Shown here one piece after another: positions 1 to 64,000 of a DNA stretch of 64,000 bases. Source of the stretch: Naegleria gruberi (taxonomy: Eukaryota); NCBI GenBank assembly GCA_000004985.1, contig GG738882.1; one strand, given 5' to 3'. How positions within the stretch are numbered: position 1 is the stretch's first letter; each line of letters begins with the position of its first letter. The notes under the pieces are model-generated. The model saw nothing but the letters and a program-made list of their open reading frames with translations. It did no database searches and was not told where the DNA came from. The translations under genes were made by a program, and so were the position numbers.

Positions 1-721
1 TTATTCCTAATGAAAAAGCTTTTTGTTCAAATTGATGATGTTAAAAAATTATTAACCGAAAAAGCTCGAGCTGCACGCCGTTGAATATTCTCTCAAATCG
101 AAAAATGATGAGACTAAGCGTAGAGAGTGTTGTTGTTCACTAATTTTTTTTATAGTTTTTGTTGGTTGCGGTTTGCTAAAAAAACTGTAACGTTTTGGCG
201 GGCATGTAAAAATAAATTAATCACTTTTATACTTATTAATACTGTCTGCAGTATAGGACATTAAAAAGTTTGATTTAAACCTATCTTTTAACAATAGTGT
301 TACCTAACCCTAGCCTACATTTCCTATGATAAACATCACAATTAATATCCATACACAACATTGATATTCCTTAGTCCTTCAAGGTTCTCCAAAGTTCAAG
401 CTTAAATCCAATCAAAATCTTTTTAAAAAATCCCTCAATTAACTTTCAAGTTCATTTCCTTATGATATAATTTGATTTCGAAGAAAGCTTATCATATTGT
501 TGGGAAATTAACAATCCCAAAAGATCATCTGAACTCCGAGGAGCATATCCTCATGAACATTGAAATATCAATATAAAAAGGACGTATTAAACATCGCAAC
601 AAATCGCATGTAAGCACAATCTATGAAATCTTGATTTTGCCTATCTTCAAAAGTATAAATTCGTCATGTCCAATAGGAAATTAAACAAAAAAACAATTCC
701 AACAACAAATAAGAAGAAAAA

Positions 722-1265
722 ATGGCTCCAACACTTCTCCATACCATGATCCGAGTTGGTAACTTGGAAAAGTCTATCAACTTTTATTGTAATATTTTCG
801 GAATGAAGGAAAAGAGAAGAAGTGATTATCCTGAAGGTAAATTTACTCTTGCCTTCATTGGATATGAAAATGATGCTCATGAAATTGAATTGGTAAGCTT
901 GGCTTTATCAAATTATTTAATTAATATTATAATATTTAATGTTGTTGGATTAATAATTATTAAAATTTGATGAATTTAAATAATAATACTAATTAGACTT
1001 ATAATTATGGTGTTGAAAAGTATGATATTGGTACTGGATTCGGACATTTGGCTATTGGTGTTGAGGATATTTACTCTGTTGTTGAACAAGTTAGAGAATG
1101 TGGTTGTAAGGTATGTCATTATCATAGTTTTTAAAGCTTTAATTTCTAATAATTTAGGTTACAAGAGAACCAGGTCCAATGAAGCACGGCACTACTGTTA
1201 TTGCCTTTGTTGAAGATCCTGATGGATACAAGGTCGAACTCATTGAACGTAAAACAATGATTTAA
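722..1265 (+). CDS. glyoxalase I (lactoylglutathione lyase); exons ~722..892, 997..1110, 1158..1265
   Basis: The spliced product is [29 protein letters not shown]...HEIEL|[22 protein letters not shown]...|[35 protein letters not shown]. It is colinear with GloA-type glyoxalase I motifs (HTMLRVGDL, ELTYNWGV, GHIAxx[19 protein letters not shown]). Intron 1 is GTAAGC...AATTAG (104 nt) and intron 2 is GTATGT...ATTTAG (47 nt). Both junctions restore the frame. Confidence 0.9.
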
Positions 1266-1348
1266 ATTAAATTTTACATTTTAACACAATTATTGGAGAG
1301 GTTTTTCCTTTATATATTCCTAGGATACATATTTACAATTATATTCAA

Positions 1349-3519
1349 CTATTTGGAAATGATATTAATATCGGAAAAGTCATTACAAGTTGTCAAGTGG
1401 ATAAACAATTTCTTTCTGAGGAAATTCATATTGTGACAATAGGTTGGAGTACCTGTGAGAAAGATGGTGTGACCTCTGCCACAAGCTACATCCTTGATTG
1501 GAATATTTCTGAAAAAGTCAACACGTACAGGTCTACACACAAAGCAATTTTGTTGATTTTCATCTTCTCTAGTATGATGATACATTCTCTCTTGAACTTC
1601 ATCTGTTTTTTGAGATTGGATGTATCCTAGTTGGCCATGCTTTCCTTCTCCACCAACATAACATTCACCACTTCTTGAAAGGAGAACACAATGATTCCAT
1701 CCACAAGCAACCTTACATATTGGAATTCCATAGAGTAATTTGAGTGGATAGACAAATCGTTGAGTCTTGGTATTTCCATTTAAAAGCTGACCATATGCAT
1801 TCCATCCATTCTTTAGAAAAAACATTGTTTGAAATTTGCAATTATTAATTAATACTTACTGTATACACTCTTCCATCTGATTATTAATAATTGAGTTTGT
1901 CACAATGATTGGAGTAGTATTGATTAAGATTAAAGAAAATTATCATAGAACATACCATAGGTCAAAAAGACAGAATGGAAATATCCACAAGCAACTGCAC
2001 AAATCTTTTCATCTTGCAAGGAAGTTATCAAATGAGGAATCAAATGTCTATTGGAAGAATCTGTTTCTTGTGAAAACAAAGTAGGATCATTTTCAATTTC
2101 TTGAATGGAGAGCTGTCCATATTGAGTGTCTCCCATACCAAATGTTTTTCCCTCGGAGGTGATTAATATGGAATGCCATGCTCCTGCTGCACAATCAACA
2201 ATTTCCATACATGTGAATGGAATTCTGTACTTGGAACCAACTTGAATGGGTTTTTCACCATTCCTTGTGAATTCCCTTAAAATTCTTGGAGGAGTATTGA
2301 CAGGAACTTCAAATTCCTTCAATAGAGAAGGTTGATAGATTTTAAATTCATGATCCTGTGTATTCAAACTTGCATGACTTTTAGTAACTGTTCCACTGTA
2401 TTTTAATATTACATTATATGAAATATTAACATTGAAAGTAGTTTACAAAAAAACTTACCATTGACCATACGTATTCTTTCCACACGAGGCAACAGTTCCA
2501 TCACTCATTACAAATATTGAATGATATCCACCACAGCACAGTTTTGCAATACTTGGTGCTGATATTGTCTCTTCAAACTCGTCCATGGCCAATTGATTTT
2601 TTGAAAGTTCTGCAATTAATTCCCTTCTGTCCATTTCGAAATTCCTGAAATATGTTTGAGGATTCAACAAGATTGGTAATGTACTTGAAATGGGAGGTGT
2701 TGCTTGTTCTGTTCCCAATTGACCTTCTCTACATTCACCCCAAACATATAAGTTTCCTTTTATAGTTAAGGCAATGCTATGATGTCCACCACAACTAATC
2801 ATTTGCACAGGTTCTTGAATCAAGTTGACTCTAGTAAATTGAGTAACGTTTGAATTTTGTGATTGACCTGCTTGATGACTGTAATTTGCTCCACAACTCC
2901 ACACTTGACCATTATAAGTGAGAAGAACAGTGTGATACCAACCACAGACAATACTTTTTACATTTAATTTCTCATCAGCCAATTGAGGTAATGATTGATT
3001 GGATGAGTTGTTCTTATTTGATAATTCTTCGTCAGTATGAAGATGATTGGAAAGAGAATTGAGAGTTTCTCTGCAGGTGATGAGTGAATTTTCATTGGAT
3101 TGTTCTTGTGTTTCTAGTTGTGTTTCTTCTCTGGAGAATAGAGTTGAGTGTTGGTGATGATTATTAGAAACATTGGATTGATCAAATATTGGAGGTAATT
3201 TACAAGGTTCTGCAAACGAATAAAACTGAGGATAATATTGTGCTTGATGAACCGAAACTTTGGGTGTTCTAACGAGCCCTGTTTGGCCAGAAGTGTAAAG
3301 GCCACAAACGAATAATTCATTCGAAAGTGTTGGCGAATCTGATAAACTTGAATCACTACTTGTTGACGCGGTCGTTAGACTATAACTTTGAATACTCGAA
3401 GTCATAGCTATTGAATGTGTTTGTGTTTTTTTAGATAAAGATCCACTTGGTATTGATGATATTTTCGTTTTCGTGAAACAATCCGAATTTGGAAAGAGGA
3501 TTAAATTGGAAGCAATCAT
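1349..3519 (-). CDS. RCC1-repeat (regulator of chromosome condensation-like) protein; exons ~2459..3519, ~1956..2395, ~1349..1854
   Basis: RCC1 beta-propeller signatures recur: SIVCGWYHTVLLTYNGQVWSCG, ISCGGHHSIALT..LYVWGECREGQLG, CCGGYHSIFVMSDGTVASCGKNTYGQ|CG, CAAGAWHSILITSEGKTFGMGDTQYGQLS, ACGWNHCVLLSRSGECYVGGEGKHGQLG, ACGRGHTIFLTG. Minus-strand donors are GTAAGT (plus 2453-2458) and GTATGT (plus 1950-1955). Acceptors are AAATACAG and TACAGTAAG. The introns are ~63 and ~101 nt. The N-terminal third is S/T/Q-rich low complexity. Confidence 0.75.
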
Positions 3520-3731
3520 ATTTTACTATTGATTCAGAATTGAGCAATTGTTTTGATTTACTCAAAGCACATCCAAAAAGATATTTTGTGGAACTATTGA
3601 AATAACATTGGAAAATCTCGAGTGAAAATAAGACTCATTTGGTTATTGAGAAAAAGTTACCTTAATTTGATTAAGACAATAATCTTTTAAACTAATTGCT
3701 TTAAACCTTGATGTAATGATAGTAATTACTA

Positions 3732-6186
3732 TTATATTGAACTATTGGAAGAAGAAGAGGAAGATATGCTGATGGAAATATCCACTGGTGTGACTGGGAA
3801 ATTATCAGAATCTTCAGTAGGTTCTTCATATTGGAGCATGAATCTAACAAATGTGTCCTTCAAGATCATATTGGTTACAACCTTTTGAAGATCATCCAGC
3901 AAGTCAACTTGGCCAAAACCTTCGATAATTCTTTTAACTATGACTTCTCGTTCCTGCTTTGAAATATTCAAAGGGGTAGGTGAGTCTTCCTTCAAATATT
4001 GGGCAATAATTTCATTTTGCTTTTTAGATCTTTCCGAGGTTCTCTTGATATTCTTATACTTGAGCACATCTTCCAAAAAGTTGAAATTCTCAGCAGAAAA
4101 TTCACTTTCACAGAATTGCTTAATGAAAAGCTTGTTAAATAATTCAAGAATAACTTACTCTAAATAATTCCTTTGAACTCTTTTTTGACATTATCTTTTC
4201 AAATTCGAAAGATTGAATGGTTTCCTGTTGCTGTTTGATACTGGCCATTAATTCATGTTGCTCTTTCATATTTCTTGCAACAATTACATAGACTTCAATC
4301 ATTTCTTCATTCTGAATGATGGTTACTCTGGTAGATGATAATGAAACAGGAAGTTTGTTACCAAGGGCTGTAGACAATAATGCATCCTTTCTCGAATTGG
4401 TATTATACGAAAGAGATTCAAATAAGCCAAGAAATTGATCCGTCTCAGCAGCAAGATCACTAACAAGTAAATAATTTGAAATTGCCAAGGTATTCTTCTT
4501 GAGAATTTTCGTTTCAAATATAGTATTGAAGGTGGCAATTTCTCCATTTTTACAATCCACAGTAAAGATGAAATCAGAGATGGCATTCATGATTACTCTT
4601 GCATGCTGTTCAGAAAGGGATGTTTTCTCTAGTAACTCTTGAATTCTTTCATTCTCAGATACAATGACTGTTTGGGATTCGTCCAATGTTTCCAACATGT
4701 TATTAACATCATCAGTCAATAATCCCAGCTCATCCTTACCCATACACTTGACTCTCTTTTTGAAATTATTGCTAATGGTGATTTCTCTAACTGATTTGGC
4801 AAAATTCATCACTCTCTTAATAACAACAACCTCCAAAAAGACCATTATTGCAAATGAGAGCAGTAAAATCATTGCTGTCATTACTGCCCAAGTAATGATG
4901 AAAGAATTGGTTCCCAAAACAAATACTCTTCTTGCAAAGTCTGTTCTAATGATAATACTGTCATTTCGTGAAATGTCATAATATTTCTGAAATGTTGCCA
5001 TTCTAGATCCATAAGCATTTCCATCATCTTCAATATCTGCACAATATCTATTCTCGGTTATAGGATAAAGATTATTTTGTTGATCAACAAAAAGTGGTTG
5101 ATTGAGCTGAGCCATATTGTCTTTCCATTTTGTTACTGAACTTGAACCATTGATTAGTGTTGTTTTCCAATCCCCAACTCTTTCAGTTAAATAAGTATTG
5201 ATCCATTCGTGATTTTGTTTGAAAATGTATGAGCTGCTCTCTGGAGCACTTTCTCCACTAAGAGCAATTGCTAACAAATACCTATGTCTCCAATATTCCA
5301 TATTAAAGAGGGTAATACAGAGTTGAACTCTATTTGCCATATCTTGCTTGTACTCTGCAAGATCAAATCTAGCAAACACAATCAGGCCATATGTTTTTGT
5401 ATTGTAATCATAATTATCCTGTATTGGCATGCCACTCATAAGAATAATATATGAAAGCAGCTCTGTTTCTGTCATGTTGGCCATTATAGCTTGCTTCTTT
5501 TCATATGAGTTCACTAAATTTGGTAAATCTTTAAATGGAGAGAAGAAGCCGACATGTCTTGTTGAAGGTACATCAACATTCCTCAATAAACGAGCTCCTA
5601 GTTCATTTCTCGACAAATCATTGAACTCTTCTGGTAGATTATCCAAACTTATTCCCCTAAAACATGCTCTAAAAGCGAGCAAAGTTCCATCCTTCTTATA
5701 TAATATTGCAAAATTCAATTTGGAAGCCAGTTGATAATTACAATTCAAATAAGTATCCATATATTTCTCAGTAAATGATGAGTTTGTAGCCATAACAGCA
5801 TCAACAGTATCATTAAATGCTCCATATTCGCTAAGCTTTGATGTCAATGACTGAAAATCATCAAAATAGGCCCTTGTAGTTCTCTTTGCAGCTTCTACAG
5901 AATAAGTCTGCTCAACCGAATTAAACGAAAGTAAAAAGGCAGTCACCAACACAGCCAAACAAATAGCCATCAATAACAGAAATAACACTCCAAGCACTGT
6001 CATTGTTTTAAATCTAATACTACTCAATAAAACAACATCTCTCCTATTGGATTTTAAATTCAAAGTAGATGGTGGTCTCAACTTGACAATTCGAGGACCT
6101 GTTTCCTTAGATCGTTTCATATGATATTCTCTGTAGGCTTTGTCATCTTGCCAGGGAGACTCTGAAGGAGATTGTGATTGATACAT
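3732..6186 (-). CDS. receptor-like protein: cytoplasmic N-terminus, TM, ~370-aa extracytoplasmic sensor domain, TM, HAMP-like linker, PAS-like region, C-terminal RGS domain; 2 exons (~4159..6186, ~3732..4118)
   Basis: TM1 is TMTVLGVLFLLLMAICLAVLVTAFLL. A large N-glycosylation-site-rich ectodomain follows. TM2 is FIITWAVMTAMILLLSFAIMVFLEVVVI. The HAMP signature is KRVKCMGKDELGLLTDDVNNMLETL (DE-G-L...N-M..L). The RGS domain starts with QFCESEFSAENFNFLEDVLKYK and ends with DTFVRFMLQYEE. A 40-nt intron (GTAAGT...CATTAAG) joins ELFR to QFCESEF. No HisKA or HATPase motifs are present. Confidence 0.75.
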
Positions 6187-6787
6187 TTTCTTTAATTATT
6201 ATGTAATTTACTATCTCGCTTGCTGATGGCATCGGAAAACATCAAACTCTATCATTTCGAATGTACACTTGTTTCATGATTAATACAATTCAATATAAAC
6301 AACAATATTTGTACAATATTAATATTAATATTGATGAAATTCTGTTTGTTTTCATCAATTAATTAAATTCTCAGAGAACATTTTTTTTCTAATTTTCAAA
6401 TCAAATCACCTCTGATCTATTTAAATACTATGTGATTATTGCTATTGTATCAATTCAAAGTCTCTAATAAGAGAAAGCTCACCTTAGAGGGAATTTTAAA
6501 TTTTTATATTTTTTTCAAATTTAAAAAAAAGATCATCACGAGAAAATTCTTCAAACCTTTTTGATTGTTTTTGGTTTTCTACAAAGCTCAAAATTGGATT
6601 CATCATCAGAGTATAATTGCTATTGGGCGAGAATATATTTTATGCTTGGTTGTGTGATTTATTGGTAAAATTCATCATCCCGAACATTAAAATAGAACGT
6701 TGAAAATTATAAATATAATAACATCAATCATCACGATAATAATATCTATTTAAAAAGTACGACAATAATATCAACAAAAATCAAAGA

Positions 6788-8386
6788 ATGGACCACGGAA
6801 TTGTTCTTAATTTTGAACAGGAAAGAGAGCAATTGGAATCGTCTTTTGGATCCTTTCGTCCAAAGCGTTATCATACTCTCCGAAAGGAATTGAAACTGCA
6901 AAGTAGAAGCAAACGTAAACCTAATACACCATCATCTGAATTTTCCATGAAAAAACAATCAACCTACTTGGAGTGGAGAAAGTTTTTATTAGAACAAAAA
7001 GGGCAAACTTTTGCTTTTGTACAACATAATCCTTCTATGAAATTATCACCACAAGATACCCTGATGGTATTTGAAGCAAAGAAACAACAAGATCAAATGA
7101 AACCACCACAGTTTTTATTCCTCTCGGGTGGAACGACAAATCTTGGAGATAAGAAACATAAGAGAACACAAAGTAATAGACTCTCAGATGGTGGATCTTC
7201 CTATCAGGATCACTTGGATTCTTCTCAAATTTTAAATACAGGAGACGATACTGGATCAGAGGATAATGTAGATACTGCCGACACTATTAGTCAAACTGCT
7301 CCACGAACTAAATTATCTGAAGTTTATGAATTTGTCGGAATGCACCACATTTTCGAAGTCGGAAATGGATATGACGGAGTGGAAGTCACTTCAATCAAGT
7401 TTGCCAATGATAATAATGATTTGTTAGCTTTTGGTGCAACAGATGGTTGCATTTATATTGCTACAGCATGGAAAAAACCAGAAATTATACACAAATTGAA
7501 AGGGCACAAGGATGCCATCCTAGATTTTGACTGGTCACTGAGTAACGAGTACATTCTCAGTGTTTCTAAAGATTCAACAATTAGAATATGGAACACCACT
7601 ACTGGTGCTTGTATTAGAATTCTTGATAAGCAGGGAACGGTTAGGGCAGTGAAATTCTTCCCAAGAAATCCAAACTTTTTCTGTGTAGGTTTTGAAGGAG
7701 GACTTGTTGGTTTATACAATCTGAGTACTGGTAAATTAGTGGAAAAACTCAAAATTAACAAATTATCGATGGGAATGGGTAGTTTTGTCAATATTAACAT
7801 GTCACTAGGAGGAAGTAATCATGTTACTTCTGTTTTTTTCTCTACACAGGGAGATCAAATATTTATTGGAGATGTGACTGGTTTCTTGTGGATTTATGAG
7901 TTTGATATTAACAAACTCTGTTTTGGTAAATTAGTACAGAAAATTAAGGTATCACTCAATGGAAAAGCCATCACTTCTATTGATTATCAATTGTGGACTG
8001 GAAATTCTTCTAAAGTTAATCCTAGACTCTTGGTGAGTGCTATGGATAGTTATGTTCACCTCTTCCAATATAGCCAAACATCTGCAAAATTTGTAGAATC
8101 GATAAGATTCCCAGTCTCTCAAAAGAATCACAGTGTAAAGAGTCACTTTTGTCCTCTTGTTTCATTCATGGCCAGTTCATGCTTTGTGACAGGAAGTGAA
8201 TCGACGGAAATTCTTTTCTATTCTACCAAGTTTGGAGCTTCAAATGCAATTAACAGATTAATGGGTCACGCCTCTCCAGTTCTGGACGTCTCGTGGTCAT
8301 ATGATGAAACATTATTGGCCAGTTGTGACATGTCTGGTGTGGTAATACTTTGGAAGAGAAGACCTTTGGAAGATAAGGATGTATAA
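6788..8386 (+). CDS. WD40-repeat protein (532 aa, single exon)
   Basis: Start codon is ATG. WD40 units include LLAFGATDGCIYIATAW, KGHKDAILDFDWSLSNEYILSVSKDSTIRIWN, HASPVLDVSWSYDETLLASCDMSGVVILWK. The N-terminus is basic and S-rich low complexity. Confidence 0.8.
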   Translation: MDHGIVLNFEQEREQLESSFGSFRPKRYHTLRKELKLQSRSKRKPNTPSSEFSMKKQSTYLEWRKFLLEQKGQTFAFVQHNPSMKLSPQDTLMVFEAKKQQDQMKPPQFLFLSGGTTNLGDKKHKRTQSNRLSDGGSSYQDHLDSSQILNTGDDTGSEDNVDTADTISQTAPRTKLSEVYEFVGMHHIFEVGNGYDGVEVTSIKFANDNNDLLAFGATDGCIYIATAWKKPEIIHKLKGHKDAILDFDWSLSNEYILSVSKDSTIRIWNTTTGACIRILDKQGTVRAVKFFPRNPNFFCVGFEGGLVGLYNLSTGKLVEKLKINKLSMGMGSFVNINMSLGGSNHVTSVFFSTQGDQIFIGDVTGFLWIYEFDINKLCFGKLVQKIKVSLNGKAITSIDYQLWTGNSSKVNPRLLVSAMDSYVHLFQYSQTSAKFVESIRFPVSQKNHSVKSHFCPLVSFMASSCFVTGSESTEILFYSTKFGASNAINRLMGHASPVLDVSWSYDETLLASCDMSGVVILWKRRPLEDKDV

Positions 8387-8522
8387 ATTGTTAAATAAAT
8401 TTAAATTGAATTCTACTCTGATTCAAAAACTAAAACTAGATTCAAGACCTTGGAATAAATTAATGTTCATTTTGTTATGTTTTAAACCTTGGAATAAATT
8501 AATTTTTATTTACATTCACTAA

Positions 8523-11148
8523 TTAATCAGTACCAACTAGTTGTCTTTCCACTACTTGTTTGTAAAGACCTCCCTTTTGAAGCAGATTGAAATGCTCTCC
8601 TTGTTCCACAACTGAACCTTCCTCAATGACACAAACCTTATTGGCCTTTATCACTGTGGCAAGTTTGTGAGCTATAACGATAACAGTCCTTCCATTCATT
8701 AATGAATTGAGAGCTTGTTGAACTTGGCTGTCATATTGTACTTCTAAAGAATGAGAATATTCGTCCAAAATTAAAATCTTCGGATCCTTCAAAAGGATTC
8801 TAGCAATGGCGATTCTTTGACGTTCAGAGGCAGAAAGTCTGACTCCTCTTTCTCCAATAATAGTATCATATCCATCTTTGAAATTAGAAATAAATTCATG
8901 AACGTTTGCCTTCTTGGATGCTTCCATAACTTGCTCGTCTGTTGGAGCTTCATCACCAGTCCATCCGTAACAAATATTTTCACGAATTGAGGCACTAAAC
9001 ATGGCAGGATCCTGAGTAAGGAGACCAATGTTCTTTCTCAACCAAACAGGATCAATTTGAGTAAGTGGAACACCATCCAATGTAATTTGTCCATCATTTG
9101 GATCATAGAATCTTTGTAAGAGTGAGACAATGGTGGTCTTTCCTTGTCCTGGTCTACCAACCAAAGCCAAAATACTTGATGGTGACATTTCAAGGTTAAT
9201 CTTATTGAGTACTGAGTGTTCGGTTCTTGAAGGATAGGCAAATGAAACATCGTGCAAAACAATGTGACCATTCAATTTTGGAAGTTCTCTAGTATCGGAT
9301 TCCATAACGTTTGGATTACGTCTTTCAATGGCTGGAATACGTTGAAGTAAGTTGTAAACTCTAACAGTAGCCTCCAAAGCTCTAAACAATTCAACCAGCA
9401 ATCCACTCAAGACACCAAAGCTGGCAGCAACCAACAAGGTATACATGATGAAACTAATAAGAGATCCAACAGTTATTTCACCATCCACAACAAGTCTTCC
9501 ACCAAACCACAAAACGAGAATAATACTAGCATTACCAGCAAACATCATACCACCTGAAAAGATACCATTAGCAAATGAGAATTTTCTTGCCAATGAGAGA
9601 GTCAAATCAATAGCAGCACTGTACAAGCTAATATGCTTGGTTTCCTTTGCAAAACTACGAACAGTTCTCAAATTGGAGAAGGACTCTTCAGCAACATCAG
9701 TTGAATTGGCCAAAGCATCTTGTGTTCTCCTTGTGATATTCTTAATATATTTGGCATAAATTAAAGAAATAAAAACGAGTGGAGGTATGACAGCAAGCAT
9801 GATCAGAGTCAATTTCCAAGATATTATCAATAGGAAAACAATTCCACCAATTAATTGAGCCACATAACGTAAAAACATTGAAAGATTCACTGTAACGGCA
9901 TTTTCCAATGATTTTGTATCTGAACTCAATCTATTCAACAATTCTCCAGTTTTAGTGATATCAAAAAATCCAACTTCTTGAACAATGATGGAATTGAAAA
10001 GATCCTTTCTGAGACGGGCAACAGCACGTTCTCCAGCATATGTAAAACTATTATATTTGTAAAATATATAAATGAAATTGATTAGAAGAAACATACCAAA
10101 AGTTTCTCAATGCAGTTGTAAGGCCAATACCAGCCACAACACCTAGTATAATGAGAGCCATTTGATTAATATATTCCTTTCCTGTAGTTCCTGCAGGGAT
10201 GGTATTAATAATCTCGCCAACATAAATTGGTAGGAATAGGCTCAAACCAGTACTAACAATCAAAAATATAATTCCGAAAAAGACGAGTGGTGTTTGTCTA
10301 AATCCTAATTTCATCAACCACATAAATTGAGTAAAACTAATTCTTGGAAAGCTCTTGAAGAGTTTAGCAATGCCAGTAGCACTAACTGGATTTTCATCTA
10401 TAGCATTTGGCTTTAAATAATCATTATACGTATCATCAATATGGTTATCGTAGTATAACAATTCTCGATCGTAATCATCCTCCATGGAAATTTTGGTAGT
10501 GTTTGTAATTTCAACTTCAACATCATCACCATCTTCGAGGTTAACATTTTTCATTTCCTTGTGTTCATTGTGATTTGTTAATTTGACTTTACGATGTTCA
10601 TCATAGTCTTTTTCATTTTCCTCTTCTTCCTCGCTCAGTGATGGTTCATGATGATGGTTCAGGTCAGAACCGAGACTATTACTACTGGAAGTAGTATTAG
10701 CATTTCCATTTGTAGAAGTCAGGGAACCCTTAGAGACCAGAATTTGCTTTCTCTTCGGGAGTGGTGGAGTTTCCAAATCTTGAGCCTCTTCTTCCTTATT
10801 AACATTTCCAAAACGAACACGTAACTTGGATCTATCATCTTTAAAAGCAGGTGTATTTTCTATTGGTTCTTCATCATCCGAATCATTATTCTTCTTTGGT
10901 GTTATTGTCGAATCAACATCATGAGCAGCAGCCGTTGTTGATGGTGATGATGATTTCGATCCGTTAATTGTAGGTGATTTTTCCTTCTTTGTATGATGAG
11001 AGTCTTCATCTTGTTCTTCTTCATGATGATGATGATGCGAGGAAGAAAGTACAATATCATCCAACTCTTCCTCTAAATCTTCGTCTTCCTCATCTTCCAA
11101 AAGTCTCGATTGAGAACGCGTTTTTAACGAGCCAAGTAGTGATGGCAT
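8523..11148 (-). CDS. ABC transporter, B-family half transporter (TMD-NBD) with ~270-aa acidic/His-rich N-terminal extension; exons ~10096..11148 and ~8523..10047
   Basis: The TMD carries the ABCB motif ERAVARLRKDLFNSIIVQEVGFFD. Walker A is LVGRPGQGKTT. The ABC signature is LSASERQRIAIARILL. Walker B is ILILDE. The H-loop is TVIVIAHKL. A 48-nt intron (GTATGT...AATAG) splits ...ALRNF from ...FTYAGERAV. The N-terminal extension contains SSSHHHHHEEEQDEDSHH and D/E runs. Confidence 0.85.
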
Positions 11149-11455
11149 TTTTTTAAAGTTTTTTTTATTTTTTTTAACGTTCGCAAAATTTGTTCTGATG
11201 AGAGAAGTGATGGAAACATTTATGGAAAATTGAACAATCTGGAAGGTGATGTTGTTATGGAAGTATAGTTGTTGGAAGAGGACTGGAAGATATTTGATAT
11301 TTTGAATGGCTCTAAACAGTTTTTGTTGAACGATTGTTTTGCTTGTTGTTGTCCAGATGATAATCTATTCACTTTAAATGGAATACGATTTTTAATAAGT
11401 TAGTATAGGTTCAATGGTTGTTGTACATTTTCAAAAAGGGATAATATCTCAATAT

Positions 11456-12444
11456 TTACAAATTCTTCTTCTTTTTGTTTTCTTCAATCTTGGCATCAAC
11501 ATCGTGTAAATCAAAGATGGAATAGAGTTCAATATTTTCAAAAGTTGGATCGGCAAGTTTTTGCTTTTCATCTGGAAGTGATAATCTATCCTTACTTCTA
11601 TCAACCAAATAGAGAGCTGCCTTAACTTCAATATTATAATCTTCCTTTAGCATTTTGATACCATCCAAAAGTGAAGAACCTGTTGAGAGAGCATCATCAA
11701 CCCAGACAGCATGTAAAAGTGGTGAATCTGGTTTTCTTTCAGTGAATTTTTGTTCACCTTCTAATTGTTGACAAGTACCAGTTGACTTTCTATTCTTTCT
11801 AATATACAAAAAATCATAAGCTTCATAAACTGTTTTAGATCCTTGTTTTTCATGAAGAGTTGATGCATAGGCTGCAAATTGACTCACTAACATTCCTCCA
11901 GCCAATTCCATACCAACCAATACGAGAGGTTGTTCGGAGAGATTCTGTTGTGATGGAGGTAAATTTTCAGCTTGCAATGATGGTAAGGTTTGTTGAATAT
12001 GAACCAAGTAATGTCCCATAATTTCCACAATTTTAGGAGCAACTCTCTTATCCATAAAATTTGTACTAGCATTGAGATAATCTATTAGAATTCATAAGTC
12101 CATATTTTCCCATTATTATGATAGCAATAATTTCCATTCAATTAATTAATCCACATTCCGATGATGAAAAAATTTGATCAAGTTAAAAATAGATTAATTC
12201 CAATATTGGATCAGAATTGAGTAAACAATGATCGAATTCATTTAGAATAAATGATTTTAAAAAACCTACAAGGCAATTCAATTCCACTAGTAGCCTTGAA
12301 AGGTCCCATCTTTACATTTCTCACAACTCCATTCAATACTTCATCATACAATTCACCACAAGCTTCCACTCCACTTGAGAGTGATTCCAAGCTTAATTTA
12401 GTGGATTGTTTGGCTTTTTCAAGGAGGGAAAGGTGTGCTGGCAT
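11456..12444 (-). CDS. orotate phosphoribosyltransferase-like (type I PRTase fold), divergent; exons ~12269..12444 and ~11456..12081
   Basis: Exon 1 (VKMGPFKATSGIELP) matches the OPRT motif LKFGEFTLKSG. The 187-nt intron (GTAGGT...CTAATAG) joins ...GIELP to YYLNAS..., giving LPYYLNAS, which aligns with the OPRT motif SPYFFNAG. The PRPP-binding motif is LLHAVWVDDALSTGSSL. Also present are VLVGMELAGGML and YLVDRSKDRL. The C-terminus is a poly-K tail. Confidence 0.65.
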
Positions 12445-12870
12445 TTTTTAATTGTTGTTTTGATTAATGGAAGTTCACTGTTTTGCTGATTCTGAAAAGC
12501 CACTTTACTGAGAATTGGGTGAGAATTCCATGAATTATTGTCCATTGTTATGTCGCTAAATATAGCTTGACTACAGTAGTTGCACCTTCCGAAAGTTGGG
12601 AATTATCAAATGAGAAAGGATAATAAGGAAGGATTGAGGATAATTTGATGGAGTAATTCAATTTGTGCAACATTTCTTAATCATCACTTGAAACCTGGTT
12701 TTTTTGCTGGTTAACAACTGCAAAACAAACCTTGTTACATGTTCAAACATTATTAGAAGTATGTACAATATTCAATATACAAGGTGAACTTGATGATTTG
12801 TTTCTCAACACAAAATCCTTTTCCGAAGCTAAAAATAAAACATCGGTTACCTTTTTAAACCATGTTGTAA

Positions 12871-13617
<747 letters not shown>

Positions 13618-13915
13618 AATAAATTGAACTATTTGTAAAATCAGTAACAAGTTAATCCTTTAGCTCCATAATTTTGTACTTCACTCATGTTTGCAAAAAT
13701 GGTTGCATTGAGGAATCTTCAAATGCTTTGACGATATTGATGGAAAGTTACTCGATAATAAACAGAATCATTAAAAATAAGTAATAAACTATTTCAGGCG
13801 TTTCGATAATAAAAATAGAAAGCAAAAATTTCAATCACCAATGAAATAGCCTTAATTCCTCTATATAGAGGTACTAACTCTCGTGTCATTAAAAATGAAA
13901 TAATTTAAAATGACA

Positions 13916-13986
13916 GGGGGCGAGGGGGAATCGAACCCCCGGCCACAGCTTTGGAGGCTGCGATGTTACCATTACACCACCGCCCC
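13916..13986 (-). tRNA. tRNA-Trp (anticodon CCA), 71 nt
   Basis: The minus strand reads GGGGCGGTGGTGTAATGGTAACATCGCAGCCTCCAAAGCTGTGGCCGGGGGTTCGATTCCCCCTCGCCCCC. It folds into a cloverleaf: acceptor GGGGCGG/TCGCCCC, D-arm GTGT-AATGGTA-ACAT, anticodon stem GCAGC/GCTGT with loop CUCCAAA (U33, anticodon CCA, A37), and T-arm GGGGG-TTCGATT-CCCCC. Confidence 0.85.
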
Positions 13987-14154
13987 TGTACATTAAATAA
14001 TGAAAATAAAATTGCTAGTATGATGTAAGCATGACTCACTAGTAGCAAGAAAACTTTATAATTTGAAATAACGAGTTTATTAAATTACGGCAGTAATTGA
14101 GAATGTTTTGAAGAGTAAGTATTTTTCTTTTGATTAGCATGTGAATTCAATCTT

Positions 14155-14919
14155 TCAATTCATTTCTCTTGCTTCCTTTCTAATTATTTCACTTTCATTC
14201 TTTAATAATTCTCCTACAAATTCAAGTGAAGATTCATCTTTTTTAACAGCTTGTAAAACTATTTCTCTGTCGTTTCTTAAATTTTCAGAAGCATACTGAA
14301 GTGCTGATCCATGTTGTTTGACAGCTGTCAAGACAATTTCTCTATCATTTTGAAGTTCTTCTGAAGCATTCTTAAGAGTATCACCATGTTGTTTTACAGA
14401 TGTCAATACAATTTCTCTGTCGTTTGTTAATTCTTTTGAAGCAAAGTGAATTTCATATCCATGATGTTGGACAGCTGTCAACATTATTTCTCTGTCATTT
14501 CTCAATTCCTCAGATGCATATTGAACTGCATATCCATCCCGTCTTATAGCTGTCAAGATAATCTCTCTATCATTTCTCAATGCATGATCAGTGACAAATT
14601 TAAGTGCATGAGCATGTGATTTGACAGCATGTAGAACTATCTCTCTATCACTTTTAAACTGTTCAGGAAGAAATTTGAGTGAAAGTCCTTCGTTCTTGAC
14701 AATTGCCAATGCTACTTCTCTATCGTTACGTAATTCCTCAGAGGCACTTTCAAGTACTCTATATCCGCAGACTTCAGCAATCCTTTTGACAACTGGCTTG
14801 TAGTTCCATAATTTTAACCTATCGGCAGTCTCTACCAATTGCTCCTCGTCATCACATTGTAAAAGATTTTGAATTATATCATCGTTGGTGGTGTCAATTT
14901 CTGTCTCTTGTCTATTCAT
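14155..14919 (-). CDS. DUF4116-like repeat protein (254 aa), about seven tandem ~27-aa repeats
   Basis: The recurring unit is LRNDREIVLTAVKQHGxALQYASEEL (also ELRNDREVALAIVKNEGLSLKFLPEQFKSDREIVLHAVKSHAHALKFVTDHALRNDREIIL...). This 'NDREIVL.AVKQ.G.AL.YASEEL' periodicity is characteristic of the DUF4116 repeat family. Confidence 0.65.
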   Translation of the reverse strand: MNRQETEIDTTNDDIIQNLLQCDDEEQLVETADRLKLWNYKPVVKRIAEVCGYRVLESASEELRNDREVALAIVKNEGLSLKFLPEQFKSDREIVLHAVKSHAHALKFVTDHALRNDREIILTAIRRDGYAVQYASEELRNDREIMLTAVQHHGYEIHFASKELTNDREIVLTSVKQHGDTLKNASEELQNDREIVLTAVKQHGSALQYASENLRNDREIVLQAVKKDESSLEFVGELLKNESEIIRKEAREMN

Positions 14920-15247
14920 TTTTTTTTTAATTACTAATACTAAGCAACAACTCGATTTTAAGAGTTTAAATCGAAAGAGTTTGCAGAGTTTCGAATTGTT
15001 AGAGTAGAATTTCTAAAGACAGACATGGGTATTCGTGGTGAAATTGATAATGTTAAATCTTTACACACGATGTTACTATTTTAATCCGCGGCTAAATGGA
15101 TAAGAGGTAACAAGGTAAGGATAAGAACATAAGATGTAACCTTGTGATTTTTTATTGGTGATTGTTGGAAAAATCCAATTTACAATAACGAATATAATTA
15201 CCAAAAGGTAGCTCTACCCATTGTAGTTTTTCATTAATTAATGTACA

Positions 15248-15318
15248 GGGGCGGTGGTGTAATGGTAACATCGCAGCCTCCAAAGCTGTGGCCGGGGGTT
15301 CGATTCCCCCTCGCCCCC
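15248..15318 (+). tRNA. tRNA-Trp (anticodon CCA), second copy, identical to 13916..13986 but on the opposite strand
   Basis: The 71-nt sequence and cloverleaf are the same as the first copy. About 45 nt of 3' flank is also duplicated (CTGTCATTTTAAATTATTTCATTTTTA...TTAATGACAC). Confidence 0.85.
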
Positions 15319-15464
15319 TGTCATTTTAAATTATTTCATTTTTATTTAAATAATTTTTTTTAATGACACTGAAATAGTTCATTACTACTCTATTAAGGCA
15401 ATTTCATTAGTGATTGAATCATTTTGCTTTCTAATAATCTTGGTGTATTGCAATAGACGATGGT

Positions 15465-17228
15465 TTATTTCCTTGACAAATTATTTGCTGATTTTCCGTT
15501 TTGATTTCCATTATTATTAGCTGCCTTCTTTTCTCTTTCCTTAATAACCTTGTCAATCTTCATCTTTCTCTGGAATTGAACACCAAGTTTAAATCTTTGT
15601 AAAGTATCCAACATGACAACTGCAATTTCATTTTGTAAAGGTTCAAATAAATCATCAGGAAGTTGATCATTCATTTTCTTATCTGGATTGGTGACTAATT
15701 GATCAGAGTCAACTGAAAAGAGTGTGAATTCTTGTAAAAGAGCTTCAACTTGATCGGCAAATCTCTTACTCACATTCACTGAGTTTTTACCATCCAATCT
15801 CAAAAAGTCAACCAAAATTTCATTAGCCAATTCAAATCTCTTATTACAAACAATCTTGTACTCCTCCTCAGTGACATTCTTAATCTTTTTCTTCTTTTTG
15901 AGTGATGACTTGTTATCAGTATCATTAAATGAAAGAGCTGGATTAGTTTGAGTCTTTTTCTGAGAATTATGAGTGGTGGTACTGTGACTTCCACTGGTAA
16001 TTGAGTTTTGTTTCGTTTGATTATCACCAGAGGACACACTCGAGATGGCATCAGTGTCATTTCCAGAAGTGACACTCTTGGCAGCTCCATGATCATCTGT
16101 TTCACTTGTAGAGCTAGTGTCTGTAAAGAGAATATCTTGCATTTCCCAAATTTGTCTCGAATATTCACGATACAAATTAGTTCTAATCAAAACTTCATAA
16201 TTTTCCAATGATAATTCTTGTTTACAATGTTGCTTGAATAAATCTCTCAATTTTGGATCATTCATCACATCTAAAAGCATGACAGCTTTGGCCTTCTTTA
16301 ATCTTTCTCTATTCAAAGCTTCCTTATTAAGAGCTGCCACGAATAGGAAAATCATGACAGGTAGCACAATAATAAATGCAATTATTGTCACTGAAGAAAT
16401 GATAATTGTATAAATTCCCATCCAATTATCTTCAGTATCTGACAAGTAAGATGACATGTCTTCAATGATGGCAATCTTTTTTTCAAACATTTCTTTTAAA
16501 CCTTCATATTCTTCTCCTTCAATAATTGCAATAGCTGTCCCAGTTGAGTTGACATCAATAATCTGTTTCTCCAAAATTTTCAGTTTCGAATGAGCATCCA
16601 TTAGTTCACTAATCACAACATTTTTATCATAATCATGATTAGCAAAATCCTCTACAGGAATAATATTAAAAATCTCATTCAGCATACTATCAATCCAATC
16701 CTGATGTGCCTCTAAATGATTATCCAAATTATTATTCGAATGAGCACTTTGATTATTCAAAAGTTTCGTCAAGCCATCACTCGGATGCACAATAAACGAA
16801 TCCTGATCGAAAATACTCCTATCACTCATATTCAAATAAGCCTTCAAATGCAACCCACTCGTAATCAACTGCTGAATAACCAACACATCTTTCGTCGTCT
16901 TGTATACGAAATTATCCACCTGCGAACGTAATACGAAAGTTTGTGGAAAGATCACTACCAACGCAACCAACAATAACACACTCACCACAATCCCACAAAC
17001 TGACAATAACTTGACCATTGAAATTCGATAGGATTTTTTCTTCTTCATTAGAAAACAACAACAACATGAAGGAAGGACGAGATAGAAACCACGACCATTT
17101 CGACCACTTTTAGAATTGTCGTTGTTGGTTGTGGAAGAGTTGGCTGTTCCTCCTTGAACAGTGTGTTTTTCTTTGGGAAGGGAGAGGAATTGGTGAGAGG
17201 TGTCAGCTGTTGGTAATTGATTTGACAT
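15465..17228 (-). CDS. receptor-like protein: TM - ~230-aa extracytoplasmic domain - TM - split RGS domain (587 aa, single exon)
   Basis: TM1 is LLSVCGIVVSVLLLVALVVIF. TM2 is IYTIIISSVTIIAFIIVLPVMIFLFVAAL. The RGS N-terminal box is LRDLFKQHCKQELSLENYEVLIRTNLY. An S/T/N-rich insertion of ~90 aa follows. The RGS core is FELANEILVDFLRLDGKNSVNVSKRFADQVEALLQ and the C-terminal box is LQNEIAVVMLDTLQRFKLGVQF. Confidence 0.75.
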   Translation of the reverse strand: MSNQLPTADTSHQFLSLPKEKHTVQGGTANSSTTNNDNSKSGRNGRGFYLVLPSCCCCFLMKKKKSYRISMVKLLSVCGIVVSVLLLVALVVIFPQTFVLRSQVDNFVYKTTKDVLVIQQLITSGLHLKAYLNMSDRSIFDQDSFIVHPSDGLTKLLNNQSAHSNNNLDNHLEAHQDWIDSMLNEIFNIIPVEDFANHDYDKNVVISELMDAHSKLKILEKQIIDVNSTGTAIAIIEGEEYEGLKEMFEKKIAIIEDMSSYLSDTEDNWMGIYTIIISSVTIIAFIIVLPVMIFLFVAALNKEALNRERLKKAKAVMLLDVMNDPKLRDLFKQHCKQELSLENYEVLIRTNLYREYSRQIWEMQDILFTDTSSTSETDDHGAAKSVTSGNDTDAISSVSSGDNQTKQNSITSGSHSTTTHNSQKKTQTNPALSFNDTDNKSSLKKKKKIKNVTEEEYKIVCNKRFELANEILVDFLRLDGKNSVNVSKRFADQVEALLQEFTLFSVDSDQLVTNPDKKMNDQLPDDLFEPLQNEIAVVMLDTLQRFKLGVQFQRKMKIDKVIKEREKKAANNNGNQNGKSANNLSRK

Positions 17229-17683
17229 TTTTTTTTAAAGTTTTGTTTTTTTTAGGAGGTTGGGGTGGATAAAGGAAATGATGGTGGATGTGATGAATAT
17301 TTGGTAAGATTTTGAAAATCTTGAAATGTCACTTGCTGTCACTACTCATAATTATTTTTTATGGAAAGGAACTGTTATTGGACTTGTTCAATATTTTTAA
17401 TTGAATCCAAATATTCTAAATATTCAATTAGTCCAAAAACAATATTTTATTTTTTTCAATATATATTTTTTGAAATACTTTGAATTTCTTCCCATCTACA
17501 GCTGTAGTTTGAATGAGGTCACCACAGAAACTTTGATCAAAAGATTCGATTCCTTTATTCTTCTAATTGGTTTCTAAAAATGACAAAAATTTCCATAATT
17601 GTTTATTGTAAAGTTAAGGAATATTCTAAAATTATCAAGTACCGATTTTGAATATTTTATAAAATGAATATTCCAAAAAAAAA

Positions 17684-18664
17684 ATGACTTTAAACCACAC
17701 CACCACCTCATCCTCGTCACACGTATTACCAACAGAAACAACGACCGTTCGCTTCTCATTATTAAATAGTAACAGCAAAAAGTTTAACCTCGTTGATTCG
17801 AATATTTATAAAAAGAAACCTAACGGTTGTGGATGTGCTTTATGTTCATTCTTTATGAATGATTTTCCAGAGAGTTTAAATGCCGAAGATTATGAACCTT
17901 CACGTGTTGAGCAAGTAGCAAACATTGTGACACATGGCATTCCATTAATTATACTTTCGTATATTTTCTACTTGACCTCACATGTTGTAAATACGAAATT
18001 AGAGATGATTTCATCTGTTCTGTATTGTTCGAGTCTTTTCATTCTATTATCCATATCGACATTGTATCATGTCATGTGTTTAATTCATGGAAAACAATCA
18101 AGTAAGACCTATTGGTTTCGAATAATTGATTATGCAACAATTTACATATTCATTGCTGCATCCTATACACCATACTTGCTCGTAGTTGGTATTGGCCATG
18201 AAAACTTTTATGGAAAATTGATGGCTGCATTTATTTGGTTATTGGCAATATGTGGCTTGGTAAAATCATTTTCAGAAGGAAGATTGCTGGCATTTATTAA
18301 TAATAATGCATTATTTAACTTGATGGGATGGGCAGCTCTACTTGCCATGCCAACCTCAATGTTTATTCATGTTCCCTTGGAGGCATTCTTGACCTTACTA
18401 TTTGGAGGAATATTCTTCTCTGGTGGAGTTTATTTTCTAAAAAAGGATGGAGTCATTCCATTTGCTCATGCAATTTGGCATATATTGTCTGTGTGTGGAT
18501 TCTTGATGCATTTCTTTTCAATTTATTATTACATCTTTCAATTGGATGGATTGTTCGTTCCACATGGAGTTTACAATTCAAAAATGGCGTATGAGCAAAT
18601 TATTGAAACACTTACTGGGCAGAGAATGCCATTTGGTCATTTGCGTGTATCCCCAATACACTAA
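17684..18664 (+). CDS. PAQR / hemolysin-III family 7-TM protein (326 aa)
   Basis: Family motifs are present in the canonical order. ANIVTHGIP matches NxxTHxxG. STLYHV matches SxxYH. IDYATIYIFIAASYTPY matches D.xxI..IAGSYTP. HAIWHILSV matches HxxWHxxV. Confidence 0.8.
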   Translation: MTLNHTTTSSSSHVLPTETTTVRFSLLNSNSKKFNLVDSNIYKKKPNGCGCALCSFFMNDFPESLNAEDYEPSRVEQVANIVTHGIPLIILSYIFYLTSHVVNTKLEMISSVLYCSSLFILLSISTLYHVMCLIHGKQSSKTYWFRIIDYATIYIFIAASYTPYLLVVGIGHENFYGKLMAAFIWLLAICGLVKSFSEGRLLAFINNNALFNLMGWAALLAMPTSMFIHVPLEAFLTLLFGGIFFSGGVYFLKKDGVIPFAHAIWHILSVCGFLMHFFSIYYYIFQLDGLFVPHGVYNSKMAYEQIIETLTGQRMPFGHLRVSPIH

Positions 18665-18856
18665 AGAGTATCGACTAAATTGTTAGAATAGTAGCTCCCT
18701 AACTTGATGATGGAAAATATCAAAAAACTATTGGGAAGAAGAGGAAATCTGTTGCAAGTACAATCAGCACTTACCAATCAGGGCAATAATTGAATTTATT
18801 CCACAACAATAGTAATTTAAGATGAGTTAAATTCTTGAATAAATTAATTTGTTTAT

Positions 18857-20440
18857 TTAATAGTAAAGAGTGAATAAATCTTCAGAAATTTGAGTCATTT
18901 CCTTCTTCTTTTCAATATTGTCCCAATTAGACTTGAAAACATTATTGAATCCATAGATAGCTCCATACCAAGCTGCAGCAATAGTACCAGTACTGTCAGA
19001 ATCACCTGCATGCAAGGCAGAGTGCAACATCATCTTTTCATAATTGTTTGGACCAGCACACAATAAGGCATCATAGGCAATAATGCATGAATCATCACCT
19101 GATGCTCCAGCCCAACCAGCAAATGACCACTTTTTGTAATATTCATCTCTTTCAGCAATTCCATACTTCTTTGGGAATTGAGCAGAGAGTGCATTCAATT
19201 TTTGAGAATTTTTGAAATCTTCTTCACTGAGGAATAATCCTCTTTCAGATAAATATTGAGCAATCTTTTGTTCGAACTTGGTAATTTCTTCCTTCATTTC
19301 TTCCCAATCTCTTTTAGCAACCTTTTGCAAGTAGGTTCTAGTTCTTGGCATGATATCGTACAAGAAGTAAACTCCCCATTGTGGAACTGGGATAGTTTGT
19401 TCAATAGCATAGGCTGTGAAAAGGGCAGAGACCAATGATCCCAAGAACCCATTTGGATGATTGTGAGTCAATCTTCCTGATTCTACACTACAAGCAATGA
19501 GCATGTCACGTCTTTCAACTCCACTAATAGCTGCTCCAATAGACATGGCTCTCATCTAATTAATTCGAAATGTTAGATCAATTTAAAGAATAAAGATTAT
19601 CAATTAACAACCAATGATGAAATAATACATACACTGCCACCACAACCACCTCCTCTCTTATCGTATGGATAGAGATTCCATTTTTCAACACCACGAGATT
19701 CCAAAAATCTAACTCCCTTTCCACCTAAAAATGTCAATAATCACAAACACACAGTTAAAACTACTACTTACAAGTTGGACCTGGAGCTCTTCCTCCCATA
19801 TCATCCCAACAGATAATATATTCCTTACTCATTTCTTGCATTAATGGATCAACAAAATCGCTCATAAACTTGGCACAACTTTCAACATTATTTTCATCAA
19901 AACTATAAACCAATGTCTTGTCACTATTTGCTGCATTTCTAGCTTGCTTCATCCAGGTAATCAATGCTCTCAAACTTGCCAAATGCATTACAGTATCATC
20001 AGAAACTCTCCATCCCTTGACATCAATTCCAGCCAAACTTCCATAATAATGTTTCAATTCAGCATGAATAGTTTCACCATCAAAATTAAATTCCCAAGCA
20101 CCATTTCTATATCCTATTAATGATTAAAATTCCATCAATAACAGCAACAGAAATGATCCAATTTGTAATAACAATGTTCATCATCATCACGAATTTTAAA
20201 TATTTAATAAATAATTAAATATGATCCGATCGCGCAAATTGCCAACAACTTACCAATAGCATCACCAACAGCACCCAAAATTACACTGGCCAACAATCGT
20301 TCAGCCAAATTGTTATTACTATTCGCAACATTGCTTGTTGTTGAAGAGATCATTTTTTTTCTTTGTATTTTTGGAAGTTGCAGCAACGTGATGGAACTCA
20401 TGTTCATCTTTTGTTGTAAACAAGTTCCTTTCTTCAACAA
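18857..20440 (-). CDS. ADP-ribosylglycohydrolase (ARH family); exons ~20254..20440(start uncertain), ~19772..20113, ~19633..19725, 18857..19555
   Basis: The ARH signature is ERLLASVILGAVGDAIG|YRNGAWEFNFDGE. Further motifs are RGGGCGGS|MRAMSIGAAISG, THNHPNGFLGS and WAGASGDDSCIIAYDALLCAG. Introns are 140, 46 and 77 nt, all with GTAAGT or GTATGT donors and AG acceptors that keep the frame. Confidence 0.75.
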
Positions 20441-20466
20441 GACTTTAACAAGTATTTATTTGTTAC

Positions 20467-23105
20467 TTAACACCTCAGTAAAGATTCAACAATTGTATCA
20501 AGCTCTGAGATTGACTTGATGATGATTTCATTTTTGGTGGTCAAGATCAAAGGTTTGAATGTGAAATTTTGTAAGCAAGAAATAAGGTTACAGATCCAAT
20601 CGCGAACAATTTCAACATCTCCACAACAATTCAAATCATTAAGAATTCCTGTTATTTTCTTCTTGGATTTTAATTGAATTGAAAATAAGAATGCAAAGAT
20701 CTGAAGGAACATATTTCCCAAAGTTAGCATCTCTTCTTTCATCAACTCTGGTCTGTATTCTTTACAGTTATTAATGTCGGCTAGTACAATAGTTTGTGGA
20801 TCATGAATTCCGCACATTCTCTCTATTAATAAATTAAGTTGAGATTTTTCATTGTTAGAAGAAGATCTTGTCATTAAATTTCTTAATGCCAAGTCATGGT
20901 GAAGTAAATTCAACTCCTTAATTAAATAATGATTAGCTCTTAAGCATCCGTCAACGACATAAAATAGAATCATCAGTTGAGAGTTGGAATCCGTGTGCTT
21001 AAGAACTAAATTTGATTCATTCAGAGGAAGTAGCTTTTCAGAAATAGTGACACTTGTTTGATAACTTGCATGTGGTGCAGTTACAACACCAAAAATTACA
21101 TATGGAATACTGATATCTGCAAGAAAATGAAAGTTAACTCTAACATTTTAGCGTCATAATTGGATGAAGGTGATTCTGAATTGAATGTGTTCAAATCAAA
21201 ACAATGGCCATGGCTGCCAAATTTTTGTAAACAATTGTCATCCGAATCTTCTTCATCGTCACTGTCATCATATAGTTGGTTAATATTACTGCTAACGCTC
21301 TTTGTATTGGTGATTTCTAATACTTGAACCAATATCTCTCCATCATACTTCATGTAACCAACCTCAATAGGATTTGAGTACATAGGAGGATTGGTAGTGG
21401 AATTAAATTCAAATGAATCACCTTGTTTATAAACCATAAAAGGAATGTTTCTATCAGTAGCATCCCCTGCAAGTAGAACTGTCTTTTTAACAATAAAATA
21501 TGGATATGTTTTTTGTAAATAAACTTCTAAATCCTTTTCTTCGGCAACTGATAAGCATTTGAGCTTAATACGTGAAGTATAAGAAACAGGAAGTGTAAAA
21601 AATTTGTCAACAACTGATTGGGATCTTAAAGTGATAGGAGTTGAACATAAAGCGGCAATTGAACAGTTATCACTTGGTTGGTAGTTTGTCAGGGAAGCCA
21701 TACGTATACATTCGTCTATTTCTGACATAATGGAGAATAAATCTTCCTTAATAAAAATGTTAAGCAATTTAGAATATGAAAGGCTATAATAAAGCCCATG
21801 CAAAGTGTTTTCTACTTGGTGAAATCTTGGCTTCATCTTCAGAATAACAAGCCCTCCACTGGTATCGATTAGAAACAGTTTTACCACTGCTTGTTTTTTA
21901 GATTCATCATCTATTTTTTTCTGCGTCATTTTAGTTGCAATATCTTTCAAAACAGCCCTTCCCTCCAGAATGATTTTAACAGTGTCTTTGTGAGCACAAA
22001 GGAACTCCTCTGCATTGGAAGCATTAATGTTACGTTTTTCAAATTCACCTATCGCAAAATAATGATCTAGTTGTGCATTAGTACGCATAATTACAAAGTC
22101 AGAATGCATTCTACTAGTGTCTTCAACCCATTTCTTGTTCATAATATTTAGAGACAGTTTCAAACTTTGAGAAGCCAACTTTTCACCACTCTTGAAAAAC
22201 AAACTATTTCTATTTTCCAATGATAAATCAGAAAAAATGTGATAACGGTTGAAAATCATTAAGAAATAATCCTTGAATGTCATTTCAGTAATTTCAGTTT
22301 TAGATTCTATCATGTTGTGGAGTTTAAATAATGGAAGAAATAAGCAGGAGGAAGAGAAGCGCAACAAATCAAACTGGTGTTTAAGAGGTGTTTTTTCTAA
22401 TTTTTGGGCTAATTGTTGAGATTCATTGTATTCCTTATCCAAAAACAAGTAAAGTTTCTCATCTTTTGGAAGATTATTATGCTTTGTCCATTTAATTCCA
22501 AAAGATGTAAGGAAACTACATAAATACCCCTTTAAAGTCGATGGTAGACTTGAATTTCTTTTAAATATTTGGTGTGCCACACTGTTTGGCTCTATTTCAT
22601 CCATTGAAAATGGAAACTGCAAGTTTCGAAAAGTCATTCCAAAATGTTCTAGAATTCCCATAAACCCTTTGAAACTATTGGTGAGAAAACATACATGTCT
22701 TACTTACTTGTAAATGTTCAAAATACTCCACAACTCATCTGGATCAACCAATTCGTCAGGTACTTCGTCATCCATGAGTAGGTCTGCTTCCTCAAATTTT
22801 CTCTTCAAACCTACAGTTACTTGTAGAGTTTCTGAATCTCCTTTTGTTCTTTTTTTAACTTGGACCAACAATTTAGGCTGTGGAAGAACCTCTGTGGTGG
22901 TTGCCTTCTTATTCTTCACTAAGCTGAAGTCTTGTTGTATCGAACCAATATATTCAGATTTGGAAGAAGGAATAGAGTTAATTACATCATCCAAGGCTAA
23001 AGAATCAATCGGAAATATCTGGTCTGGTAGAGCATAGCCATATTGACCAGACTCAAATTTAAAAAAGAAAGCTCCTGCTGGGGGTGCATCTAGTATCGGC
23101 ACCAT
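20467..23105 (-). CDS. hypothetical protein (~840 aa), at least 3 exons: ~22714..23105, ~21109..22673, ~20467..21061(or 21049)
   Basis: There are three long minus-strand ORFs in three frames. The junction IYN|FKGFMGILEH uses a GTAAGTAAG donor and CAATAG acceptor (40 nt). The junction VFH|I|YQTSVTISEK uses a GTAATT donor and a 35- or 47-nt intron. A possible additional 5' exon lies at ~23150..23215 (see findings). No recognisable domain. Confidence 0.45.
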
Positions 23106-23450
23106 CTCTTTTCTACTACATATCTGTGTGATGATTATTATTGTTATTTAATTATTATTTTAATGATATAATACAAACCGTTACAGGCCATAAAGGACGG
23201 TCCTCCTTAAATCTCACCCAAACAGGCTGCCCAACAAAGAACATTTTTTTTGTGTAATTATTTGATGATATTAAGAAATAAGCCTTAATTTTTCTAATTA
23301 CTTTATAAACTTGAAAAATCTACTGATTGAAGATCATTTTGTAAAGTTGCCATTTCCATGCTATTGGTCATTGTGCTTATTGAATACACTCAATTAAATA
23401 GGACATGTGACTTTAAGCAATGTTGCGAATGTGTGAAAAATGTGAAAAAT

Positions 23451-24449
23451 TTATTCTACAAATTCTGGAACTCTGAAAGAACTGGTCATGAAACCAACAT
23501 AGTTGAAACTCTTTCCAACTATTGATGATTTCGACTTTCCAATAATGAAAATTGGAATTGGATTTAATTGAGAAAGTCCAATCATAATTAAAGTTGGATT
23601 TTCAATTTCGTTTCGTATAAATTGTTCAATTTCTGTCGTAAATTCAGTATTGAACTGTTCTTTAGGGAAAATGGATTGAAAATTAATTGTTAAATCGTTA
23701 GTGTTAGTAAGTGGATGATTGTTGACAGATGTCTGAATGTCAGATTGAGAAATTTGAATAGATTTGTTCATATATCGATCTTTGTTTTCGATAAGGGCTG
23801 GATTAACTCCCAGAAAATTGCTCAAATCAGTGAAAATATTTGAAGATGAAGTGTCACTTGTCATTGGAATAATAAATGGAATGAGAGGCGAATTTACAGA
23901 GCTATTTGCACTTGGATCTTTCCAAGTCATTCTATGTTGTTCCTTCAAAGGAGCGTGTACTTTACAGAGCCTGTTCTGAATGTCAATCATCCTTACCACA
24001 TCTATATATGTCGATTTACAAATGTCAAAACTCAAATCATCATTTTTAACCAATGACTTGAACATTACAACACCACTTTCGTTCATCTCAATAGAAACAC
24101 TTCTAAACACCTTATTACTTCTATCACCATTCGAAACTGAATAATTACTCGTCCAATATTTGATACAATCATCATTTTCCCATTGATTTAATAATTGGCA
24201 TTTCTTAATTAAAGTTTGAGGTTTCGAATTGAGAGAAATCATCTTTAGTAACCAGTTACTGCTCTTCAATTTATCAATCCAGAATTGTTTGACACAATTC
24301 GAATCACTTTCGTTTCCGATAATGTTTCGGAAAGAAGAGTTGACTAATTTGAGAGAAAATAATTGTGTTGGAGAGTCGATATATTGGAAAATTTGATAGA
24401 GGATTTCATATGGTACATTTAGTTGGTTTGAATTACAGAGAATTGTCAT
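23451..24449 (-). CDS. F-box-like protein (332 aa)
   Basis: The N-terminus NVPYEILYQIFQYIDSPTQLFSLKLVNSSFRNII fits the F-box consensus (LP.EIL..IF..L.....L..VCK.W). The rest is N/S-rich with no other domain. Confidence 0.5.
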   Translation of the reverse strand: MTILCNSNQLNVPYEILYQIFQYIDSPTQLFSLKLVNSSFRNIIGNESDSNCVKQFWIDKLKSSNWLLKMISLNSKPQTLIKKCQLLNQWENDDCIKYWTSNYSVSNGDRSNKVFRSVSIEMNESGVVMFKSLVKNDDLSFDICKSTYIDVVRMIDIQNRLCKVHAPLKEQHRMTWKDPSANSSVNSPLIPFIIPMTSDTSSSNIFTDLSNFLGVNPALIENKDRYMNKSIQISQSDIQTSVNNHPLTNTNDLTINFQSIFPKEQFNTEFTTEIEQFIRNEIENPTLIMIGLSQLNPIPIFIIGKSKSSIVGKSFNYVGFMTSSFRVPEFVE

Positions 24450-24814
24450 TTCGTTTTTTTTGATTGTTTCGAATAACTTTCGGCTAAGGATTGGAATTTT
24501 CTAGTAAATAGTTTCTCTTCTCATTCTCTGTACGAAATAACTGATATCTATTTACTCCGCGATTGATCAGGATCTCAGCTGAGAGCTGAAAGTTATCCAA
24601 CTTTCCTATTAAAAATTTATTCGAAAGTTTGTTGAAGTTTATTTTTAATTTCTCAATTCTCAGTTCGATTTATTTCGTCATCTCTCTTCATCAGCCAGTG
24701 GCATGAGAGATTTCTCAATTTCCAGCAAAACGTTAATTTCCACCAACTTATTCGAATCTCAGTATCAAGTTCATTTCACACTAGTTTACAATAAAATATA
24801 TCCTAAATATGTTT

Positions 24815-26257
24815 TCAAACATTATTTCCCTCAATTCCTTCCTTAACCTCCGAATGATGCACAACTTTTCCCTTCTCACTTTCTGCCACTTTCTTCCTAC
24901 CTTTCTTCCCAACTTTCTCCTTCAAATTCGAAGGAGTCTTGAACAACCTCTGAACCTCTCTCAACGGTGAAATCAACACCAATTGAATAATCAAAAATCC
25001 CAAAATTGCAATATTCGAAAAGCAATGATAAAACAACAATGAAAATTGCCATCCAGTTGCTCCAGGTAGAAATGCCAATCCCAATAATTGGATGAAAAAG
25101 CAAATTGTTAATCCAATTTGAAGTCCAAGAGATTTTCGAAGTGCCTTCTTTTTGAGTTGATAAGTATTGTCGATTTCTTGGTTTGTCTTGTTGACAGATT
25201 TGGAAAATGACTTGTCAATAACATGTGAAGTGAGGGATTGGTCTTTTTTAGTTGGGGATTGGATGCTGTTGGCGTCTGGAATGGGAGTGGTTGGGGTGAT
25301 GTCAATGTTTTGATGTTTGCTGTCATGTGAAGAAGCACTTTTGACATTGTCACTTGTGCTTGTCAAATCTTCGAGTTCATAAGGTTGAGCAGTTGAGGAA
25401 CCACCCTCTTCCAAGTGATGTGTCGTTCTCTTCATCATTTCTCTAATTTTCTTCTTACTTGCTTTGAGAGCTCTGTATAATCTGAAACCATAAGTCTATT
25501 CGAAATTATTCGAAAAGTTACAATGAAGAAATTCAACAATTACTTACATTCATAAAGATTGCAGTGGCTACCATTCCCATAAACATAATAACCATTGGAG
25601 TGATAAAGATTACGATGGATAATTGCTGTTGACTAATTGGTGAAATTCCACTTCCTCTCAAACCATGTAAAACTGCAATAACTAAAATGTGACCAAGAAA
25701 GAATAACACAAAAAAGATGATTAGGAGAGAGATGAGAAGGTATTTGGATGCTTTGAATTCCTTTTCGGTTATATAGTTGGTCAAACGAGTAGTTTTTAAA
25801 CTAGACGAAAATGAATCGAATAAAAATTTGTGAAAACTTACAAGACAAATCCAATAAAACCCATGATTAAAATTTGATTATACAACAAGACTGCACTCAT
25901 TGATCTATCAATACCCTTAATTACATTATTCAAGTCAAATGCCACTCTATAAATCGGATTAAGAAATGACAATTCACTTGACAATCTCGTGACATTTTGA
26001 AAGAATGAAAAGAAAGCCAAAGCAATATTCATCCAATACAAGATGTGCTGATTCCGTTTCAATTGTCGAAATTGAATAATATAATACACCAACAGAACAA
26101 CAAAGAAAATTAAAAAAATAAAAATTGGACCTCCGTCAATTCCTGCCACTAATTGACTGTACAAGTCAAATGAGAAGGAGGTTGCGTTCTGTGACTGGGT
26201 TTGTTGGATTACATATGCATCTTGAAGAAAATCATCTCCAATATTTCTGAATGTCAT
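24815..26257 (-). CDS. seven-transmembrane orphan membrane protein (~450 aa); exons ~25842..26257, ~25548..25800, ~24815..25495
   Basis: There are seven hydrophobic helices: IFIFLIFFVVLLVYYII, ILYWMNIALAFFSFF, VLLYNQILIMGFIGFV, YLLISLLIIFFVLFFLGHILVIAVL, LSIVIFITPMVIMFMGMVATAIFM, LGLQIGLTICFFIQLLGLAFL, FSLLFYHCFSNIAILGFLIIQLVLI. A ~130-aa hydrophilic loop separates TM5 and TM6. The introns are 41 and 52 nt (GTAAGT donors). The junctions give GFV|F|LKTTR and FMN|TYGFRLYRALK. Confidence 0.55.
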
Positions 26258-27237
26258 TCTTTCTCAATATGCAAACGAAAGCTTTCGAATAATATTGAAA
26301 AAAGTTGATGGACTTGATAACAAGATTACTTCAAGTTGCGAAAGACTTTGTTTTGTTTTTTTTAATGTGAAGTGTCTGTCTTCCGTACATATCATAAATA
26401 AGCCGACTCCTCAATAATTTTTTTATATTTTGCGTCAGTTGTCCAAGAATTTAGGCAACACTTCTTAATTGACATTTTCACGGTATCTGTTTAGAGTTCC
26501 TAGTAAAGAAAAATTCTACTGGTGGTGGAACAATCTTTAGAAACATTGGTTTATAATATCTTTAAAAATCCAACAAGTATCAACCAATCTTTGGCTTTCG
26601 GTTGACTATGTTTCGAATAACTATGCTATTTGTTGGATTGGACCAAGGAGAAACCCTGGTGATGAAATGGTTGCACAAAAGAGTTTCTTGTGGAAATTTT
26701 GAATAATTTCATCAAAGAATCTTTCGAATAAATTTGATTCGTATTCGGTTTAGGCAGGAATTCATGTTTGAGTTTTCTGAAATGTCGCATCCAAACCATG
26801 AACTGCTTGCCACAAGATTTGTTTATCAAGGCTTTTCATTTGTGGATTAGTTTCATTGTTGGAAAGTAAACTAAAGATTGTGAAATAAAGCCAAGGTTCA
26901 TTTCGGCTTAATTTTCATCCAAATCAGAATTATTCGAATCATGCATTCACTACAACTGATATGAATGTAAACATTTTCCATCATCCTCAATGATATCCAA
27001 TAACCTTCTGTCACTGGTCAAAATGTTAGATGATAAAAAATTGATGACAGCCATTTTCCTTTTAACATGCTTCAGATATCAACACTGAAGCAACAAACCC
27101 GTCAACAACTCATCACTGACGACATTTGAAACTCTTCACAAATTGATTACCCATCAATCACCACTCAAACTCTTTCATTAAAAAAAAAAGCAAACACTTT
27201 TCACACAAACACCAACCAACACAGACTACATACAAAA

Positions 27238-27946
27238 ATGTCCTCTGAACAATTAACCCAACAACAAATCAAAGAGTACAAGGAAGCCTTCGCCTTCTTC
27301 GATAAAGATGAAGATCAAAAAGTTTCCAAAGCTGACTTGGAAAAGACCTTCTTATCTTTGGGTGAAAACAAGTCACAAAACGACATTAGAAAGATGATTG
27401 AAGAGTGCGACTCATCACGTACTGGTTTTATTAGTTTTACCGAATTCTTGACTGTTCTCTCACAAAAATTGAAGAACACGTAAGTTTTTTATTTTTCAAC
27501 GTGTGTTGTTAACCAGCGTGCTGCTGCTTCTATTATTTATCATCATGTGATGGTGTTATCATTATCGATTTATTTTCTTATTTCCTTTCCGTGATGATGG
27601 TGTTTCCCGCCCTTTTCTATTTTAATCACATATTTATTAAAAACAAATATTCATGATGGTGATGTGATAACGATGCTATGATGATGAAAATACAAAATAT
27701 TATTCAACACACAATAATAATAATAACAGTGATCGTGAAGAAAAGATCAGAGAAGCTTTCCGTGCTTTTGACGAAGATGGACACGGAAGTATTCCATCCA
27801 AGGAATTGAAGGATGCCTTGTGTAATTGGGGTGAAAAATTCACTGAACAAGAATGGGGCCAAATGAGAAACGAAATTGGTGCTAAGGATTCTGGAGATTT
27901 TGATTATGAACAATTCATCTCAAAGATGTTGAACAAGTCTCAATAA
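27238..27946 (+). CDS. EF-hand Ca-binding protein, myosin light chain/calmodulin-like (152 aa); exons 27238..27479 and ~27730..27946
   Basis: The first EF-hand region is QIKEYKEAFAFFDKDEDQKVSKADLEKTF. The second exon gives ...KIREAFRAFDEDGHGSIPSKELKDAL...DSGDFDYEQFISKM. The 250-nt intron (GTAAGT...AACAG) leaves a split Thr codon (AC|T). Confidence 0.85.
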
Positions 27947-28246
27947 ATTGTGTAATATCGTGTAATACCACTATTCATATTTTGACTGATTGGTTGGAGT
28001 ATTAATACTGAATAAACAATAATTTGTAAACGAATATCAGCAACATGTAAATTTATTGGCAAAGTAAGATTTCACCTTATTGTAAAGGAAGATCTTGCAT
28101 ATCATTTTCTTCACCCTATTTCTCATTCTTTTATCAAAATCTAGTTGTAGTTTTCACACTCTTTTGATAATTTCACACCAAGTTGAGTGTGTTGTTGATA
28201 TTTGAATTGGCTCATTAATCGAATCTCTCTGTCAATTCTCCAAAAC

Positions 28247-29353
28247 TTAATCCTTCAAATACTTAATTTTAATTGCCAACATGAGAGCCAGCAAAAGAAG
28301 AATGTTTCTATTTTGAACGACTTGTTTCTGAGCCATTCTCGAATATTCGAACAGGGAAGAAACCTCCATTGCATGCAGAGAGTGTGAAGTAATGATTTGA
28401 ATAATACCATCCAAAAATTCTTCCATATTGTGAATAGATAATTGAAGTTCATTTCCTATTGGAATGGAAATTATTGGAGACTCAGTCGAAGAAGAGGCTG
28501 GTGATGTAGTAAACTTGAATGAATCCTCAGCATTCTTGTAGAGTGCATCCAATTTTGATTTTTCACGTGTTGAAATTTGAGTCCAATACTTGTTGTGTGT
28601 TCCTGATCGTGTGGAATTATGTGAAATTCCCTGTGTATCTCTAATTTGTGGGCTTCTAAATGGGTTATCATCATCAGAATCCTCATCAGAATCTTCATCC
28701 ACATCCAAATCCTCTTCATCAGAAATAGGAAAATGAGAAAATTGAGGAGGCAGTCCAGGTAACACAAAAGGAGGATTTCTTGTTGCCCTTATTCTCTGTC
28801 TATTATTATTAATCATATTTCTGCTAATTCCATTAATAGTACTTCTCTGATTTACTCTACTGGCCGATCGGCTTGATGGCATGAAAAGTGGAAAATTAGC
28901 ATCATCGGATGAAGAACTTGATTCAGACTCCTCATCCTCATCAGAGTCTTCGTCATCTTCCGAGGATGTAGGTGAGACAAGAGGAGGTAAAGCCTCCTCA
29001 TGTGTTTCTCGATCATAAACAATTCCATCATCTCCTAAATAATGTTCTGCACAGACTTCATCATCATCATCATCAGAATCAGTCTCCCAATTTTCATCAT
29101 CAGAATAGTCAGAATCGTCTTCATCATCGATCAATACTGGAAGATCATCATCACTATCGGAGGCTTCAGAATCTACCAAGGGTGGCAATTCATCATCATC
29201 AGACTCTACCAGTGGAGGCAATTCATCTTCATCCTCTTCCGAAGTTTTATCTGAATCAATTAATGAAGGCATTTCATCTTCACTCTCTTCCGTATCATCA
29301 TCATCATGACGTTTAGAGTTATTCCCATTTGAAAGCCTTTTTCGTTCACTCAT
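28247..29353 (-). CDS. acidic D/E/S-rich protein with ELPPLV(E/D)SD repeats (368 aa)
   Basis: The sequence is MSERKRLSNGNNSKRHDDDDTEESEDEMPSLIDSDKTSEEDEDELPPLVESDDDELPPLVDSEASDSDDDLPVLIDDEDD...EEALPPLVSPTSSEDDEDSDEDEESESSSSSDD. There is no catalytic motif. The C-terminal ~100 aa is non-acidic. Confidence 0.55.
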   Translation of the reverse strand: MSERKRLSNGNNSKRHDDDDTEESEDEMPSLIDSDKTSEEDEDELPPLVESDDDELPPLVDSEASDSDDDLPVLIDDEDDSDYSDDENWETDSDDDDDEVCAEHYLGDDGIVYDRETHEEALPPLVSPTSSEDDEDSDEDEESESSSSSDDANFPLFMPSSRSASRVNQRSTINGISRNMINNNRQRIRATRNPPFVLPGLPPQFSHFPISDEEDLDVDEDSDEDSDDDNPFRSPQIRDTQGISHNSTRSGTHNKYWTQISTREKSKLDALYKNAEDSFKFTTSPASSSTESPIISIPIGNELQLSIHNMEEFLDGIIQIITSHSLHAMEVSSLFEYSRMAQKQVVQNRNILLLLALMLAIKIKYLKD

Positions 29354-29600
29354 TTTTTTTAAATATTTAATTTAAATAATAAAATTTTAAAAAAGTATTG
29401 AAACGTGAATTCTTTATTTCCCTTATTAATACCACACAGATTGGGTTTGTAAATGGAAAAGTATTAATTAAAGGACATACTGAAAAAAGGCAATAAAGTC
29501 TTTATTAAATTATTCCTAGAGTTTGAATTGTTTCTGTACACAAATTGTTGTCTAGTTGTAAAGTGTGTGAATTGATGTGTAATAGTTGTTGTGAATGAGA

Positions 29601-30836
29601 TTATTTTCTATGAATATAATGCGAAGAATCGATTTGATAATAGAAAGGAGGTCTTGTACAATTGATTGATTCAACCTTTTCCATGAATGAAATGTCATTG
29701 TTAGTGACGAGTTTCCATGGATGAAGTTTCGAATGATTTTGATGATGAGAATTGTGGTGATGCTCGGATTTGTTTGATTCGTCAGGAGCACTTCTCGTTA
29801 TGTGTGATAATCCACAAATGCTTGCCTTGACATTAATTCTCTCGGTTAATGGAAGTCTGTGATAAATTCCAATAATTTCCTCGACAACTCTAATCATGGT
29901 AGCAGCATGAGTAATTATCAGAACTGTTGGATCTTGCGTTGTATTGAGAGATTGTTTGAGTTGACTCACATTATTTTGAATATTCACAAATGTTCCTCTC
30001 ACTCTTCTAATAAGATCATACATTAACTCGTGTTGTTTCAATTGGGTGAAATACTTGAGGTAATTAGTTGGATTCAAAGCAAAATATTCAGATTCCAAAT
30101 CTAATTCACTACTATCATATTGTTCTACAATATACTCTGCCAAAAGTGGGAACTCCTTTCTAATAGTTTCAATATTAGGAGGCATCATATCAAAAGACCA
30201 CAATCTCTTCAATCCATAAAATTCCATCAATCCAAAATCAATAAAAACTTGAACATTTAACTTGTAACCATCCTTTTCAGCTTCTTCTAAAACAGCTTTC
30301 AATAAGGTTTCAGTTGTTTGTAAACATCTGTGAAATGGTGAAGTGTAGAGTTGAAAGGTTTTTCTAACTTGTTCATCATTGCTAGGAAGGTCAATTGACT
30401 GTTCTAATTTTTTCAAAATATATTCATTGTATAAATTTTGTCCCAACATTGATGCACAAAAGAATCCTCTATCAGTCAATGGTGGATCTGCTTCATAATC
30501 TCCATTAGCATCGACTGGAGTACTAGGTGTTGATGAAGGTGAAGGAGGAGAAGTAAATGTACCAGTACCATATTTAATGAGTTGAGAAGTTTTCTCTCCG
30601 TGTCTAGTGACAAACAATTCGTTCAATGAAGGAATTGTAAATTGAGGAAAATCAATAGTAATTGGCATTGTTCTATCATGTAAAAAGTGTTGAATCACAG
30701 TTTTTGGTGAAGGAGTTGGTGCACTACTTGATGTATTACTACTATTACTATCAAAACTATTTGATTTGTTTTCTTGGTGATGATGATTTACTTTCAATTG
30801 AAGTACAGGTGATTCATCTATGATATGTATTTCCAA
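29601..30836 (-). CDS. histidine phosphatase superfamily (phosphoglycerate-mutase-like, branch 1) protein (411 aa)
   Basis: The catalytic RHG motif is LFVTRHGEKTSQLI. The second catalytic His is in VLIITHAATMIRVVEEI. The N-terminus is H/N/S-rich. Confidence 0.75.
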   Translation of the reverse strand: MEIHIIDESPVLQLKVNHHHQENKSNSFDSNSSNTSSSAPTPSPKTVIQHFLHDRTMPITIDFPQFTIPSLNELFVTRHGEKTSQLIKYGTGTFTSPPSPSSTPSTPVDANGDYEADPPLTDRGFFCASMLGQNLYNEYILKKLEQSIDLPSNDEQVRKTFQLYTSPFHRCLQTTETLLKAVLEEAEKDGYKLNVQVFIDFGLMEFYGLKRLWSFDMMPPNIETIRKEFPLLAEYIVEQYDSSELDLESEYFALNPTNYLKYFTQLKQHELMYDLIRRVRGTFVNIQNNVSQLKQSLNTTQDPTVLIITHAATMIRVVEEIIGIYHRLPLTERINVKASICGLSHITRSAPDESNKSEHHHNSHHQNHSKLHPWKLVTNNDISFMEKVESINCTRPPFYYQIDSSHYIHRK

Positions 30837-32382
30837 TAATTATTGTTGTTATTCATTCAAAATACAATATACAATTCGTAACGAGATGATTATAATAAAA
30901 CACAAATATTCGAAAATGTTCAACAAAATATTCAAAATATTCGAAAAAGACCAAGTTGAAACTCTACCTGAAAAGACGTTATTTTCCAATCCCTCTGTTC
31001 CATTTGAAGTTGTTGAAGAAGATTTACAACATTCAGAAGCCTTTGTACAATTTTCATTACCACTACAACCACCCAACGTTCTTATAACGGAAGAAGATGA
31101 AGATTCAACAACAACGACCTCAGAATCACATCGATGATTCTCACTGTGGTGGGTCATTTTTTTTGCTTTTTTATTCTGTAACGATTCTTTGGTGAGAGAA
31201 CAAAGTAGGTCGTGGGTTCGTAACGATGGGGAAGCTGTTGTTTTTTTTTATTTTCAATAAAGTCTAGGTTAGAAAGTGTTGTACGAACTTGTGGACATGT
31301 GACAATTTTGAATAGAAACGGGATGGATTGCTGTTACAAGTAATGATGGTTACAAAGGGTTATGTTTTGGATTGTTTTGTTTATGAGGATATTGGTTTCT
31401 TTTTATTTTGAAGTTAATACTTGTAGGATTGGGTTGTTATTATTATATTATAAAATATTTGAAGAATTCAAATAATGGATATCGAAGTAAAAAGTCAAAG
31501 GAATGAAAATATTTAAGGGTTGAATCAATATTTGAGTAAACAATTCAAAATAATTAGGAAGTTTCCTGCTTGGTAGTTCTCAACAATTACAATTTAATTT
31601 CTCATGTATTGCACTTCCTTCCAAAACAATATTTCTATTATCAAGATATTATTGCACTTCATGAAGAGGAATATTTCCCTCTTGTAAAACAGAAAGATAT
31701 TATTGCTCAATTGATGCTTGAATGCTTTCTGGACAATTGCCCAGTCTAGTGATTGGTCCAGACTTTACACAAGTCCAAAAGGAGATTTTAAGGCCGAATA
31801 AGTTTCTGTAATACAATTTTATTCTCCATTAAGGCAACTACAAGTTAACAAGAGGCACACCCATGCAAGAAAAAATCAATTAAATTCTTCGGAGCAAAAA
31901 CTCCGTCTCCTTTTCGCTGTGTCTTTTCTTCAACTCTCGGAAAGGCATTCGGAAGATTTTAACAAAAAAAAGCACGTAAATTCTCTCACCCCAAACTTTA
32001 GACAAACTCTCAAACTCTTGTGTAGAGAACAATAACAATAACAATAATCCAAACTACTACACTATCCCAATATATATTAATACTATTTTTATGAACAAGT
32101 ATACGTTTGAACAAGCGAAAATTATCAATTATCAAATCTATTATTATTCTTCTTCTTGTTACTACAACAATAATAACAACAATATTCCCTATTAATACGC
32201 GCATTCATAAAGCCTGTTTGTTGAAAGAGAGAAAGAACACATTCCCATTACAACCCTCTCCCCTAATTTATTGTTAAAACTCTCAACAGCATGTTATCAA
32301 CTATTAGCTCCTCTCCATCCTTGTTAGACAACAACAACAACAACATGTTGTTGCATCCTCAGTAGCGTTCAATCCTACTCTT

Positions 32383-34320
32383 GTGGGAAGCATTCCTTCA
32401 ACACCAAGAACAACATTAGCTTCTACTACCAATCAAGTTGCTCATCCGAATGTTGTTGTCTCCTCCTCACCATCAATTCATCATCAACCAATGACAAGTC
32501 AATCGACGACGAATTATTACCATACCGATCATGCACAGTATCATTCATTCAGTAATGAAGTTGGAGTTTCGTCTGCCCTTCCTCCCAAGATGCAACAAAA
32601 GAAGAGACATAACACAACTGCCTCGACAAGTTCTTCCTCATCCTCCTCTTCTAATGAGCATACCACCATATTGGAAATTGCTAGTGGTGAAGCTTTGTCA
32701 TCAACAACTAATGGTATAACACCTGCGACTCCAATTCCAGTCCGACAATATCAGCAACCAACAATTCAACCAATTCTCACAATGAATTCCAACACCATTC
32801 AACCACATCAACAGCAGCAGCAACATGGATACTTTATGAATGGATCCACTCAATCATCATTTGATAATACTCAAATGCAATCTCATCAAGGACACGTCAT
32901 GATAATGATGGACGATGATAAGGGAGAAGCAAAGAAGAGAAAGAGAAGAAATCAAGCCAAATCAGCTTGTGAGCAATGTAGAAGAGCTCACACTGCCTGT
33001 ACTGATCAAAAACCTTGTCTCAGATGTGTCAAGTTAGGATTGCAATGTGTTGAAGCTCCTAAAAAGAAACAAAAACCAAATGGTAAAAGCTCATCTGGCA
33101 ATAACAGTCCTCCTCCAACAAATGTTAATAATACATACAGTACAGATACATCTCCTTATGGTAGTGATTTGAGCAGTTTAGCCACCAGAATTCAAAACAT
33201 TCCCAATATGAATCCAATTGCAAGTGAGCAACATCAACATGAATCAGTAATGAATTCAGCAGGAAAGAGCTCTTCAAGTTCTTCCTCTTCTGATGGTGAC
33301 TACTCTTCTGGAACAACCAACAGTCCAACTCAACAAACAACCTCCTATCCTCCTCAAGTTCCTACCATCCAAACTCCACAACCTTCCTTTGCAATTAATA
33401 GATTAACACCTCTCTCAGTTTCTCAATTCCAAACCTTAATTAAGGAAGGCAATGTAGAAAAGGTGCACCAAGTTTGTGAAATTTCCTATCAACTCATTAC
33501 TATGAGTGTGGATGAAATCAAGACTATCTATCCAGTGCTCGTTCCAGCTGGACAAGAACAGTTAACCTTCAATACCAACAGAAATGGGTTCTTATTGGCC
33601 TATTTGTATGGTAAATTCAATATTATGAACGCCATGAGAGATATTTTGTGGAAGCAATACAGATCAGAATACTTTAGTTTCCTTTTCAAGTTAATTTCAT
33701 TTGATGATGATAAGGCACTCATTAGAATGTATCTTCAAGGTATTCAATATGATTTGAATACTGTTGAAAATGAAAAGAGTATTGGTCTGTTGAGTTTCTG
33801 TGCCTGTTGTGGAAGAATTGAAATTTTCAAATTGCTCTGTGAAGAATTCCAATGCTCCCTTTTCCAAGTGAGAAATGAAAAGTATTTACCAATACACTTT
33901 GCCTGTAGTTACTCAAATGTAGAAATTGCAGAATACATCCTCCAAAAGTATCCAATCCAATTGGATATTCAAGTTAACAATAATAGTTCTCCACTATTGG
34001 TTTCAGCAGCATATGGCAGTCTCAAAAGTATCAAATTTTTAATTGATCGAGGAGCCAATGTAAATTTATGTGACATTGATGGTCTGTATGCTATTCACTA
34101 TGCCGTCAAGTACAATCACTTTGCTGTTGTCCAATATCTAGCTCAACATAATGCTGATTTTTCTGTCAAGAATAACTCTGGTCAAACAATATTTGACTTC
34201 GCGACAGATTCAGACAAGAAGTTTATGCTAGAACTAATTGTACAAAACAAAAACCTTAATGATAGAATTTTATTACAGGAGGATATAATCAAAAACATGA
34301 AACCAACATCATGTAAATAA
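32383..34320 (+). CDS. Zn(II)2Cys6 (GAL4-type) DNA-binding protein with C-terminal ankyrin repeats (645 aa)
   Basis: The binuclear cluster is KSACEQCRRAHTACTDQKPCLRCVKLGLQCVE (C-x2-C-x6-C-x6-C-x2-C-x6-C). Ankyrin units include LLSFCACCGRIEIFKLLCEE...LPIHFACSYSNVEIAEYIL...SPLLVSAAYGSLKSIKFLIDRGANVNLCDIDGLYAIHYAVKYNHFAVVQYLAQHNADFSVKNNSGQT. The N-terminus is S/T/Q-rich. The start codon appears to be GTG in the track, and the first in-frame ATG (MTSQST) lies ~35 codons downstream. Confidence 0.75.
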   Translation: MGSIPSTPRTTLASTTNQVAHPNVVVSSSPSIHHQPMTSQSTTNYYHTDHAQYHSFSNEVGVSSALPPKMQQKKRHNTTASTSSSSSSSSNEHTTILEIASGEALSSTTNGITPATPIPVRQYQQPTIQPILTMNSNTIQPHQQQQQHGYFMNGSTQSSFDNTQMQSHQGHVMIMMDDDKGEAKKRKRRNQAKSACEQCRRAHTACTDQKPCLRCVKLGLQCVEAPKKKQKPNGKSSSGNNSPPPTNVNNTYSTDTSPYGSDLSSLATRIQNIPNMNPIASEQHQHESVMNSAGKSSSSSSSSDGDYSSGTTNSPTQQTTSYPPQVPTIQTPQPSFAINRLTPLSVSQFQTLIKEGNVEKVHQVCEISYQLITMSVDEIKTIYPVLVPAGQEQLTFNTNRNGFLLAYLYGKFNIMNAMRDILWKQYRSEYFSFLFKLISFDDDKALIRMYLQGIQYDLNTVENEKSIGLLSFCACCGRIEIFKLLCEEFQCSLFQVRNEKYLPIHFACSYSNVEIAEYILQKYPIQLDIQVNNNSSPLLVSAAYGSLKSIKFLIDRGANVNLCDIDGLYAIHYAVKYNHFAVVQYLAQHNADFSVKNNSGQTIFDFATDSDKKFMLELIVQNKNLNDRILLQEDIIKNMKPTSCK

Positions 34321-34544
34321 ATATTCCTCAATTTTTTATTTTCAAATTCATATTTTACAAAACATTATCTTTGAATTTTCACACCCAACCAGCCAACTGG
34401 AAGATTTTTTGAAAGAGTATCCAATATTCCTCCAATTGCATCTCTATTTCACTCAACAACAGCAAACTCGAAATCTTGTTTTTCCTTATTCATCCACCAA
34501 CTCCGATTCCTATTTAAAAAGATTTTTTAATTTTTTTTAAAAAA

Positions 34545-36614
34545 ATGAAAACAAGTCGGAGCAGCTCGACCTCATCCAACAATTCTTCTCCCTTCATGGC
34601 TGAAAATCTAATGCCCCACAGTAGTGTAAATTTTGATCAGTCGCCAAATGTTGGATCCTCGAAAACGGGAAGAAAGCGATCGAAATCAAGCTCGAAAAAG
34701 CGGAATGAAGAAATACAACCACTCTTGATGAATGTTGGAAATGAAATGAATAATTTGAAGGATGCTAGGGCTCAGTTTAAATTGACTTGTAGCATGGTTT
34801 TGAATATTCTGATTTTTATTTTCAACATGTTGTTTATGTGTTTATTGACAAGTATTTTGGTTTATGTCGTTTCGCCAGTATATATCAATCATGATGTGCA
34901 TAATTTTGGGATTGGAACGATTGATAGTGCAATACCAAGTATTTCTTCATTTAGAGCAGCTTCAATTGATGGAAATGGAAAGGTTTATCAGGGATTTGGA
35001 ATGGGTTTCTCATACAGTAATACAGAGATGCAATCTCTAAATATTAGTGATGGAAACACTGTTGCAGTATCTTTATTTCCTGCATTTCAATCAATTTTAT
35101 TAGCGAGAGCATTGGTGGCCAATAGAGGTGCCATGAGAAATTCATCGTGGGATGTTACTTTGAATAGTATGGTCTTGAATCAGGGACAATCTCTATTTCA
35201 ACCAGAATTTACTTTTACAATATCTAGAAATCAATCAAAAGGTGATAATGAAACTGTTTGGACTCAATTGGAAGCATTTGTGCATTCGAGTCATTACATG
35301 TACTTTTTCCAGAAGGCCAGAACAGCTACATGTCTTGTTATCATGGAAAGATTTATTAGAAATAGACAAAACATGATGACAGTATCAATTTATGGAATTG
35401 TTGGAACTGCACTAAGCAGTACAAGTCATGTCTATACTGATGGACCATTCTTGATCAATAATTATACATTTATTGATGATGGTTCAGTTAATTATGCTAC
35501 CATCAAGAGATCAATTTCCATGACAGCAGTACAAATCGATGGAACTCATCAGGATTTATTTGTGGTTTCACACAATTTCGAAACAGATACATGCATGTAT
35601 CATTCGATTAAGAGTGCAACAGAAATGAGTTCTAATAATCTTCCATCAGGTGTTTCTTGTTACTCTGTTGATACAACCAATACTCAAATGATTGAAACTC
35701 TACAAGATTCAGTAATTGCTGCCACTGAGAGCCATCTTTTCATTTTAGGTACGGATGGAAAGCTGATTGCCATTGAAGCTGTTCCTTCATGTAGAAAGGG
35801 TTATCAAATTGCTGCCAATAGAAATGCTGATATCACAATTCATGTAAAGTCTCTCTATGTGAGTCAGTTCATTTACTCATGTCACAATTCCAACGATCAA
35901 TCTGTTTCACTCCTCCATGGAAAGTTATTCTCTACGACTGGATCTTTCTATTTCCTTCGTCTTGGTACTGAATTTACCAGTATCTTGCAAGGAGATGTTG
36001 AAAGTTCTTGGTTGACAAGTGCTATAAGAGATTTTAAGTATCACGACATTTCTAAAGAGGCAACAGAGATTCCAATTGAGGAATATCACATTTTCCTTAC
36101 CTATGAACGTAAGGAGGGGCGAAAGAGTGTTCTCTACACTATGAAATGTACATGTCCAACCATTAGTATTAGTACGACAGTGAATGTGGATGATCTGTTC
36201 GAGTTGGATGATTACAGTCCATTTTGCTCAATTCCATTCAAGCATGAATCAATTACAGGCAAGACAATATCATTTGGAGTTTCAGCAGTGAAAAACTTTG
36301 GAATTTTAATTACCAGTTTCTATTATTCTTCAAAATCCACCTTAATTCTATCAACAGAACTTGCTAATTGGCAAGGCGGATACAAATGGATTGGAATTAC
36401 TGTACCCTCATATGAACAAACTTCTTCCAGTTCGGTTAGTGTTGCTCAGAGAGGATTAATTGAAATTCCATCATTTGTGAAGGAATATTTAATTGAAGGA
36501 GCTTCCTATTATGCAAATATTGATGGAACAATTACGAGAAAGAAAACACCTTATTATATTGGATATGCTGTGAACAAGAAGAAGTTAGTAATGGATTCTT
36601 CATTTGTTCAATAA
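34545..36614 (+). CDS. hypothetical type II membrane protein (689 aa)
   Basis: ATG start. The basic S-rich N-terminus is followed by a single TM (ILIFIFNMLFMCLLTSILVYVV). Next comes a ~580-aa Cys-containing domain with many N-x-S/T sites. There is no recognisable domain. Confidence 0.5.
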   Translation: MKTSRSSSTSSNNSSPFMAENLMPHSSVNFDQSPNVGSSKTGRKRSKSSSKKRNEEIQPLLMNVGNEMNNLKDARAQFKLTCSMVLNILIFIFNMLFMCLLTSILVYVVSPVYINHDVHNFGIGTIDSAIPSISSFRAASIDGNGKVYQGFGMGFSYSNTEMQSLNISDGNTVAVSLFPAFQSILLARALVANRGAMRNSSWDVTLNSMVLNQGQSLFQPEFTFTISRNQSKGDNETVWTQLEAFVHSSHYMYFFQKARTATCLVIMERFIRNRQNMMTVSIYGIVGTALSSTSHVYTDGPFLINNYTFIDDGSVNYATIKRSISMTAVQIDGTHQDLFVVSHNFETDTCMYHSIKSATEMSSNNLPSGVSCYSVDTTNTQMIETLQDSVIAATESHLFILGTDGKLIAIEAVPSCRKGYQIAANRNADITIHVKSLYVSQFIYSCHNSNDQSVSLLHGKLFSTTGSFYFLRLGTEFTSILQGDVESSWLTSAIRDFKYHDISKEATEIPIEEYHIFLTYERKEGRKSVLYTMKCTCPTISISTTVNVDDLFELDDYSPFCSIPFKHESITGKTISFGVSAVKNFGILITSFYYSSKSTLILSTELANWQGGYKWIGITVPSYEQTSSSSVSVAQRGLIEIPSFVKEYLIEGASYYANIDGTITRKKTPYYIGYAVNKKKLVMDSSFVQ

Positions 36615-36630
36615 AGAAGTGTTATTGTTT

Positions 36631-39600
36631 TTATTCCAAATTGGCTTGCTTCATCAACTTATTCTTGTAGTTAACAATTCCTTGATAAGTTTCGAATTGT
36701 TGAGTGAAGATAAATCTAGAAAAGGTGTCACTCAAATTGAAAAGAACTTGATTTTGGAGAGTTTCAATTGATTTTCTGATTGACTCTTTCAATTCTTGTG
36801 AAATTTGATTCTTTTTGCCAAAATTCTTTCCATTTTCCAATTCAATATCTTTAGTTTTAGAATCTGTAGAGTCCAGGTCCTGTACAAGATTAACGAATGA
36901 TTTCTTACAATCTGATGGGATGTTAACTTCCTTCAAAGAACCGTTCTTGACATAGGTTTCATAAATATGCAGAATAATTGTTTGAGCTTGGTGAGAATCG
37001 TCCAAGTTTTCAAAAACATTATTCTGATTTTTGATTTCCAAATAAAGTTGTAAATTTTCAAGGGAATACTCCTTTTCGCAGAACCATTCGAACAATTGCA
37101 AACCCTCAGCATGTTCTAATAATTTCACTAACTCTTCTCCTTCATCTTGTTTAGTTTCGTATGAGCTCTTTCTAATCTTGTGAATAAATAGCACAATTAA
37201 AGAATAACCTCCAAATACAAACAAGTAACTGAACAAGTAGAGAATGTCAAAAAGTAATGAAATAGAATCATTCAATAGTAACATTTTCAAAGAGTCTGTC
37301 TTTCGATAAGTCAATCCTGATAGGCCAATAATTTGTGAAATAACCAAAAAGGTAAAACACATTACAAACAAACACATCTCAGCTCTGAAATATAATGGAG
37401 AATCCAATCTAATAATATTTTCATAAACCCCTTTCAGTGGAATCTTTACAAGTTTCTTTGCAGTTGTAAAATTATCGAATTTCTGCAGTTTTTCCAAACT
37501 TTTACCAGTAAGTAAATCATTCAAAGAGAAATTGAGCTTCCTTGTTTCATTATCTGTTGTTTGTTCTTGACCTTGTTTGATAATTTCGTTTTCCTTTCTC
37601 TTGGAGAGGAAGACCATAATCCAATCCAATGCAATCATACAACAAATAATGAATCCTAGAAGGAGAATCGAACAAGTAAACGAAATGGAAACAATATGAG
37701 TATACGTAGTGCCTGTAATGGCTCCAGTACGAATGAGAATAACCCACAGAGTCCAATACAATACATTCAATGTTACAAATACTGACATTACAATAAGCAT
37801 TACCTTGGTTGAAAGGAATAGTTTTGTAACCTTGAGAAGTGTTTCACTCTTTGGTTCTTTAGAATTAAACCTCAACCATATTTGATGATGAAAATATTTC
37901 AATACTTGGAATCTTAAAACTTGATACAAGTAGGAAAAGATTGCAGTGAGTGTAATGGTGTTTACAATAATTGTAAAAATATTCGAAATGATATTAGCAG
38001 CCAAATCTCCATTTTGTAATTGAAGAACTGTAGATTGACTATTTTCAAAATCATTTTGATTTCCAAGAACACTATTAGCATATCTCAGTAGAATACCTCT
38101 CTGAGTTATAAGTAAAAGTGCACATTCAATGATAAGAGCTGCCATTCCAATAAAAGGAGTTACAAATCTGCTAGTGACAGGTTGAGATTTTCTGAAAACA
38201 ATCAACAGTACTAAAGTAATCGATGATAGAATCAAGAATAAAGAGCCGAATGAAATTTGAGCAATGTAGAGTGAAGAAACTTGTTTAAGGAATTCTGCAT
38301 TTGTTGGAGTTTCTTGTTCTACAAATGCTGCAAAGAGAGTTGTGTGATTACATTGACAAGTTAATTGCTTGGTTTGATTGTTGAAATAATAAACTGAACA
38401 TCCTTCTCTTTCCCATTTGTGATTTGTTTCGTTCCAAAATTGGCAGCTTAATGAAGTGTTAGAAACTGAAGAGTTTGTTTCTAATGTAAAGCTAATGTAG
38501 ATTGGTTCAATTAAGTTGGACAATGATAACGGAGAACCAGATTTGTATAATGTGAATTCTTTTGAATTAGTCAATTGTGTTGAATTACCATTTGTGTACA
38601 AATTCTCATCAAAGGTTATGAGAGCCAATCCAATTTCCTTATAGTATCCATCGTATTTGGCAAGAATATAATCTGTATCTATTGTAACTCCATTAAATTC
38701 CTGAACAACATTGTCAATAGATGAAGTTTTCAAAAAAGTGGAAGTTGTAATGTTGATCAAGTCGGATATGTATGAATTCTGATCGAGAGATCCTGAAAAT
38801 ACTCTTGATGCTTGTTGGTTAATAATAATGGAAGATAATTGGGAACAAAGAGTTGTCACATTAACAAATCCGTTCAATAAAATATTGCTGGCAGATGACA
38901 AGGTATTTTTCAAATCGCTTTCTGACATTCTTTGTTTAGAGAGATAACCATTGGAAGACTTATCACTTTTGATTATTTCATTTACCGAGCCCAAGAAATT
39001 CTCCAATTTGGAACTAAGGATAGAAGCTACTTTGTTTTCTAATGAATTTGTTGTTGTCAACTGGTTAATAACTTCCAAAGTAAGTGAAGGATTTTCAACA
39101 TGGAGGTTAAGACTGTTCACATATTCGTATATTATTTCATTTGATTGTTTTCTTGATTGATCGTATGGAAGGATAACCGACAATCTCTCATCGTGTCTTA
39201 TTCTATACTGTAAGGTTTCTGCATCTTCAGAGTTGAGAAGAACTTGGACTGAACCAAAATATTTTGAATATTGATTGGAGAGACTGTCTCTTGCAATGAC
39301 ATATATTTGAACAGTGGCAGACTCAGTTTTGTTATTAGACAAATAAGGAAGGTAGCATGAACAAGTAAGATTCTTTGAAAACTCATTCATTCGAATAACA
39401 ATGTTTTCCCCATGTACATTCGAATATTCAAAACCAAATGCAAACTCTAACGGGGAAAGCTCGTATGGTACAATCCAGTTGTTCAAATCTTCTTCAAAGT
39501 TGAAAAGCGTTGAAAGGGCCATTCCTGTTTGAGGTAAAATATTAACATTAGAATGTAATCTTTCAGGAGGAGACAATATTGGAATGCTTTCTAAAAATTC

Positions 39601-42600
39601 AACTGTTTCAGAGAGATTTTGAGAATTATAAAATTTCACACTCAGTGTCAAGTTTCCTTGACCGTTATTATGAAAACTTCCTTTTAGAGAAAGAACTGGA
39701 CTAAACGAAAGTTTGTACAAACCATTAGTAGATCTTCCAATAAAACTGGCAAGTATATACTCTGGTGGTTGCGAATAAATTTTTTGATTTCCATCACTAA
39801 TCTGCCATGAATATTTCAAATTCGTCCAAGTACAATTTGTACAATTATTAGAAAGTCTAATGGATTCAAAATCATTAATATATTCTAAATATGCACCAAT
39901 GATGTTCATATCTATAACTTGGTTCAATCCTTTGACAACAGCTTTTGGTTTACCAATTATTTCTATTAATCTCTTTTCCTTTACAATTTTTTCCTTACAA
40001 TTCGCTCCAAAATAATCTGGTTTACAAGCACACGTGTTAGGATAAATGCAACTACCTTGTCCTGAACAAACTAAAGATGAATTTGTATAAATCACTCCAA
40101 AGCAATGGAAGAGGTCACAATTAATTCCAGTAAATCCTTCATTACATATACAGGTATCGGTGATATTGCAGTTTCCATGCCCAGAACAAACATTAGAATT
40201 ATTGAAAAGGACTCCATTACAATAAAATGTTTCACAATCCAATCCATCATATCCAATCTTACATGTACAGGAATTAGGAGAAGTACAAGTGCCAAATCCA
40301 GAACAAACACTTGTAGAATTATGCAATTGAGCATTACAATAAAAAGTCTCACAATTATCCCCGAAATAACCATCCTTACATTGACAAATATTTGGCAAAG
40401 TGCAATTTCCGTTTCCTGAACAAACCATTGAAGAATTGTGATTCACATTATTGCAGGAATAGTTTTCACATTCGTTTCCGCTATATCCAGAACTACAGAT
40501 GCAATTATTAGGAGAAGAGCAATAGCCATGTGATGAGCATACTTTGGAGGAATTATTCAATAGACCACTACAATTATAACTTTCACAATTATTACCAAAA
40601 TATCCATTCAAACAAGAGCAATTGTTTGGAGCAGTACAGTTTCCATTTCTAGAACAAACATCTGTGGAATTGTGCATCTTGTCACCACAAAAGTACGTTT
40701 CACAATTATTTCCATAATATCCTGTTTGACATGAAGAACAAATATTTGGAGATTGACATACTCCTCGTCCACTACAAACCTTTGTTGAATTGTTTTGAAT
40801 TCCAAAACAATCCCATACACTGCAATCTGATGAATAGTAGTTAGAAGAGCAAGAGCATTGATTTCCAGCAATACATACACCATGCCCTGAACAAACATTA
40901 GTTGAGTTGGTTGCATTAATTCCAAAACAAATTGGAACCTGACATAACGCACCTGTATATAGTGGAGAACACTGACAGTTGTCTATTCCTACACACGTAC
41001 CATGTCCAGAACAAACAATTGATGAGTTAGATAAGATTCCATTACATTTAGGATATTGACATCTCTCTCCTCCATATCCATTAACACATGAACACTGATT
41101 TACACCAATACATGTCCCTTTACCACTACAAACGTTAGATTCCCCTTGAAGAATACCATAACATTTGGGTTTCTCACAGTTTACGCCTCCCCACGAGCTG
41201 CTATCAGTGCATTGGCAAGTGTTAGGAGACTGACATGTACCTCTGCTATTACAAACAGTTCCATCTGTAGAAATAATGTTATTACATTTTGGAAATTGAC
41301 ATAGGTTACCTCCCCAATTATTTTGATCGTTACAATTGCAATTTTCAATGGAACTACATATTCCTCTTGAGTTACAAACAAGCGGATCACCCTTAAAATA
41401 AGATCCACATTTAGGATTTTCACAAAATTGACCTGAATAATTTGGATCGCAAATACAAACATTTGGGGCCGTACAGACACCATTTCTATTACAAACATTT
41501 GCGTCGCTGGCTGCTATACTATTACATTTTGGAAATTGGCAGAAGACTCCAGTATAATTTGTATTGCATGCACATGAACCCACACCAACACATGTTCCAT
41601 TTGCACTACAAACTTTGGGATCAGTTGACAGTATGTTGTCACACTTTGGATATTGACAATCTGATCCTCCCCAATTGTTTGGTACATTACATGTGCAAGA
41701 ATCTGGTGCTGAGCAAACACCTCTACTATTACATACACCAGCATTACCTTGTAAAACTCCATTACATTTTGGTTTTTCACAATTTTGACCTCCCCATGCT
41801 GCTGGACTTGTACACTGACACGAGTCAACTGCTGAACAAAGACCTCTTCCATTACAAACATTGGATTCTCCCTGAAGAATTCCAGAACATTTTGGTTTTT
41901 CACAATTAGCTCCTCCCCAACTTGTTGGTTCATCACATTGGCACTGATTGTTTCCAATACATTTGCCTCTACCTGAGCAAACTGTTGCAAAGTTAATACT
42001 CTCAATACCATTACAAAAGCTTGTAAAACACTGTGTGCCATTACTGTTCAGGTTGTAACCATTATCGCAAGTTGGCATTAAAACACGAATCTTATTCGTA
42101 CCTCTCTCTGCAAATATAATTTGTCCAGTAGTTTCATTCACAAACAAACCAGCAGGAAGTGAAAGAGGACTCAAATGTGAAATTGACCCATCATCTGCAA
42201 GGGCTTGTATTCCATTACCAGCAATGGTTGAAATGATTCCATTCTTCACTCTTCTAATTCTATTGTTTTCGTGATCTGATATATAAATTACTTCATCTTG
42301 AGTAACATAGACAAATACTGGATCTTGCAGCATGGAAGATTTTGCAGCAACATTATCTGGTCCAAATCCTAAGGTTCCATTTCCTGCAACAGTTGAAATC
42401 TTTCCGTCTGGTTGAATCATTCTTATTCGATGATTCTTCTTATCGACAATGTAGATCTTATCATTTCTAACGAAAACACCATGGGGTTCATTTAACTGAG
42501 CTGTACTTGCTTGAATTCCATCTCCATTATAATTAGCCGTTCCAGTACCTGCAATAGTGGTAACAGTTCCTGACTCGACCTTTTTAACTTTGTGATTATA

Positions 42601-43176
42601 AAAGTCAGCAATATAATATAAGCCAGTGTAAGGTACAAAGATAGCTGGTGGATGGTCTAGTTGAGTTACTCCTGTGGCTCCTATAGCATCTCCACAACCA
42701 GGAACCCCAACACTTGTTGCAATGATATTAGAACTCACCATACGAATTTTACAGTTATATTGATCTGCAATATAAATGATATTGTCCATAACAAAGACAC
42801 CATATGGATAGTATAGTTTGGCAGAGGTAGCTAACTGTCCATCTCCTGTAGAACCTTGTTGACCAACCTTGCCAGCAATAATGGTAACATCACCATTAGC
42901 ACTTCTTTTCTGGACAATATTATTGTACTGATCCACAAAGTAAATCTCATTGTTGTACATGTGCAGGCCACCAGGTTTTTGTAAATTACTAACGAGAGTT
43001 TGGATTGTATATTTGATAGGCGATTCGGCTTGTTTAGAATATCCACCCCACAAGAACAAAATCACCAGAACAATTATTGGCAGGCATCTGTTTGGAAGAG
43101 GTGTCATACTATTTTTTTTGTTGAGATTCGTTTTGTTTATGCACTTCACCACTTGGACTGTTAAGTCCATTCTCAT
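36631..43176 (-). CDS. adhesion-GPCR-like giant protein (2181 aa, single exon): signal/anchor, NHL repeats, ~20 EGF-like Cys repeats, spacer, GPS-like motif, 7TM, C-terminal RGS domain
   Basis: The NHL repeats (~plus 42070..43000) include YFVDQYNNIVQKR, IYIADQYNCKIRMV, YYIADFYNHKVKKV, IYIVDKKNHRIRMI, IYISDHENNRIRRV. The EGF-like units (~40150..42070) follow the pattern PKC.G.L.....VC.SRG.C..P..C.C....W.G..C. The GPS-like motif (~38330..38450) is CQFWNETNHKWEREGCSVYYFNNQTKQLTCQCNHTTLFAAF. Seven helices lie at ~37180..38290. The RGS domain (~36690..37130) starts with LQLFEWFCEKEYSLENLQLYLEI and ends with LSDTFSRFIFTQQFETY. Confidence 0.8.
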   Translation of the reverse strand: MRMDLTVQVVKCINKTNLNKKNSMTPLPNRCLPIIVLVILFLWGGYSKQAESPIKYTIQTLVSNLQKPGGLHMYNNEIYFVDQYNNIVQKRSANGDVTIIAGKVGQQGSTGDGQLATSAKLYYPYGVFVMDNIIYIADQYNCKIRMVSSNIIATSVGVPGCGDAIGATGVTQLDHPPAIFVPYTGLYYIADFYNHKVKKVESGTVTTIAGTGTANYNGDGIQASTAQLNEPHGVFVRNDKIYIVDKKNHRIRMIQPDGKISTVAGNGTLGFGPDNVAAKSSMLQDPVFVYVTQDEVIYISDHENNRIRRVKNGIISTIAGNGIQALADDGSISHLSPLSLPAGLFVNETTGQIIFAERGTNKIRVLMPTCDNGYNLNSNGTQCFTSFCNGIESINFATVCSGRGKCIGNNQCQCDEPTSWGGANCEKPKCSGILQGESNVCNGRGLCSAVDSCQCTSPAAWGGQNCEKPKCNGVLQGNAGVCNSRGVCSAPDSCTCNVPNNWGGSDCQYPKCDNILSTDPKVCSANGTCVGVGSCACNTNYTGVFCQFPKCNSIAASDANVCNRNGVCTAPNVCICDPNYSGQFCENPKCGSYFKGDPLVCNSRGICSSIENCNCNDQNNWGGNLCQFPKCNNIISTDGTVCNSRGTCQSPNTCQCTDSSSWGGVNCEKPKCYGILQGESNVCSGKGTCIGVNQCSCVNGYGGERCQYPKCNGILSNSSIVCSGHGTCVGIDNCQCSPLYTGALCQVPICFGINATNSTNVCSGHGVCIAGNQCSCSSNYYSSDCSVWDCFGIQNNSTKVCSGRGVCQSPNICSSCQTGYYGNNCETYFCGDKMHNSTDVCSRNGNCTAPNNCSCLNGYFGNNCESYNCSGLLNNSSKVCSSHGYCSSPNNCICSSGYSGNECENYSCNNVNHNSSMVCSGNGNCTLPNICQCKDGYFGDNCETFYCNAQLHNSTSVCSGFGTCTSPNSCTCKIGYDGLDCETFYCNGVLFNNSNVCSGHGNCNITDTCICNEGFTGINCDLFHCFGVIYTNSSLVCSGQGSCIYPNTCACKPDYFGANCKEKIVKEKRLIEIIGKPKAVVKGLNQVIDMNIIGAYLEYINDFESIRLSNNCTNCTWTNLKYSWQISDGNQKIYSQPPEYILASFIGRSTNGLYKLSFSPVLSLKGSFHNNGQGNLTLSVKFYNSQNLSETVEFLESIPILSPPERLHSNVNILPQTGMALSTLFNFEEDLNNWIVPYELSPLEFAFGFEYSNVHGENIVIRMNEFSKNLTCSCYLPYLSNNKTESATVQIYVIARDSLSNQYSKYFGSVQVLLNSEDAETLQYRIRHDERLSVILPYDQSRKQSNEIIYEYVNSLNLHVENPSLTLEVINQLTTTNSLENKVASILSSKLENFLGSVNEIIKSDKSSNGYLSKQRMSESDLKNTLSSASNILLNGFVNVTTLCSQLSSIIINQQASRVFSGSLDQNSYISDLINITTSTFLKTSSIDNVVQEFNGVTIDTDYILAKYDGYYKEIGLALITFDENLYTNGNSTQLTNSKEFTLYKSGSPLSLSNLIEPIYISFTLETNSSVSNTSLSCQFWNETNHKWEREGCSVYYFNNQTKQLTCQCNHTTLFAAFVEQETPTNAEFLKQVSSLYIAQISFGSLFLILSSITLVLLIVFRKSQPVTSRFVTPFIGMAALIIECALLLITQRGILLRYANSVLGNQNDFENSQSTVLQLQNGDLAANIISNIFTIIVNTITLTAIFSYLYQVLRFQVLKYFHHQIWLRFNSKEPKSETLLKVTKLFLSTKVMLIVMSVFVTLNVLYWTLWVILIRTGAITGTTYTHIVSISFTCSILLLGFIICCMIALDWIMVFLSKRKENEIIKQGQEQTTDNETRKLNFSLNDLLTGKSLEKLQKFDNFTTAKKLVKIPLKGVYENIIRLDSPLYFRAEMCLFVMCFTFLVISQIIGLSGLTYRKTDSLKMLLLNDSISLLFDILYLFSYLFVFGGYSLIVLFIHKIRKSSYETKQDEGEELVKLLEHAEGLQLFEWFCEKEYSLENLQLYLEIKNQNNVFENLDDSHQAQTIILHIYETYVKNGSLKEVNIPSDCKKSFVNLVQDLDSTDSKTKDIELENGKNFGKKNQISQELKESIRKSIETLQNQVLFNLSDTFSRFIFTQQFETYQGIVNYKNKLMKQANLE

Positions 43177-43743
43177 TGGTCTCTTAGATTGAGTTATGGT
43201 TTGAATTTCTCATTTTTTGACATGAAGGACTAAACAGTGCTACAAAAAATTATGCTTTTTCTTTTAAAATGGAAATGATGGACAGTAATATCAACTATTT
43301 CATGAATGTGCTCTCATCTCCAACGGCACACGTACATTAGCCTTGTTGTGGAGAAGACATTTTTTCATTTTTTGGTTGCAATCATTTCTTTGCAGATCGA
43401 GTTGGTACGCACCTGGGTGAAAAGGTTTGGCAATTTTTTTGGATTTGAAAACTGTAAATAAATAATGGCGCGGTGTTGTTAAAAAGAGGAATACTTACCA
43501 TTAACCATTGTTTAAGAACTTACGAAACAAAATGTGAAATTATGAATATTTAACTAGGGCAAGTGCTTAACAATATTGTTTTCACTGCCATTTATACAAT
43601 TTGTCAAGGTCTATTTTACTATTAGATCACAAATCAAGAATCATCGGAAGATTGCAAGAAGAGGACTTTTAAGAGTTGGTAGTTGCTTGATAGAACACCA
43701 GTAGTACAAACAACTTCAAAGATGCATTATCACATTCTAAAAA

Positions 43744-46700
43744 ATGTATTCGCATCCACATCATCAGTTATCTTCAACACCAAATAACACGATTGGACAA
43801 CAAACATCACCATCAGTAAATCATCATCAGCAACTTTCAAGTCCACACTATCATCAGCAACAACAACCAAACAATGTTTATCAACAACAACAACATAATA
43901 GTACTGTAATAGCGAGCTTTAATGATGCGTCTGGTGTTGCTTTTAATGGAAATAATATTAATGGTGGCAGTAGTCATAATAATATGCCAATAGGTGGTGG
44001 TCATGGAACTAGTTTGATGACTCAATTACTATCTAACAACAATAATAATAACAACAACAATCAATCGCCATCCATGATGCAACAACAACATATTCAACAT
44101 AATTTTGCAAATAATAATAATCAAACAACACAACAACATCAATTGATGGCTAATAATAACATGAACCAACACCATAATGGAAGTTTGAGTAGTAACAGTG
44201 GTTCTCCGAATATCCATAGTTCCTCGTATAATAATAACAATTATATGAATCATCCAAATTTTGTATTGAATTCAACTCCTTCACCCGATAATAATATGTA
44301 TTCTCAGCAACAACAACAAATGTATCATAATACACAATTGTCAAATAATAATTATCAAAATAGTCAACAACCAATGATGATGAACCGAGCATCTCCTAAT
44401 CAACAACAACAACAAATTAATAATACTAGTGTAATGGATAATAACCACCAACCATGGAATCAATCTTCGGGAGGTGGTATTTGGAATCAATTCGTGATGA
44501 ATAATTCTAATCAACAAGTAACTGCACAAAGAAATTATAATCAAGCACCAACTATGGTCCAACAACATCAACAAATGGATAATATGAACTACAGTTATGT
44601 AAATAATTCAAACCCCCAAAATAGTGCATTACTCAGTCAGTTATTAAATAATAATAATACCATGATGAACCAGAATCCAACAGATGTGACAATAGATTCA
44701 TTGAATTATGCAACATCATCTGCAGTCGATGAACAGGATGACGGAGCAGAAGCTCAGTTTCACCCAATTGCATGTTTGAATTGCAGGAAAATACATAAAA
44801 GGTACGTACAAGTCAAATAACCTATTTCTAATTTTAATAGATGGTAAGTGATTGAAATTAGTTCAGTAATAATTTAGATTTTTAATGAAAATTAGTGGTA
44901 AGTAATATTATTCGAATAATTAAAATTCTAAATGACTGCATTCTTAGATAAGAAATTACCTTTCTGTACCAGATGTACAACTAAAGGATTGAATTGTGAA
45001 TATAAGGAACCATTCTTTAAAAAGGCTGCGGAGAAGAAGGAAAAGAAAAGGAGGAAGAAAAAAGGTGACATTATTACTATGTTCAATGTTGGAGATGAAA
45101 ATGAAGTGGCAGCCAATGCTATTAAATCTATCAAACAGAACACAATTGAAACCTATTGCAGCATTGTTTGTATGGGTAATCCACCATTTGATCAAGAGGT
45201 ATGTTTGAAATCTAATAATCAAATAATTTATAACCTTTCACTAGGCATTAGAGAAGTTATTACTTGTTGGACCACAAGAGTTGCTTAGTCGTCGTGACGT
45301 TTTATCATTTCTCTTGTCTATTCAATCTCTGTGTGAATTAAAGTTTGGATATCCTGATTTGGCAGAGGAAACAATGATCAAGGCAAGAAACAGTTTGTCA
45401 CATCATTTCGATGATTATGAAAATCCTTTCGTTGTTTGCACATATTCCCATCTTGCATTCTTCTATGCAGCCGAAGGAAAAACCAAACAAGCAAGAGGAT
45501 ATCTCAGTTTTGTAAATCATTACATGAGTGATTGGAAACAAGGTCATACTGCAGAAGAATCTCCACATGGAGAAATGAATGGAACTTTATATAGAGTTAG
45601 TATTTCGAGATTGAATTGGTTGTGTCTCATAACAGAACTAATTTCAACAGAGACCCATCCTGTCCCTAACATCTCCACTATTGAAAAACTCTCCTTGGAC
45701 ATGCTTGGACTTGCAATGCCAGAAGAATGGAAAGTTTATCTCACATATTATCAATTAACTGATAGTAAGAATGTGGACGAAAGATTGAAAACTTTGGAAT
45801 TATTTGGATCACTCCTGCACTTTGCAATGGGCCCTCAAAATAATTCTGTCTTTGCAACAAGATTGCACAGTCTCAACAATATCATTTGTATTAATGGGAT
45901 TAGAGCTACAGTGTTACTTCTATCTGGATGTAATGTTGGTGCCTTACATGGGGTTGATACTGCAGGATCAGATAAGGTGATAGCAGAGCACATTAATTTA
46001 TTGGAATATGCTGCTCTAGCTATTAGTAAGACGACTGAAGAAGAGTTCTTCCCATTCATTTCACCATACTTAATTTCCTTCTTTTTGGTCGCAGTTAAGG
46101 TTAATTTGGAAATTTGTAAAATGATAGAAAGAGGAGAACGTGAAAATTATCGTCCTTGTCCTAAAATTGTAAATAGAGAAGTGAAATTGGATGGCATTGA
46201 TTTAGACCAATATTATACAGTTGTAGATTATTATAGTGTTGTAGCAAAAGACTTGCGTGGATTGCATGTACTGAGGAAACGATATCGTTACATTGCTAAA
46301 TATGTTACAGACTTGGAAGAATTTCTAGCAAAGAGGTCTACCCAATCTTTGGAATCTATTGCCAATTTTGCCAATTCTTCTATCATTCCTGATTTGAGAA
46401 TCAACCAACCTTTGACAAACACCAATAAGAGTGAAAGAATTGGAACTTTTTATAGTGAAATGAGGAAATTCATGTTGACTTTTAACAAGGGATTAGGTGA
46501 AGCTCTCTTGGGTCAACCAAGAAAAAGTGGAACAGGTGGTGACAATTTATTCTCCCATCCAGCTCTTTCTATGGTAATGAATGGGTCAATCAAACCTGGA
46601 AATGTTAACGAGTTATCAATGTACGTCTCTGAAATATCCAAGAACGTTCAAGAGCAAGCAGATGCCTTACGAGATTTGAGCACGCCTAGTTCTATTGATG

Positions 46701-46768
46701 ATATTGAATTGGATTTTGCCTCCACTTTGGATCCATTCCAAGCTCACAGTTCAGTCAATCAATTCTGA
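43744..46768 (+). CDS. Zn(II)2Cys6 transcription factor with fungal-type middle homology region (~950 aa); exons ~43744..44801, micro-exons ~44841..44843 and ~44896..44897, ~44948..45198, ~45245..46768
   Basis: Exon 1 is Q/N-rich and ends ...HPIACLNCRKIHK+AG. A later exon begins DKKLPFCTRCTTKGLNCEYKEPFF. Only the route through ATG and TG micro-exons yields CLNCRKIHKRCDKKLPFCTRCTTKGLNCEY, which is C-x2-C-x6-C-x6-C-x2-C-x6-C. Both micro-exons are followed by GTAAGT donors and preceded by AATAG or ATTAG acceptors. The last intron (GTATGT...CACTAG) joins ...DQE to ALEKLLLVGPQELLSRRDVLSF.... Confidence 0.65.
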
Positions 46769-46998
46769 TTATTGCCTTATCCTGAGGTTGAATTCAATGA
46801 AAAAGTGCATTCTGAAATTCATCACAACTCAATTTTGAAATATCAAGCTAATAATAAATTTGAAGAAGAGGAAAATCTCTTGGTACCAATGGTTTTGTGC
46901 CAACTGTCTTTTTGAAAAGAAAATCCTTACATTTCCTCTTTGCATTCCGTTACAGGCTTAAATATTAAAATATTAAATTATTTAAATTTATTGAAAAT

Positions 46999-49246
46999 AT
47001 GGTTATTAAAAAAATGTTCAAAGAAGACTTTCGAGAGACATCTTCTCGGAATAGGTCGGATGATGCCACAGCTGCTGACAGTGATTTCAATCAACAACCC
47101 TTCATCACAATACAGCATCATCATCATGATCATCATCAACCTTCTAGGAATCATCATAATTTTAATAGGTCATCATCACTCTCCATACATTCTCATCATA
47201 CAAATACCAATAGTAGAACAAGCCATCATCACCATCACAATAACAGTAATGATTCTAATCAGAGTTTTGAAATGGTTCCTCTGACTGTTCTTACTCCCTA
47301 CAAAAGTAGTACTCAACAGTCTTCTTCATCTAATCAAAGCCTTCTTTTGAGTCTTCCTTCCTCTCCATCAGCAACTCCAAGTTTGAAAAGGTCAAACTCT
47401 TCTGGAGGAGGTTTAGATATCACTCAACTCAGTGCAAGATCGAGTGATTTTAGCTTTCTAGAAGAAACTCAACAAGAAAATAAGAATAATATCGAGTATG
47501 CAGATTCGTACATGTTGATGTGGAGTCCTTGGCATTCAATGTATAATAATTTATTTGTAGAATTTTGGATGGTGAAAATTAATTCTAGGCTTGACGATGA
47601 GGAATGTACAAATATTGGAGAGAATGTAAATTGTAAATTATTGCCAATTAAACAAGCTTCAAAGAGCTCGAATTTGGAAAGATTTCCAACTGGAAACTTT
47701 TGGAGTTATTCTGTTGGATTGGAAACATTTAGAGAAAATCAACAATCAAATCAAAGTGTTTCTACTCATTATTTTGGTAATGAGCTTGAAGATTTGATTA
47801 TTTGCTTTTTTGGAGTGACGAAAATTATGAAATTTAAATTGAATGTGAGCAAGATGAAAATTAGAGATCGAAAATCTTCGACCACTCATGAATATGTAAC
47901 AGGAGTAGAGTCTGTAGAGTTTGTAGAGCTAATTGATTATGACTTTCTCAGTAGGTAAGTTACATAATTCGAGGATTAGTTAAATTAACTTTGATAGAAA
48001 GTCTCCTCTAGATGCTTATTCATCGTGGGACTCATTCCCAGACTCAGATGATATTGACGAATCTGGGAATGAAATCACACAAGATATTTACCAATCTCTA
48101 TTTCGTTCCAGTCACAATGCTCTCAAAATTAGTAACATTCCTCGTTTAGAATTTGTACATAATGATAATGAGCTCAATTTTGTAAAGTGTGACAATGACT
48201 ATAATTTTAATATTTATTCAATGAACAAGAGAAGAATGGATGATAATGGGAATTATTCTCTCTCGTTAGAGTTGACACCTCAAACACCTACAAGCAGTAG
48301 TAGCACAACTCTGGCAATTATTCAAAAGACGAGTGTCTATTTATCAAAGGTTCACTCACTGAATGTTCTGTTTTTCCAAAAGCAAACAACTAGAAAACTT
48401 TTTAATAAGGCAAAAAGTCCAACTAGTGGAAGATTTGAATTACGATCATTAAATTCTGTCAAGACAGGATTTGAAACGATTGGAGATGTAATCCCATTTG
48501 ATTTAGATACAGAGAGTGGGCTGCATCAACCCAGCCAATACGTAAAAGTTTGTAAATTCGATGATAACATGTTTGTCGTTTTGGAAATTGACAAATACCT
48601 ATTGAAAAAGCTAGGAGACAAAGAGGTGAATGCTGAAAATATTGATTCAATGCTCAATACGCATCACCACCACGTTACTAGCTTACCCAAATATTTTAAA
48701 TTATTCATTCTAGATTTAAGCAATCCAGAAGATGTTAAAATCAAAAAACTCACCAATCTCAAAAAGCAACAACATACTTCACCTAAATTGAATAGTAGTA
48801 TTTACAAATTTAGTACGGAAATTTCAACAACAACCTCGAATAATATTTATTCCTCATCTTCATCTCTTGGAATAGAAGAATCAAAGGGATTTATTCCTAT
48901 TTACAAACACCAAAAGTCGAAGAAGAGAACCACAAAATCTCATTTCACATTTCAACACAATGATGATGTGTTTAACATGATTGTTTTTAAACAAGATCCT
49001 CACAAAAATCCCCATCACTACACTCTGGCAATATTCTACAAAGCATTTGGGGATAGATATCAATTCAATGGTGAAGTATCAGATCATTCACCATTTAAAG
49101 GAAGATGGTACGAACTTGTTCACTTTACACATGTTTCATGGTCAAAGTACAAAACCCTTTTTGACCACGCCAATTTTCTTAATCATGCTGATCCTTCACT
49201 AATTTCCAATCTAGGTTTTACAGATTTGTATTTTGAATTTGATTAA
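46999..49246 (+). CDS. hypothetical His/Ser-rich protein (~735 aa); exons 46999..47954 and ~47998..49246
   Basis: ATG start. His runs are present (QHHHHDHHQPSRNHH, SHHHHHNN). The 43-nt intron (GTAAGT...TTGATAG) joins ...DYDFLS(R) to KSPLDAYSSWDSFPDSDD... and stays in frame with the downstream 341-aa ORF. No known domain. Confidence 0.5.
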
Positions 49247-49373
49247 TAGAAACTCTAATTTATCAACATGTTGTTTTGTGTTTAAATAAGTTGTGTGGAT
49301 CTAACCGTCAAATATCGTAATCAATGTTAATTTGTTGTCTTCTGTCATTAGGGATGACACAAATCAGAAAAAA

Positions 49374-52300
49374 ATGAGAGGAAAGCCATCACGTAAACTC
49401 TCCATCATCAACAGCCAGGTTTCTTCCGATGATTTGTTTGGAAAGTTACAATATGATGGCAGTAAACCAACAACAACAAGTATTGTAGAAAATTACATGG
49501 ACATACAACAAACTACCAACAATAAGAAACCAAATTTTGATCAGTTTAGTTTGCTCTCTCCTCCTTCTTTTATACATACAAAAATTGCTGTTCCTACCTT
49601 TTTGTCAAGGAATGAATTGTACAGTGATTTGGATTCGGATGAAATTTCTCCTTGGTGTATTAAAATGAGAGGATTAGTTTCCGATTCTTTTCCTTCAAAA
49701 ACTATGTCAGAAGATGATGAAACTAATGACAGATCAAAAGAATTTAAATCAATACAAGGTTGGGAGAAACATTCAGATATTTCAAAAATCAGAAAGATAT
49801 TCTCTCATCATCAATTTGTTGCCCTGTTATTGGAACATGACCGATTAAATTTTATTGGAAGGTGTCTCTTCTTCAATACACTTTTGGCACAAAATTTAAA
49901 ATCTGATAGGACAATTGTTGATACAGCGGAAACACCAACAACTATTCTGGACAGTATTTCTCTCACCTCCAATAATTTGGACGAAATATTACAAAAACAA
50001 GAAAAGAAGAAGAGAAAGATTTCTCTATTCAAGAAGAATGATACATCACCAAATAGATCTCCGAGATCACCAAGTGACGATGAACCACTCTCAATATCTG
50101 CCTCGGCACTTTTATCTTCAACCAAAATTTCTTCTAAACAACTGGTTGACAATGTCAATGAAAATTATTTCAACGAGATGACAAGAAAGGAAACTGAAAT
50201 CTGTTCAGTTTCAAGAATGGAACAAAACAACTTTAATTTGATTCTCAAGTTTCATGTAGTGAAGGAAGCTATTAAGAAACTTGTATTTGGATCAACTAAA
50301 CATTTTTTCATACTTACCGAAAATGGAAACGTATTTGTGATGGGAAGTAATCTTGATGGACAATTAGGAATTTCAGACAAGTATGAAATTGTAGAAACAG
50401 AGCCTGTGGCACTTAATTTTAATGGCCATAAAATTGCAGAAATAATTGCAGAGGAACATTGGACAATGTTTCTCACTCTCGAAGGAAAAATATTTGTTTG
50501 TGGTAGAAATTATGGAATTGCTGGCATGTATTTGGACATTCCATACAATAATCTCTTTACACCAATGCAGGTGACTCAGTCAAGCATACACGTAGAAAAA
50601 ATAGCTGGTTTTATGGGATCAATTATTTTCCTAACACGAGAAGAGAATGCCCAATTTTCGTATGGTTTGAATAATTTTGGAATGTTGGCCAATGGTGGAA
50701 ATAGCTTGTCTGTGATTGGAAGTCCAACAAGAATTTCTCAATTTTGGAATAAGGAGCTTATTAAGGATGTGTTTATGGTAAATAATAACAGTATATTTGT
50801 GACAGCCAGTGATAGGATTTATGTGTGTGGCCTTGCTACTCAGAGAGATAAAGCAGAATGCATTCTCGATATAACAACATTGGATCTTTTAGAAAGATTT
50901 ACAATTAAGAAAGTTCTCGATGGAGATGGATATGGTAATGTTCTTCTATTTCTCAGTGTTGAACTGGATGTATACATGTACTATTTTGATGAAGAGAACA
51001 ACAAACACAGCTTTACAAAAGTTTTGACTAATATTGTAGATATTGATAGCTGTGGGAGAAACTTGACATTTTTGCAAAGTAAGTTTTTTCGCTCTGTTAT
51101 TTTAAAAATAACTATTACAAAGATAATTTCATTCTACAATACAATGAAACGAGTGTGAATATTAATAGAGAATCTCTTTGCTTAATGAAAGTATTCGCAC
51201 ACGATCCTCTATTCGATTTACAAAAGACCGTTGAGTGGATTATTCCACCATCAGAATTGATTGAAGAGGCAGATATTGTGAGACCTCTCCTACTTATTTC
51301 CAAATTTTCCAATCAATTTCACGTAGGTAGAAGAAAGCGAAAGAATAGCAATTACGCCAACAGTGCAGATAGTATAGATTTGGCAATAGATACCATTCAT
51401 GCCAGTTCAACCTCACCAGAAATGAAACAATTATGGTTCGACATTGTTAAATCCTTCTCTGACAAAGAACAGTATGCGCTCAAGTACACAACCGAATATT
51501 TAAAGTTGGAATTGCTCAACGAAATTCTCGATGTTCCAATGTTTTACAATCAAGTTGTGAAAGATTTATGGAGATTACCACCAAATCCATCCAAGAAAAT
51601 GAAAGATTTACATTCAGTCGCTCTCTCCTACTTTACCTATCACAAAGATAAGGGAATAGACCAAAAGTGGGACAATTTAGTTTACTTCCCACAGAACGAG
51701 GAAATACTTTTCAAATTATTACTTTTTTCATTCGAATTAGATTTATCAACAATAACTACTGGAATATTTAATTATTTGAGGCTTAAACTTGACACCAAAC
51801 CAATTCAAGCACTCTCCAAAATTGAAACAATGGAGTATGCAACAAACTTCTCCGAGTTGAGAAAGAATTTTGACATTTGGTTTCAGCTTTCATCAAAGAA
51901 GAAAGTTAAAAATCCATTTACAACTAAAAAGGCTAAAGGTTTCGATATGTTCCTCTCTACCACCATGCTAATTATATTACAGAAATTGATGGATGGTCTA
52001 GCACCACTATCTGTGAAACATCCTGGTAAAACCTATAGAAATTATCAACCAATTATTTTGGATTTGAATTCACTACAAATTGCTGAAACTTGGACTGTTG
52101 TGAAAAAGTTAAAGGATGACATTACAGAAATTATTTCAAAGAGACAAGCAACAAACACCAAAAAGAAAGCCATTGAATATAAGGAACAATTAACTGAATA
52201 TTGCAAAGGAATTAGATTTAATGACATTTTCAATAGTTTGTGTGCTCAACCTCATTCTATCAATTTCATATTCAGATATTGCATTTGTAATTGCTTTTCT

Positions 52301-52876
52301 GCAGAACCTAGATGGAAGATTGACGAAACAAAGACTGTTCACATTCTCAATAGAAAGATGAAATTCAAAATGAGTGCTAGAGAGCTAGTTTCAAAAATTG
52401 ACCAAGATATTAATCAATCTTTCCAACAACCAAATACAGCCCCTCCTGGAAGTCCAGAAACTGATGAAAGAATTGAAGTAATTACTGAAATATTCAACTC
52501 TTCCAACATTTCACCAAATCCAGCAAAATCTAATGAAAAGAAATTTAGAGTCGAAACCTCTTCTATGGAATCTCCAATTGTCAGTAATTTGGAAATCAAC
52601 AAGAATGGTTTACAAGTTATTGACAAGTACTTTAAAGCCAATTCCTCACCTTCATCCCCAGAAACAAACAATTCAACATCTCCCAATTCTGGAAACCTCT
52701 CCCCAGATTTTCAACAAGCTCTTTTATACGGTAAACAGTTGATTTTTGATGAGAAAGTTCCATTATTCAAAGTAAGGAAAATGGCTAAAACCAAGTTTGA
52801 TTCTCTCACTAATAATGATCTTACTCAACTCTACATTGAATTAGTGAGGATACAGACAGAGAAAATGAAACATTAA
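49374..52876 (+). CDS. RCC1-like repeat protein with long C-terminal region (~1150 aa); exons ~49374..51078 and ~51123..52876
   Basis: The first in-frame ATG is at 49374. The track 'start' at 49332 is TTG. RCC1-type units include FILTENGNVFVMGSNLDGQLGIS, MFLTLEGKIFVCGRNYGIAG, IIFLTREENAQFSYGLNNFGMLANGG, IFVTASDRIYVCG. The 44-nt intron (GTAAGT...TTACAAAG) joins ...TFLQ(S/N) to NFILQYNETSVNINRESLCLMKVF.... This continues the frame of the 573-aa ORF, whose track start is GTG. Confidence 0.55.
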
Positions 52877-53032
52877 CCGTAGAAGAAATTTGCGTTGTAA
52901 CCAAATCAATCACTTGTCAACAGATGGACTCTTTGATGAGATCTCAATGTCTGGAAGAAGTAAATGTTGTGTTTTTGTGTAACAATAACGGTGACAACAA
53001 ACAAAGAAACACCATAACCGTGCGTTTATTGT

Positions 53033-56000
53033 GTGAAAGGCATTACAATTCCATCCACAAACAAAATGTCCAACAATATCCTTGTTAATTTGCTTGTGTT
53101 AACTTTTTGCTTGTGTTTTGTTGCGTTTGCCAGCTTTTCCAATGCAGCTGCTGTGAAATATAAGATTACAACGGTACTTAGTTCTCTCGAAACACCGAAA
53201 TCTATTCACGTACTAACAAGTGGTGATATTTATTTTGGTGAATATAACACAATATCAAGTAGAGTTAAAAAGTGAGTATTTGATCTTTAAAACTTGACTT
53301 ACTTTCGAAGACTGTCTTCAGGTTCAACAACAACAATTGTTGGTGGTGGAACAACAACCACTGATGGAGCTTCTCTTACAGACGCATTATTGAGTAAGTT
53401 TTTTTAGATTGGTCAACCAAACTAATTCTTCACAATAGCTGGATTATATTTTTGCTTTGACGAAACCAACAACAAAATGTACATTAGTGACGAAGGCTTA
53501 CATAAAATAAGACTGGCCGATCTTGGAAATAATAATATTAACACATTAACCAGTAATTCCTACAGTCCAACATTTATAACATTAGATAGTGTAAACAGTA
53601 GAGTGCTATTCACTGATCCTGAAGATTATAGTGTTCGTTATTTCAGCTTATCATCTCCATCAACCGTAACACCTGTCAGTGCTTCGACAAATACTGTTTC
53701 TGGTATCACAGTTTCGACAGCTGGAGAATATTATTTCGCAGATGGATCCAGCAAAGTCATAAAACTTACTTTACCAAATACGAAAAGTAATTATGTAACT
53801 GGATTGAGTAATCCTCAAGGATTATTTTGGAGATCTAATGAACTGTTCATTGTAGATGCTGATAGTACAACTCCTAAAATTAAGAAGTATGATGGAACAA
53901 CTCTTACAGATATTGCTGGAGGTGGATCTTCTGGTTGTGCGAATGATATTGAGGCAACAAGTTGCAAATTATCAAGCTCCATCTCAGGTATTTACGTCAC
54001 CAACAAGAATGAAATTTACATCACTGAAGCCAGAAGTTCACCTAATGGAAATATCAAGAAAATTTATCCATATTGTGATAGTGGTTATCAATTATCTTCT
54101 GATGGAAAAACATGTGATCCTATTTGTTATTCTAAAGTAGGAGANNNNNNNNNNNNNNNNNNNNNNNNNNNNNNNNNNNNNNNNNNNNNNNNNNGGCTTA
54201 TCTGGTCCAACAGGAATATTCTACACAACGTATAATGAAATATTCATTTCTGATTCTGGAAATAAGAAGATCAAGAAATATGAAGGGGGATCAACCTCAG
54301 ATTTTGCTGGTGCCAGTGGAGCTGGGACTACTTGTGCAGAAGACTCAGAAGCTCTCTCTTGCTATTTTTCAACTAGTATTTATGGTATTTTCGTTACTGA
54401 CAAGAATGAAGTTTATGTAACTGAAGGAATATCCGACACTGGAACTGTTAAGAAAATTTATCCATACTGTGATAGTGGTTATCAATTAACATCTGATGGA
54501 AGATCATGTGTTCCTATTTGTTATTCCAAAGTAGGGGATGCTGCCTGTGGAGGACCAACTCAAGGAGCTTGTAGTGCTCCTGATACTTGTCAATGTACCA
54601 CCAATTATTTTGGAAACGAATGTGGCTCACCAAAGTGTTATGGAAAAACATCCAATGCCTGTAATAATCAAGGTACCTGCACTGCAGTCGATACTTGTGT
54701 TTGCAATGCTAACTATTTTGGAAATGAGTGCACTTCACCAAAGTGTTATGGAAAAACCTCCAACGCTTGTAACAATCAAGGTACTTGTACTGCAGTCGAC
54801 ACTTGTGTTTGTAATGCCAACTATTATGGAAACGAATGTACTTCTCCAAAGTGTTATGGAAAAACATCCAATGCCTGTAACAATCAAGGTACTTGCACTG
54901 CAGTCGACACTTGTGTTTGCAATGCTAATTACTACGGAAATGAGTGCACTTCCCCAAAGTGTTATGGAAAAACATCCACAACAGCTTGTAACTTGAAAGG
55001 TACCTGCACAGCAGTTGACTCTTGTCAATGTAATACCAATTACTATGGAAATGAATGTACAGTCACAACTTGTGATGGCAAGTATTCCAATACTTCAGTT
55101 GCTTGTAACAACCAAGGAACTTGTGCTGATTATAATACTTGCAATTGTAATACTAATTATGGAGGTTCTTATTGCAGTCTTCCAAAATGTGGTGGAATTC
55201 TGTCAGATAATCCATCCGTCTGTTCAGCAAATGGCACCTGTGCTGGTGTTAATAATTGTCAATGTAATTCTCTCTATACAGGATCCAATTGTGAAACTCC
55301 TATTTGTTATGGAATTCAAGCCACTCAAACATCAACTGTGTGCTCTGGACAAGGTATTTGTGTGGCTGGTGACAAGTGTGTTTGTAAAGATTATTCCAAA
55401 TATACTGGACTAAAGTGTGATTCTCCAATTTGTAACTCAAAACCTTCAACAGATCCAAATGTTTGTAACTCTAGAGGTACATGTACTGCACCAAATACTT
55501 GCCAATGTACTGATACTAATCTATTTGGTGGAAATGATTGTGAACTATTCAAGTGTAATGGTACACTCTCCAATCAAGGATCAGTTTGTAGTGGAAGAGG
55601 TACATGTTTAGCCAATAATATTTGTCAATGTACTGATACTAGCTCTTGGGGAGGAAATTTTTGTTCAATTCCTAAATGTAATGGAATTCTTGCCAATGAC
55701 ACTAGAAAATGTTCATCTAGAGGTAATTGTATTTCACCAAACACTTGCCAATGTTATGAGAGTAATAATTATGGTGGATCAGATTGTGAAATTTTCAAAT
55801 GTGGTGGAATCCTTTCTACTAATACTTCTAAAGTTTGTTCTGGAAAGGGTACTTGTAAATCATTGAATAACTGTGAATGTTTACCTAATTATGGTGGTGC
55901 TAATTGTGAACTTGTTAAATGTTTTGGCATTTTACAAAACGAAAGTTCAGTATGTAGTGGAAAAGGTTCATGTAAGAATGTTGATACATGTCAATGTGAT

Positions 56001-57656
56001 AATGGTTATGGAGGTTCTAATTGTAATCTTATTAGATGTTTTGGTGTCTATACTAACCAAACTAATTTGATTTGTAATAATGGAAATGGTACTTGTATTG
56101 CTCCTGACACTTGTTCATGCAGTACTGGGTGGACAGGATCAAAGTGTGATGTTGCAATTTGTAATGGAAAACTTTCTAATGACACACGTGTCTGTTCATC
56201 AAAAGGTCAATGTGTGGGTCCAAACAATTGTAAATGTTCCACCAATTACTATGGAACAAACTGTGAAAAGACAACTTGTAATTCTGTTGCTTCAGATGAT
56301 AGCACAGTTTGTTTTGGTCATGGTTCTTGCCTTTCGTATAATAATTGTAATTGCTCAACTGGATATGGACCTTCCACAACTTGTGAATTCCCAATTTGTT
56401 ATGGATTATTGGCAAATGACAGCCGTGTCTGTAATGATACTGACAAGTTTTGTTTTGCACCAAATGATTGTAAGCCAAAGAATCCAACTTGTTATGGAAT
56501 TGAAAAGGCAGACAGTAGATCATGTTCTGGACACGGAATTTGTTTATCAACTGATAATTGTCGATGTGATTCTAGCTACTTTGGTGAACAATGTCAATAT
56601 TTCAAATGTTATGGTGTTGAATTCAACTCATCATCAGTCTGTAGCTCACACGGTTCATGTGACAGTGTAAATAATTGTAATTGTCGAGATGGTTACGGAG
56701 GAAACAATTGTGAACTTGTTAAATGTAGTGGAATTTTACAAAATTCAAGCATGGTTTGTAGTGGAAGAGGTAAATGTGTTGATGTTAACACATGTAATTG
56801 TGACAGTGGATATTATGGCTCTGATTGTCAATTGACCACCTGTTTTGGTATTGAACAAGCAAGCTCACAAGTTTGTAACAATAGAAATGGTACTTGTCTT
56901 TCGTTTGATAATTGTAACTGTCTTGATGAAAGCAAGTGGTTCGGATCAGCATGTAATACGACGTATTGTTATGGGAAAACTTCATTGGATTCTAATGCCT
57001 GTAACTCTCAAGGTAATTGTGTCAATTTTAACACATGCCAATGTAAACAAAATTATGCTGGCAATCAATGTCACTTGAGATACCTTTCTCAATCATTCAC
57101 CTTATCATTCAATAGCACTACTGATTTTATTGGAGAAATTTCCACCATACTCACCCTCAGCATTCAAGATTCCACATTCCTCGATTTTTATGCCAACAAA
57201 TCTGTCGACATTAAGTTGGAATTCCTTCTTGACAATCAAGCTCTCACTTCAGCAATATCTTCCCAACAATCACTATATCCAAGCATGTCTTTCTCTCTCC
57301 CATCCTCTCTCTCCAAAGGATCACTCACAGCAAAGGCAACTCTCTACAATTCCACAACACCAATCTCATTCCAAGTTGCAACCGAAAGTGCCTTAATACT
57401 CCAACAACGAAACACTCCAATTGCCTCAAACTCTATTCCATCTCGTGCTGGAGAACCATCAATTCAAGGAAATAGTAATGCAGGAGTTATTGCTGCAGCT
57501 GTGGTCGTTCCAATCGTTTCAATTGCAGCCATTGGAGGTGGTGTTGCTGTGGTCATTACTGTTGTGGTCTTGTTGAAGAAGAAGGCAGCTGCTACTTTGG
57601 CCAAGGATATTGCAACAGCTGCTCACACTGATGTTGAATTGGCAGGTAATCTTTAA
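53033..57656 (+). CDS. type I membrane protein: signal peptide, NHL repeats, ~28 EGF-like Cys repeats, TM, short tail; exons ~53033..53271, ~53311..53393, ~53439..54144, [50-N gap], 54195..57656
   Basis: The signal peptide is NILVNLLVLTFCLCFVAFASFSNA. The 39-nt and 45-nt introns give ...SSRVK|K|LSSGSTTTIVGGGTTTTDGASLTDALL|T|GLYFCFDETNNKMYISDEGL. NHL-like units recur (IYITEARSS, VYVTEGISD). The EGF-like pattern C.G....S..C.SRG.C..P..C.C....YGG..C runs from ~54540 to ~57060. The TM is GVIAAAVVVPIVSIAAIGGGVAVVITVVVLL and the tail ends AGNL-TAA. The frame is continuous from 54195. The track begins its ORF at a TTG at 54993 only because no start-like codon occurs in the repeats. Confidence 0.7.
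54145..54194. other. assembly gap (50 N) inside the NHL/EGF gene
   Basis: A run of n characters. The coding frame differs on the two sides, which is expected for an arbitrary-length gap. Confidence 0.99.
54628..55059 (+). repeat. four tandem 108-bp (36-codon) repeats encoding the EGF-like module SPKCYGKTSNACNNQGTCTAVDTCVCNANY(F/Y)GNECT
   Basis: Copies start at ~54628, 54736, 54844 and 54952. The first three are ~90-95% identical at the nucleotide level, with almost all differences at synonymous third positions. The fourth copy is diverged. Confidence 0.85.
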
Positions 57657-57805
57657 AAGTATTATTAAAATTATTTTTGTTCTAAGGACCTTTACTTTTC
57701 CTGAATAACTTGTTTGGTTGTACATGACATTTGTTGGAGATGAATGCATGAAAACAATTATTTCAACATGTTTGACTGTATCTTCTTTAAACTCTCTGCC
57801 AGAAC

Positions 57806-60800
57806 NNNNNNNNNNNNNNNNNNNNNNNNNNNNNNNNNNNNNNNNNNNNNNNNNNNNNNNNNNNNNNNNNNNNNNNNNNNNNNNNNNNNNNNNNNNNNNN
57901 NNNNNNNNNNNNNNNNNNNNNNNNNNNNNNNNNNNNNNNNNNNNNNNNNNNNNNNNNNNNNNNNNNNNNNNNNNNNNNNNNNNNNNNNNNNNNNNNNNNN
58001 NNNNNNNNNNNNNNNNNNNNNNNNNNNNNNNNNNNNNNNNNNNNNNNNNNNNNNNNNNNNNNNNNNNNNNNNNNNNNNNNNNNNNNNNNNNNNNNNNNNN
58101 NNNNNNNNNNNNNNNNNNNNNNNNNNNNNNNNNNNNNNNNNNNNNNNNNNNNNNNNNNNNNNNNNNNNNNNNNNNNNNNNNNNNNNNNNNNNNNNNNNNN
58201 NNNNNNNNNNNNNNNNNNNNNNNNNNNNNNNNNNNNNNNNNNNNNNNNNNNNNNNNNNNNNNNNNNNNNNNNNNNNNNNNNNNNNNNNNNNNNNNNNNNN
58301 NNNNNNNNNNNNNNNNNNNNNNNNNNNNNNNNNNNNNNNNNNNNNNNNNNNNNNNNNNNNNNNNNNNNNNNNNNNNNNNNNNNNNNNNNNNNNNNNNNNN
58401 NNNNNNNNNNNNNNNNNNNNNNNNNNNNNNNNNNNNNNNNNNNNNNNNNNNNNNNNNNNNNNNNNNNNNNNNNNNNNNNNNNNNNNNNNNNNNNNNNNNN
58501 NNNNNNNNNNNNNNNNNNNNNNNNNNNNNNNNNNNNNNNNNNNNNNNNNNNNNNNNNNNNNNNNNNNNNNNNNNNNNNNNNNNNNNNNNNNNNNNNNNNN
58601 NNNNNNNNNNNNNNNNNNNNNNNNNNNNNNNNNNNNNNNNNNNNNNNNNNNNNNNNNNNNNNNNNNNNNNNNNNNNNNNNNNNNNNNNNNNNNNNNNNNN
58701 NNNNNNNNNNNNNNNNNNNNNNNNNNNNNNNNNNNNNNNNNNNNNNNNNNNNNNNNNNNNNNNNNNNNNNNNNNNNNNNNNNNNNNNNNNNNNNNNNNNN
58801 NNNNNNNNNNNNNNNNNNNNNNNNNNNNNNNNNNNNNNNNNNNNNNNNNNNNNNNNNNNNNNNNNNNNNNNNNNNNNNNNNNNNNNNNNNNNNNNNNNNN
58901 NNNNNNNNNNNNNNNNNNNNNNNNNNNNNNNNNNNNNNNNNNNNNNNNNNNNNNNNNNNNNNNNNNNNNNNNNNNNNNNNNNNNNNNNNNNNNNNNNNNN
59001 NNNNNNNNNNNNNNNNNNNNNNNNNNNNNNNNNNNNNNNNNNNNNNNNNNNNNNNNNNNNNNNNNNNNNNNNNNNNNNNNNNNNNNNNNNNNNNNNNNNN
59101 NNNNNNNNNNNNNNNNNNNNNNNNNNNNNNNNNNNNNNNNNNNNNNNNNNNNNNNNNNNNNNNNNNNNNNNNNNNNNNNNNNNNNNNNNNNNNNNNNNNN
59201 NNNNNNNNNNNNNNNNNNNNNNNNNNNNNNNNNNNNNNNNNNNNNNNNNNNNNNNNNNNNNNNNNNNNNNNNNNNNNNNNNNNNNNNNNNNNNNNNNNNN
59301 NNNNNNNNNNNNNNNNNNNNNNNNNNNNNNNNNNNNNNNNNNNNNNNNNNNNNNNNNNNNNNNNNNNNNNNNNNNNNNNNNNNNNNNNNNNNNNNNNNNN
59401 NNNNNNNNNNNNNNNNNNNNNNNNNNNNNNNNNNNNNNNNNNNNNNNNNNNNNNNNNNNNNNNNNNNNNNNNNNNNNNNNNNNNNNNNNNNNNNNNNNNN
59501 NNNNNNNNNNNNNNNNNNNNNNNNNNNNNNNNNNNNNNNNNNNNNNNNNNNNNNNNNNNNNNNNNNNNNNNNNNNNNNNNNNNNNNNNNNNNNNNNNNNN
59601 NNNNNNNNNNNNNNNNNNNNNNNNNNNNNNNNNNNNNNNNNNNNNNNNNNNNNNNNNNNNNNNNNNNNNNNNNNNNNNNNNNNNNNNNNNNNNNNNNNNN
59701 NNNNNNNNNNNNNNNNNNNNNNNNNNNNNNNNNNNNNNNNNNNNNNNNNNNNNNNNNNNNNNNNNNNNNNNNNNNNNNNNNNNNNNNNNNNNNNNNNNNN
59801 NNNNNNNNNNNNNNNNNNNNNNNNNNNNNNNNNNNNNNNNNNNNNNNNNNNNNNNNNNNNNNNNNNNNNNNNNNNNNNNNNNNNNNNNNNNNNNNNNNNN
59901 NNNNNNNNNNNNNNNNNNNNNNNNNNNNNNNNNNNNNNNNNNNNNNNNNNNNNNNNNNNNNNNNNNNNNNNNNNNNNNNNNNNNNNNNNNNNNNNNNNNN
60001 NNNNNNNNNNNNNNNNNNNNNNNNNNNNNNNNNNNNNNNNNNNNNNNNNNNNNNNNNNNNNNNNNNNNNNNNNNNNNNNNNNNNNNNNNNNNNNNNNNNN
60101 NNNNNNNNNNNNNNNNNNNNNNNNNNNNNNNNNNNNNNNNNNNNNNNNNNNNNNNNNNNNNNNNNNNNNNNNNNNNNNNNNNNNNNNNNNNNNNNNNNNN
60201 NNNNNNNNNNNNNNNNNNNNNNNNNNNNNNNNNNNNNNNNNNNNNNNNNNNNNNNNNNNNNNNNNNNNNNNNNNNNNNNNNNNNNNNNNNNNNNNNNNNN
60301 NNNNNNNNNNNNNNNNNNNNNNNNNNNNNNNNNNNNNNNNNNNNNNNNNNNNNNNNNNNNNNNNNNNNNNNNNNNNNNNNNNNNNNNNNNNNNNNNNNNN
60401 NNNNNNNNNNNNNNNNNNNNNNNNNNNNNNNNNNNNNNNNNNNNNNNNNNNNNNNNNNNNNNNNNNNNNNNNNNNNNNNNNNNNNNNNNNNNNNNNNNNN
60501 NNNNNNNNNNNNNNNNNNNNNNNNNNNNNNNNNNNNNNNNNNNNNNNNNNNNNNNNNNNNNNNNNNNNNNNNNNNNNNNNNNNNNNNNNNNNNNNNNNNN
60601 NNNNNNNNNNNNNNNNNNNNNNNNNNNNNNNNNNNNNNNNNNNNNNNNNNNNNNNNNNNNNNNNNNNNNNNNNNNNNNNNNNNNNNNNNNNNNNNNNNNN
60701 NNNNNNNNNNNNNNNNNNNNNNNNNNNNNNNNNNNNNNNNNNNNNNNNNNNNNNNNNNNNNNNNNNNNNNNNNNNNNNNNNNNNNNNNNNNNNNNNNNNN

Positions 60801-61766
60801 NNNNNNNNNNNNNNNNNNNNNNNNNNNNNNNNNNNNNNNNNNNNNNNNNNNNNNNNNNNNNNNNNNNNNNNNNNNNNNNNNNNNNNNNNNNNNNNNNNNN
60901 NNNNNNNNNNNNNNNNNNNNNNNNNNNNNNNNNNNNNNNNNNNNNNNNNNNNNNNNNNNNNNNNNNNNNNNNNNNNNNNNNNNNNNNNNNNNNNNNNNNN
61001 NNNNNNNNNNNNNNNNNNNNNNNNNNNNNNNNNNNNNNNNNNNNNNNNNNNNNNNNNNNNNNNNNNNNNNNNNNNNNNNNNNNNNNNNNNNNNNNNNNNN
61101 NNNNNNNNNNNNNNNNNNNNNNNNNNNNNNNNNNNNNNNNNNNNNNNNNNNNNNNNNNNNNNNNNNNNNNNNNNNNNNNNNNNNNNNNNNNNNNNNNNNN
61201 NNNNNNNNNNNNNNNNNNNNNNNNNNNNNNNNNNNNNNNNNNNNNNNNNNNNNNNNNNNNNNNNNNNNNNNNNNNNNNNNNNNNNNNNNNNNNNNNNNNN
61301 NNNNNNNNNNNNNNNNNNNNNNNNNNNNNNNNNNNNNNNNNNNNNNNNNNNNNNNNNNNNNNNNNNNNNNNNNNNNNNNNNNNNNNNNNNNNNNNNNNNN
61401 NNNNNNNNNNNNNNNNNNNNNNNNNNNNNNNNNNNNNNNNNNNNNNNNNNNNNNNNNNNNNNNNNNNNNNNNNNNNNNNNNNNNNNNNNNNNNNNNNNNN
61501 NNNNNNNNNNNNNNNNNNNNNNNNNNNNNNNNNNNNNNNNNNNNNNNNNNNNNNNNNNNNNNNNNNNNNNNNNNNNNNNNNNNNNNNNNNNNNNNNNNNN
61601 NNNNNNNNNNNNNNNNNNNNNNNNNNNNNNNNNNNNNNNNNNNNNNNNNNNNNNNNNNNNNNNNNNNNNNNNNNNNNNNNNNNNNNNNNNNNNNNNNNNN
61701 NNNNNNNNNNNNNNNNNNNNNNNNNNNNNNNNNNNNNNNNNNNNNNNNNNNNNNNNNNNNNNNNNN
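57806..61766. other. assembly gap (3961 N)
   Basis: A run of n characters. The two 1350-aa 'ORFs' of X residues across it are artefacts. Confidence 0.99.
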
Positions 61767-62560
61767 GTAATGACAGATATTTAAAGGTCAGGTCAGTACT
61801 AACTTTTGAATTATGGACTTTGAGAAGTCAAATGTTTGGGACGTGAATCTACTCATTGGATTGAACAGGTATTGCTAATAAAGGAACATTTCATTGATTT
61901 ATTGATTATAACGGTCAAATTGAGTTGAATGTAAGTGAATCTAATGTTGATTGATCGTGGATGGGTAGTTTCGCCACGAAGTGGTGCAACTACCAACCTT
62001 TGTAGATTGAATCAGGTTGTTTTGCATGCAATATGAATAAGCAACATTATCAAGAGTGATTATTCACCAATTCAATGATCAATATTCAATAATCGGTTTG
62101 ATTTCAATCAATAGCTTGATCATCAAGCTTTGAATTAATATTCCAGTAATTAACGGCAGTCTATTTTTAAATTTAATCAAAGACCATATATAGTATCTAG
62201 ACTTTTATGATCTGGAAACTATCTAGATGTGTTCTATATTGAATAATCTATTTGAAAATGAGATGAATTAACTCTTCTATTGAGTTTTATTGGTATTGCA
62301 AGGTATTACGATTATAATAATCTACACAGAAATCACTCTTCAAATATAAACTGTACTACAATGTATGAGAAACATAACGGCGGTGGAATTAATCAATAAA
62401 TAATTGAAATGACTGAGATGGAATGTAAACTATGGTCTATTTGTCATGAAATGGTGACTAGACAGTGTCAATTTCATCAAATTATTTCAAACTGATTACA
62501 TTCAATAAAAAACCGTTCTATACATCAAACATGTCATACAGAATGAGTTTCAATATTTAA

Positions 62561-62793
62561 GGGTTTGGGTTTGGGTTTGGGTTTGGGTTTGGGTTTGGTT
62601 TGGGTTTGGGTTTGGTTTGGGTTTGGGTTTGGTTTGGGTTTGGGTTTGGGTTTGGGTTTGGGTTTGGGTTTGGGTTTGGGTTTGGGTTTGGGTTTGGGTT
62701 TGGGTTTGGGTTTGGGTTTGGGTTTGGTTTGGGTTTGGGTTTGGGTTTGGGTTTGGGTTTGGGTTTGGGTTTGGGTTTGGGTTTGGGTTTGGG
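62561..62793 (+). repeat. interstitial telomere-like repeat (GGGTTT)n with GGTTT variant units, ~233 bp, followed by a 50-N gap (62794..62843)
   Basis: The repeat starts abruptly after ...caatatttaa and reads gggtttgggtttgggtttggtttgggtttggg.... The G-rich strand is on + and points toward the window end. Confidence 0.9.
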
Positions 62794-63034
62794 NNNNNNN
62801 NNNNNNNNNNNNNNNNNNNNNNNNNNNNNNNNNNNNNNNNNNNGTCATATAAGGATAGGTCATTAAGGTTTGAATGAATTGATATGAAAATCAATACCAA
62901 TTTTGAAATGCCATTATTAATTGATCTATATATGATATTGTAATTGAAAGATTTTAAAATTAATATGATTTCACTATCTTGACATTTATTATTCTCATGA
63001 TTACACTCCTGACATGTTGAATGATATCAAATTG

Positions 63035-63095
63035 TCATGAAACTGATACAGTGGTGTTTATTCACCATTAGTAAGGTACTGTATCAGTTTCATGA
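63035..63095. repeat. perfect 18-bp inverted repeat (hairpin, 25-nt loop) in subtelomeric unique DNA
   Basis: TCATGAAACTGATACAGT (63035..63052) ... ACTGTATCAGTTTCATGA (63078..63095). Confidence 0.8.
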
Positions 63096-63595
63096 TGATC
63101 TGTATAGTGGATGTCGTTGTCACATCCCTGTAGGTGTCAAGTAGATCAGCCATGTACCATGTATGATGTGGATGAATATCAAAATGATATTAATGTATTT
63201 CATTAACATATATAGATGTATTGGAAGTGAATTGAAGTGGTATAGATTTCTATCTTCGATGTTAGTATTGGTCAGTTGACAAGTTGAATAGTTAATTTCC
63301 TGAAATGATACCATAGTATTTGAAACTGATATATATTGTTATTAACATGATTTACAAGGTGATATATTGGTATGAATTGATTTTGAAATGTTTACATTGA
63401 TATTCTAATTGTCTAATCTATTATATGAAATTAACTTATATAAGTCATTATAATGATGTAATATTATGTTATTATATGATTATATATTCAATTTGGAGTA
63501 TATTGATATATAATATATTGATTTATAATGAGTATTTATTGAGAAAATCAATTAAGATGACTAAAAATCAAAATGTTGGGTCTGACCTTAGTCGT

Positions 63596-64000
63596 GGGTT
63601 TGGGTTTGGGTTTGGGTTTGGGTTTGGGTTTGGGTTTGGGTTTGGGTTTGGGTTTGGGTTTGGGTTTGGGTTTGGGTTTGGGTTTGGGTTTGGGTTTGGG
63701 TTTGGGTTTGGGTTTGGGTTTGGGTTTGGGTTTGGGTTTGGGTTTGGGTTTGGGTTTGGGTTTGGGTTTGGGTTTGGGTTTGGGTTTGGGTTTGGGTTTG
63801 GGTTTGGGTTTGGGTTTGGGTTTGGGTTTGGGTTTGGGTTTGGGTTTGGGTTTGGGTTTGGGTTTGGGTTTGGGTTTGGGTTTGGGTTTGGGTTTGGGTT
63901 TGGGTTTGGGTTTGGGTTTGGGTTTGGGTTTGGGTTTGGGTTTGGGTTTGGGTTTGGGTTTGGGTTTTGGGTTTGGGTTTGGGTTTGGGTTTGGGTTTGG
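63596..64000 (+). repeat. terminal telomeric array (GGGTTT)n, >=405 bp, running to the last base of the window
   Basis: About 67 near-perfect hexamers, with one GGGTTTT variant near 63965. The G-rich strand runs 5'->3' toward the end, which is the orientation expected of a true chromosome terminus. Confidence 0.9.

What the first reader, a model, noticed from the sequence alone, without database searches (positions are those of the whole stretch)
44795..44950. Zn2Cys6 motif apparently reconstituted through two micro-exons of 3 nt (ATG) and 2 nt (TG)
Exon 1 ends CLNCRKIHK+AG, which holds Cys1 and Cys2 of a GAL4-type cluster. The next long exon begins (G)AT-AAG... and encodes DKKLPFCTRCTTKGLNCEY, which holds Cys4 to Cys6. 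Direct joining gives a stop codon or loses Cys3. Between them lie AATAG|ATG|GTAAGTG and AAATTAG|TG|GTAAGTA, two consensus donor sites each preceded by an acceptor and 2-3 exon nucleotides. Using both gives AG+A=Arg, TG+T=Cys and G+AT=Asp. The result is CLNCRKIHKRCDKKLPFCTRCTTKGLNCEY, exactly C-x2-C-x6-C-x6-C-x2-C-x6-C. The three introns would be 39, 52 and 50 nt, which matches the mini-intron class seen elsewhere in the window. Micro-exons this small are rare. Here the catalytically essential Cys3 would be encoded across two of them.
Basis: inference. Interest (0 to 1): 0.7.

Follow-up and report, generated by a model that had tools for sequence, protein, structure and literature searches.

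The report
Two tiny exons rebuild zinc finger
In a Naegleria gruberi transcription-factor gene, the zinc-binding DNA-binding domain is complete only if two exons of 3 and 2 nucleotides, separated by ~50-nt introns, are spliced in; relatives encode the same residues without these breaks, the reference annotation misses them, and no RNA data could be checked.

Summary
The window is Naegleria gruberi NEG-M, a heterolobosean amoeba, not a fungus. The gene is NAEGRDRAFT_58688.

Splicing 44802-44840 (39 nt), 44844-44895 (52 nt) and 44898-44947 (50 nt) leaves ATG and TG as exons. This gives ...CRKIHK-R-C-D-KKLPFCTRC..., a full Zn2Cys6 cluster.

- **Relatives:** four relatives (N. fowleri, N. lovaniensis, Willaertia magna, one metagenome contig) encode HK(R/K)CD contiguously. 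Each has one phase-1 intron, at the position of intron 3. Introns 1 and 2 are therefore probably gains in the N. gruberi lineage.
- **Uniqueness:** of 37 in-frame GT-AG splice paths, only this one restores all six cysteines.
- **Chance:** exact HKRCDKK arose in 1 of 200,000 shuffles.
- **Domain score:** Pfam Zn_clus scores 41.2 bits for this model. The annotated model scores nothing.
- **Annotated model:** it removes one 171-nt intron and deletes CDKKLPFCTR. Those nine codons differ from N. fowleri by 6 synonymous and 1 non-synonymous change, so they are translated.

No transcript evidence was reachable, so the splice pattern is a strong comparative inference (about 0.8). Exons of 1-3 nt are known in plants and animals. 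A tandem 3+2 nt pair in a protist is a new member of that kind.

The parts
43744..44801 (+). Exon 1. It encodes the Q/N-rich N-terminus and ends with FHPIACLNCRKIHK + AG, which holds Cys1, Cys2 and the first two bases of the Arg codon.
   Evidence: The ORF is open from the ATG at 43744. It is identical to the N-terminus of the annotated protein XP_002674751.1. HPIAC..CRK.HK is conserved in the relatives.
44802..44840 (+). Intron 1: 39 nt, phase 2, GTACGT...TCTAAT...AATAG. It is absent from all four relatives.
   Evidence: The relatives have contiguous AAA CGN/AAA TGY G at this point.
44841..44843 (+). Micro-exon 1, ATG. It supplies the third base of Arg (AG|A) and the first two bases of Cys3 (TG).
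   Evidence: It is flanked by AATAG| and |GTAAGT.
44844..44895 (+). Intron 2: 52 nt, phase 2, inside the Cys3 codon, GTAAGT...ATTAG. It is absent from all four relatives.
44896..44897 (+). Micro-exon 2, TG. It supplies the third base of Cys3 (T) and the first base of Asp (G).
   Evidence: An independent environmental contig, L005 (about 99% identical), has the same sequence, but that contig only starts at window 44892.
44898..44947 (+). Intron 3: 50 nt, phase 1, in the Asp codon G|AT, GTAAGT...CTTAG. It sits at the position of the single conserved intron of the relatives.
   Evidence: N. lovaniensis, N. fowleri, L003 and W. magna all have TGY G|GT...AG|AC at this position, with introns of 156, 204, 38 and 52 nt.
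44948..45198 (+). Exon 4: (D)KKLPFCTRCTTKGLNCEYKEPFFKK...NPPFDQE. It holds Cys4 to Cys6 and the basic linker.
   Evidence: Codon comparison with N. fowleri over the 38-codon cluster region: 13 identical, 19 synonymous, 6 non-synonymous.
44971..44972 (+). The AG acceptor (TACCAG|ATGT) used by the public annotation for a single 171-nt intron, 44802-44972. This is the rival model. It is formed by the AGA Arg codon inside exon 4.
   Evidence: The annotated protein reads HKRCTTKGLNCEY. N. fowleri and N. lovaniensis have CGT/CGA here, so the acceptor is not conserved in those two species. L003 and W. magna also have AGA at this codon.
45199..45244 (+). Intron 4: 46 nt, phase 0, GTATGT...CACTAG.
   Evidence: Splicing it gives PPFDQE|ALEKLLL, collinear with PPIRQEDLTKLLL of the relatives. 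The public annotation uses an upstream donor and drops VCMGNPPFDQE.
45245..46768 (+). Exon 5: C-terminal domain of about 500 aa shared with the Naegleria and Willaertia relatives. It has no Pfam match. The range includes the stop codon.

Best explanation
**What it is.** This is the Zn2Cys6 (Gal4-type) DNA-binding domain of the Naegleria gruberi gene NAEGRDRAFT_58688. The 5 nucleotides A-TG-T-G complete the Arg codon, encode the third zinc-ligand Cys and start the Asp codon. They are split over two constitutive micro-exons, ATG and TG. Three abutting mini-introns of 39, 52 and 50 nt surround them, each with its own consensus donor (GTACGT, GTAAGT, GTAAGT), a YTRAY-like branch motif and a TAG acceptor.

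**How it most likely works (inferred, not shown).**
- The introns are recognised by intron definition and removed one after another, not at the same time. A U1 site covering -3 to +6 of one donor overlaps the AG acceptor of the intron before it.
- In the co-transcriptional 5'-to-3' order, each step extends the long 5' exon by 3 and then 2 nt.
- Each step presents the next donor in an unchanged context: ATG|GTAAGT, then GTG|GTAAGT.

**Evolution.** Intron 3 is the ancestral phase-1 intron of this gene. Introns 1 and 2 were gained in the N. gruberi lineage within 5 nt upstream of it.

**Annotation.** The public single-intron model is a prediction artefact, because gene finders and read aligners cannot place exons of 2-3 nt.
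For: **Shown here**
- The sequence and the spliced product are as described.
- It is the only one of 37 in-frame GT-AG paths that gives six cysteines.
- Exact HKRCDKK with consensus splice sites arose in 1 of 200,000 dinucleotide shuffles.
- Four relatives encode HK(R/K)CD contiguously, with one phase-1 intron at the intron 3 position.
- Across the spliced cluster versus N. fowleri there are 19 synonymous and 6 non-synonymous codon changes. The cluster region is 32/38 identical, against 47% for the whole protein.
- Pfam Zn_clus scores 41.2 bits for this model and 43.0 for N. fowleri. The annotated model scores nothing. The other Cys3-less models score 20.1-27.8 bits.
- R-C-D aligns to K-C-D of the solved HAP1 structure.
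- Mini-introns of 46 and 49 nt with the same signals are independently supported in the window.
- The downstream half of the structure is identical in an independent environmental contig.

**From the literature**
- Constitutive 1-nt exons exist in plants and are routinely mis-annotated.
- Sequential removal of the flanking introns was proposed for them (PMC4674806, PMC8831610).
Against: - No cDNA, EST or RNA-seq junction evidence could be reached. Two protein searches found no transcript-derived protein spanning the junction.
- The public annotation uses a different in-frame splice, with a good-looking pyrimidine-rich acceptor at 44972.
- The micro-exons are not conserved in any other available genome. 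No species of intermediate distance was found.
- The environmental contig does not reach micro-exon 1.
- Two intron gains 3 nt apart are a priori improbable, and no origin mechanism was identified.
- Orthology rests on best hit and full-length collinearity. No flank synteny was detected.
Confidence: 0.8

Rival explanations
1. The public annotation (XP_002674751.1) is right. A single 171-nt intron, 44802-44972, joins AAAAG to ATGTACA. The protein then reads CLNCRKIHKRCTTKGLNCEY, has only four cysteines and has no functional Zn2Cys6 cluster.
For: - It is in frame and stop-free with canonical GT-AG sites.
- The acceptor CCTTTCTGTACCAG is pyrimidine-rich.
- It needs no exotic exon.
Against: - It treats DKKLPFCTR as intron. 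Those nine codons differ from N. fowleri by 6 synonymous and 1 non-synonymous change, with 2 identical, which marks translated sequence.
- The acceptor AG comes from an AGA Arg codon. N. fowleri and N. lovaniensis have CGT/CGA there.
- The product has no Pfam Zn_clus match.
- The same model also mis-splices intron 4 and drops 11 residues that the relatives keep. This points to an ab initio model rather than a cDNA-based one.
Confidence: 0.06
2. The DNA-binding domain is decaying in N. gruberi. The mRNA uses one of the simpler in-frame paths that lack Cys3. Examples are the 20-nt exon 44878-44897 (HKRFLMKISDKK), skipping of the ATG exon (HKSDKK), or the 147-nt intron 44806-44952 (HKRYKLPFC). 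On this view the perfect micro-exon arrangement is fortuitous.
For: - Several such paths exist with canonical dinucleotides.
- They need fewer or larger exons.
- Some still score weakly on Pfam, at 20.1-27.8 bits.
Against: - The other five cysteines and nearly all other cluster residues are conserved, with a strong excess of synonymous change. That would not be expected once an essential ligand is lost.
- The chance of an exact RCD-restoring arrangement with consensus sites is about 5e-6 in shuffles.
- These paths use weaker sites, such as donor GTACAA at 44806 or the acceptor at 44877.
Confidence: 0.05
3. Micro-exon inclusion is regulated rather than constitutive. The full-cluster mRNA coexists with skipped forms. 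Skipping ATG alone gives an in-frame Cys3-less protein. Skipping TG alone, or both, gives an immediate stop (AGA TGA or AGA TAA). Splicing would then act as a switch on the amount of DNA-binding-competent factor.
For: - The consequences of each skip follow directly from the sequence.
- Micro-exons are often alternatively spliced in other organisms (PMC8831610).
- The competing acceptor at 44972 exists.
Against: - No expression data are available.
- All three donors are near-perfect consensus, which favours constitutive use.
- This rival is compatible with the main explanation rather than exclusive of it.
Confidence: 0.15

Closest known systems
Ultra-short constitutive micro-exons of plants: the 1-nt exons of APC11 and VPS55, and the adjacent 5-nt + 12-nt exons in a rice gene (Guo & Liu 2015, PMC4674806; Yu et al. 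2022, PMC8831610)
   Same: - The exons are smaller than a codon and are flanked by canonical, strong (GTRAGT) donors.
- They are needed to keep the frame and a conserved protein segment.
- They are systematically missing from reference annotations.
- Sequential removal of the flanking introns has been proposed.
   Different: - Here two such exons (3 nt and 2 nt) are directly adjacent and are separated by mini-introns of only 39-52 nt.
- The organism is a heterolobosean protist.
- The micro-exons are lineage-specific, whereas the plant examples are conserved across land plants.
- There is no RNA validation yet.
Zn2Cys6 binuclear cluster transcription factors (Pfam PF00172; Gal4, HAP1/CYP1, PUT3, LAC9)
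   Same: - The spacing is C-x2-C-x6-C-x6-C-x2-C-x6-C.
- It has basic residues between Cys2 and Cys3.
- It has a Pro two residues before Cys4.
- It matches the HAP1, PUT3 and LAC9 solved structures at E = 9e-6 to 3e-4.
   Different: - It is found in Heterolobosea, not fungi.
- The C-terminal domain of about 500 aa has no Pfam match, so no fungal-specific transcription factor domain was detected.
- The cluster is interrupted by three introns.
Recursive (ratchet-point) splicing in Drosophila and vertebrates, and fungal stwintrons (both named from my own knowledge; recursive splicing is also discussed in PMC4674806)
   Same: - A stretch between two real exons has to be removed in several ordered steps.
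- A 3' splice site directly abuts a 5' splice site (AG|..|GTAAGT).
   Different: - Ratchet points leave zero exonic nucleotides and subdivide very long introns. Here 3 and 2 nt are retained and the introns are among the shortest in the genome.
- In stwintrons an inner intron interrupts a splice signal of the outer one. Here each intron has complete signals of its own.

Membership tests
Zn2Cys6 binuclear cluster domain (PF00172) | Six cysteines with spacing C-x2-C-x6-C-x5-12-C-x2-C-x6-8-C | tested here: met
   The feature is met only by the micro-exon splice path. All 36 other in-frame paths fail.
Zn2Cys6 binuclear cluster domain (PF00172) | Score above the Pfam gathering threshold (21 bits) | tested here: met
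   The domain alone scores 41.2 bits and the 623-aa model 36.4 bits. The annotated model has no hit.
Zn2Cys6 binuclear cluster domain (PF00172) | Residue-level similarity to experimentally solved clusters | tested here: met
   HAP1/CYP1 (1pyc, 1hwt) matches at E = 9e-6, PUT3 at 4e-5 and LAC9 at 3e-4. RCDK aligns with KCDK of HAP1.
Zn2Cys6 binuclear cluster domain (PF00172) | Binds two zinc ions and binds DNA | not testable with these tools
   This needs biochemistry.
Ultra-short coding micro-exons (3 nt or less) | Canonical acceptor immediately upstream and canonical donor immediately downstream of the 1-3 nt | tested here: met
   The sites read AATAG|ATG|GTAAGT and ATTAG|TG|GTAAGT.
Ultra-short coding micro-exons (3 nt or less) | Inclusion is required to keep the reading frame and a conserved protein segment | tested here: met
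   Skipping TG, or both exons, gives a stop. Skipping ATG loses Cys3. Inclusion reproduces the relatives' RCD.
Ultra-short coding micro-exons (3 nt or less) | Junctions observed in RNA (RT-PCR or junction reads) | not testable with these tools
   No transcript-derived sequence was found.
Ultra-short coding micro-exons (3 nt or less) | Conservation of the micro-exon in related species. This is typical of the plant cases but is not strictly defining. | tested here: not met
   N. fowleri, N. lovaniensis, W. magna and L003 encode the 5 nt inside exon 1. The only near-identical contig starts inside intron 2.
Zero-nucleotide recursive splice sites (ratchet points) | AG|GTAAGT juxtaposition with no retained exonic nucleotide, inside a long intron | tested here: not met
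   Here 3 nt and 2 nt are retained, and they are needed for the frame. The introns are 39-52 nt.
Stwintron (nested spliceosomal twin intron) | An internal intron interrupts the donor, branch site or acceptor of the external intron | tested here: not met
   Each of the three introns has an intact donor and an intact acceptor. The same mRNA results from any order of removal.
Introner / transposon-derived or duplication-derived new introns | Near-identical copies elsewhere in the genome, or clear similarity between neighbouring introns | tested here: inconclusive
   No copy of 15 nt or more was found elsewhere in the 64-kb window. Intron 2 against intron 3 gives z = 2.5, no better than intron 2 against the unrelated intron 4. 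The rest of the genome could not be searched.

The most novel reading that the evidence does not exclude
The Cys3 codon region of this Naegleria gene family is a hot spot of intron turnover. Four different intron positions occur within 7 nt across family members. N. gruberi gained two introns beside an existing donor. This created a natural substrate that can only be spliced in an obligatory order, in a recursive-like way. Its micro-exon inclusion may gate production of a DNA-binding-competent factor, because skipped forms are either Cys3-less or stopped at once. If confirmed, these would be the shortest tandem exons known outside plants. They would also be a tractable model for the lower limit of exon size with minimal introns.
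Probability: 0.2. Interest if true: 0.75.

Novelty: new member of a known kind. Interest (0 to 1): 0.55.

Why it matters
- **Annotation.** If confirmed by RNA, the reference annotation of this gene is wrong. The public protein lacks its DNA-binding domain, while the real one would be a complete Zn2Cys6 factor. The same blind spot probably hides other micro-exons in Naegleria and other protists with mini-introns.
- **Splicing mechanism.** Two adjacent exons of 3 and 2 nt between introns of 39-52 nt would be an extreme natural test of how small an exon can be and of whether neighbouring introns must be removed in order.
- **Intron evolution.** It documents two apparent lineage-specific intron gains within 5 nt of an old intron. 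The ancestral state is clear in four relatives.

Tried and rejected
- I looked for species of intermediate distance, to date the intron gains and test conservation. A protein-alignment scan and a degenerate DNA pattern for CEYKEP[VF]FKK on JGI metagenome contigs both returned nothing.
- A second protein search, with a 198-aa query spanning both junctions, returned only the exon-4 ORF of contig L005 and a Willaertia paralogue.
- A third, profile-based search returned only its own first sequence.
- Literature searches found no paper on Naegleria micro-exons, on Zn2Cys6 factors in Naegleria, or on this locus tag.

**Tests that were negative or inconclusive**
- Origin of the new introns by tandem duplication or an introner-like element: no significant similarity between the introns and no copies in the window. 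This stays inconclusive.
- Flank synteny with N. fowleri and N. lovaniensis: none detected with 3-kb flanks. One search also failed on file paths.

**Ideas rejected**
- A single non-canonical intron cannot give R-C-D, because the string ATGTG does not occur contiguously anywhere in 44802-44947.
- A fungal origin is excluded, because three window ORFs are exact matches to N. gruberi NEG-M proteins.
Full report
**1. What is in the sequence**

- A long ORF opens at the ATG at 43744. It ends its coding sense with ...GCA TGT TTG AAT TGC AGG AAA ATA CAT AAA AG at 44801.
- Then come GTACGT...AATAG (44802-44840, 39 nt) and ATG (44841-44843).
- Next come GTAAGT...ATTAG (44844-44895, 52 nt) and TG (44896-44897).
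- Next come GTAAGT...CTTAG (44898-44947, 50 nt) and AT AAG AAA TTA CCT TTC TGT...
- Removing the three stretches gives ACLNCRKIHKRCDKKLPFCTRCTTKGLNCEYKE.
- Joining 44801 directly to 44948 gives AGA TAA, a stop.

Downstream, a 46-nt intron (45199-45244) links exon 4 to a long last exon ending at 46768. The full model is 945 aa.

**2. Whose genome, and which gene**

The window is not fungal. Three intronless ORFs of the window are exact matches to Naegleria gruberi NEG-M proteins on a 381,539-bp scaffold.

The gene is annotated as NAEGRDRAFT_58688 / XP_002674751.1, 924 aa. That model reads ...CLNCRKIHKRCTTKGLNCEY.... It removes one 171-nt intron, 44802-44972, and uses an AG inside what I call exon 4. 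This deletes CDKKLPFCTR, which includes two cysteines. It also uses an upstream donor at the next intron and so drops VCMGNPPFDQE.

**3. Is it more than chance?**

- I enumerated all GT-AG paths through 44785-44990 with up to three introns of at least 25 nt. There are 37 in-frame, stop-free products. Only the 39/52/50 path contains a full C-x2-C-x6-C-x5-12-C-x2-C-x6-8-C pattern.
- I shuffled the 146 nt, keeping dinucleotide content and both ends fixed. With bare GT/AG, 8% of shuffles allow some cluster-restoring path.
- With donors GTANGT and acceptors YAG, 0.3% do. The exact HKRCDKK appeared once in 200,000.
- Only 28 GTAAGT hexamers occur in the whole window on both strands. Two of them are 54 nt apart here.

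**4. Comparative evidence**

This is the core of the case. The closest proteins are from N. lovaniensis, N. fowleri, Willaertia magna and an ENA metagenome contig, at 37-47% identity over about 570 aligned residues. A paralogue group sits at about 29%.

- Three relatives read HKRCDKKLP.C.RC and Willaertia reads HKKCDRRKPSCSRC. These are the residues the micro-exons supply.
- Their DNA (loci L001-L004) shows AAA CGN TGY G|GT...AG|AC AAR. The codons for R/K and Cys3 and the first base of Asp are contiguous with exon 1.
- A single phase-1 intron of 156, 204, 38 or 52 nt follows. That is the position and phase of intron 3 of the window.
- Intron 3 is therefore ancestral. Introns 1 and 2 are additions in the N. 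gruberi lineage.
- Codon comparison of the spliced N. gruberi cluster with N. fowleri gives 13 identical, 19 synonymous and 6 non-synonymous codons.
- In the nine codons DKKLPFCTR that the public model treats as intron, the counts are 2 identical, 6 synonymous and 1 non-synonymous. That stretch is therefore translated.
- The cluster is 32/38 identical to N. fowleri, against 47% for the whole protein.
- The acceptor used by the public model is formed by an AGA Arg codon. N. fowleri and N. lovaniensis have CGT/CGA there.

**5. Domain tests**

| Model | Pfam Zn_clus score (gathering threshold 21 bits) |
|---|---|
| Micro-exon model | 41.2 |
| N. fowleri relative | 43.0 |
| Public annotated model | no hit |
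| 20-nt-exon model | 20.1 |
| 147-nt single-intron model | 23.1 |
| ATG-skipped model | 27.8 |

Against solved structures, the domain matches HAP1/CYP1, PUT3 and LAC9. R-C-D-K aligns on K-C-D-K of HAP1.

**6. Are such small introns normal here?**

- A scan for GTANGT...YAG stretches that bridge long open frames finds candidates of 33-63 nt, with 16-33% GC and TAG acceptors.
- Two are independently supported. The 46-nt intron 4 is supported by collinearity with the relatives.
- The 49-nt intron at 10048-10096 on the minus strand is supported because one continuous ABC_membrane domain match, protein residues 89-298, spans its junction at residue 150.
- The introns of 39, 52 and 50 nt belong to this class. 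Each has a CTAAT/TTAAT-like motif 10-20 nt before its TAG (read from the sequences).

**7. Mechanism (inferred)**

- A U1 site on one intron's donor covers the acceptor AG of the previous intron. The three introns therefore cannot be occupied at the same time. They must be removed one after another by intron definition, as was proposed for the 1-nt exon of Arabidopsis APC11 (PMC4674806).
- The donor contexts do not change whichever order is used. ATG|GTAAGT lies wholly inside micro-exon 1. GTG|GTAAGT has a G at -3 both before and after upstream splicing.
- The consequences of errors follow from the sequence. Skipping ATG alone gives an in-frame HKSDKK without Cys3. Skipping TG alone gives AGA TGA. 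Skipping both gives AGA TAA.

**8. Origin**

- I found no significant similarity among introns 1-3 and no copies elsewhere in the window. Duplication or an introner-like origin is neither supported nor excluded.
- Intron positions around Cys3 vary within the family. A N. lovaniensis paralogue has a phase-0 intron just before the Cys3 codon (L006). A Willaertia paralogue has none (L007).
- Four positions within 7 nt are thus used across the family.

**9. What is missing**

No RNA evidence was available.

- No transcript-derived protein bridging the junction exists in the protein collection.
- Metagenome scans for intermediate relatives found nothing.
- The one near-identical environmental contig (L005) begins at window 44892. 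It confirms only the TG exon and intron 3 as genuine genomic sequence.
- Local synteny with the relatives was not detectable. Orthology therefore rests on best hit and full-length collinearity.

**10. Comparison with what is known, and verdict**

- Exons of 1-3 nt are established. Plants have 1-nt exons in APC11 and VPS55 and adjacent 5-nt + 12-nt exons in rice. All are routinely missed by annotation (PMC8831610, PMC4674806).
- No paper on micro-exons in Naegleria was found.
- This locus is a new member of that kind. It is unusual for three reasons: two sub-codon exons in tandem, mini-introns of about 50 nt, and a lineage-specific origin next to an old intron.
- It is not a zero-nucleotide ratchet point and not a stwintron.
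- I put 0.8 on the micro-exon mRNA being the main functional product. Interest is moderate to high for splicing and annotation specialists, pending a simple RT-PCR or k-mer check.

Noticed in passing
window 62561-62793 and 63595-64000: There are two arrays of the hexamer GGGTTT/TGGGTT, with 39.5 and 67.5 copies at 96-99% match. The second runs to the window end, with the G-rich strand pointing outward. They look like telomere repeats, so the window probably lies at a scaffold or chromosome end.
   Followed up: no
window 54145-54194, 57806-61766, 62794-62843: These are assembly gaps (runs of N of 50, 3961 and 50 nt). The long ORFs listed at 57718-61784 are artefacts of translating through N.
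   Followed up: partly
window 45166-45244: The public model XP_002674751.1 also mis-splices the next intron. It uses donor ATT|GTTTGT instead of GAG|GTATGT and drops VCMGNPPFDQE, which all relatives retain.
   Followed up: yes
L001 3817-3828 and L002 3902-3913: The orthologous intron of N. lovaniensis and N. fowleri begins GTATG|GTAAGT. These are tandem donors 5 nt apart. The annotated, frame-preserving donor is the weaker-looking GTATGG. Use of the consensus GTAAGT would shift the frame.
   Followed up: no
L006 2127-2230 and L007 1702-1770: Paralogues place introns differently around Cys3. The N. lovaniensis paralogue has a 50-nt phase-0 intron directly before the Cys3 codon. A Willaertia paralogue has no intron in the cluster.
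   Followed up: partly
window 45245-46768: The C-terminal domain of about 500 aa of this Zn2Cys6 protein has no Pfam match. Within the searches made, it was found only in Naegleria, Willaertia and related metagenome contigs. Conserved motifs include NLEICKMI-RGERxN and SKRYRY.
   Followed up: partly
window 43744-44700: The first 320 or so residues of the protein are an extreme Q/N-rich low-complexity region with runs of N and Q. The relatives also have long low-complexity N-termini, but these are not alignable with this one.
   Followed up: no
window 47949-47997: The downstream gene has overlapping candidate donors, CAG|TAG|GTAAGT (GTAGGT at 47951 and GTAAGT at 47955). Each bridges long open frames in a different phase.
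   Followed up: no

Follow-up and report, generated by a model that had tools for sequence, protein, structure and literature searches.

According to the reading that we consider probable, an apparent single gene on the + strand of a Naegleria gruberi sequence consists of parts of two paralogous genes (copies A and B), a very large gene on the minus strand nearby (the "giant", NAEGRDRAFT_80558; NCBI protein of 2158 aa) encodes a 7TM-RGS receptor, and the ectodomain shared by the two loci reflects old homology on the family level. The analysed window comprises 64,000 nucleotides of contig GG738882.1 (assembly GCA_000004985.1) and is a subtelomeric stretch that carries members of two related surface-protein families. 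Arrays of (TTTGGG)n at 62561-62793 and 63595-64000 place the giant 21-27 kb and the + gene about 6 kb from the end in this assembly, in agreement with an earlier sequence-only reading of the same DNA that had located both near the chromosome end. The two loci lie 10 kb apart and have the same order of domains, namely a signal peptide, a six-bladed NHL propeller, a Cys linker, and six-cysteine EGF modules of the teneurin/tenascin type.

The sequence-only reading had treated 53033..57656 as one gene. This probably does not hold, since NHL blades 5-6 and the linker are duplicated across an assembly gap of 50 N (54145..54194). The start ATG lies at 53066 (53033 being a mere ORF boundary), and two introns are needed. 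The duplicated segments on each side of the gap share 73% DNA and 59% protein identity, the DNA identity climbing to ~88% over the final 100 nt, and in either copy the blades are spaced by 57 aa. The reading frames of the two flanks disagree if the 50 N are taken literally. The database protein NAEGRDRAFT_76764, which corresponds to copy A, extends beyond the gap edge by 54 EGF residues, all but one of which agree with copy B, and its C-terminal peptide is encoded nowhere in the window. Because the gap flanks are paralogous and NAEGRDRAFT_76764 continues into EGF modules of its own, we infer that two genes contribute to 53033..57656. Aligned to copy A, copy B matches from the very gap edge onward and thus reaches further 5'; at a minimum, the gap conceals the remainder of copy A and the beginning of copy B. 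The stretch 53066-57656 would accordingly combine the 5' portion of copy A with the 3' portion of its paralogue, joined over a scaffold gap. This composite nature had escaped the first reading.

Copy A comprises three predicted exons on the + strand. Exon 1 (53066..53271) contains the start ATG, the signal peptide (MSNNILVNLLVLTFCLCFVAFASFSNA; hydrophobic segment aa 5-23), and NHL blade 1, and ends at a predicted splice site (GTGAGT...AG). The predicted intron 1 (53272..53310; 39 nt, GT..AG) takes out an in-frame TGA and was placed by frame restoration and homology continuity only. Exon 2 (53311..53393), which spans the junction of blades 1 and 2, follows from the spliced model and the homology to the giant, and the spliced model likewise predicts intron 2 (53394..53438; 45 nt, GTAAGT..AG). 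The 5' exons depend on these putative introns, which would be unusually short (39 and 45 nt). Exon 3 (53439..54144) encodes NHL blades 2-6 and the Cys linker PYCDSGYQLSSDGKTCDPICYSKVG, ends at the gap, and is 100% identical to NAEGRDRAFT_76764 (EFC35581.1), so that copy A already exists in the annotation. Its spliced translation aligns unbroken to the NHL domain of the giant, and its propeller is complete, with six blades colinear with the six of the giant. Copy A possesses the N-terminus of the type I family described below: a signal peptide, an NHL propeller, and then a P-x-C-D-x-G-Y...C linker.

Copy B, also on the + strand, lacks its 5' gene part and starts with NHL blades 5-6 (54195..54470; paralogous to copy A 53717-54144). 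These are followed by the Cys linker and ~22 six-cysteine EGF modules (54471..57071; 20 regular and 2 irregular), which match Pfam EGF_2, EGF_TEN, and EGF_Teneurin. Repeat analysis revealed a 108-nt unit repeated 3.5 times in tandem (54606..54978) and encoding near-identical EGF modules; this array is a recent amplification and a likely reason for the assembly break. The EGF run is succeeded by a juxtamembrane beta-sandwich domain (57087..57419; AF2 pLDDT 85-95), which has only generic Ig/CBM-like fold matches and is kept across the type I family (P0005/6/7/9/10). Hydrophobicity and the AF2 model then indicate a single transmembrane helix (57480..57575), and a cytoplasmic tail KKKAAATLAKDIATAAHTDVELAGNL, conserved in homologues, and a TAA stop (57576..57656) complete the gene. 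The single helix had been recognised in the first reading, but the tail has 26 residues instead of the 24 given there. The ending TM-KKK...D[VF]E[LI]xxx-stop, conserved within few residues, is shared by three proteins of N. lovaniensis and one of N. fowleri. All four homologues terminate at this point, so that neither a further exon downstream nor a 7TM region has to be assumed, and the 3' end at 57656 is genuine. The earlier suspicion that the 3' structure was unclear and that a GTAATC might be an unused donor is thus not supported. The adjoining 4-kb gap begins 150 nt 3' of the stop codon and leaves the CDS untouched. Copy B hence displays the remaining features of the type I family, i.e., the six-Cys EGF run, the beta-sandwich stalk, one TM, and the terminal KKK...D[VF]E[LI] tail. 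The protein database holds no 100% match to copy B, which seemingly is not represented by a gene model among the public N. gruberi proteins.

The physical relationship of the two copies depends on an assembly that contains three gaps within the final 10 kb of the window and two telomere arrays of the same orientation separated by a 50-N gap; the order within the final ~10 kb therefore is uncertain. These features, together with the location of copy A on a separate 7.5-kb scaffold in the JGI assembly (the giant being on a 381-kb scaffold) and the missing exact database match for copy B, would fit a scaffolding artefact, in which the contig 54195-57805 with copy B, and perhaps the telomeric contigs, stem from a paralogous locus at another chromosome end. 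Copies A and B then would lie apart in the genome, and the telomere distance could not be relied upon. We regard this as unlikely, as nothing positive places copy B elsewhere and gene conversion between tandem paralogues accounts for the identity gradient just as well. More doubtful still is the idea of one + gene that carries an internal duplication and a short gap, in which the propeller, the linker, and a few EGF modules precede two extra NHL blades and a second linker ahead of the main EGF run. The gap is indeed written as 50 N only, the identity of the copies climbs toward the linker/EGF boundary as a recent segmental duplication predicts, and the 108-nt amplification shows that the locus duplicates internally. 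However, a second partial propeller after the linker was found in none of the homologues from three Naegleria species, and neither the onset of the copy A/copy B alignment exactly at the gap edge nor the absence of the terminal NAEGRDRAFT_76764 sequence from the window is in line with it. To our knowledge, moreover, two isolated NHL blades are unable to make a propeller, NHL folds being six-bladed.

For the giant, the proposed continuation of the ectodomain into GPS, seven transmembrane helices, and RGS was borne out in all parts. On the minus strand, its start (M24 of the maximal ORF, where the NCBI protein begins) and signal peptide (43024..43107) are followed by the six-bladed NHL propeller (Pfam E 4e-14) with the Cys linker PTCDNGYNLNSNGTQC (42028..43023; Pfam and alignment to the + gene) and by 17 six-cysteine EGF modules (39997..42015; Pfam and module count). 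A family-specific region conserved among homologues (39160..39996) has neither a Pfam match nor similarity to the stalk of the + gene. It precedes a GAIN domain (38314..39159; Pfam and Foldseek) whose GPS motif (38323-38454; C..W..W..C..CxCNHT/TLFAAF) scores 31.6 bits in Pfam (cutoff 22.5) and ends 25 residues before TM1. The best Foldseek matches of the giant were the GAIN domains of BAI3 (E 3e-9), BAI2, CD97, GPR126, and GPR56 (to 1e-6), followed by RGS domains. Seven hydrophobic segments (aa 1643-1996) correspond to the seven transmembrane helices (37189..38250), which also appear in the AF2 model (pLDDT 72) alongside GAIN-like helices and strands and the RGS helical bundle. This 7TM core yielded no match to 7tm_2 or any other GPCR family in Pfam at E<=10, and its fold matches are weak (the class B GPCRs GLP-1R and calcitonin receptor at E ~0.06, beside Ste2 and Smoothened). 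The C-terminal RGS domain (36691..37128; Pfam 42 bits on a fragment) resembles RGS18/3/5/10 among PDB sequences and RGS8/16/4/17 in Foldseek, and keeps the G-alpha contact residues SLEN, EVN, and DTFSRF. These contact residues and the Cys, His, and Thr of the GPS are invariant in 14 family members. At the GPS site of the giant, His(-2), Thr(+1), and T-x-F-x-x-F are conserved and the -1 residue is Thr. Autoproteolysis at the GPS, activation by a tethered agonist, and GAP activity on G-alpha are putative for the giant and, like every functional statement made here, are proposed by analogy.

That both loci open with a signal sequence, an NHL region, and long runs of the same cysteine module had been noted correctly: each start has a hydrophobic signal-like segment, the NHL region of the + gene (with a sub-threshold TEN_NHL profile match only) is colinear with that of the giant (aa 28-322 versus 52-383; 24% identity, E 6e-14), and the EGF regions show identical Cys spacing (BLASTP, 37-41% identity, E 3e-138), and the motif quoted in that reading occurs exactly once per protein. 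Of the proposed single ectodomain on different chassis, the sharing on the family level and the contrast between a single TM with a short tail and GAIN/GPS-7TM-RGS stand, whereas the "clean" specific pair does not. The repeat-by-repeat EGF alignment proposed as a check gave scrambled best matches to the giant and no specific paralogy. The modules of the + gene reach a mean best non-Cys identity of 0.45 to those of the giant, a value also found against four other Naegleria proteins and between modules inside one protein, but are 1:1 colinear with those of NAEGRDRAFT_49505 (identity 0.55-0.81). The EGF region of the giant scores 427 bits against the + gene, compared with 449 against N. lovaniensis, 434 against N. 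fowleri, 419 against another paralogue, and 417 against Acrasis kona; the ~41% EGF identity of the pair is the generic level across Heterolobosea. The NHL propeller of the giant has 35-40% identity to other family members versus 24% to the + gene, but the NHL repeats of the clade of copy A, copy B, and NAEGRDRAFT_49505 are degenerate, and this low similarity could partly reflect fast evolution and not deep divergence. A specific paralogue pair was rejected because the EGF modules are not colinear, their identity is at family background, and the NHL domain of the giant is closer to other proteins; judged by these alignments, the two loci are only distant family members.

The wider distribution of both architectures points in the same direction. 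The search for relatives of the giant returned 311 matches, 59 of them with E below 1e-30, among them N. gruberi paralogues that have NHL, NHL+EGF, lectin+EGF, or Kelch-like+EGF ectodomains as well as N. fowleri FDP41_005437. At least four further N. gruberi 7TM-RGS genes with NHL +/- EGF ectodomains are located on other large scaffolds, so that a tie between the shuffling and the telomere is not supported. The type I architecture is kept in N. fowleri and N. lovaniensis. NAEGRDRAFT_49505, C9374_014632, C9374_011222, C9374_010972, and FDP41_011322, all named "EGF-like domain-containing proteins" and uncharacterised, have the NHL region, linker, EGF run, beta-sandwich stalk, TM, and KKK...DVEL tail of the + gene, with propeller and EGF module number varying by member. 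NAEGRDRAFT_49505 is module-for-module colinear with copy B (64-68% identity), but its annotated C-terminus consists of a Ser-rich stretch and a final hydrophobic segment, not of a TM plus tail; this end looks like a GPI signal. As both anchor types recur across Naegleria species, the shuffling must be old and family-wide. A recent subtelomeric graft of the ectodomain between the giant and one type I gene at 53033-57656 is thus barely plausible: the common signal-NHL-linker-EGF order with its significant similarity, the unrelated regions after the EGF modules, and the 10-kb spacing near telomere repeats would suit it, but it is at odds with the non-colinear modules at background similarity, the low NHL identity, the recurrence of both architectures elsewhere in N. 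gruberi and other Naegleria species, and the duplicated sequence flanking the gap.

Under the favoured reading of two paralogous type I genes beside a distantly related receptor, an NHL-linker-EGF cassette would have been joined to several anchors over heterolobosean evolution and not exchanged locally in recent times. Heterolobosea would reuse this one cassette on a TM plus tail, possibly a GPI anchor, and GAIN-7TM-RGS. Copies A and B would be Naegleria-wide type I glycoproteins presenting a distal NHL propeller on a rigid EGF stalk of the tenascin/teneurin type; by analogy, they may serve as cell-surface recognition or adhesion molecules, and the short conserved KKK...DVEL tail may function in sorting or adaptor binding. 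In the giant, with its predicted series of NHL-EGF ectodomain, family-specific region, GAIN/GPS with a Stachel-like TLFAAF, seven TM helices, and RGS, engagement of the ectodomain might alter the acceleration of GTP hydrolysis by the RGS domain on a self-activating G-alpha, as analogy to AtRGS1 and the N. fowleri 7TM-RGS proteins suggests. A long shot is that the type I NHL-EGF proteins are matched to the NHL-EGF 7TM-RGS receptors in one recognition system, the two binding the same ligand or each other via NHL/EGF, with contact read through a GAIN/GPS-controlled RGS on self-activating G-alpha. Copies A and B, a subtelomeric tandem that shows a gene-conversion gradient and newly amplified EGF modules, would then diversify the surface repertoire. 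If true, this system would parallel teneurin-latrophilin-type adhesion signalling outside the Metazoa, but with the G-protein logic inverted.

The receptor class itself is already known, and our findings are unsurprising for specialists after the 2022 N. fowleri study, which reports 28 proteins of the 7TM-RGS type, several of them carrying GPS motifs and EGF repeats (PMC9283941), and shows that their RGS domains are GAPs (Bosch et al., 2022, J Biol Chem, PMC9283941). As described there, Nf 7TM RGS2-4 share with the giant the seven TM helices, the C-terminal RGS, the GPS ahead of TM1, and a large N-terminal ectodomain that contains EGF-like repeats (PMC9283941). Over ~1,080 residues (giant aa 1104-2180, query 49-1125) the giant is 37% identical to N. 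fowleri FDP41_005437 (P0088; E 2.5e-142). Its distal domain is an NHL propeller, whereas the ectodomain descriptions in that source name EGF repeats and lectin/carbohydrate-binding domains and leave NHL unmentioned (PMC9283941). Fold-level support for a true GAIN domain in Naegleria 7TM-RGS proteins was absent from the literature searched and is relevant to how adhesion-GPCR ectodomains evolved before the Metazoa. Like the metazoan adhesion GPCRs (B2: latrophilin, BAI, CD97, GPR56, GPR126), the giant combines a GAIN fold and a GPS just before TM1 with the Cys/Trp/His/Thr pattern, a Stachel-like T-x-F-x-x-F, and a long modular adhesion-type ectodomain; unlike them, it has a 7TM core without the 7tm_2 signature and Thr (HT/T) instead of Leu at GPS position -1. 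Since its C-terminus is an RGS (GAP) domain, the expected output is deactivation of G-alpha and not GEF activity. Arabidopsis AtRGS1 and other bikont 7TM-RGS proteins, which consist of a 7TM and a C-terminal RGS, have been proposed to regulate self-activating G-alpha (PMC3971589). The giant resembles AtRGS1 in carrying the RGS domain C-terminal to the 7TM. We know of no large ectodomain and no GAIN/GPS in AtRGS1. A likeness to teneurins is indicated by the matches of the Naegleria proteins to Pfam EGF_TEN, EGF_Teneurin, and, weakly, TEN_NHL, and the Pfam scan of the three proteins detected no YD-shell or toxin families. Teneurins have a type II orientation with an N-terminal domain in the cytoplasm and carry a YD shell and a toxin-like C-terminus, whereas the Naegleria proteins are of type I with an N-terminal signal peptide and a C-terminal TM; nevertheless, both would present the same geometry, leading from the membrane over an EGF stalk to a distal NHL propeller, with the linear domain order reversed.

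The plus-strand locus at 53033..57656, read from the sequence alone as one gene for a type I membrane protein, is split by a gap of 50 Ns (54145-54194), and NHL blades 5 and 6 with the subsequent linker (a Cys-containing segment between the NHL propeller and the EGF modules) are present on both sides of this gap with a protein identity of 59%, which speaks against a single gene. At the DNA level, the flanks are 73% identical across 282 nt, the two blades have identical spacing in both, and a second partial propeller was found in none of the homologues. Judged from these sequence comparisons, the flanks are paralogous copies of one segment. The simplest reading is that the locus comprises two paralogous genes, copy A on the 5' side and copy B on the 3' side of the gap, with the missing sequence comprising the remainder of copy A, an intervening spacer, and the beginning of copy B. 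The identity of the copies climbs toward the EGF region from ~65% through 88% to ~98%, a gradient that gene conversion between tandem paralogues would account for. It is also possible that copy B represents a contig misplaced from another chromosome end, which the occurrence of three gaps and two telomere arrays within the last 10 kb would favor. Haplotype redundancy at the gap was ruled out by the nucleotide divergence of 27%, far above the allelic level.

On the reading as two genes, copy A corresponds to the N-terminal part of the locus, which is 100% identical to NAEGRDRAFT_76764 (EFC35581.1). Its start codon is the ATG at 53066; position 53033, previously taken as the gene start, is an ORF boundary only. 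Splicing out two inferred short GT..AG introns (53272-53310 and 53394-53438, plus strand) eliminates the in-frame TGA at 53273 along with a frame shift, and the spliced product aligns without interruption to the NHL domain of the giant, the minus-strand gene NAEGRDRAFT_80558 (36631..43176). The product of copy A starts with a signal peptide, continues with six NHL blades, and reaches the linker PYCDSGYQLSSDGKTCDPICYSKVG before the gap cuts it off. NAEGRDRAFT_76764 extends beyond the gap edge into DAACGGPTQGTCSAPDTCQC...CTAVDTC, with one residue different from the post-gap sequence, and its terminal peptide is encoded in no frame of the window.

The open frame of copy B (54195-57656, plus strand) begins within an NHL propeller and encodes blades 5 and 6, the second occurrence of the linker (PYCDSGYQLTSDGRSCVPICYSKVG), ~22 six-cysteine EGF modules, a 110-residue domain, one transmembrane (TM) helix, and a 26-residue tail. 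Within it, a 108-nt unit in 3.5 tandem copies (54606-54978; 87% matches) encodes near-identical EGF modules (PKCYGKTSNACNNQGTCTAVDTCVCNANYYGNECTS); this repeat is a recent amplification within the gene and the kind of sequence that breaks assemblies. The juxtamembrane domain, or stalk, was confidently predicted as a beta-sandwich (pLDDT 85-95), for which the fold search returned generic Ig/CBM-like beta-sandwich matches only and no SEA- or GAIN-like cleavage module. Three proteins of N. lovaniensis and one of N. fowleri share the copy B architecture, and all end in TM-KKK-(about 20 aa)-D[V/F]E[L/I]-xxx-stop. The copy B ending ...LLKKKAAATLAKDIATAAHTDVELAGNL-stop fits this pattern, so the coding sequence ends at 57656; the 3' structure, which had been regarded as unknown, is thus settled by the four homologous C-termini, and the 4-kb gap starts 150 nt beyond the stop. 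Since the stop position is kept in these homologues, a downstream exon after the GTAATC at 57646 was dropped, and this sequence, earlier suspected of being an unused donor, is not needed for splicing. At its C-terminus, the closest paralogue of copy B, NAEGRDRAFT_49505 (P0005), has a Ser/Pro-rich stretch and then a final hydrophobic segment, and it lacks a cytoplasmic tail. This C-terminus looks like a GPI-anchor signal, the alternative being a truncated gene model; if real, a GPI signal would give one ectodomain type a third way of being anchored.

The window, which is from Naegleria gruberi, has a G + C content of ~33% and contains N-gaps at 54145-54194, 57806-61766, and 62794-62843. Two (TTTGGG)n arrays of the same orientation lie at its end (62561-62793 and 63595-64000), separated by the last of these gaps, which spans 50 Ns, and ~750 bp of unique AT-rich sequence. 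Their flanks show no similarity to each other, and the doubling is explained either by one telomere array being interstitial or by the serial scaffolding of two contigs that each carry a telomere.

The EGF regions of the plus-strand locus and the giant are similar with an E-value of 3e-138 and the NHL regions with 6e-14. As this similarity takes in the linker P-x-C-D-x-G-Y-x-L-x-S-x-G-x-x-C common to both, the NHL-linker-EGF cassette is homologous, which upholds the first part of the proposed ectodomain paralogy. A special relationship between the two is contradicted by the order and identities of the modules. In the repeat-by-repeat alignment the best EGF matches were scrambled and indicated no specific paralogy, whereas the modules are colinear 1:1 with NAEGRDRAFT_49505. 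The mean best non-Cys module identity was 0.45 between locus and giant, compared to 0.46–0.48 between the locus and four other proteins, 0.41–0.59 for most modules within one protein, and 0.55–0.81 for the colinear modules of NAEGRDRAFT_49505. With the EGF region of the giant as BLAST query, the locus scored 427 bits, and proteins of N. lovaniensis, N. fowleri, a paralogue, and Acrasis kona scored 449, 434, 419, and 417 bits, respectively. The NHL identity between locus and giant is 24%, versus 35–40% between the giant and the database homologues P0052, P0006, P0010, P0091, and P0093; the nearest NHL relatives of copy A are copy B (59%) and NAEGRDRAFT_49505 (32%). The regions following the EGF modules are unrelated: despite some short similar strings, BLASTP found nothing linking the stalk to this part of the giant (E about 1).

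The giant itself, from Met24 of the maximal ORF, is NAEGRDRAFT_80558 (EFC42088.1; 2158 aa): the 1,126 residues used as query are 100% identical, and by eye the full sequences agree. Its earlier assignment as a GPS-7TM-RGS protein was confirmed by Pfam matches to GPS (31.6 bits, on a fragment) and RGS, besides NHL and EGF_2/EGF_TEN/EGF_Teneurin, by seven hydrophobic segments (aa 1643-1996), the first of which follows the end of the GPS motif by 25 residues, and by fold matches. The RGS domain occupies aa 2017-2162, and in aa 1061-1339 Pfam matched neither REJ nor any other family. An AlphaFold2 model of aa 1340-2181, calculated from an alignment of 13 of the 311 relatives in the full HMMER search (59 below 1e-30), reached a pLDDT of 72 and showed one helical and one beta subdomain, seven TM helices, and a bundle of helices. 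The PDB entries ranked first by Foldseek were the GAIN domains of BAI3, BAI2, CD97, GPR126, and GPR56, with E-values from 3e-9 to 1e-3; RGS domains came next, and the 7TM core matched class B and other GPCRs only weakly. The GPS Cys/His/Thr and the G-alpha-contacting RGS residues SLEN, EVN, and DTFSRF are kept across the family. Next to the giant, a 689-codon plus-strand ORF with several hydrophobic stretches (34545-36614) stops 16 nt short of the giant's stop (36631); being convergent, the two genes necessarily have common or overlapping 3' UTR space. An Asn/Gln-rich plus-strand ORF (43744-44820), located immediately upstream of the giant, has long poly-N and poly-Q runs and a CxxC motif near its end and probably represents the 5' exon of a longer gene.

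At least four other 7TM-RGS genes of N. gruberi on other large scaffolds carry NHL ectodomains with or without EGF modules, and others have lectin or Kelch-like heads, which indicates that the cassette was joined to different anchors repeatedly and long ago. Such genes elsewhere also speak against telomere-linked domain shuffling, the nearness of the two loci and their telomere distance having no demonstrated meaning. The sequence-only reading is thus borne out in part as an observation and supported in part in its interpretation: the plus-strand "gene" joins pieces of two genes from an ordinary, uncharacterised family of Naegleria surface proteins. In other Heterolobosea proteins the same class of six-Cys EGF module is fused to a protein kinase (P0029), RCC1 (P0030/31), REJ (P0022, P0038), a jacalin-like lectin (P0014/P0046/P0056), or fibrinogen (P0008), and outside this group it appears in some proteins of Chloroflexota and Planctomycetes (P0050, P0060, P0076). 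Two EukProt proteins with EGF repeats (P0020, P0049) have heads of RCC1 repeats or unknown beta domains and a C-terminal multi-TM region with RGS, and no obvious GPS motif precedes the TM region; the 7TM-RGS chassis is also joined to non-GAIN juxtamembrane domains.

The type I proteins would carry the NHL propeller on top of a rigid EGF stalk rich in disulfides and probably act in surface recognition or adhesion, and their short conserved tail suggests sorting or adaptor binding. A literature search for Naegleria with NHL/EGF/teneurin or "GAIN domain" retrieved nothing relevant. The giant is an annotated member of an already described class: 7TM-RGS fusions are widespread in bikonts (PMC3971589), and a study on N. 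fowleri (PMC9283941) lists 28 7TM-RGS proteins in this species, with GPS motifs, EGF repeats, and lectin domains present in several of them. Their RGS domains speed up GTP hydrolysis by Naegleria G-alpha subunits, which in some cases are self-activating. The giant combines a similar head with a GAIN/GPS-7TM unit and RGS, and in analogy to AtRGS1 and its N. fowleri counterparts, engagement of its ectodomain would alter GAP activity on self-activating G-alpha subunits.

What the first reader, a model, noticed from the sequence alone, without database searches (positions are those of the whole stretch)
63596..64000. Window ends in a (GGGTTT)n telomere with G-strand pointing outward, so this is a chromosome terminus
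At least 405 bp of near-perfect hexamer repeats run to the last base. The orientation is G-rich 5'->3' toward the end, as in functional telomeres. The unit T3G3 differs from the vertebrate/Physarum TTAGGG and the plant TTTAGGG. It also differs from the rDNA-derived, A(G)n-type chromosome ends of Dictyostelium discoideum. If the source is a dictyostelid-type amoebozoan, this documents a simple-repeat telomere and the gene content immediately proximal to it: receptor-like NHL/EGF genes about 6-11 kb from the end, with a 4-kb unsequenced gap between.
Basis: partly seen in the sequence, partly recalled or inferred. Interest (0 to 1): 0.6.

Follow-up and report, generated by a model that had tools for sequence, protein, structure and literature searches.

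The report
Naegleria gruberi TTTGGG telomere, already reported
The window ends in a genuine telomere-type (TTTGGG)n array, but the genome is the amoeboflagellate Naegleria gruberi, for which this candidate telomere repeat was already published in 2013, and its link to the neighbouring genes rests only on scaffold gaps.

Summary
Bases 63596-64000 are 67.5 head-to-tail GGGTTT units with one extra T. All lie on the + strand and run to the last base, and chance expectation is zero.

The scaffold tip is therefore two ~1-kb contigs, each ending in G-strand-outward telomere repeat. They have unrelated subtelomeric sequences and hang behind a 3,961-N gap.

The organism is not a dictyostelid. A window ORF is 532/532 identical to NAEGRDRAFT_50789 of Naegleria gruberi (Heterolobosea). 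Fulneckova et al. 2013 (PMC3622300) already reported TTTGGG as the candidate telomere of N. gruberi, from scaffold ends of this assembly.

The repeat alone is not diagnostic, because (GGGTTT)8 or longer is mostly internal in prokaryotic genomes. Position and polarity fit a telomere, and an unrelated environmental eukaryote assembly (JAESGV01) shows 21/21 arrays terminal and outward.

Verdict: a telomerase-type telomere array, already known in silico and still without experimental validation. The proximal gene content is only loosely anchored. Interest is low.

The parts
63596..64000 (+). Terminal (GGGTTT)n array: 62 perfect units, one GGGTTTT variant at 63962, then 5 units. The G-rich strand points toward the window end.
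62844..63595 (+). Unique AT-rich subtelomeric sequence of the last contig (contig B). It has no similarity to contig A or to the rest of the window, and no tRNA or Rfam family above threshold.
62794..62843 (.). 50-N scaffold gap separating the two telomere-ended contigs.
62561..62793 (+). Second (GGGTTT)n array of 233 bp, about 39 units including four GGTTT variants, with the same polarity. It ends exactly at the gap, so it is also a contig end.
61767..62560 (+). Unique AT-rich subtelomeric sequence of the penultimate contig (contig A), unrelated to contig B.
57806..61766 (.). 3,961-N scaffold gap between the gene-bearing sequence and the telomere-bearing mini-contigs.
53477..57656 (+). Last gene before the big gap: an EGF-repeat (teneurin-like EGF) protein, interrupted by a 50-N gap at 54145-54194. 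It contains a 108-bp coding tandem repeat at 54606-54978.

Best explanation
This is a telomerase-type telomere array of Naegleria gruberi with unit TTTGGG, assembled at the tip of a JGI Sanger scaffold.

Shown here:
- a near-perfect hexamer array of at least 405 bp that runs to the end of the sequence with the G-rich strand 5'->3' outward;
- a second array of the same repeat and polarity that also terminates a contig;
- no copy of the repeat anywhere in the 57.8 kb of gene-bearing sequence;
- the organism is N. gruberi.

Inferred from general telomere biology, not tested here:
- the G strand is synthesised by telomerase from an RNA template carrying about 1.5 copies of CCCAAA;
- the array ends in a 3' G overhang;
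- it is bound by Myb/TRF-like duplex binders and OB-fold single-strand binders that cap the end;
- G3T3 tracts can form G-quadruplexes.

The assembled length of 405 bp is a read-length limit, not the true array length.

The two arrays in tandem are most likely two alternative telomere-bearing contigs that the scaffolder placed in series. They could be two haplotypes of this end, or ends of different chromosomes pulled in through telomere-repeat mate pairs. I estimate this at about 0.55, against about 0.35 for a real interstitial array followed by a distal element and the true terminus.
For: Array anatomy and statistics: (93 of 93 probe matches on the + strand and inside the arrays; chance 0).

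Both arrays end their contigs with outward polarity.

Organism: nearest named relatives Willaertia magna 62%, Acrasis kona 39%; cluster contains XP_002674745.1 NAEGRDRAFT_50789, on a 381,539-bp scaffold; 532/532 identity.

[quoted passage not shown] Paramecium telomerase naturally makes TTTGGG alongside TTGGGG (PMC5855555).

Independent behaviour of the repeat as a chromosome cap: in WGS set JAESGV01, an unidentified AT-rich eukaryote, 21 of 21 arrays of at least 8 units are at a contig end with the G strand outward (binomial p = 9.5e-7).

For the scaffolding reading: the two subtelomeres share no local similarity. Each contig is only about 1 kb, roughly one to two Sanger reads.
Against: No experiment and no raw reads are available. 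Other N. gruberi scaffold ends could not be fetched, so recurrence of the repeat at other ends of this genome rests on the 2013 paper only, and its supplementary table is not held.

The repeat is not telomere-specific. In prokaryotic genome assemblies, (GGGTTT) arrays of at least 8 units are 92 internal, 18 terminal-outward and 10 terminal-inward. In other metagenome contigs they are 68 internal, 20 outward and 11 inward.

The orthologous gene block in N. lovaniensis and N. fowleri is internal, at least 135 kb from a contig end. This gives no comparative support for a subtelomeric location.

No telomerase component was examined. The library holds no paper on Naegleria telomerase or telomere biochemistry.
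Confidence: 0.85

Rival explanations
1. The structure is real as scaffolded. An interstitial telomeric array (62561-62793 and beyond) is followed by a ~0.75-kb distal element and then the true terminal array. This would be the result of telomere healing or capture, or a yeast-Y'-like subtelomeric module sitting between two telomere tracts.
For: Both arrays have the same polarity and are placed in series by the assembler. The proximal array carries four degenerate GGTTT units while the distal one is almost perfect, as expected if the inner tract is old and no longer maintained by telomerase.
Against: No read-through is assembled. The inner array ends at a gap, so nothing shows unique DNA distal to it in a continuous sequence. 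The distal element shows no repeat-family behaviour within the window. None of the 21 JAESGV01 telomeric contigs shows an additional internal array of at least 48 bp. GGTTT variants could equally be G-compression errors in Sanger read tails.
Confidence: 0.3
2. The array is an ordinary internal hexanucleotide microsatellite, or a collapsed repeat that merely broke the assembly. It is not a chromosome end.
For: (GGGTTT) arrays of at least 8 units are common as internal arrays in public data, including bacterial chromosomes. One example is a 558-bp internal array in Companilactobacillus nantensis, L185. Whether the window end is the scaffold end is unknown.
Against: Two independent contigs both stop in the repeat with the G strand outward, and none has it inward. 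The rest of the window has zero copies. The published survey found the repeat at N. gruberi scaffold ends. The T3G3 unit fits the TxGy telomere consensus.
Confidence: 0.05
3. The telomere-bearing mini-contigs belong to other chromosomes or to a cloning chimera. They were attached here only through mate pairs that fall in telomere repeats, so this scaffold end is not itself a chromosome end.
For: The attachment crosses a 3,961-N gap. Each mini-contig is about 1 kb, and the two have unrelated subtelomeres, so at least one is misplaced or allelic. The orthologous region is chromosome-internal in two sister species.
Against: Mate pairs anchored in the unique ~750-800 bp of each mini-contig would give legitimate links. 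Subtelomeric positions are often not conserved between species at about 74% protein identity.
Confidence: 0.25

Closest known systems
Candidate TTTGGG telomere of Naegleria gruberi (Fulneckova et al. 2013, Genome Biol Evol 5:468, PMC3622300)
   Same: Same species, same repeat unit, same kind of evidence (arrays at scaffold ends of the JGI assembly), and very probably the same sequence data.
   Different: Nothing substantive. This analysis adds the local anatomy: two telomere-ended contigs in series, unrelated subtelomeres, and gaps.
Ciliate telomeres: Paramecium T2[T/G]G3 (mixed TTGGGG/TTTGGG), Tetrahymena TTGGGG, Oxytricha TTTTGGGG
   Same: Pure TxGy units without A. TTTGGG itself is a natural telomerase product in Paramecium (PMC5855555). 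The G strand runs outward.
   Different: In Paramecium, TTTGGG is a minority variant produced by template stuttering. Here the array is essentially homogeneous T3G3. The lineage (Discoba) is unrelated, so this is convergent.
Canonical TTAGGG / TTTAGGG telomeres (vertebrates, trypanosomatids, plants)
   Same: Array architecture, polarity, and hexamer/heptamer size with a G3 block. TTAGGG is inferred to be ancestral for Excavata (PMC3622300).
   Different: The A is replaced by T (TTAGGG to TTTGGG), or the A is lost relative to TTTAGGG.
Dictyostelium discoideum rDNA-derived chromosome ends
   Same: None beyond being chromosome ends of an amoeboid protist.
   Different: The supergroup is different (Amoebozoa versus Discoba), so the comparison does not apply to this window.
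Yeast X-(TG1-3)-Y'-(TG1-3) subtelomere architecture and interstitial telomeric sequences
   Same: An internal telomere tract followed by a distal element and a terminal tract is what the scaffold shows on paper.
   Different: Continuity across the inner tract is not sequenced here (50-N gap), and no evidence was obtainable that the distal element is a repeated family.

Membership tests
Telomerase-type eukaryotic telomere array | Short tandem TxGy / Tx(A)Gy repeat in a long homogeneous array | tested here: met
   67.5 units of GGGTTT, 99% matches
Telomerase-type eukaryotic telomere array | Located at the end of the sequence, with nothing distal | tested here: met
   The array runs to the last base of the window, and the second array runs to a contig end. 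This holds at the level of contigs only. The physical chromosome end cannot be seen.
Telomerase-type eukaryotic telomere array | G-rich strand oriented 5'->3' toward the terminus | tested here: met
   All 93 probe matches are on the + strand, pointing to the window end.
Telomerase-type eukaryotic telomere array | Same repeat at most other chromosome ends of the same genome, and rare internally | not testable with these tools
   The N. gruberi assembly is not retrievable. Internally there are 0 copies in 57.8 kb of the window. The literature reports the repeat at scaffold ends (PMC3622300), but the supplementary table is not held.
Telomerase-type eukaryotic telomere array | Telomerase RT plus an RNA with a template complementary to the repeat (CCCAAA permutation) | not tested
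   No genome-wide search was possible, and no paper was found in the library.
Telomerase-type eukaryotic telomere array | Bal31 sensitivity and heterogeneous terminal restriction fragments | not testable with these tools
   Wet-lab assay.
Published N. gruberi TTTGGG candidate telomere | Source organism is N. gruberi | tested here: met
   ORF 6788-8386 is 532/532 identical to XP_002674745.1 NAEGRDRAFT_50789. The N. lovaniensis and N. fowleri orthologues are at 74%.
Published N. gruberi TTTGGG candidate telomere | Unit TTTGGG at a scaffold terminus | tested here: met
Interstitial telomeric sequence (for the array at 62561-62793) | Unique sequence contiguous on both sides of the array | tested here: inconclusive
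   The proximal side is contiguous. The distal side is a 50-N gap.
   Naegleria gruberi, Heterolobosea
Ordinary internal hexanucleotide microsatellite | Flanked by unique DNA on both sides, with no polarity preference relative to sequence ends | tested here: not met
   Neither array has distal unique DNA, and both point outward. Compare the prokaryote control: 92 internal, 18 outward, 10 inward.

The most novel reading that the evidence does not exclude
The tandem arrangement is real. An old, slightly degenerate interstitial TTTGGG tract is followed by a captured ~0.75-kb element and a new telomere, recording a telomere-healing or end-capture event in Naegleria. Together with the strictly terminal TTTGGG arrays in at least two unidentified AT-rich environmental eukaryotes (JAESGV01, VFQO01), this would suggest that TTTGGG telomeres are more widespread among protists than the single published in-silico case.
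Probability: 0.25. Interest if true: 0.35.

Novelty: already known. Interest (0 to 1): 0.12.

Why it matters
It matters little beyond housekeeping. It confirms that this N. gruberi scaffold carries the published candidate telomere repeat. It also shows that the terminal 6 kb of the scaffold is a gap-ridden stack of two telomere-bearing contigs, so the sequence should not be used as evidence for which genes are subtelomeric.

The useful residue is a reminder that the Naegleria telomere is still supported only in silico. I found no TRAP, Bal31 or telomerase RNA work. The T3G3 motif also caps contigs of other, unidentified environmental eukaryotes.

Tried and rejected
1. Dictyostelid origin. I tried to read Heidel et al. 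2011, which is not held. Protein homology then showed Heterolobosea/Naegleria, so this was rejected.

2. Homology between the two subtelomeres, or to the rest of the window. None was found.

3. A junction-specific 30-mer probe of contig B in the metagenome collection gave 0 hits.

4. Fetching N. gruberi contigs by exact protein. The genome is not on record.

5. Reaching sister-species chromosome ends through synteny. The orthologous block is internal in N. lovaniensis (about 154 kb into a 718-kb contig) and N. fowleri (about 136 kb into a 717-kb contig), so no termini were reachable.

6. Testing whether terminal-array metagenome contigs are Naegleria:
- blastn and tblastn of the window against all fetched loci found nothing meaningful. 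A tblastx attempt returned no output, possibly because the program is not installed.
- The JAESGV01 AFG1 ATPase has its best named hit in Acrasis kona at 43%.
- The VFQO01 Cu-ATPase has its best named hits in plant HMA5 at about 41%.
Neither organism is Naegleria, so there is no genus-level corroboration.

7. Rfam and tRNA scans of the terminal 2.2 kb gave only a sub-threshold miRNA-like hairpin match and no tRNA.

8. Literature on Naegleria telomerase or TERT. Nothing relevant was found. The supplement of PMC3622300 is not held.

9. NHL repeats in the proximal genes were not detected by Pfam in the ORFs tested.

Full report
OBSERVATION. The last 405 bases of the window (63596-64000) are a near-perfect tandem array of GGGTTT. 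There are 62 perfect units, a single GGGTTTT variant at 63962, and five further units up to the last base. Tandem Repeats Finder reports 67.5 copies, 99% matches and score 803. A three-unit probe with up to one mismatch matches 93 times. Every match is on the + strand and inside the arrays described here, against an expectation of 0 in 100 dinucleotide-preserving shuffles. The 4-kb unsequenced gap is also real (57806-61766, 3,961 N).

A second array of the same repeat in the same orientation lies at 62561-62793. It is 233 bp, about 39 units, four of them shortened to GGTTT. It stops exactly at a 50-N gap at 62794-62843. The scaffold tip is therefore laid out in this order:
- gene-bearing sequence up to 57805;
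- 3,961 N;
- contig A, 61767-62793, ending in telomere repeat;
- 50 N;
- contig B, 62844-64000, ending in telomere repeat.

The unique parts of A (794 bp) and B (752 bp) show no similarity to each other or to anything else in the window (global alignment; blastn with word size 11). Each contig is about the size of one or two Sanger reads. The assembled 405 bp is therefore a technical lower bound, and two different telomere-adjacent sequences have been stacked at one scaffold end.

ORGANISM. A WD40 ORF at 6788-8386 has its nearest named relatives in Willaertia magna (62%) and Acrasis kona (39%), both Heterolobosea. The 90% cluster that contains the window's protein includes XP_002674745.1 / EFC42001.1, NAEGRDRAFT_50789 of Naegleria gruberi, on a 381,539-bp scaffold. 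The 74% cluster holds the N. lovaniensis and N. fowleri orthologues. The window ORF is 532/532 identical to the N. gruberi protein. The 33% GC content, the long intron-poor ORFs and the JGI-style sized gaps also seem consistent with that assembly, as I recall it. The Dictyostelium comparison is therefore beside the point.

PRIOR KNOWLEDGE. Fulneckova et al. 2013 (PMC3622300) searched public assemblies for terminal minisatellites. [quoted passage not shown] They note that no telomere information had been available for this genome, and they infer TTAGGG as ancestral for Excavata. Their supplementary table is not held. The finding is thus a rediscovery from the same data. TTTGGG is also a natural telomerase product in Paramecium, mixed with TTGGGG (PMC5855555). 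I found no experimental work on Naegleria telomeres or telomerase in the library, so the published status remains 'in-silico candidate'.

IS THE REPEAT DIAGNOSTIC BY ITSELF? No. Eight or more perfect units occur in many public contigs.
- In the prokaryotic genome collection the arrays are 92 internal, 18 terminal-outward and 10 terminal-inward. One is a 558-bp internal array in Companilactobacillus nantensis, and many lie in Paenibacillus chromosomes.
- Among 120 metagenome loci, the contigs outside JAESGV01 split 68 internal, 20 outward and 11 inward, with no significant polarity bias.

Position and polarity carry the argument. In the window, both arrays end their contigs, both point outward, and the remaining 57.8 kb has none.

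INDEPENDENT EXAMPLE. One WGS set in the metagenome collection, JAESGV01, has 21 contigs with the array. All 21 arrays are at a contig end with the G strand outward (p = 9.5e-7). These contigs are AT-rich (20-39% GC). They carry long intron-free ORFs, including a Ty3/gypsy-type pol directly next to one telomere and two PPR-DYW deaminase genes. Their AFG1 ATPase is at best 43% identical to Acrasis kona, so the organism is an unidentified eukaryote and not Naegleria. A second set, VFQO01 (L054, L078), has eukaryote-type genes and terminal outward arrays, but its Cu-ATPase is closest to plant HMA5 at about 41%. These sets show that T3G3 behaves as a chromosome cap in nature. They do not add evidence for N. 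gruberi itself.

WHAT COULD NOT BE DONE. The N. gruberi assembly is not retrievable with these tools, and a contig-B junction probe found nothing in metagenomes. The syntenic block in the sister species is chromosome-internal. It lies about 154 kb into a 718-kb N. lovaniensis contig and about 136 kb into a 717-kb N. fowleri contig, with the direction corresponding to the window's telomere pointing into the long arm. I therefore could not inspect other Naegleria termini. The lack of conserved subtelomeric position slightly weakens the linkage between the genes and the telomere. A metagenome contig (L001, ENA ERZ929261) is 98.5-98.9% identical to window 3190-12136. This shows a near-identical strain in the environment, but the contig does not reach the end.

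MECHANISM.
- Shown: array composition, terminal position at contig level, polarity, and absence of internal copies.
- Inferred from established telomere biology: synthesis of the T3G3 strand by telomerase on a CCCAAA-permuted RNA template, a 3' G overhang, capping by duplex (Myb/TRF-like) and single-strand (OB-fold) binders, and G-quadruplex potential of G3T3 tracts.

For the two arrays in series I weigh three readings:
- Two alternative telomere-bearing contigs (haplotypes of this end, or ends of other chromosomes) placed in series by the scaffolder: about 0.55.
- A genuine interstitial tract followed by a distal element and a new terminus: about 0.3-0.35. The four degenerate GGTTT units in the inner tract fit this, but they could also be Sanger compression errors.
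- A chimera: the remainder.

SIDE CLAIMS. The last gene before the big gap (53477-57656) is an EGF-repeat protein with strong EGF_2 and teneurin-EGF matches. NHL repeats were not detected in the ORFs I tested. Nothing in the terminal 2.2 kb matches a tRNA or an Rfam family above threshold. A perfect 18-bp inverted repeat at 63035-63095, which Infernal scored as a sub-threshold miRNA-like match, folds with z = -6.5. Its meaning is unknown.

VERDICT. The interpretation 'telomere' is well supported (confidence about 0.85), but it was already published for this species. The taxonomic framing is wrong, and the claim about proximal gene content rests on scaffolding across gaps. Novelty: already known. 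Interest is low.

Noticed in passing
window 62561-62793 and 62794-62843: A second (GGGTTT)n array with the same polarity, containing four GGTTT variants, ends at a 50-N gap. Two telomere-ended mini-contigs with unrelated subtelomeres are stacked at the scaffold tip.
   Followed up: yes
window 63035-63095: A perfect 18-bp inverted repeat (CATGAAACTGATACAGTG ... CACTGTATCAGTTTCATG region) lies in the subtelomere of contig B. The DNA fold is -19.9 kcal/mol with z = -6.5. Rfam gives only a sub-threshold mir-2807 match (32.5 bits against a gathering score of 54). Significance unknown.
   Followed up: partly
L021, L029, L030, L036, L041, L055-L058, L067, L074, L076, L080, L086, L096, L101, L104, L105, L109, L117, L124 (WGS set JAESGV01): An unidentified AT-rich eukaryote in the metagenome collection. 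All 21 (GGGTTT) arrays of at least 8 units are at contig ends with the G strand outward. L058 has a Ty3/gypsy-type pol ORF (229-3765) directly next to the telomere, plus two PPR-DYW deaminase genes. Its AFG1 ATPase has its best named hit in Acrasis kona at 43%.
   Followed up: partly
L054 (13311-13358) and L078 (6-59), WGS set VFQO01: Another unidentified low-GC (31%) eukaryote with terminal outward TTTGGG arrays. Its genes include a Cu-ATPase (best named hits plant HMA5 at about 41%), ZIP transporters and a BTB+TLDc protein.
   Followed up: partly
L185 1372-1929; L169 7038-7319; many Paenibacillus loci (e.g. L149, L178, L213): Long internal (GGGTTT)n / (AAACCC)n arrays sit inside prokaryotic genome assemblies, up to 558 bp in Companilactobacillus nantensis. 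I did not determine whether they are coding repeats, real microsatellites or contamination.
   Followed up: no
L001 (ENA ERZ929261, contig k127_255772) versus window 3190-12136: An environmental metagenome contig is 98.5-98.9% identical at the DNA level to the N. gruberi window. A near-identical Naegleria strain is therefore present in that sample.
   Followed up: partly
L259 (N. lovaniensis PYSW02000013.1 143908-165551) and L260 (N. fowleri VFQX01000035.1 125861-147546): Local gene order around the WD40 gene (the ABC transporter follows on the opposite strand) is conserved across three Naegleria species. In the two sister species, however, the block is chromosome-internal rather than within about 56 kb of an end.
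   Followed up: partly
window 54606-54978: A 108-bp tandem repeat (3.5 copies, 87% matches) lies inside the EGF-repeat gene, corresponding to 36-residue cysteine-rich EGF modules.
   Followed up: partly
window 32383-34320 (+): An ORF combines a fungal-type Zn(2)-Cys(6) binuclear cluster domain with C-terminal ankyrin repeats, an unusual pairing for a heterolobosean.
   Followed up: no
window 4144-6186 (-): A 680-aa ORF has weak, sub-threshold CHASE4 and HAMP domain matches, which are bacterial-type sensor modules.
   Followed up: no
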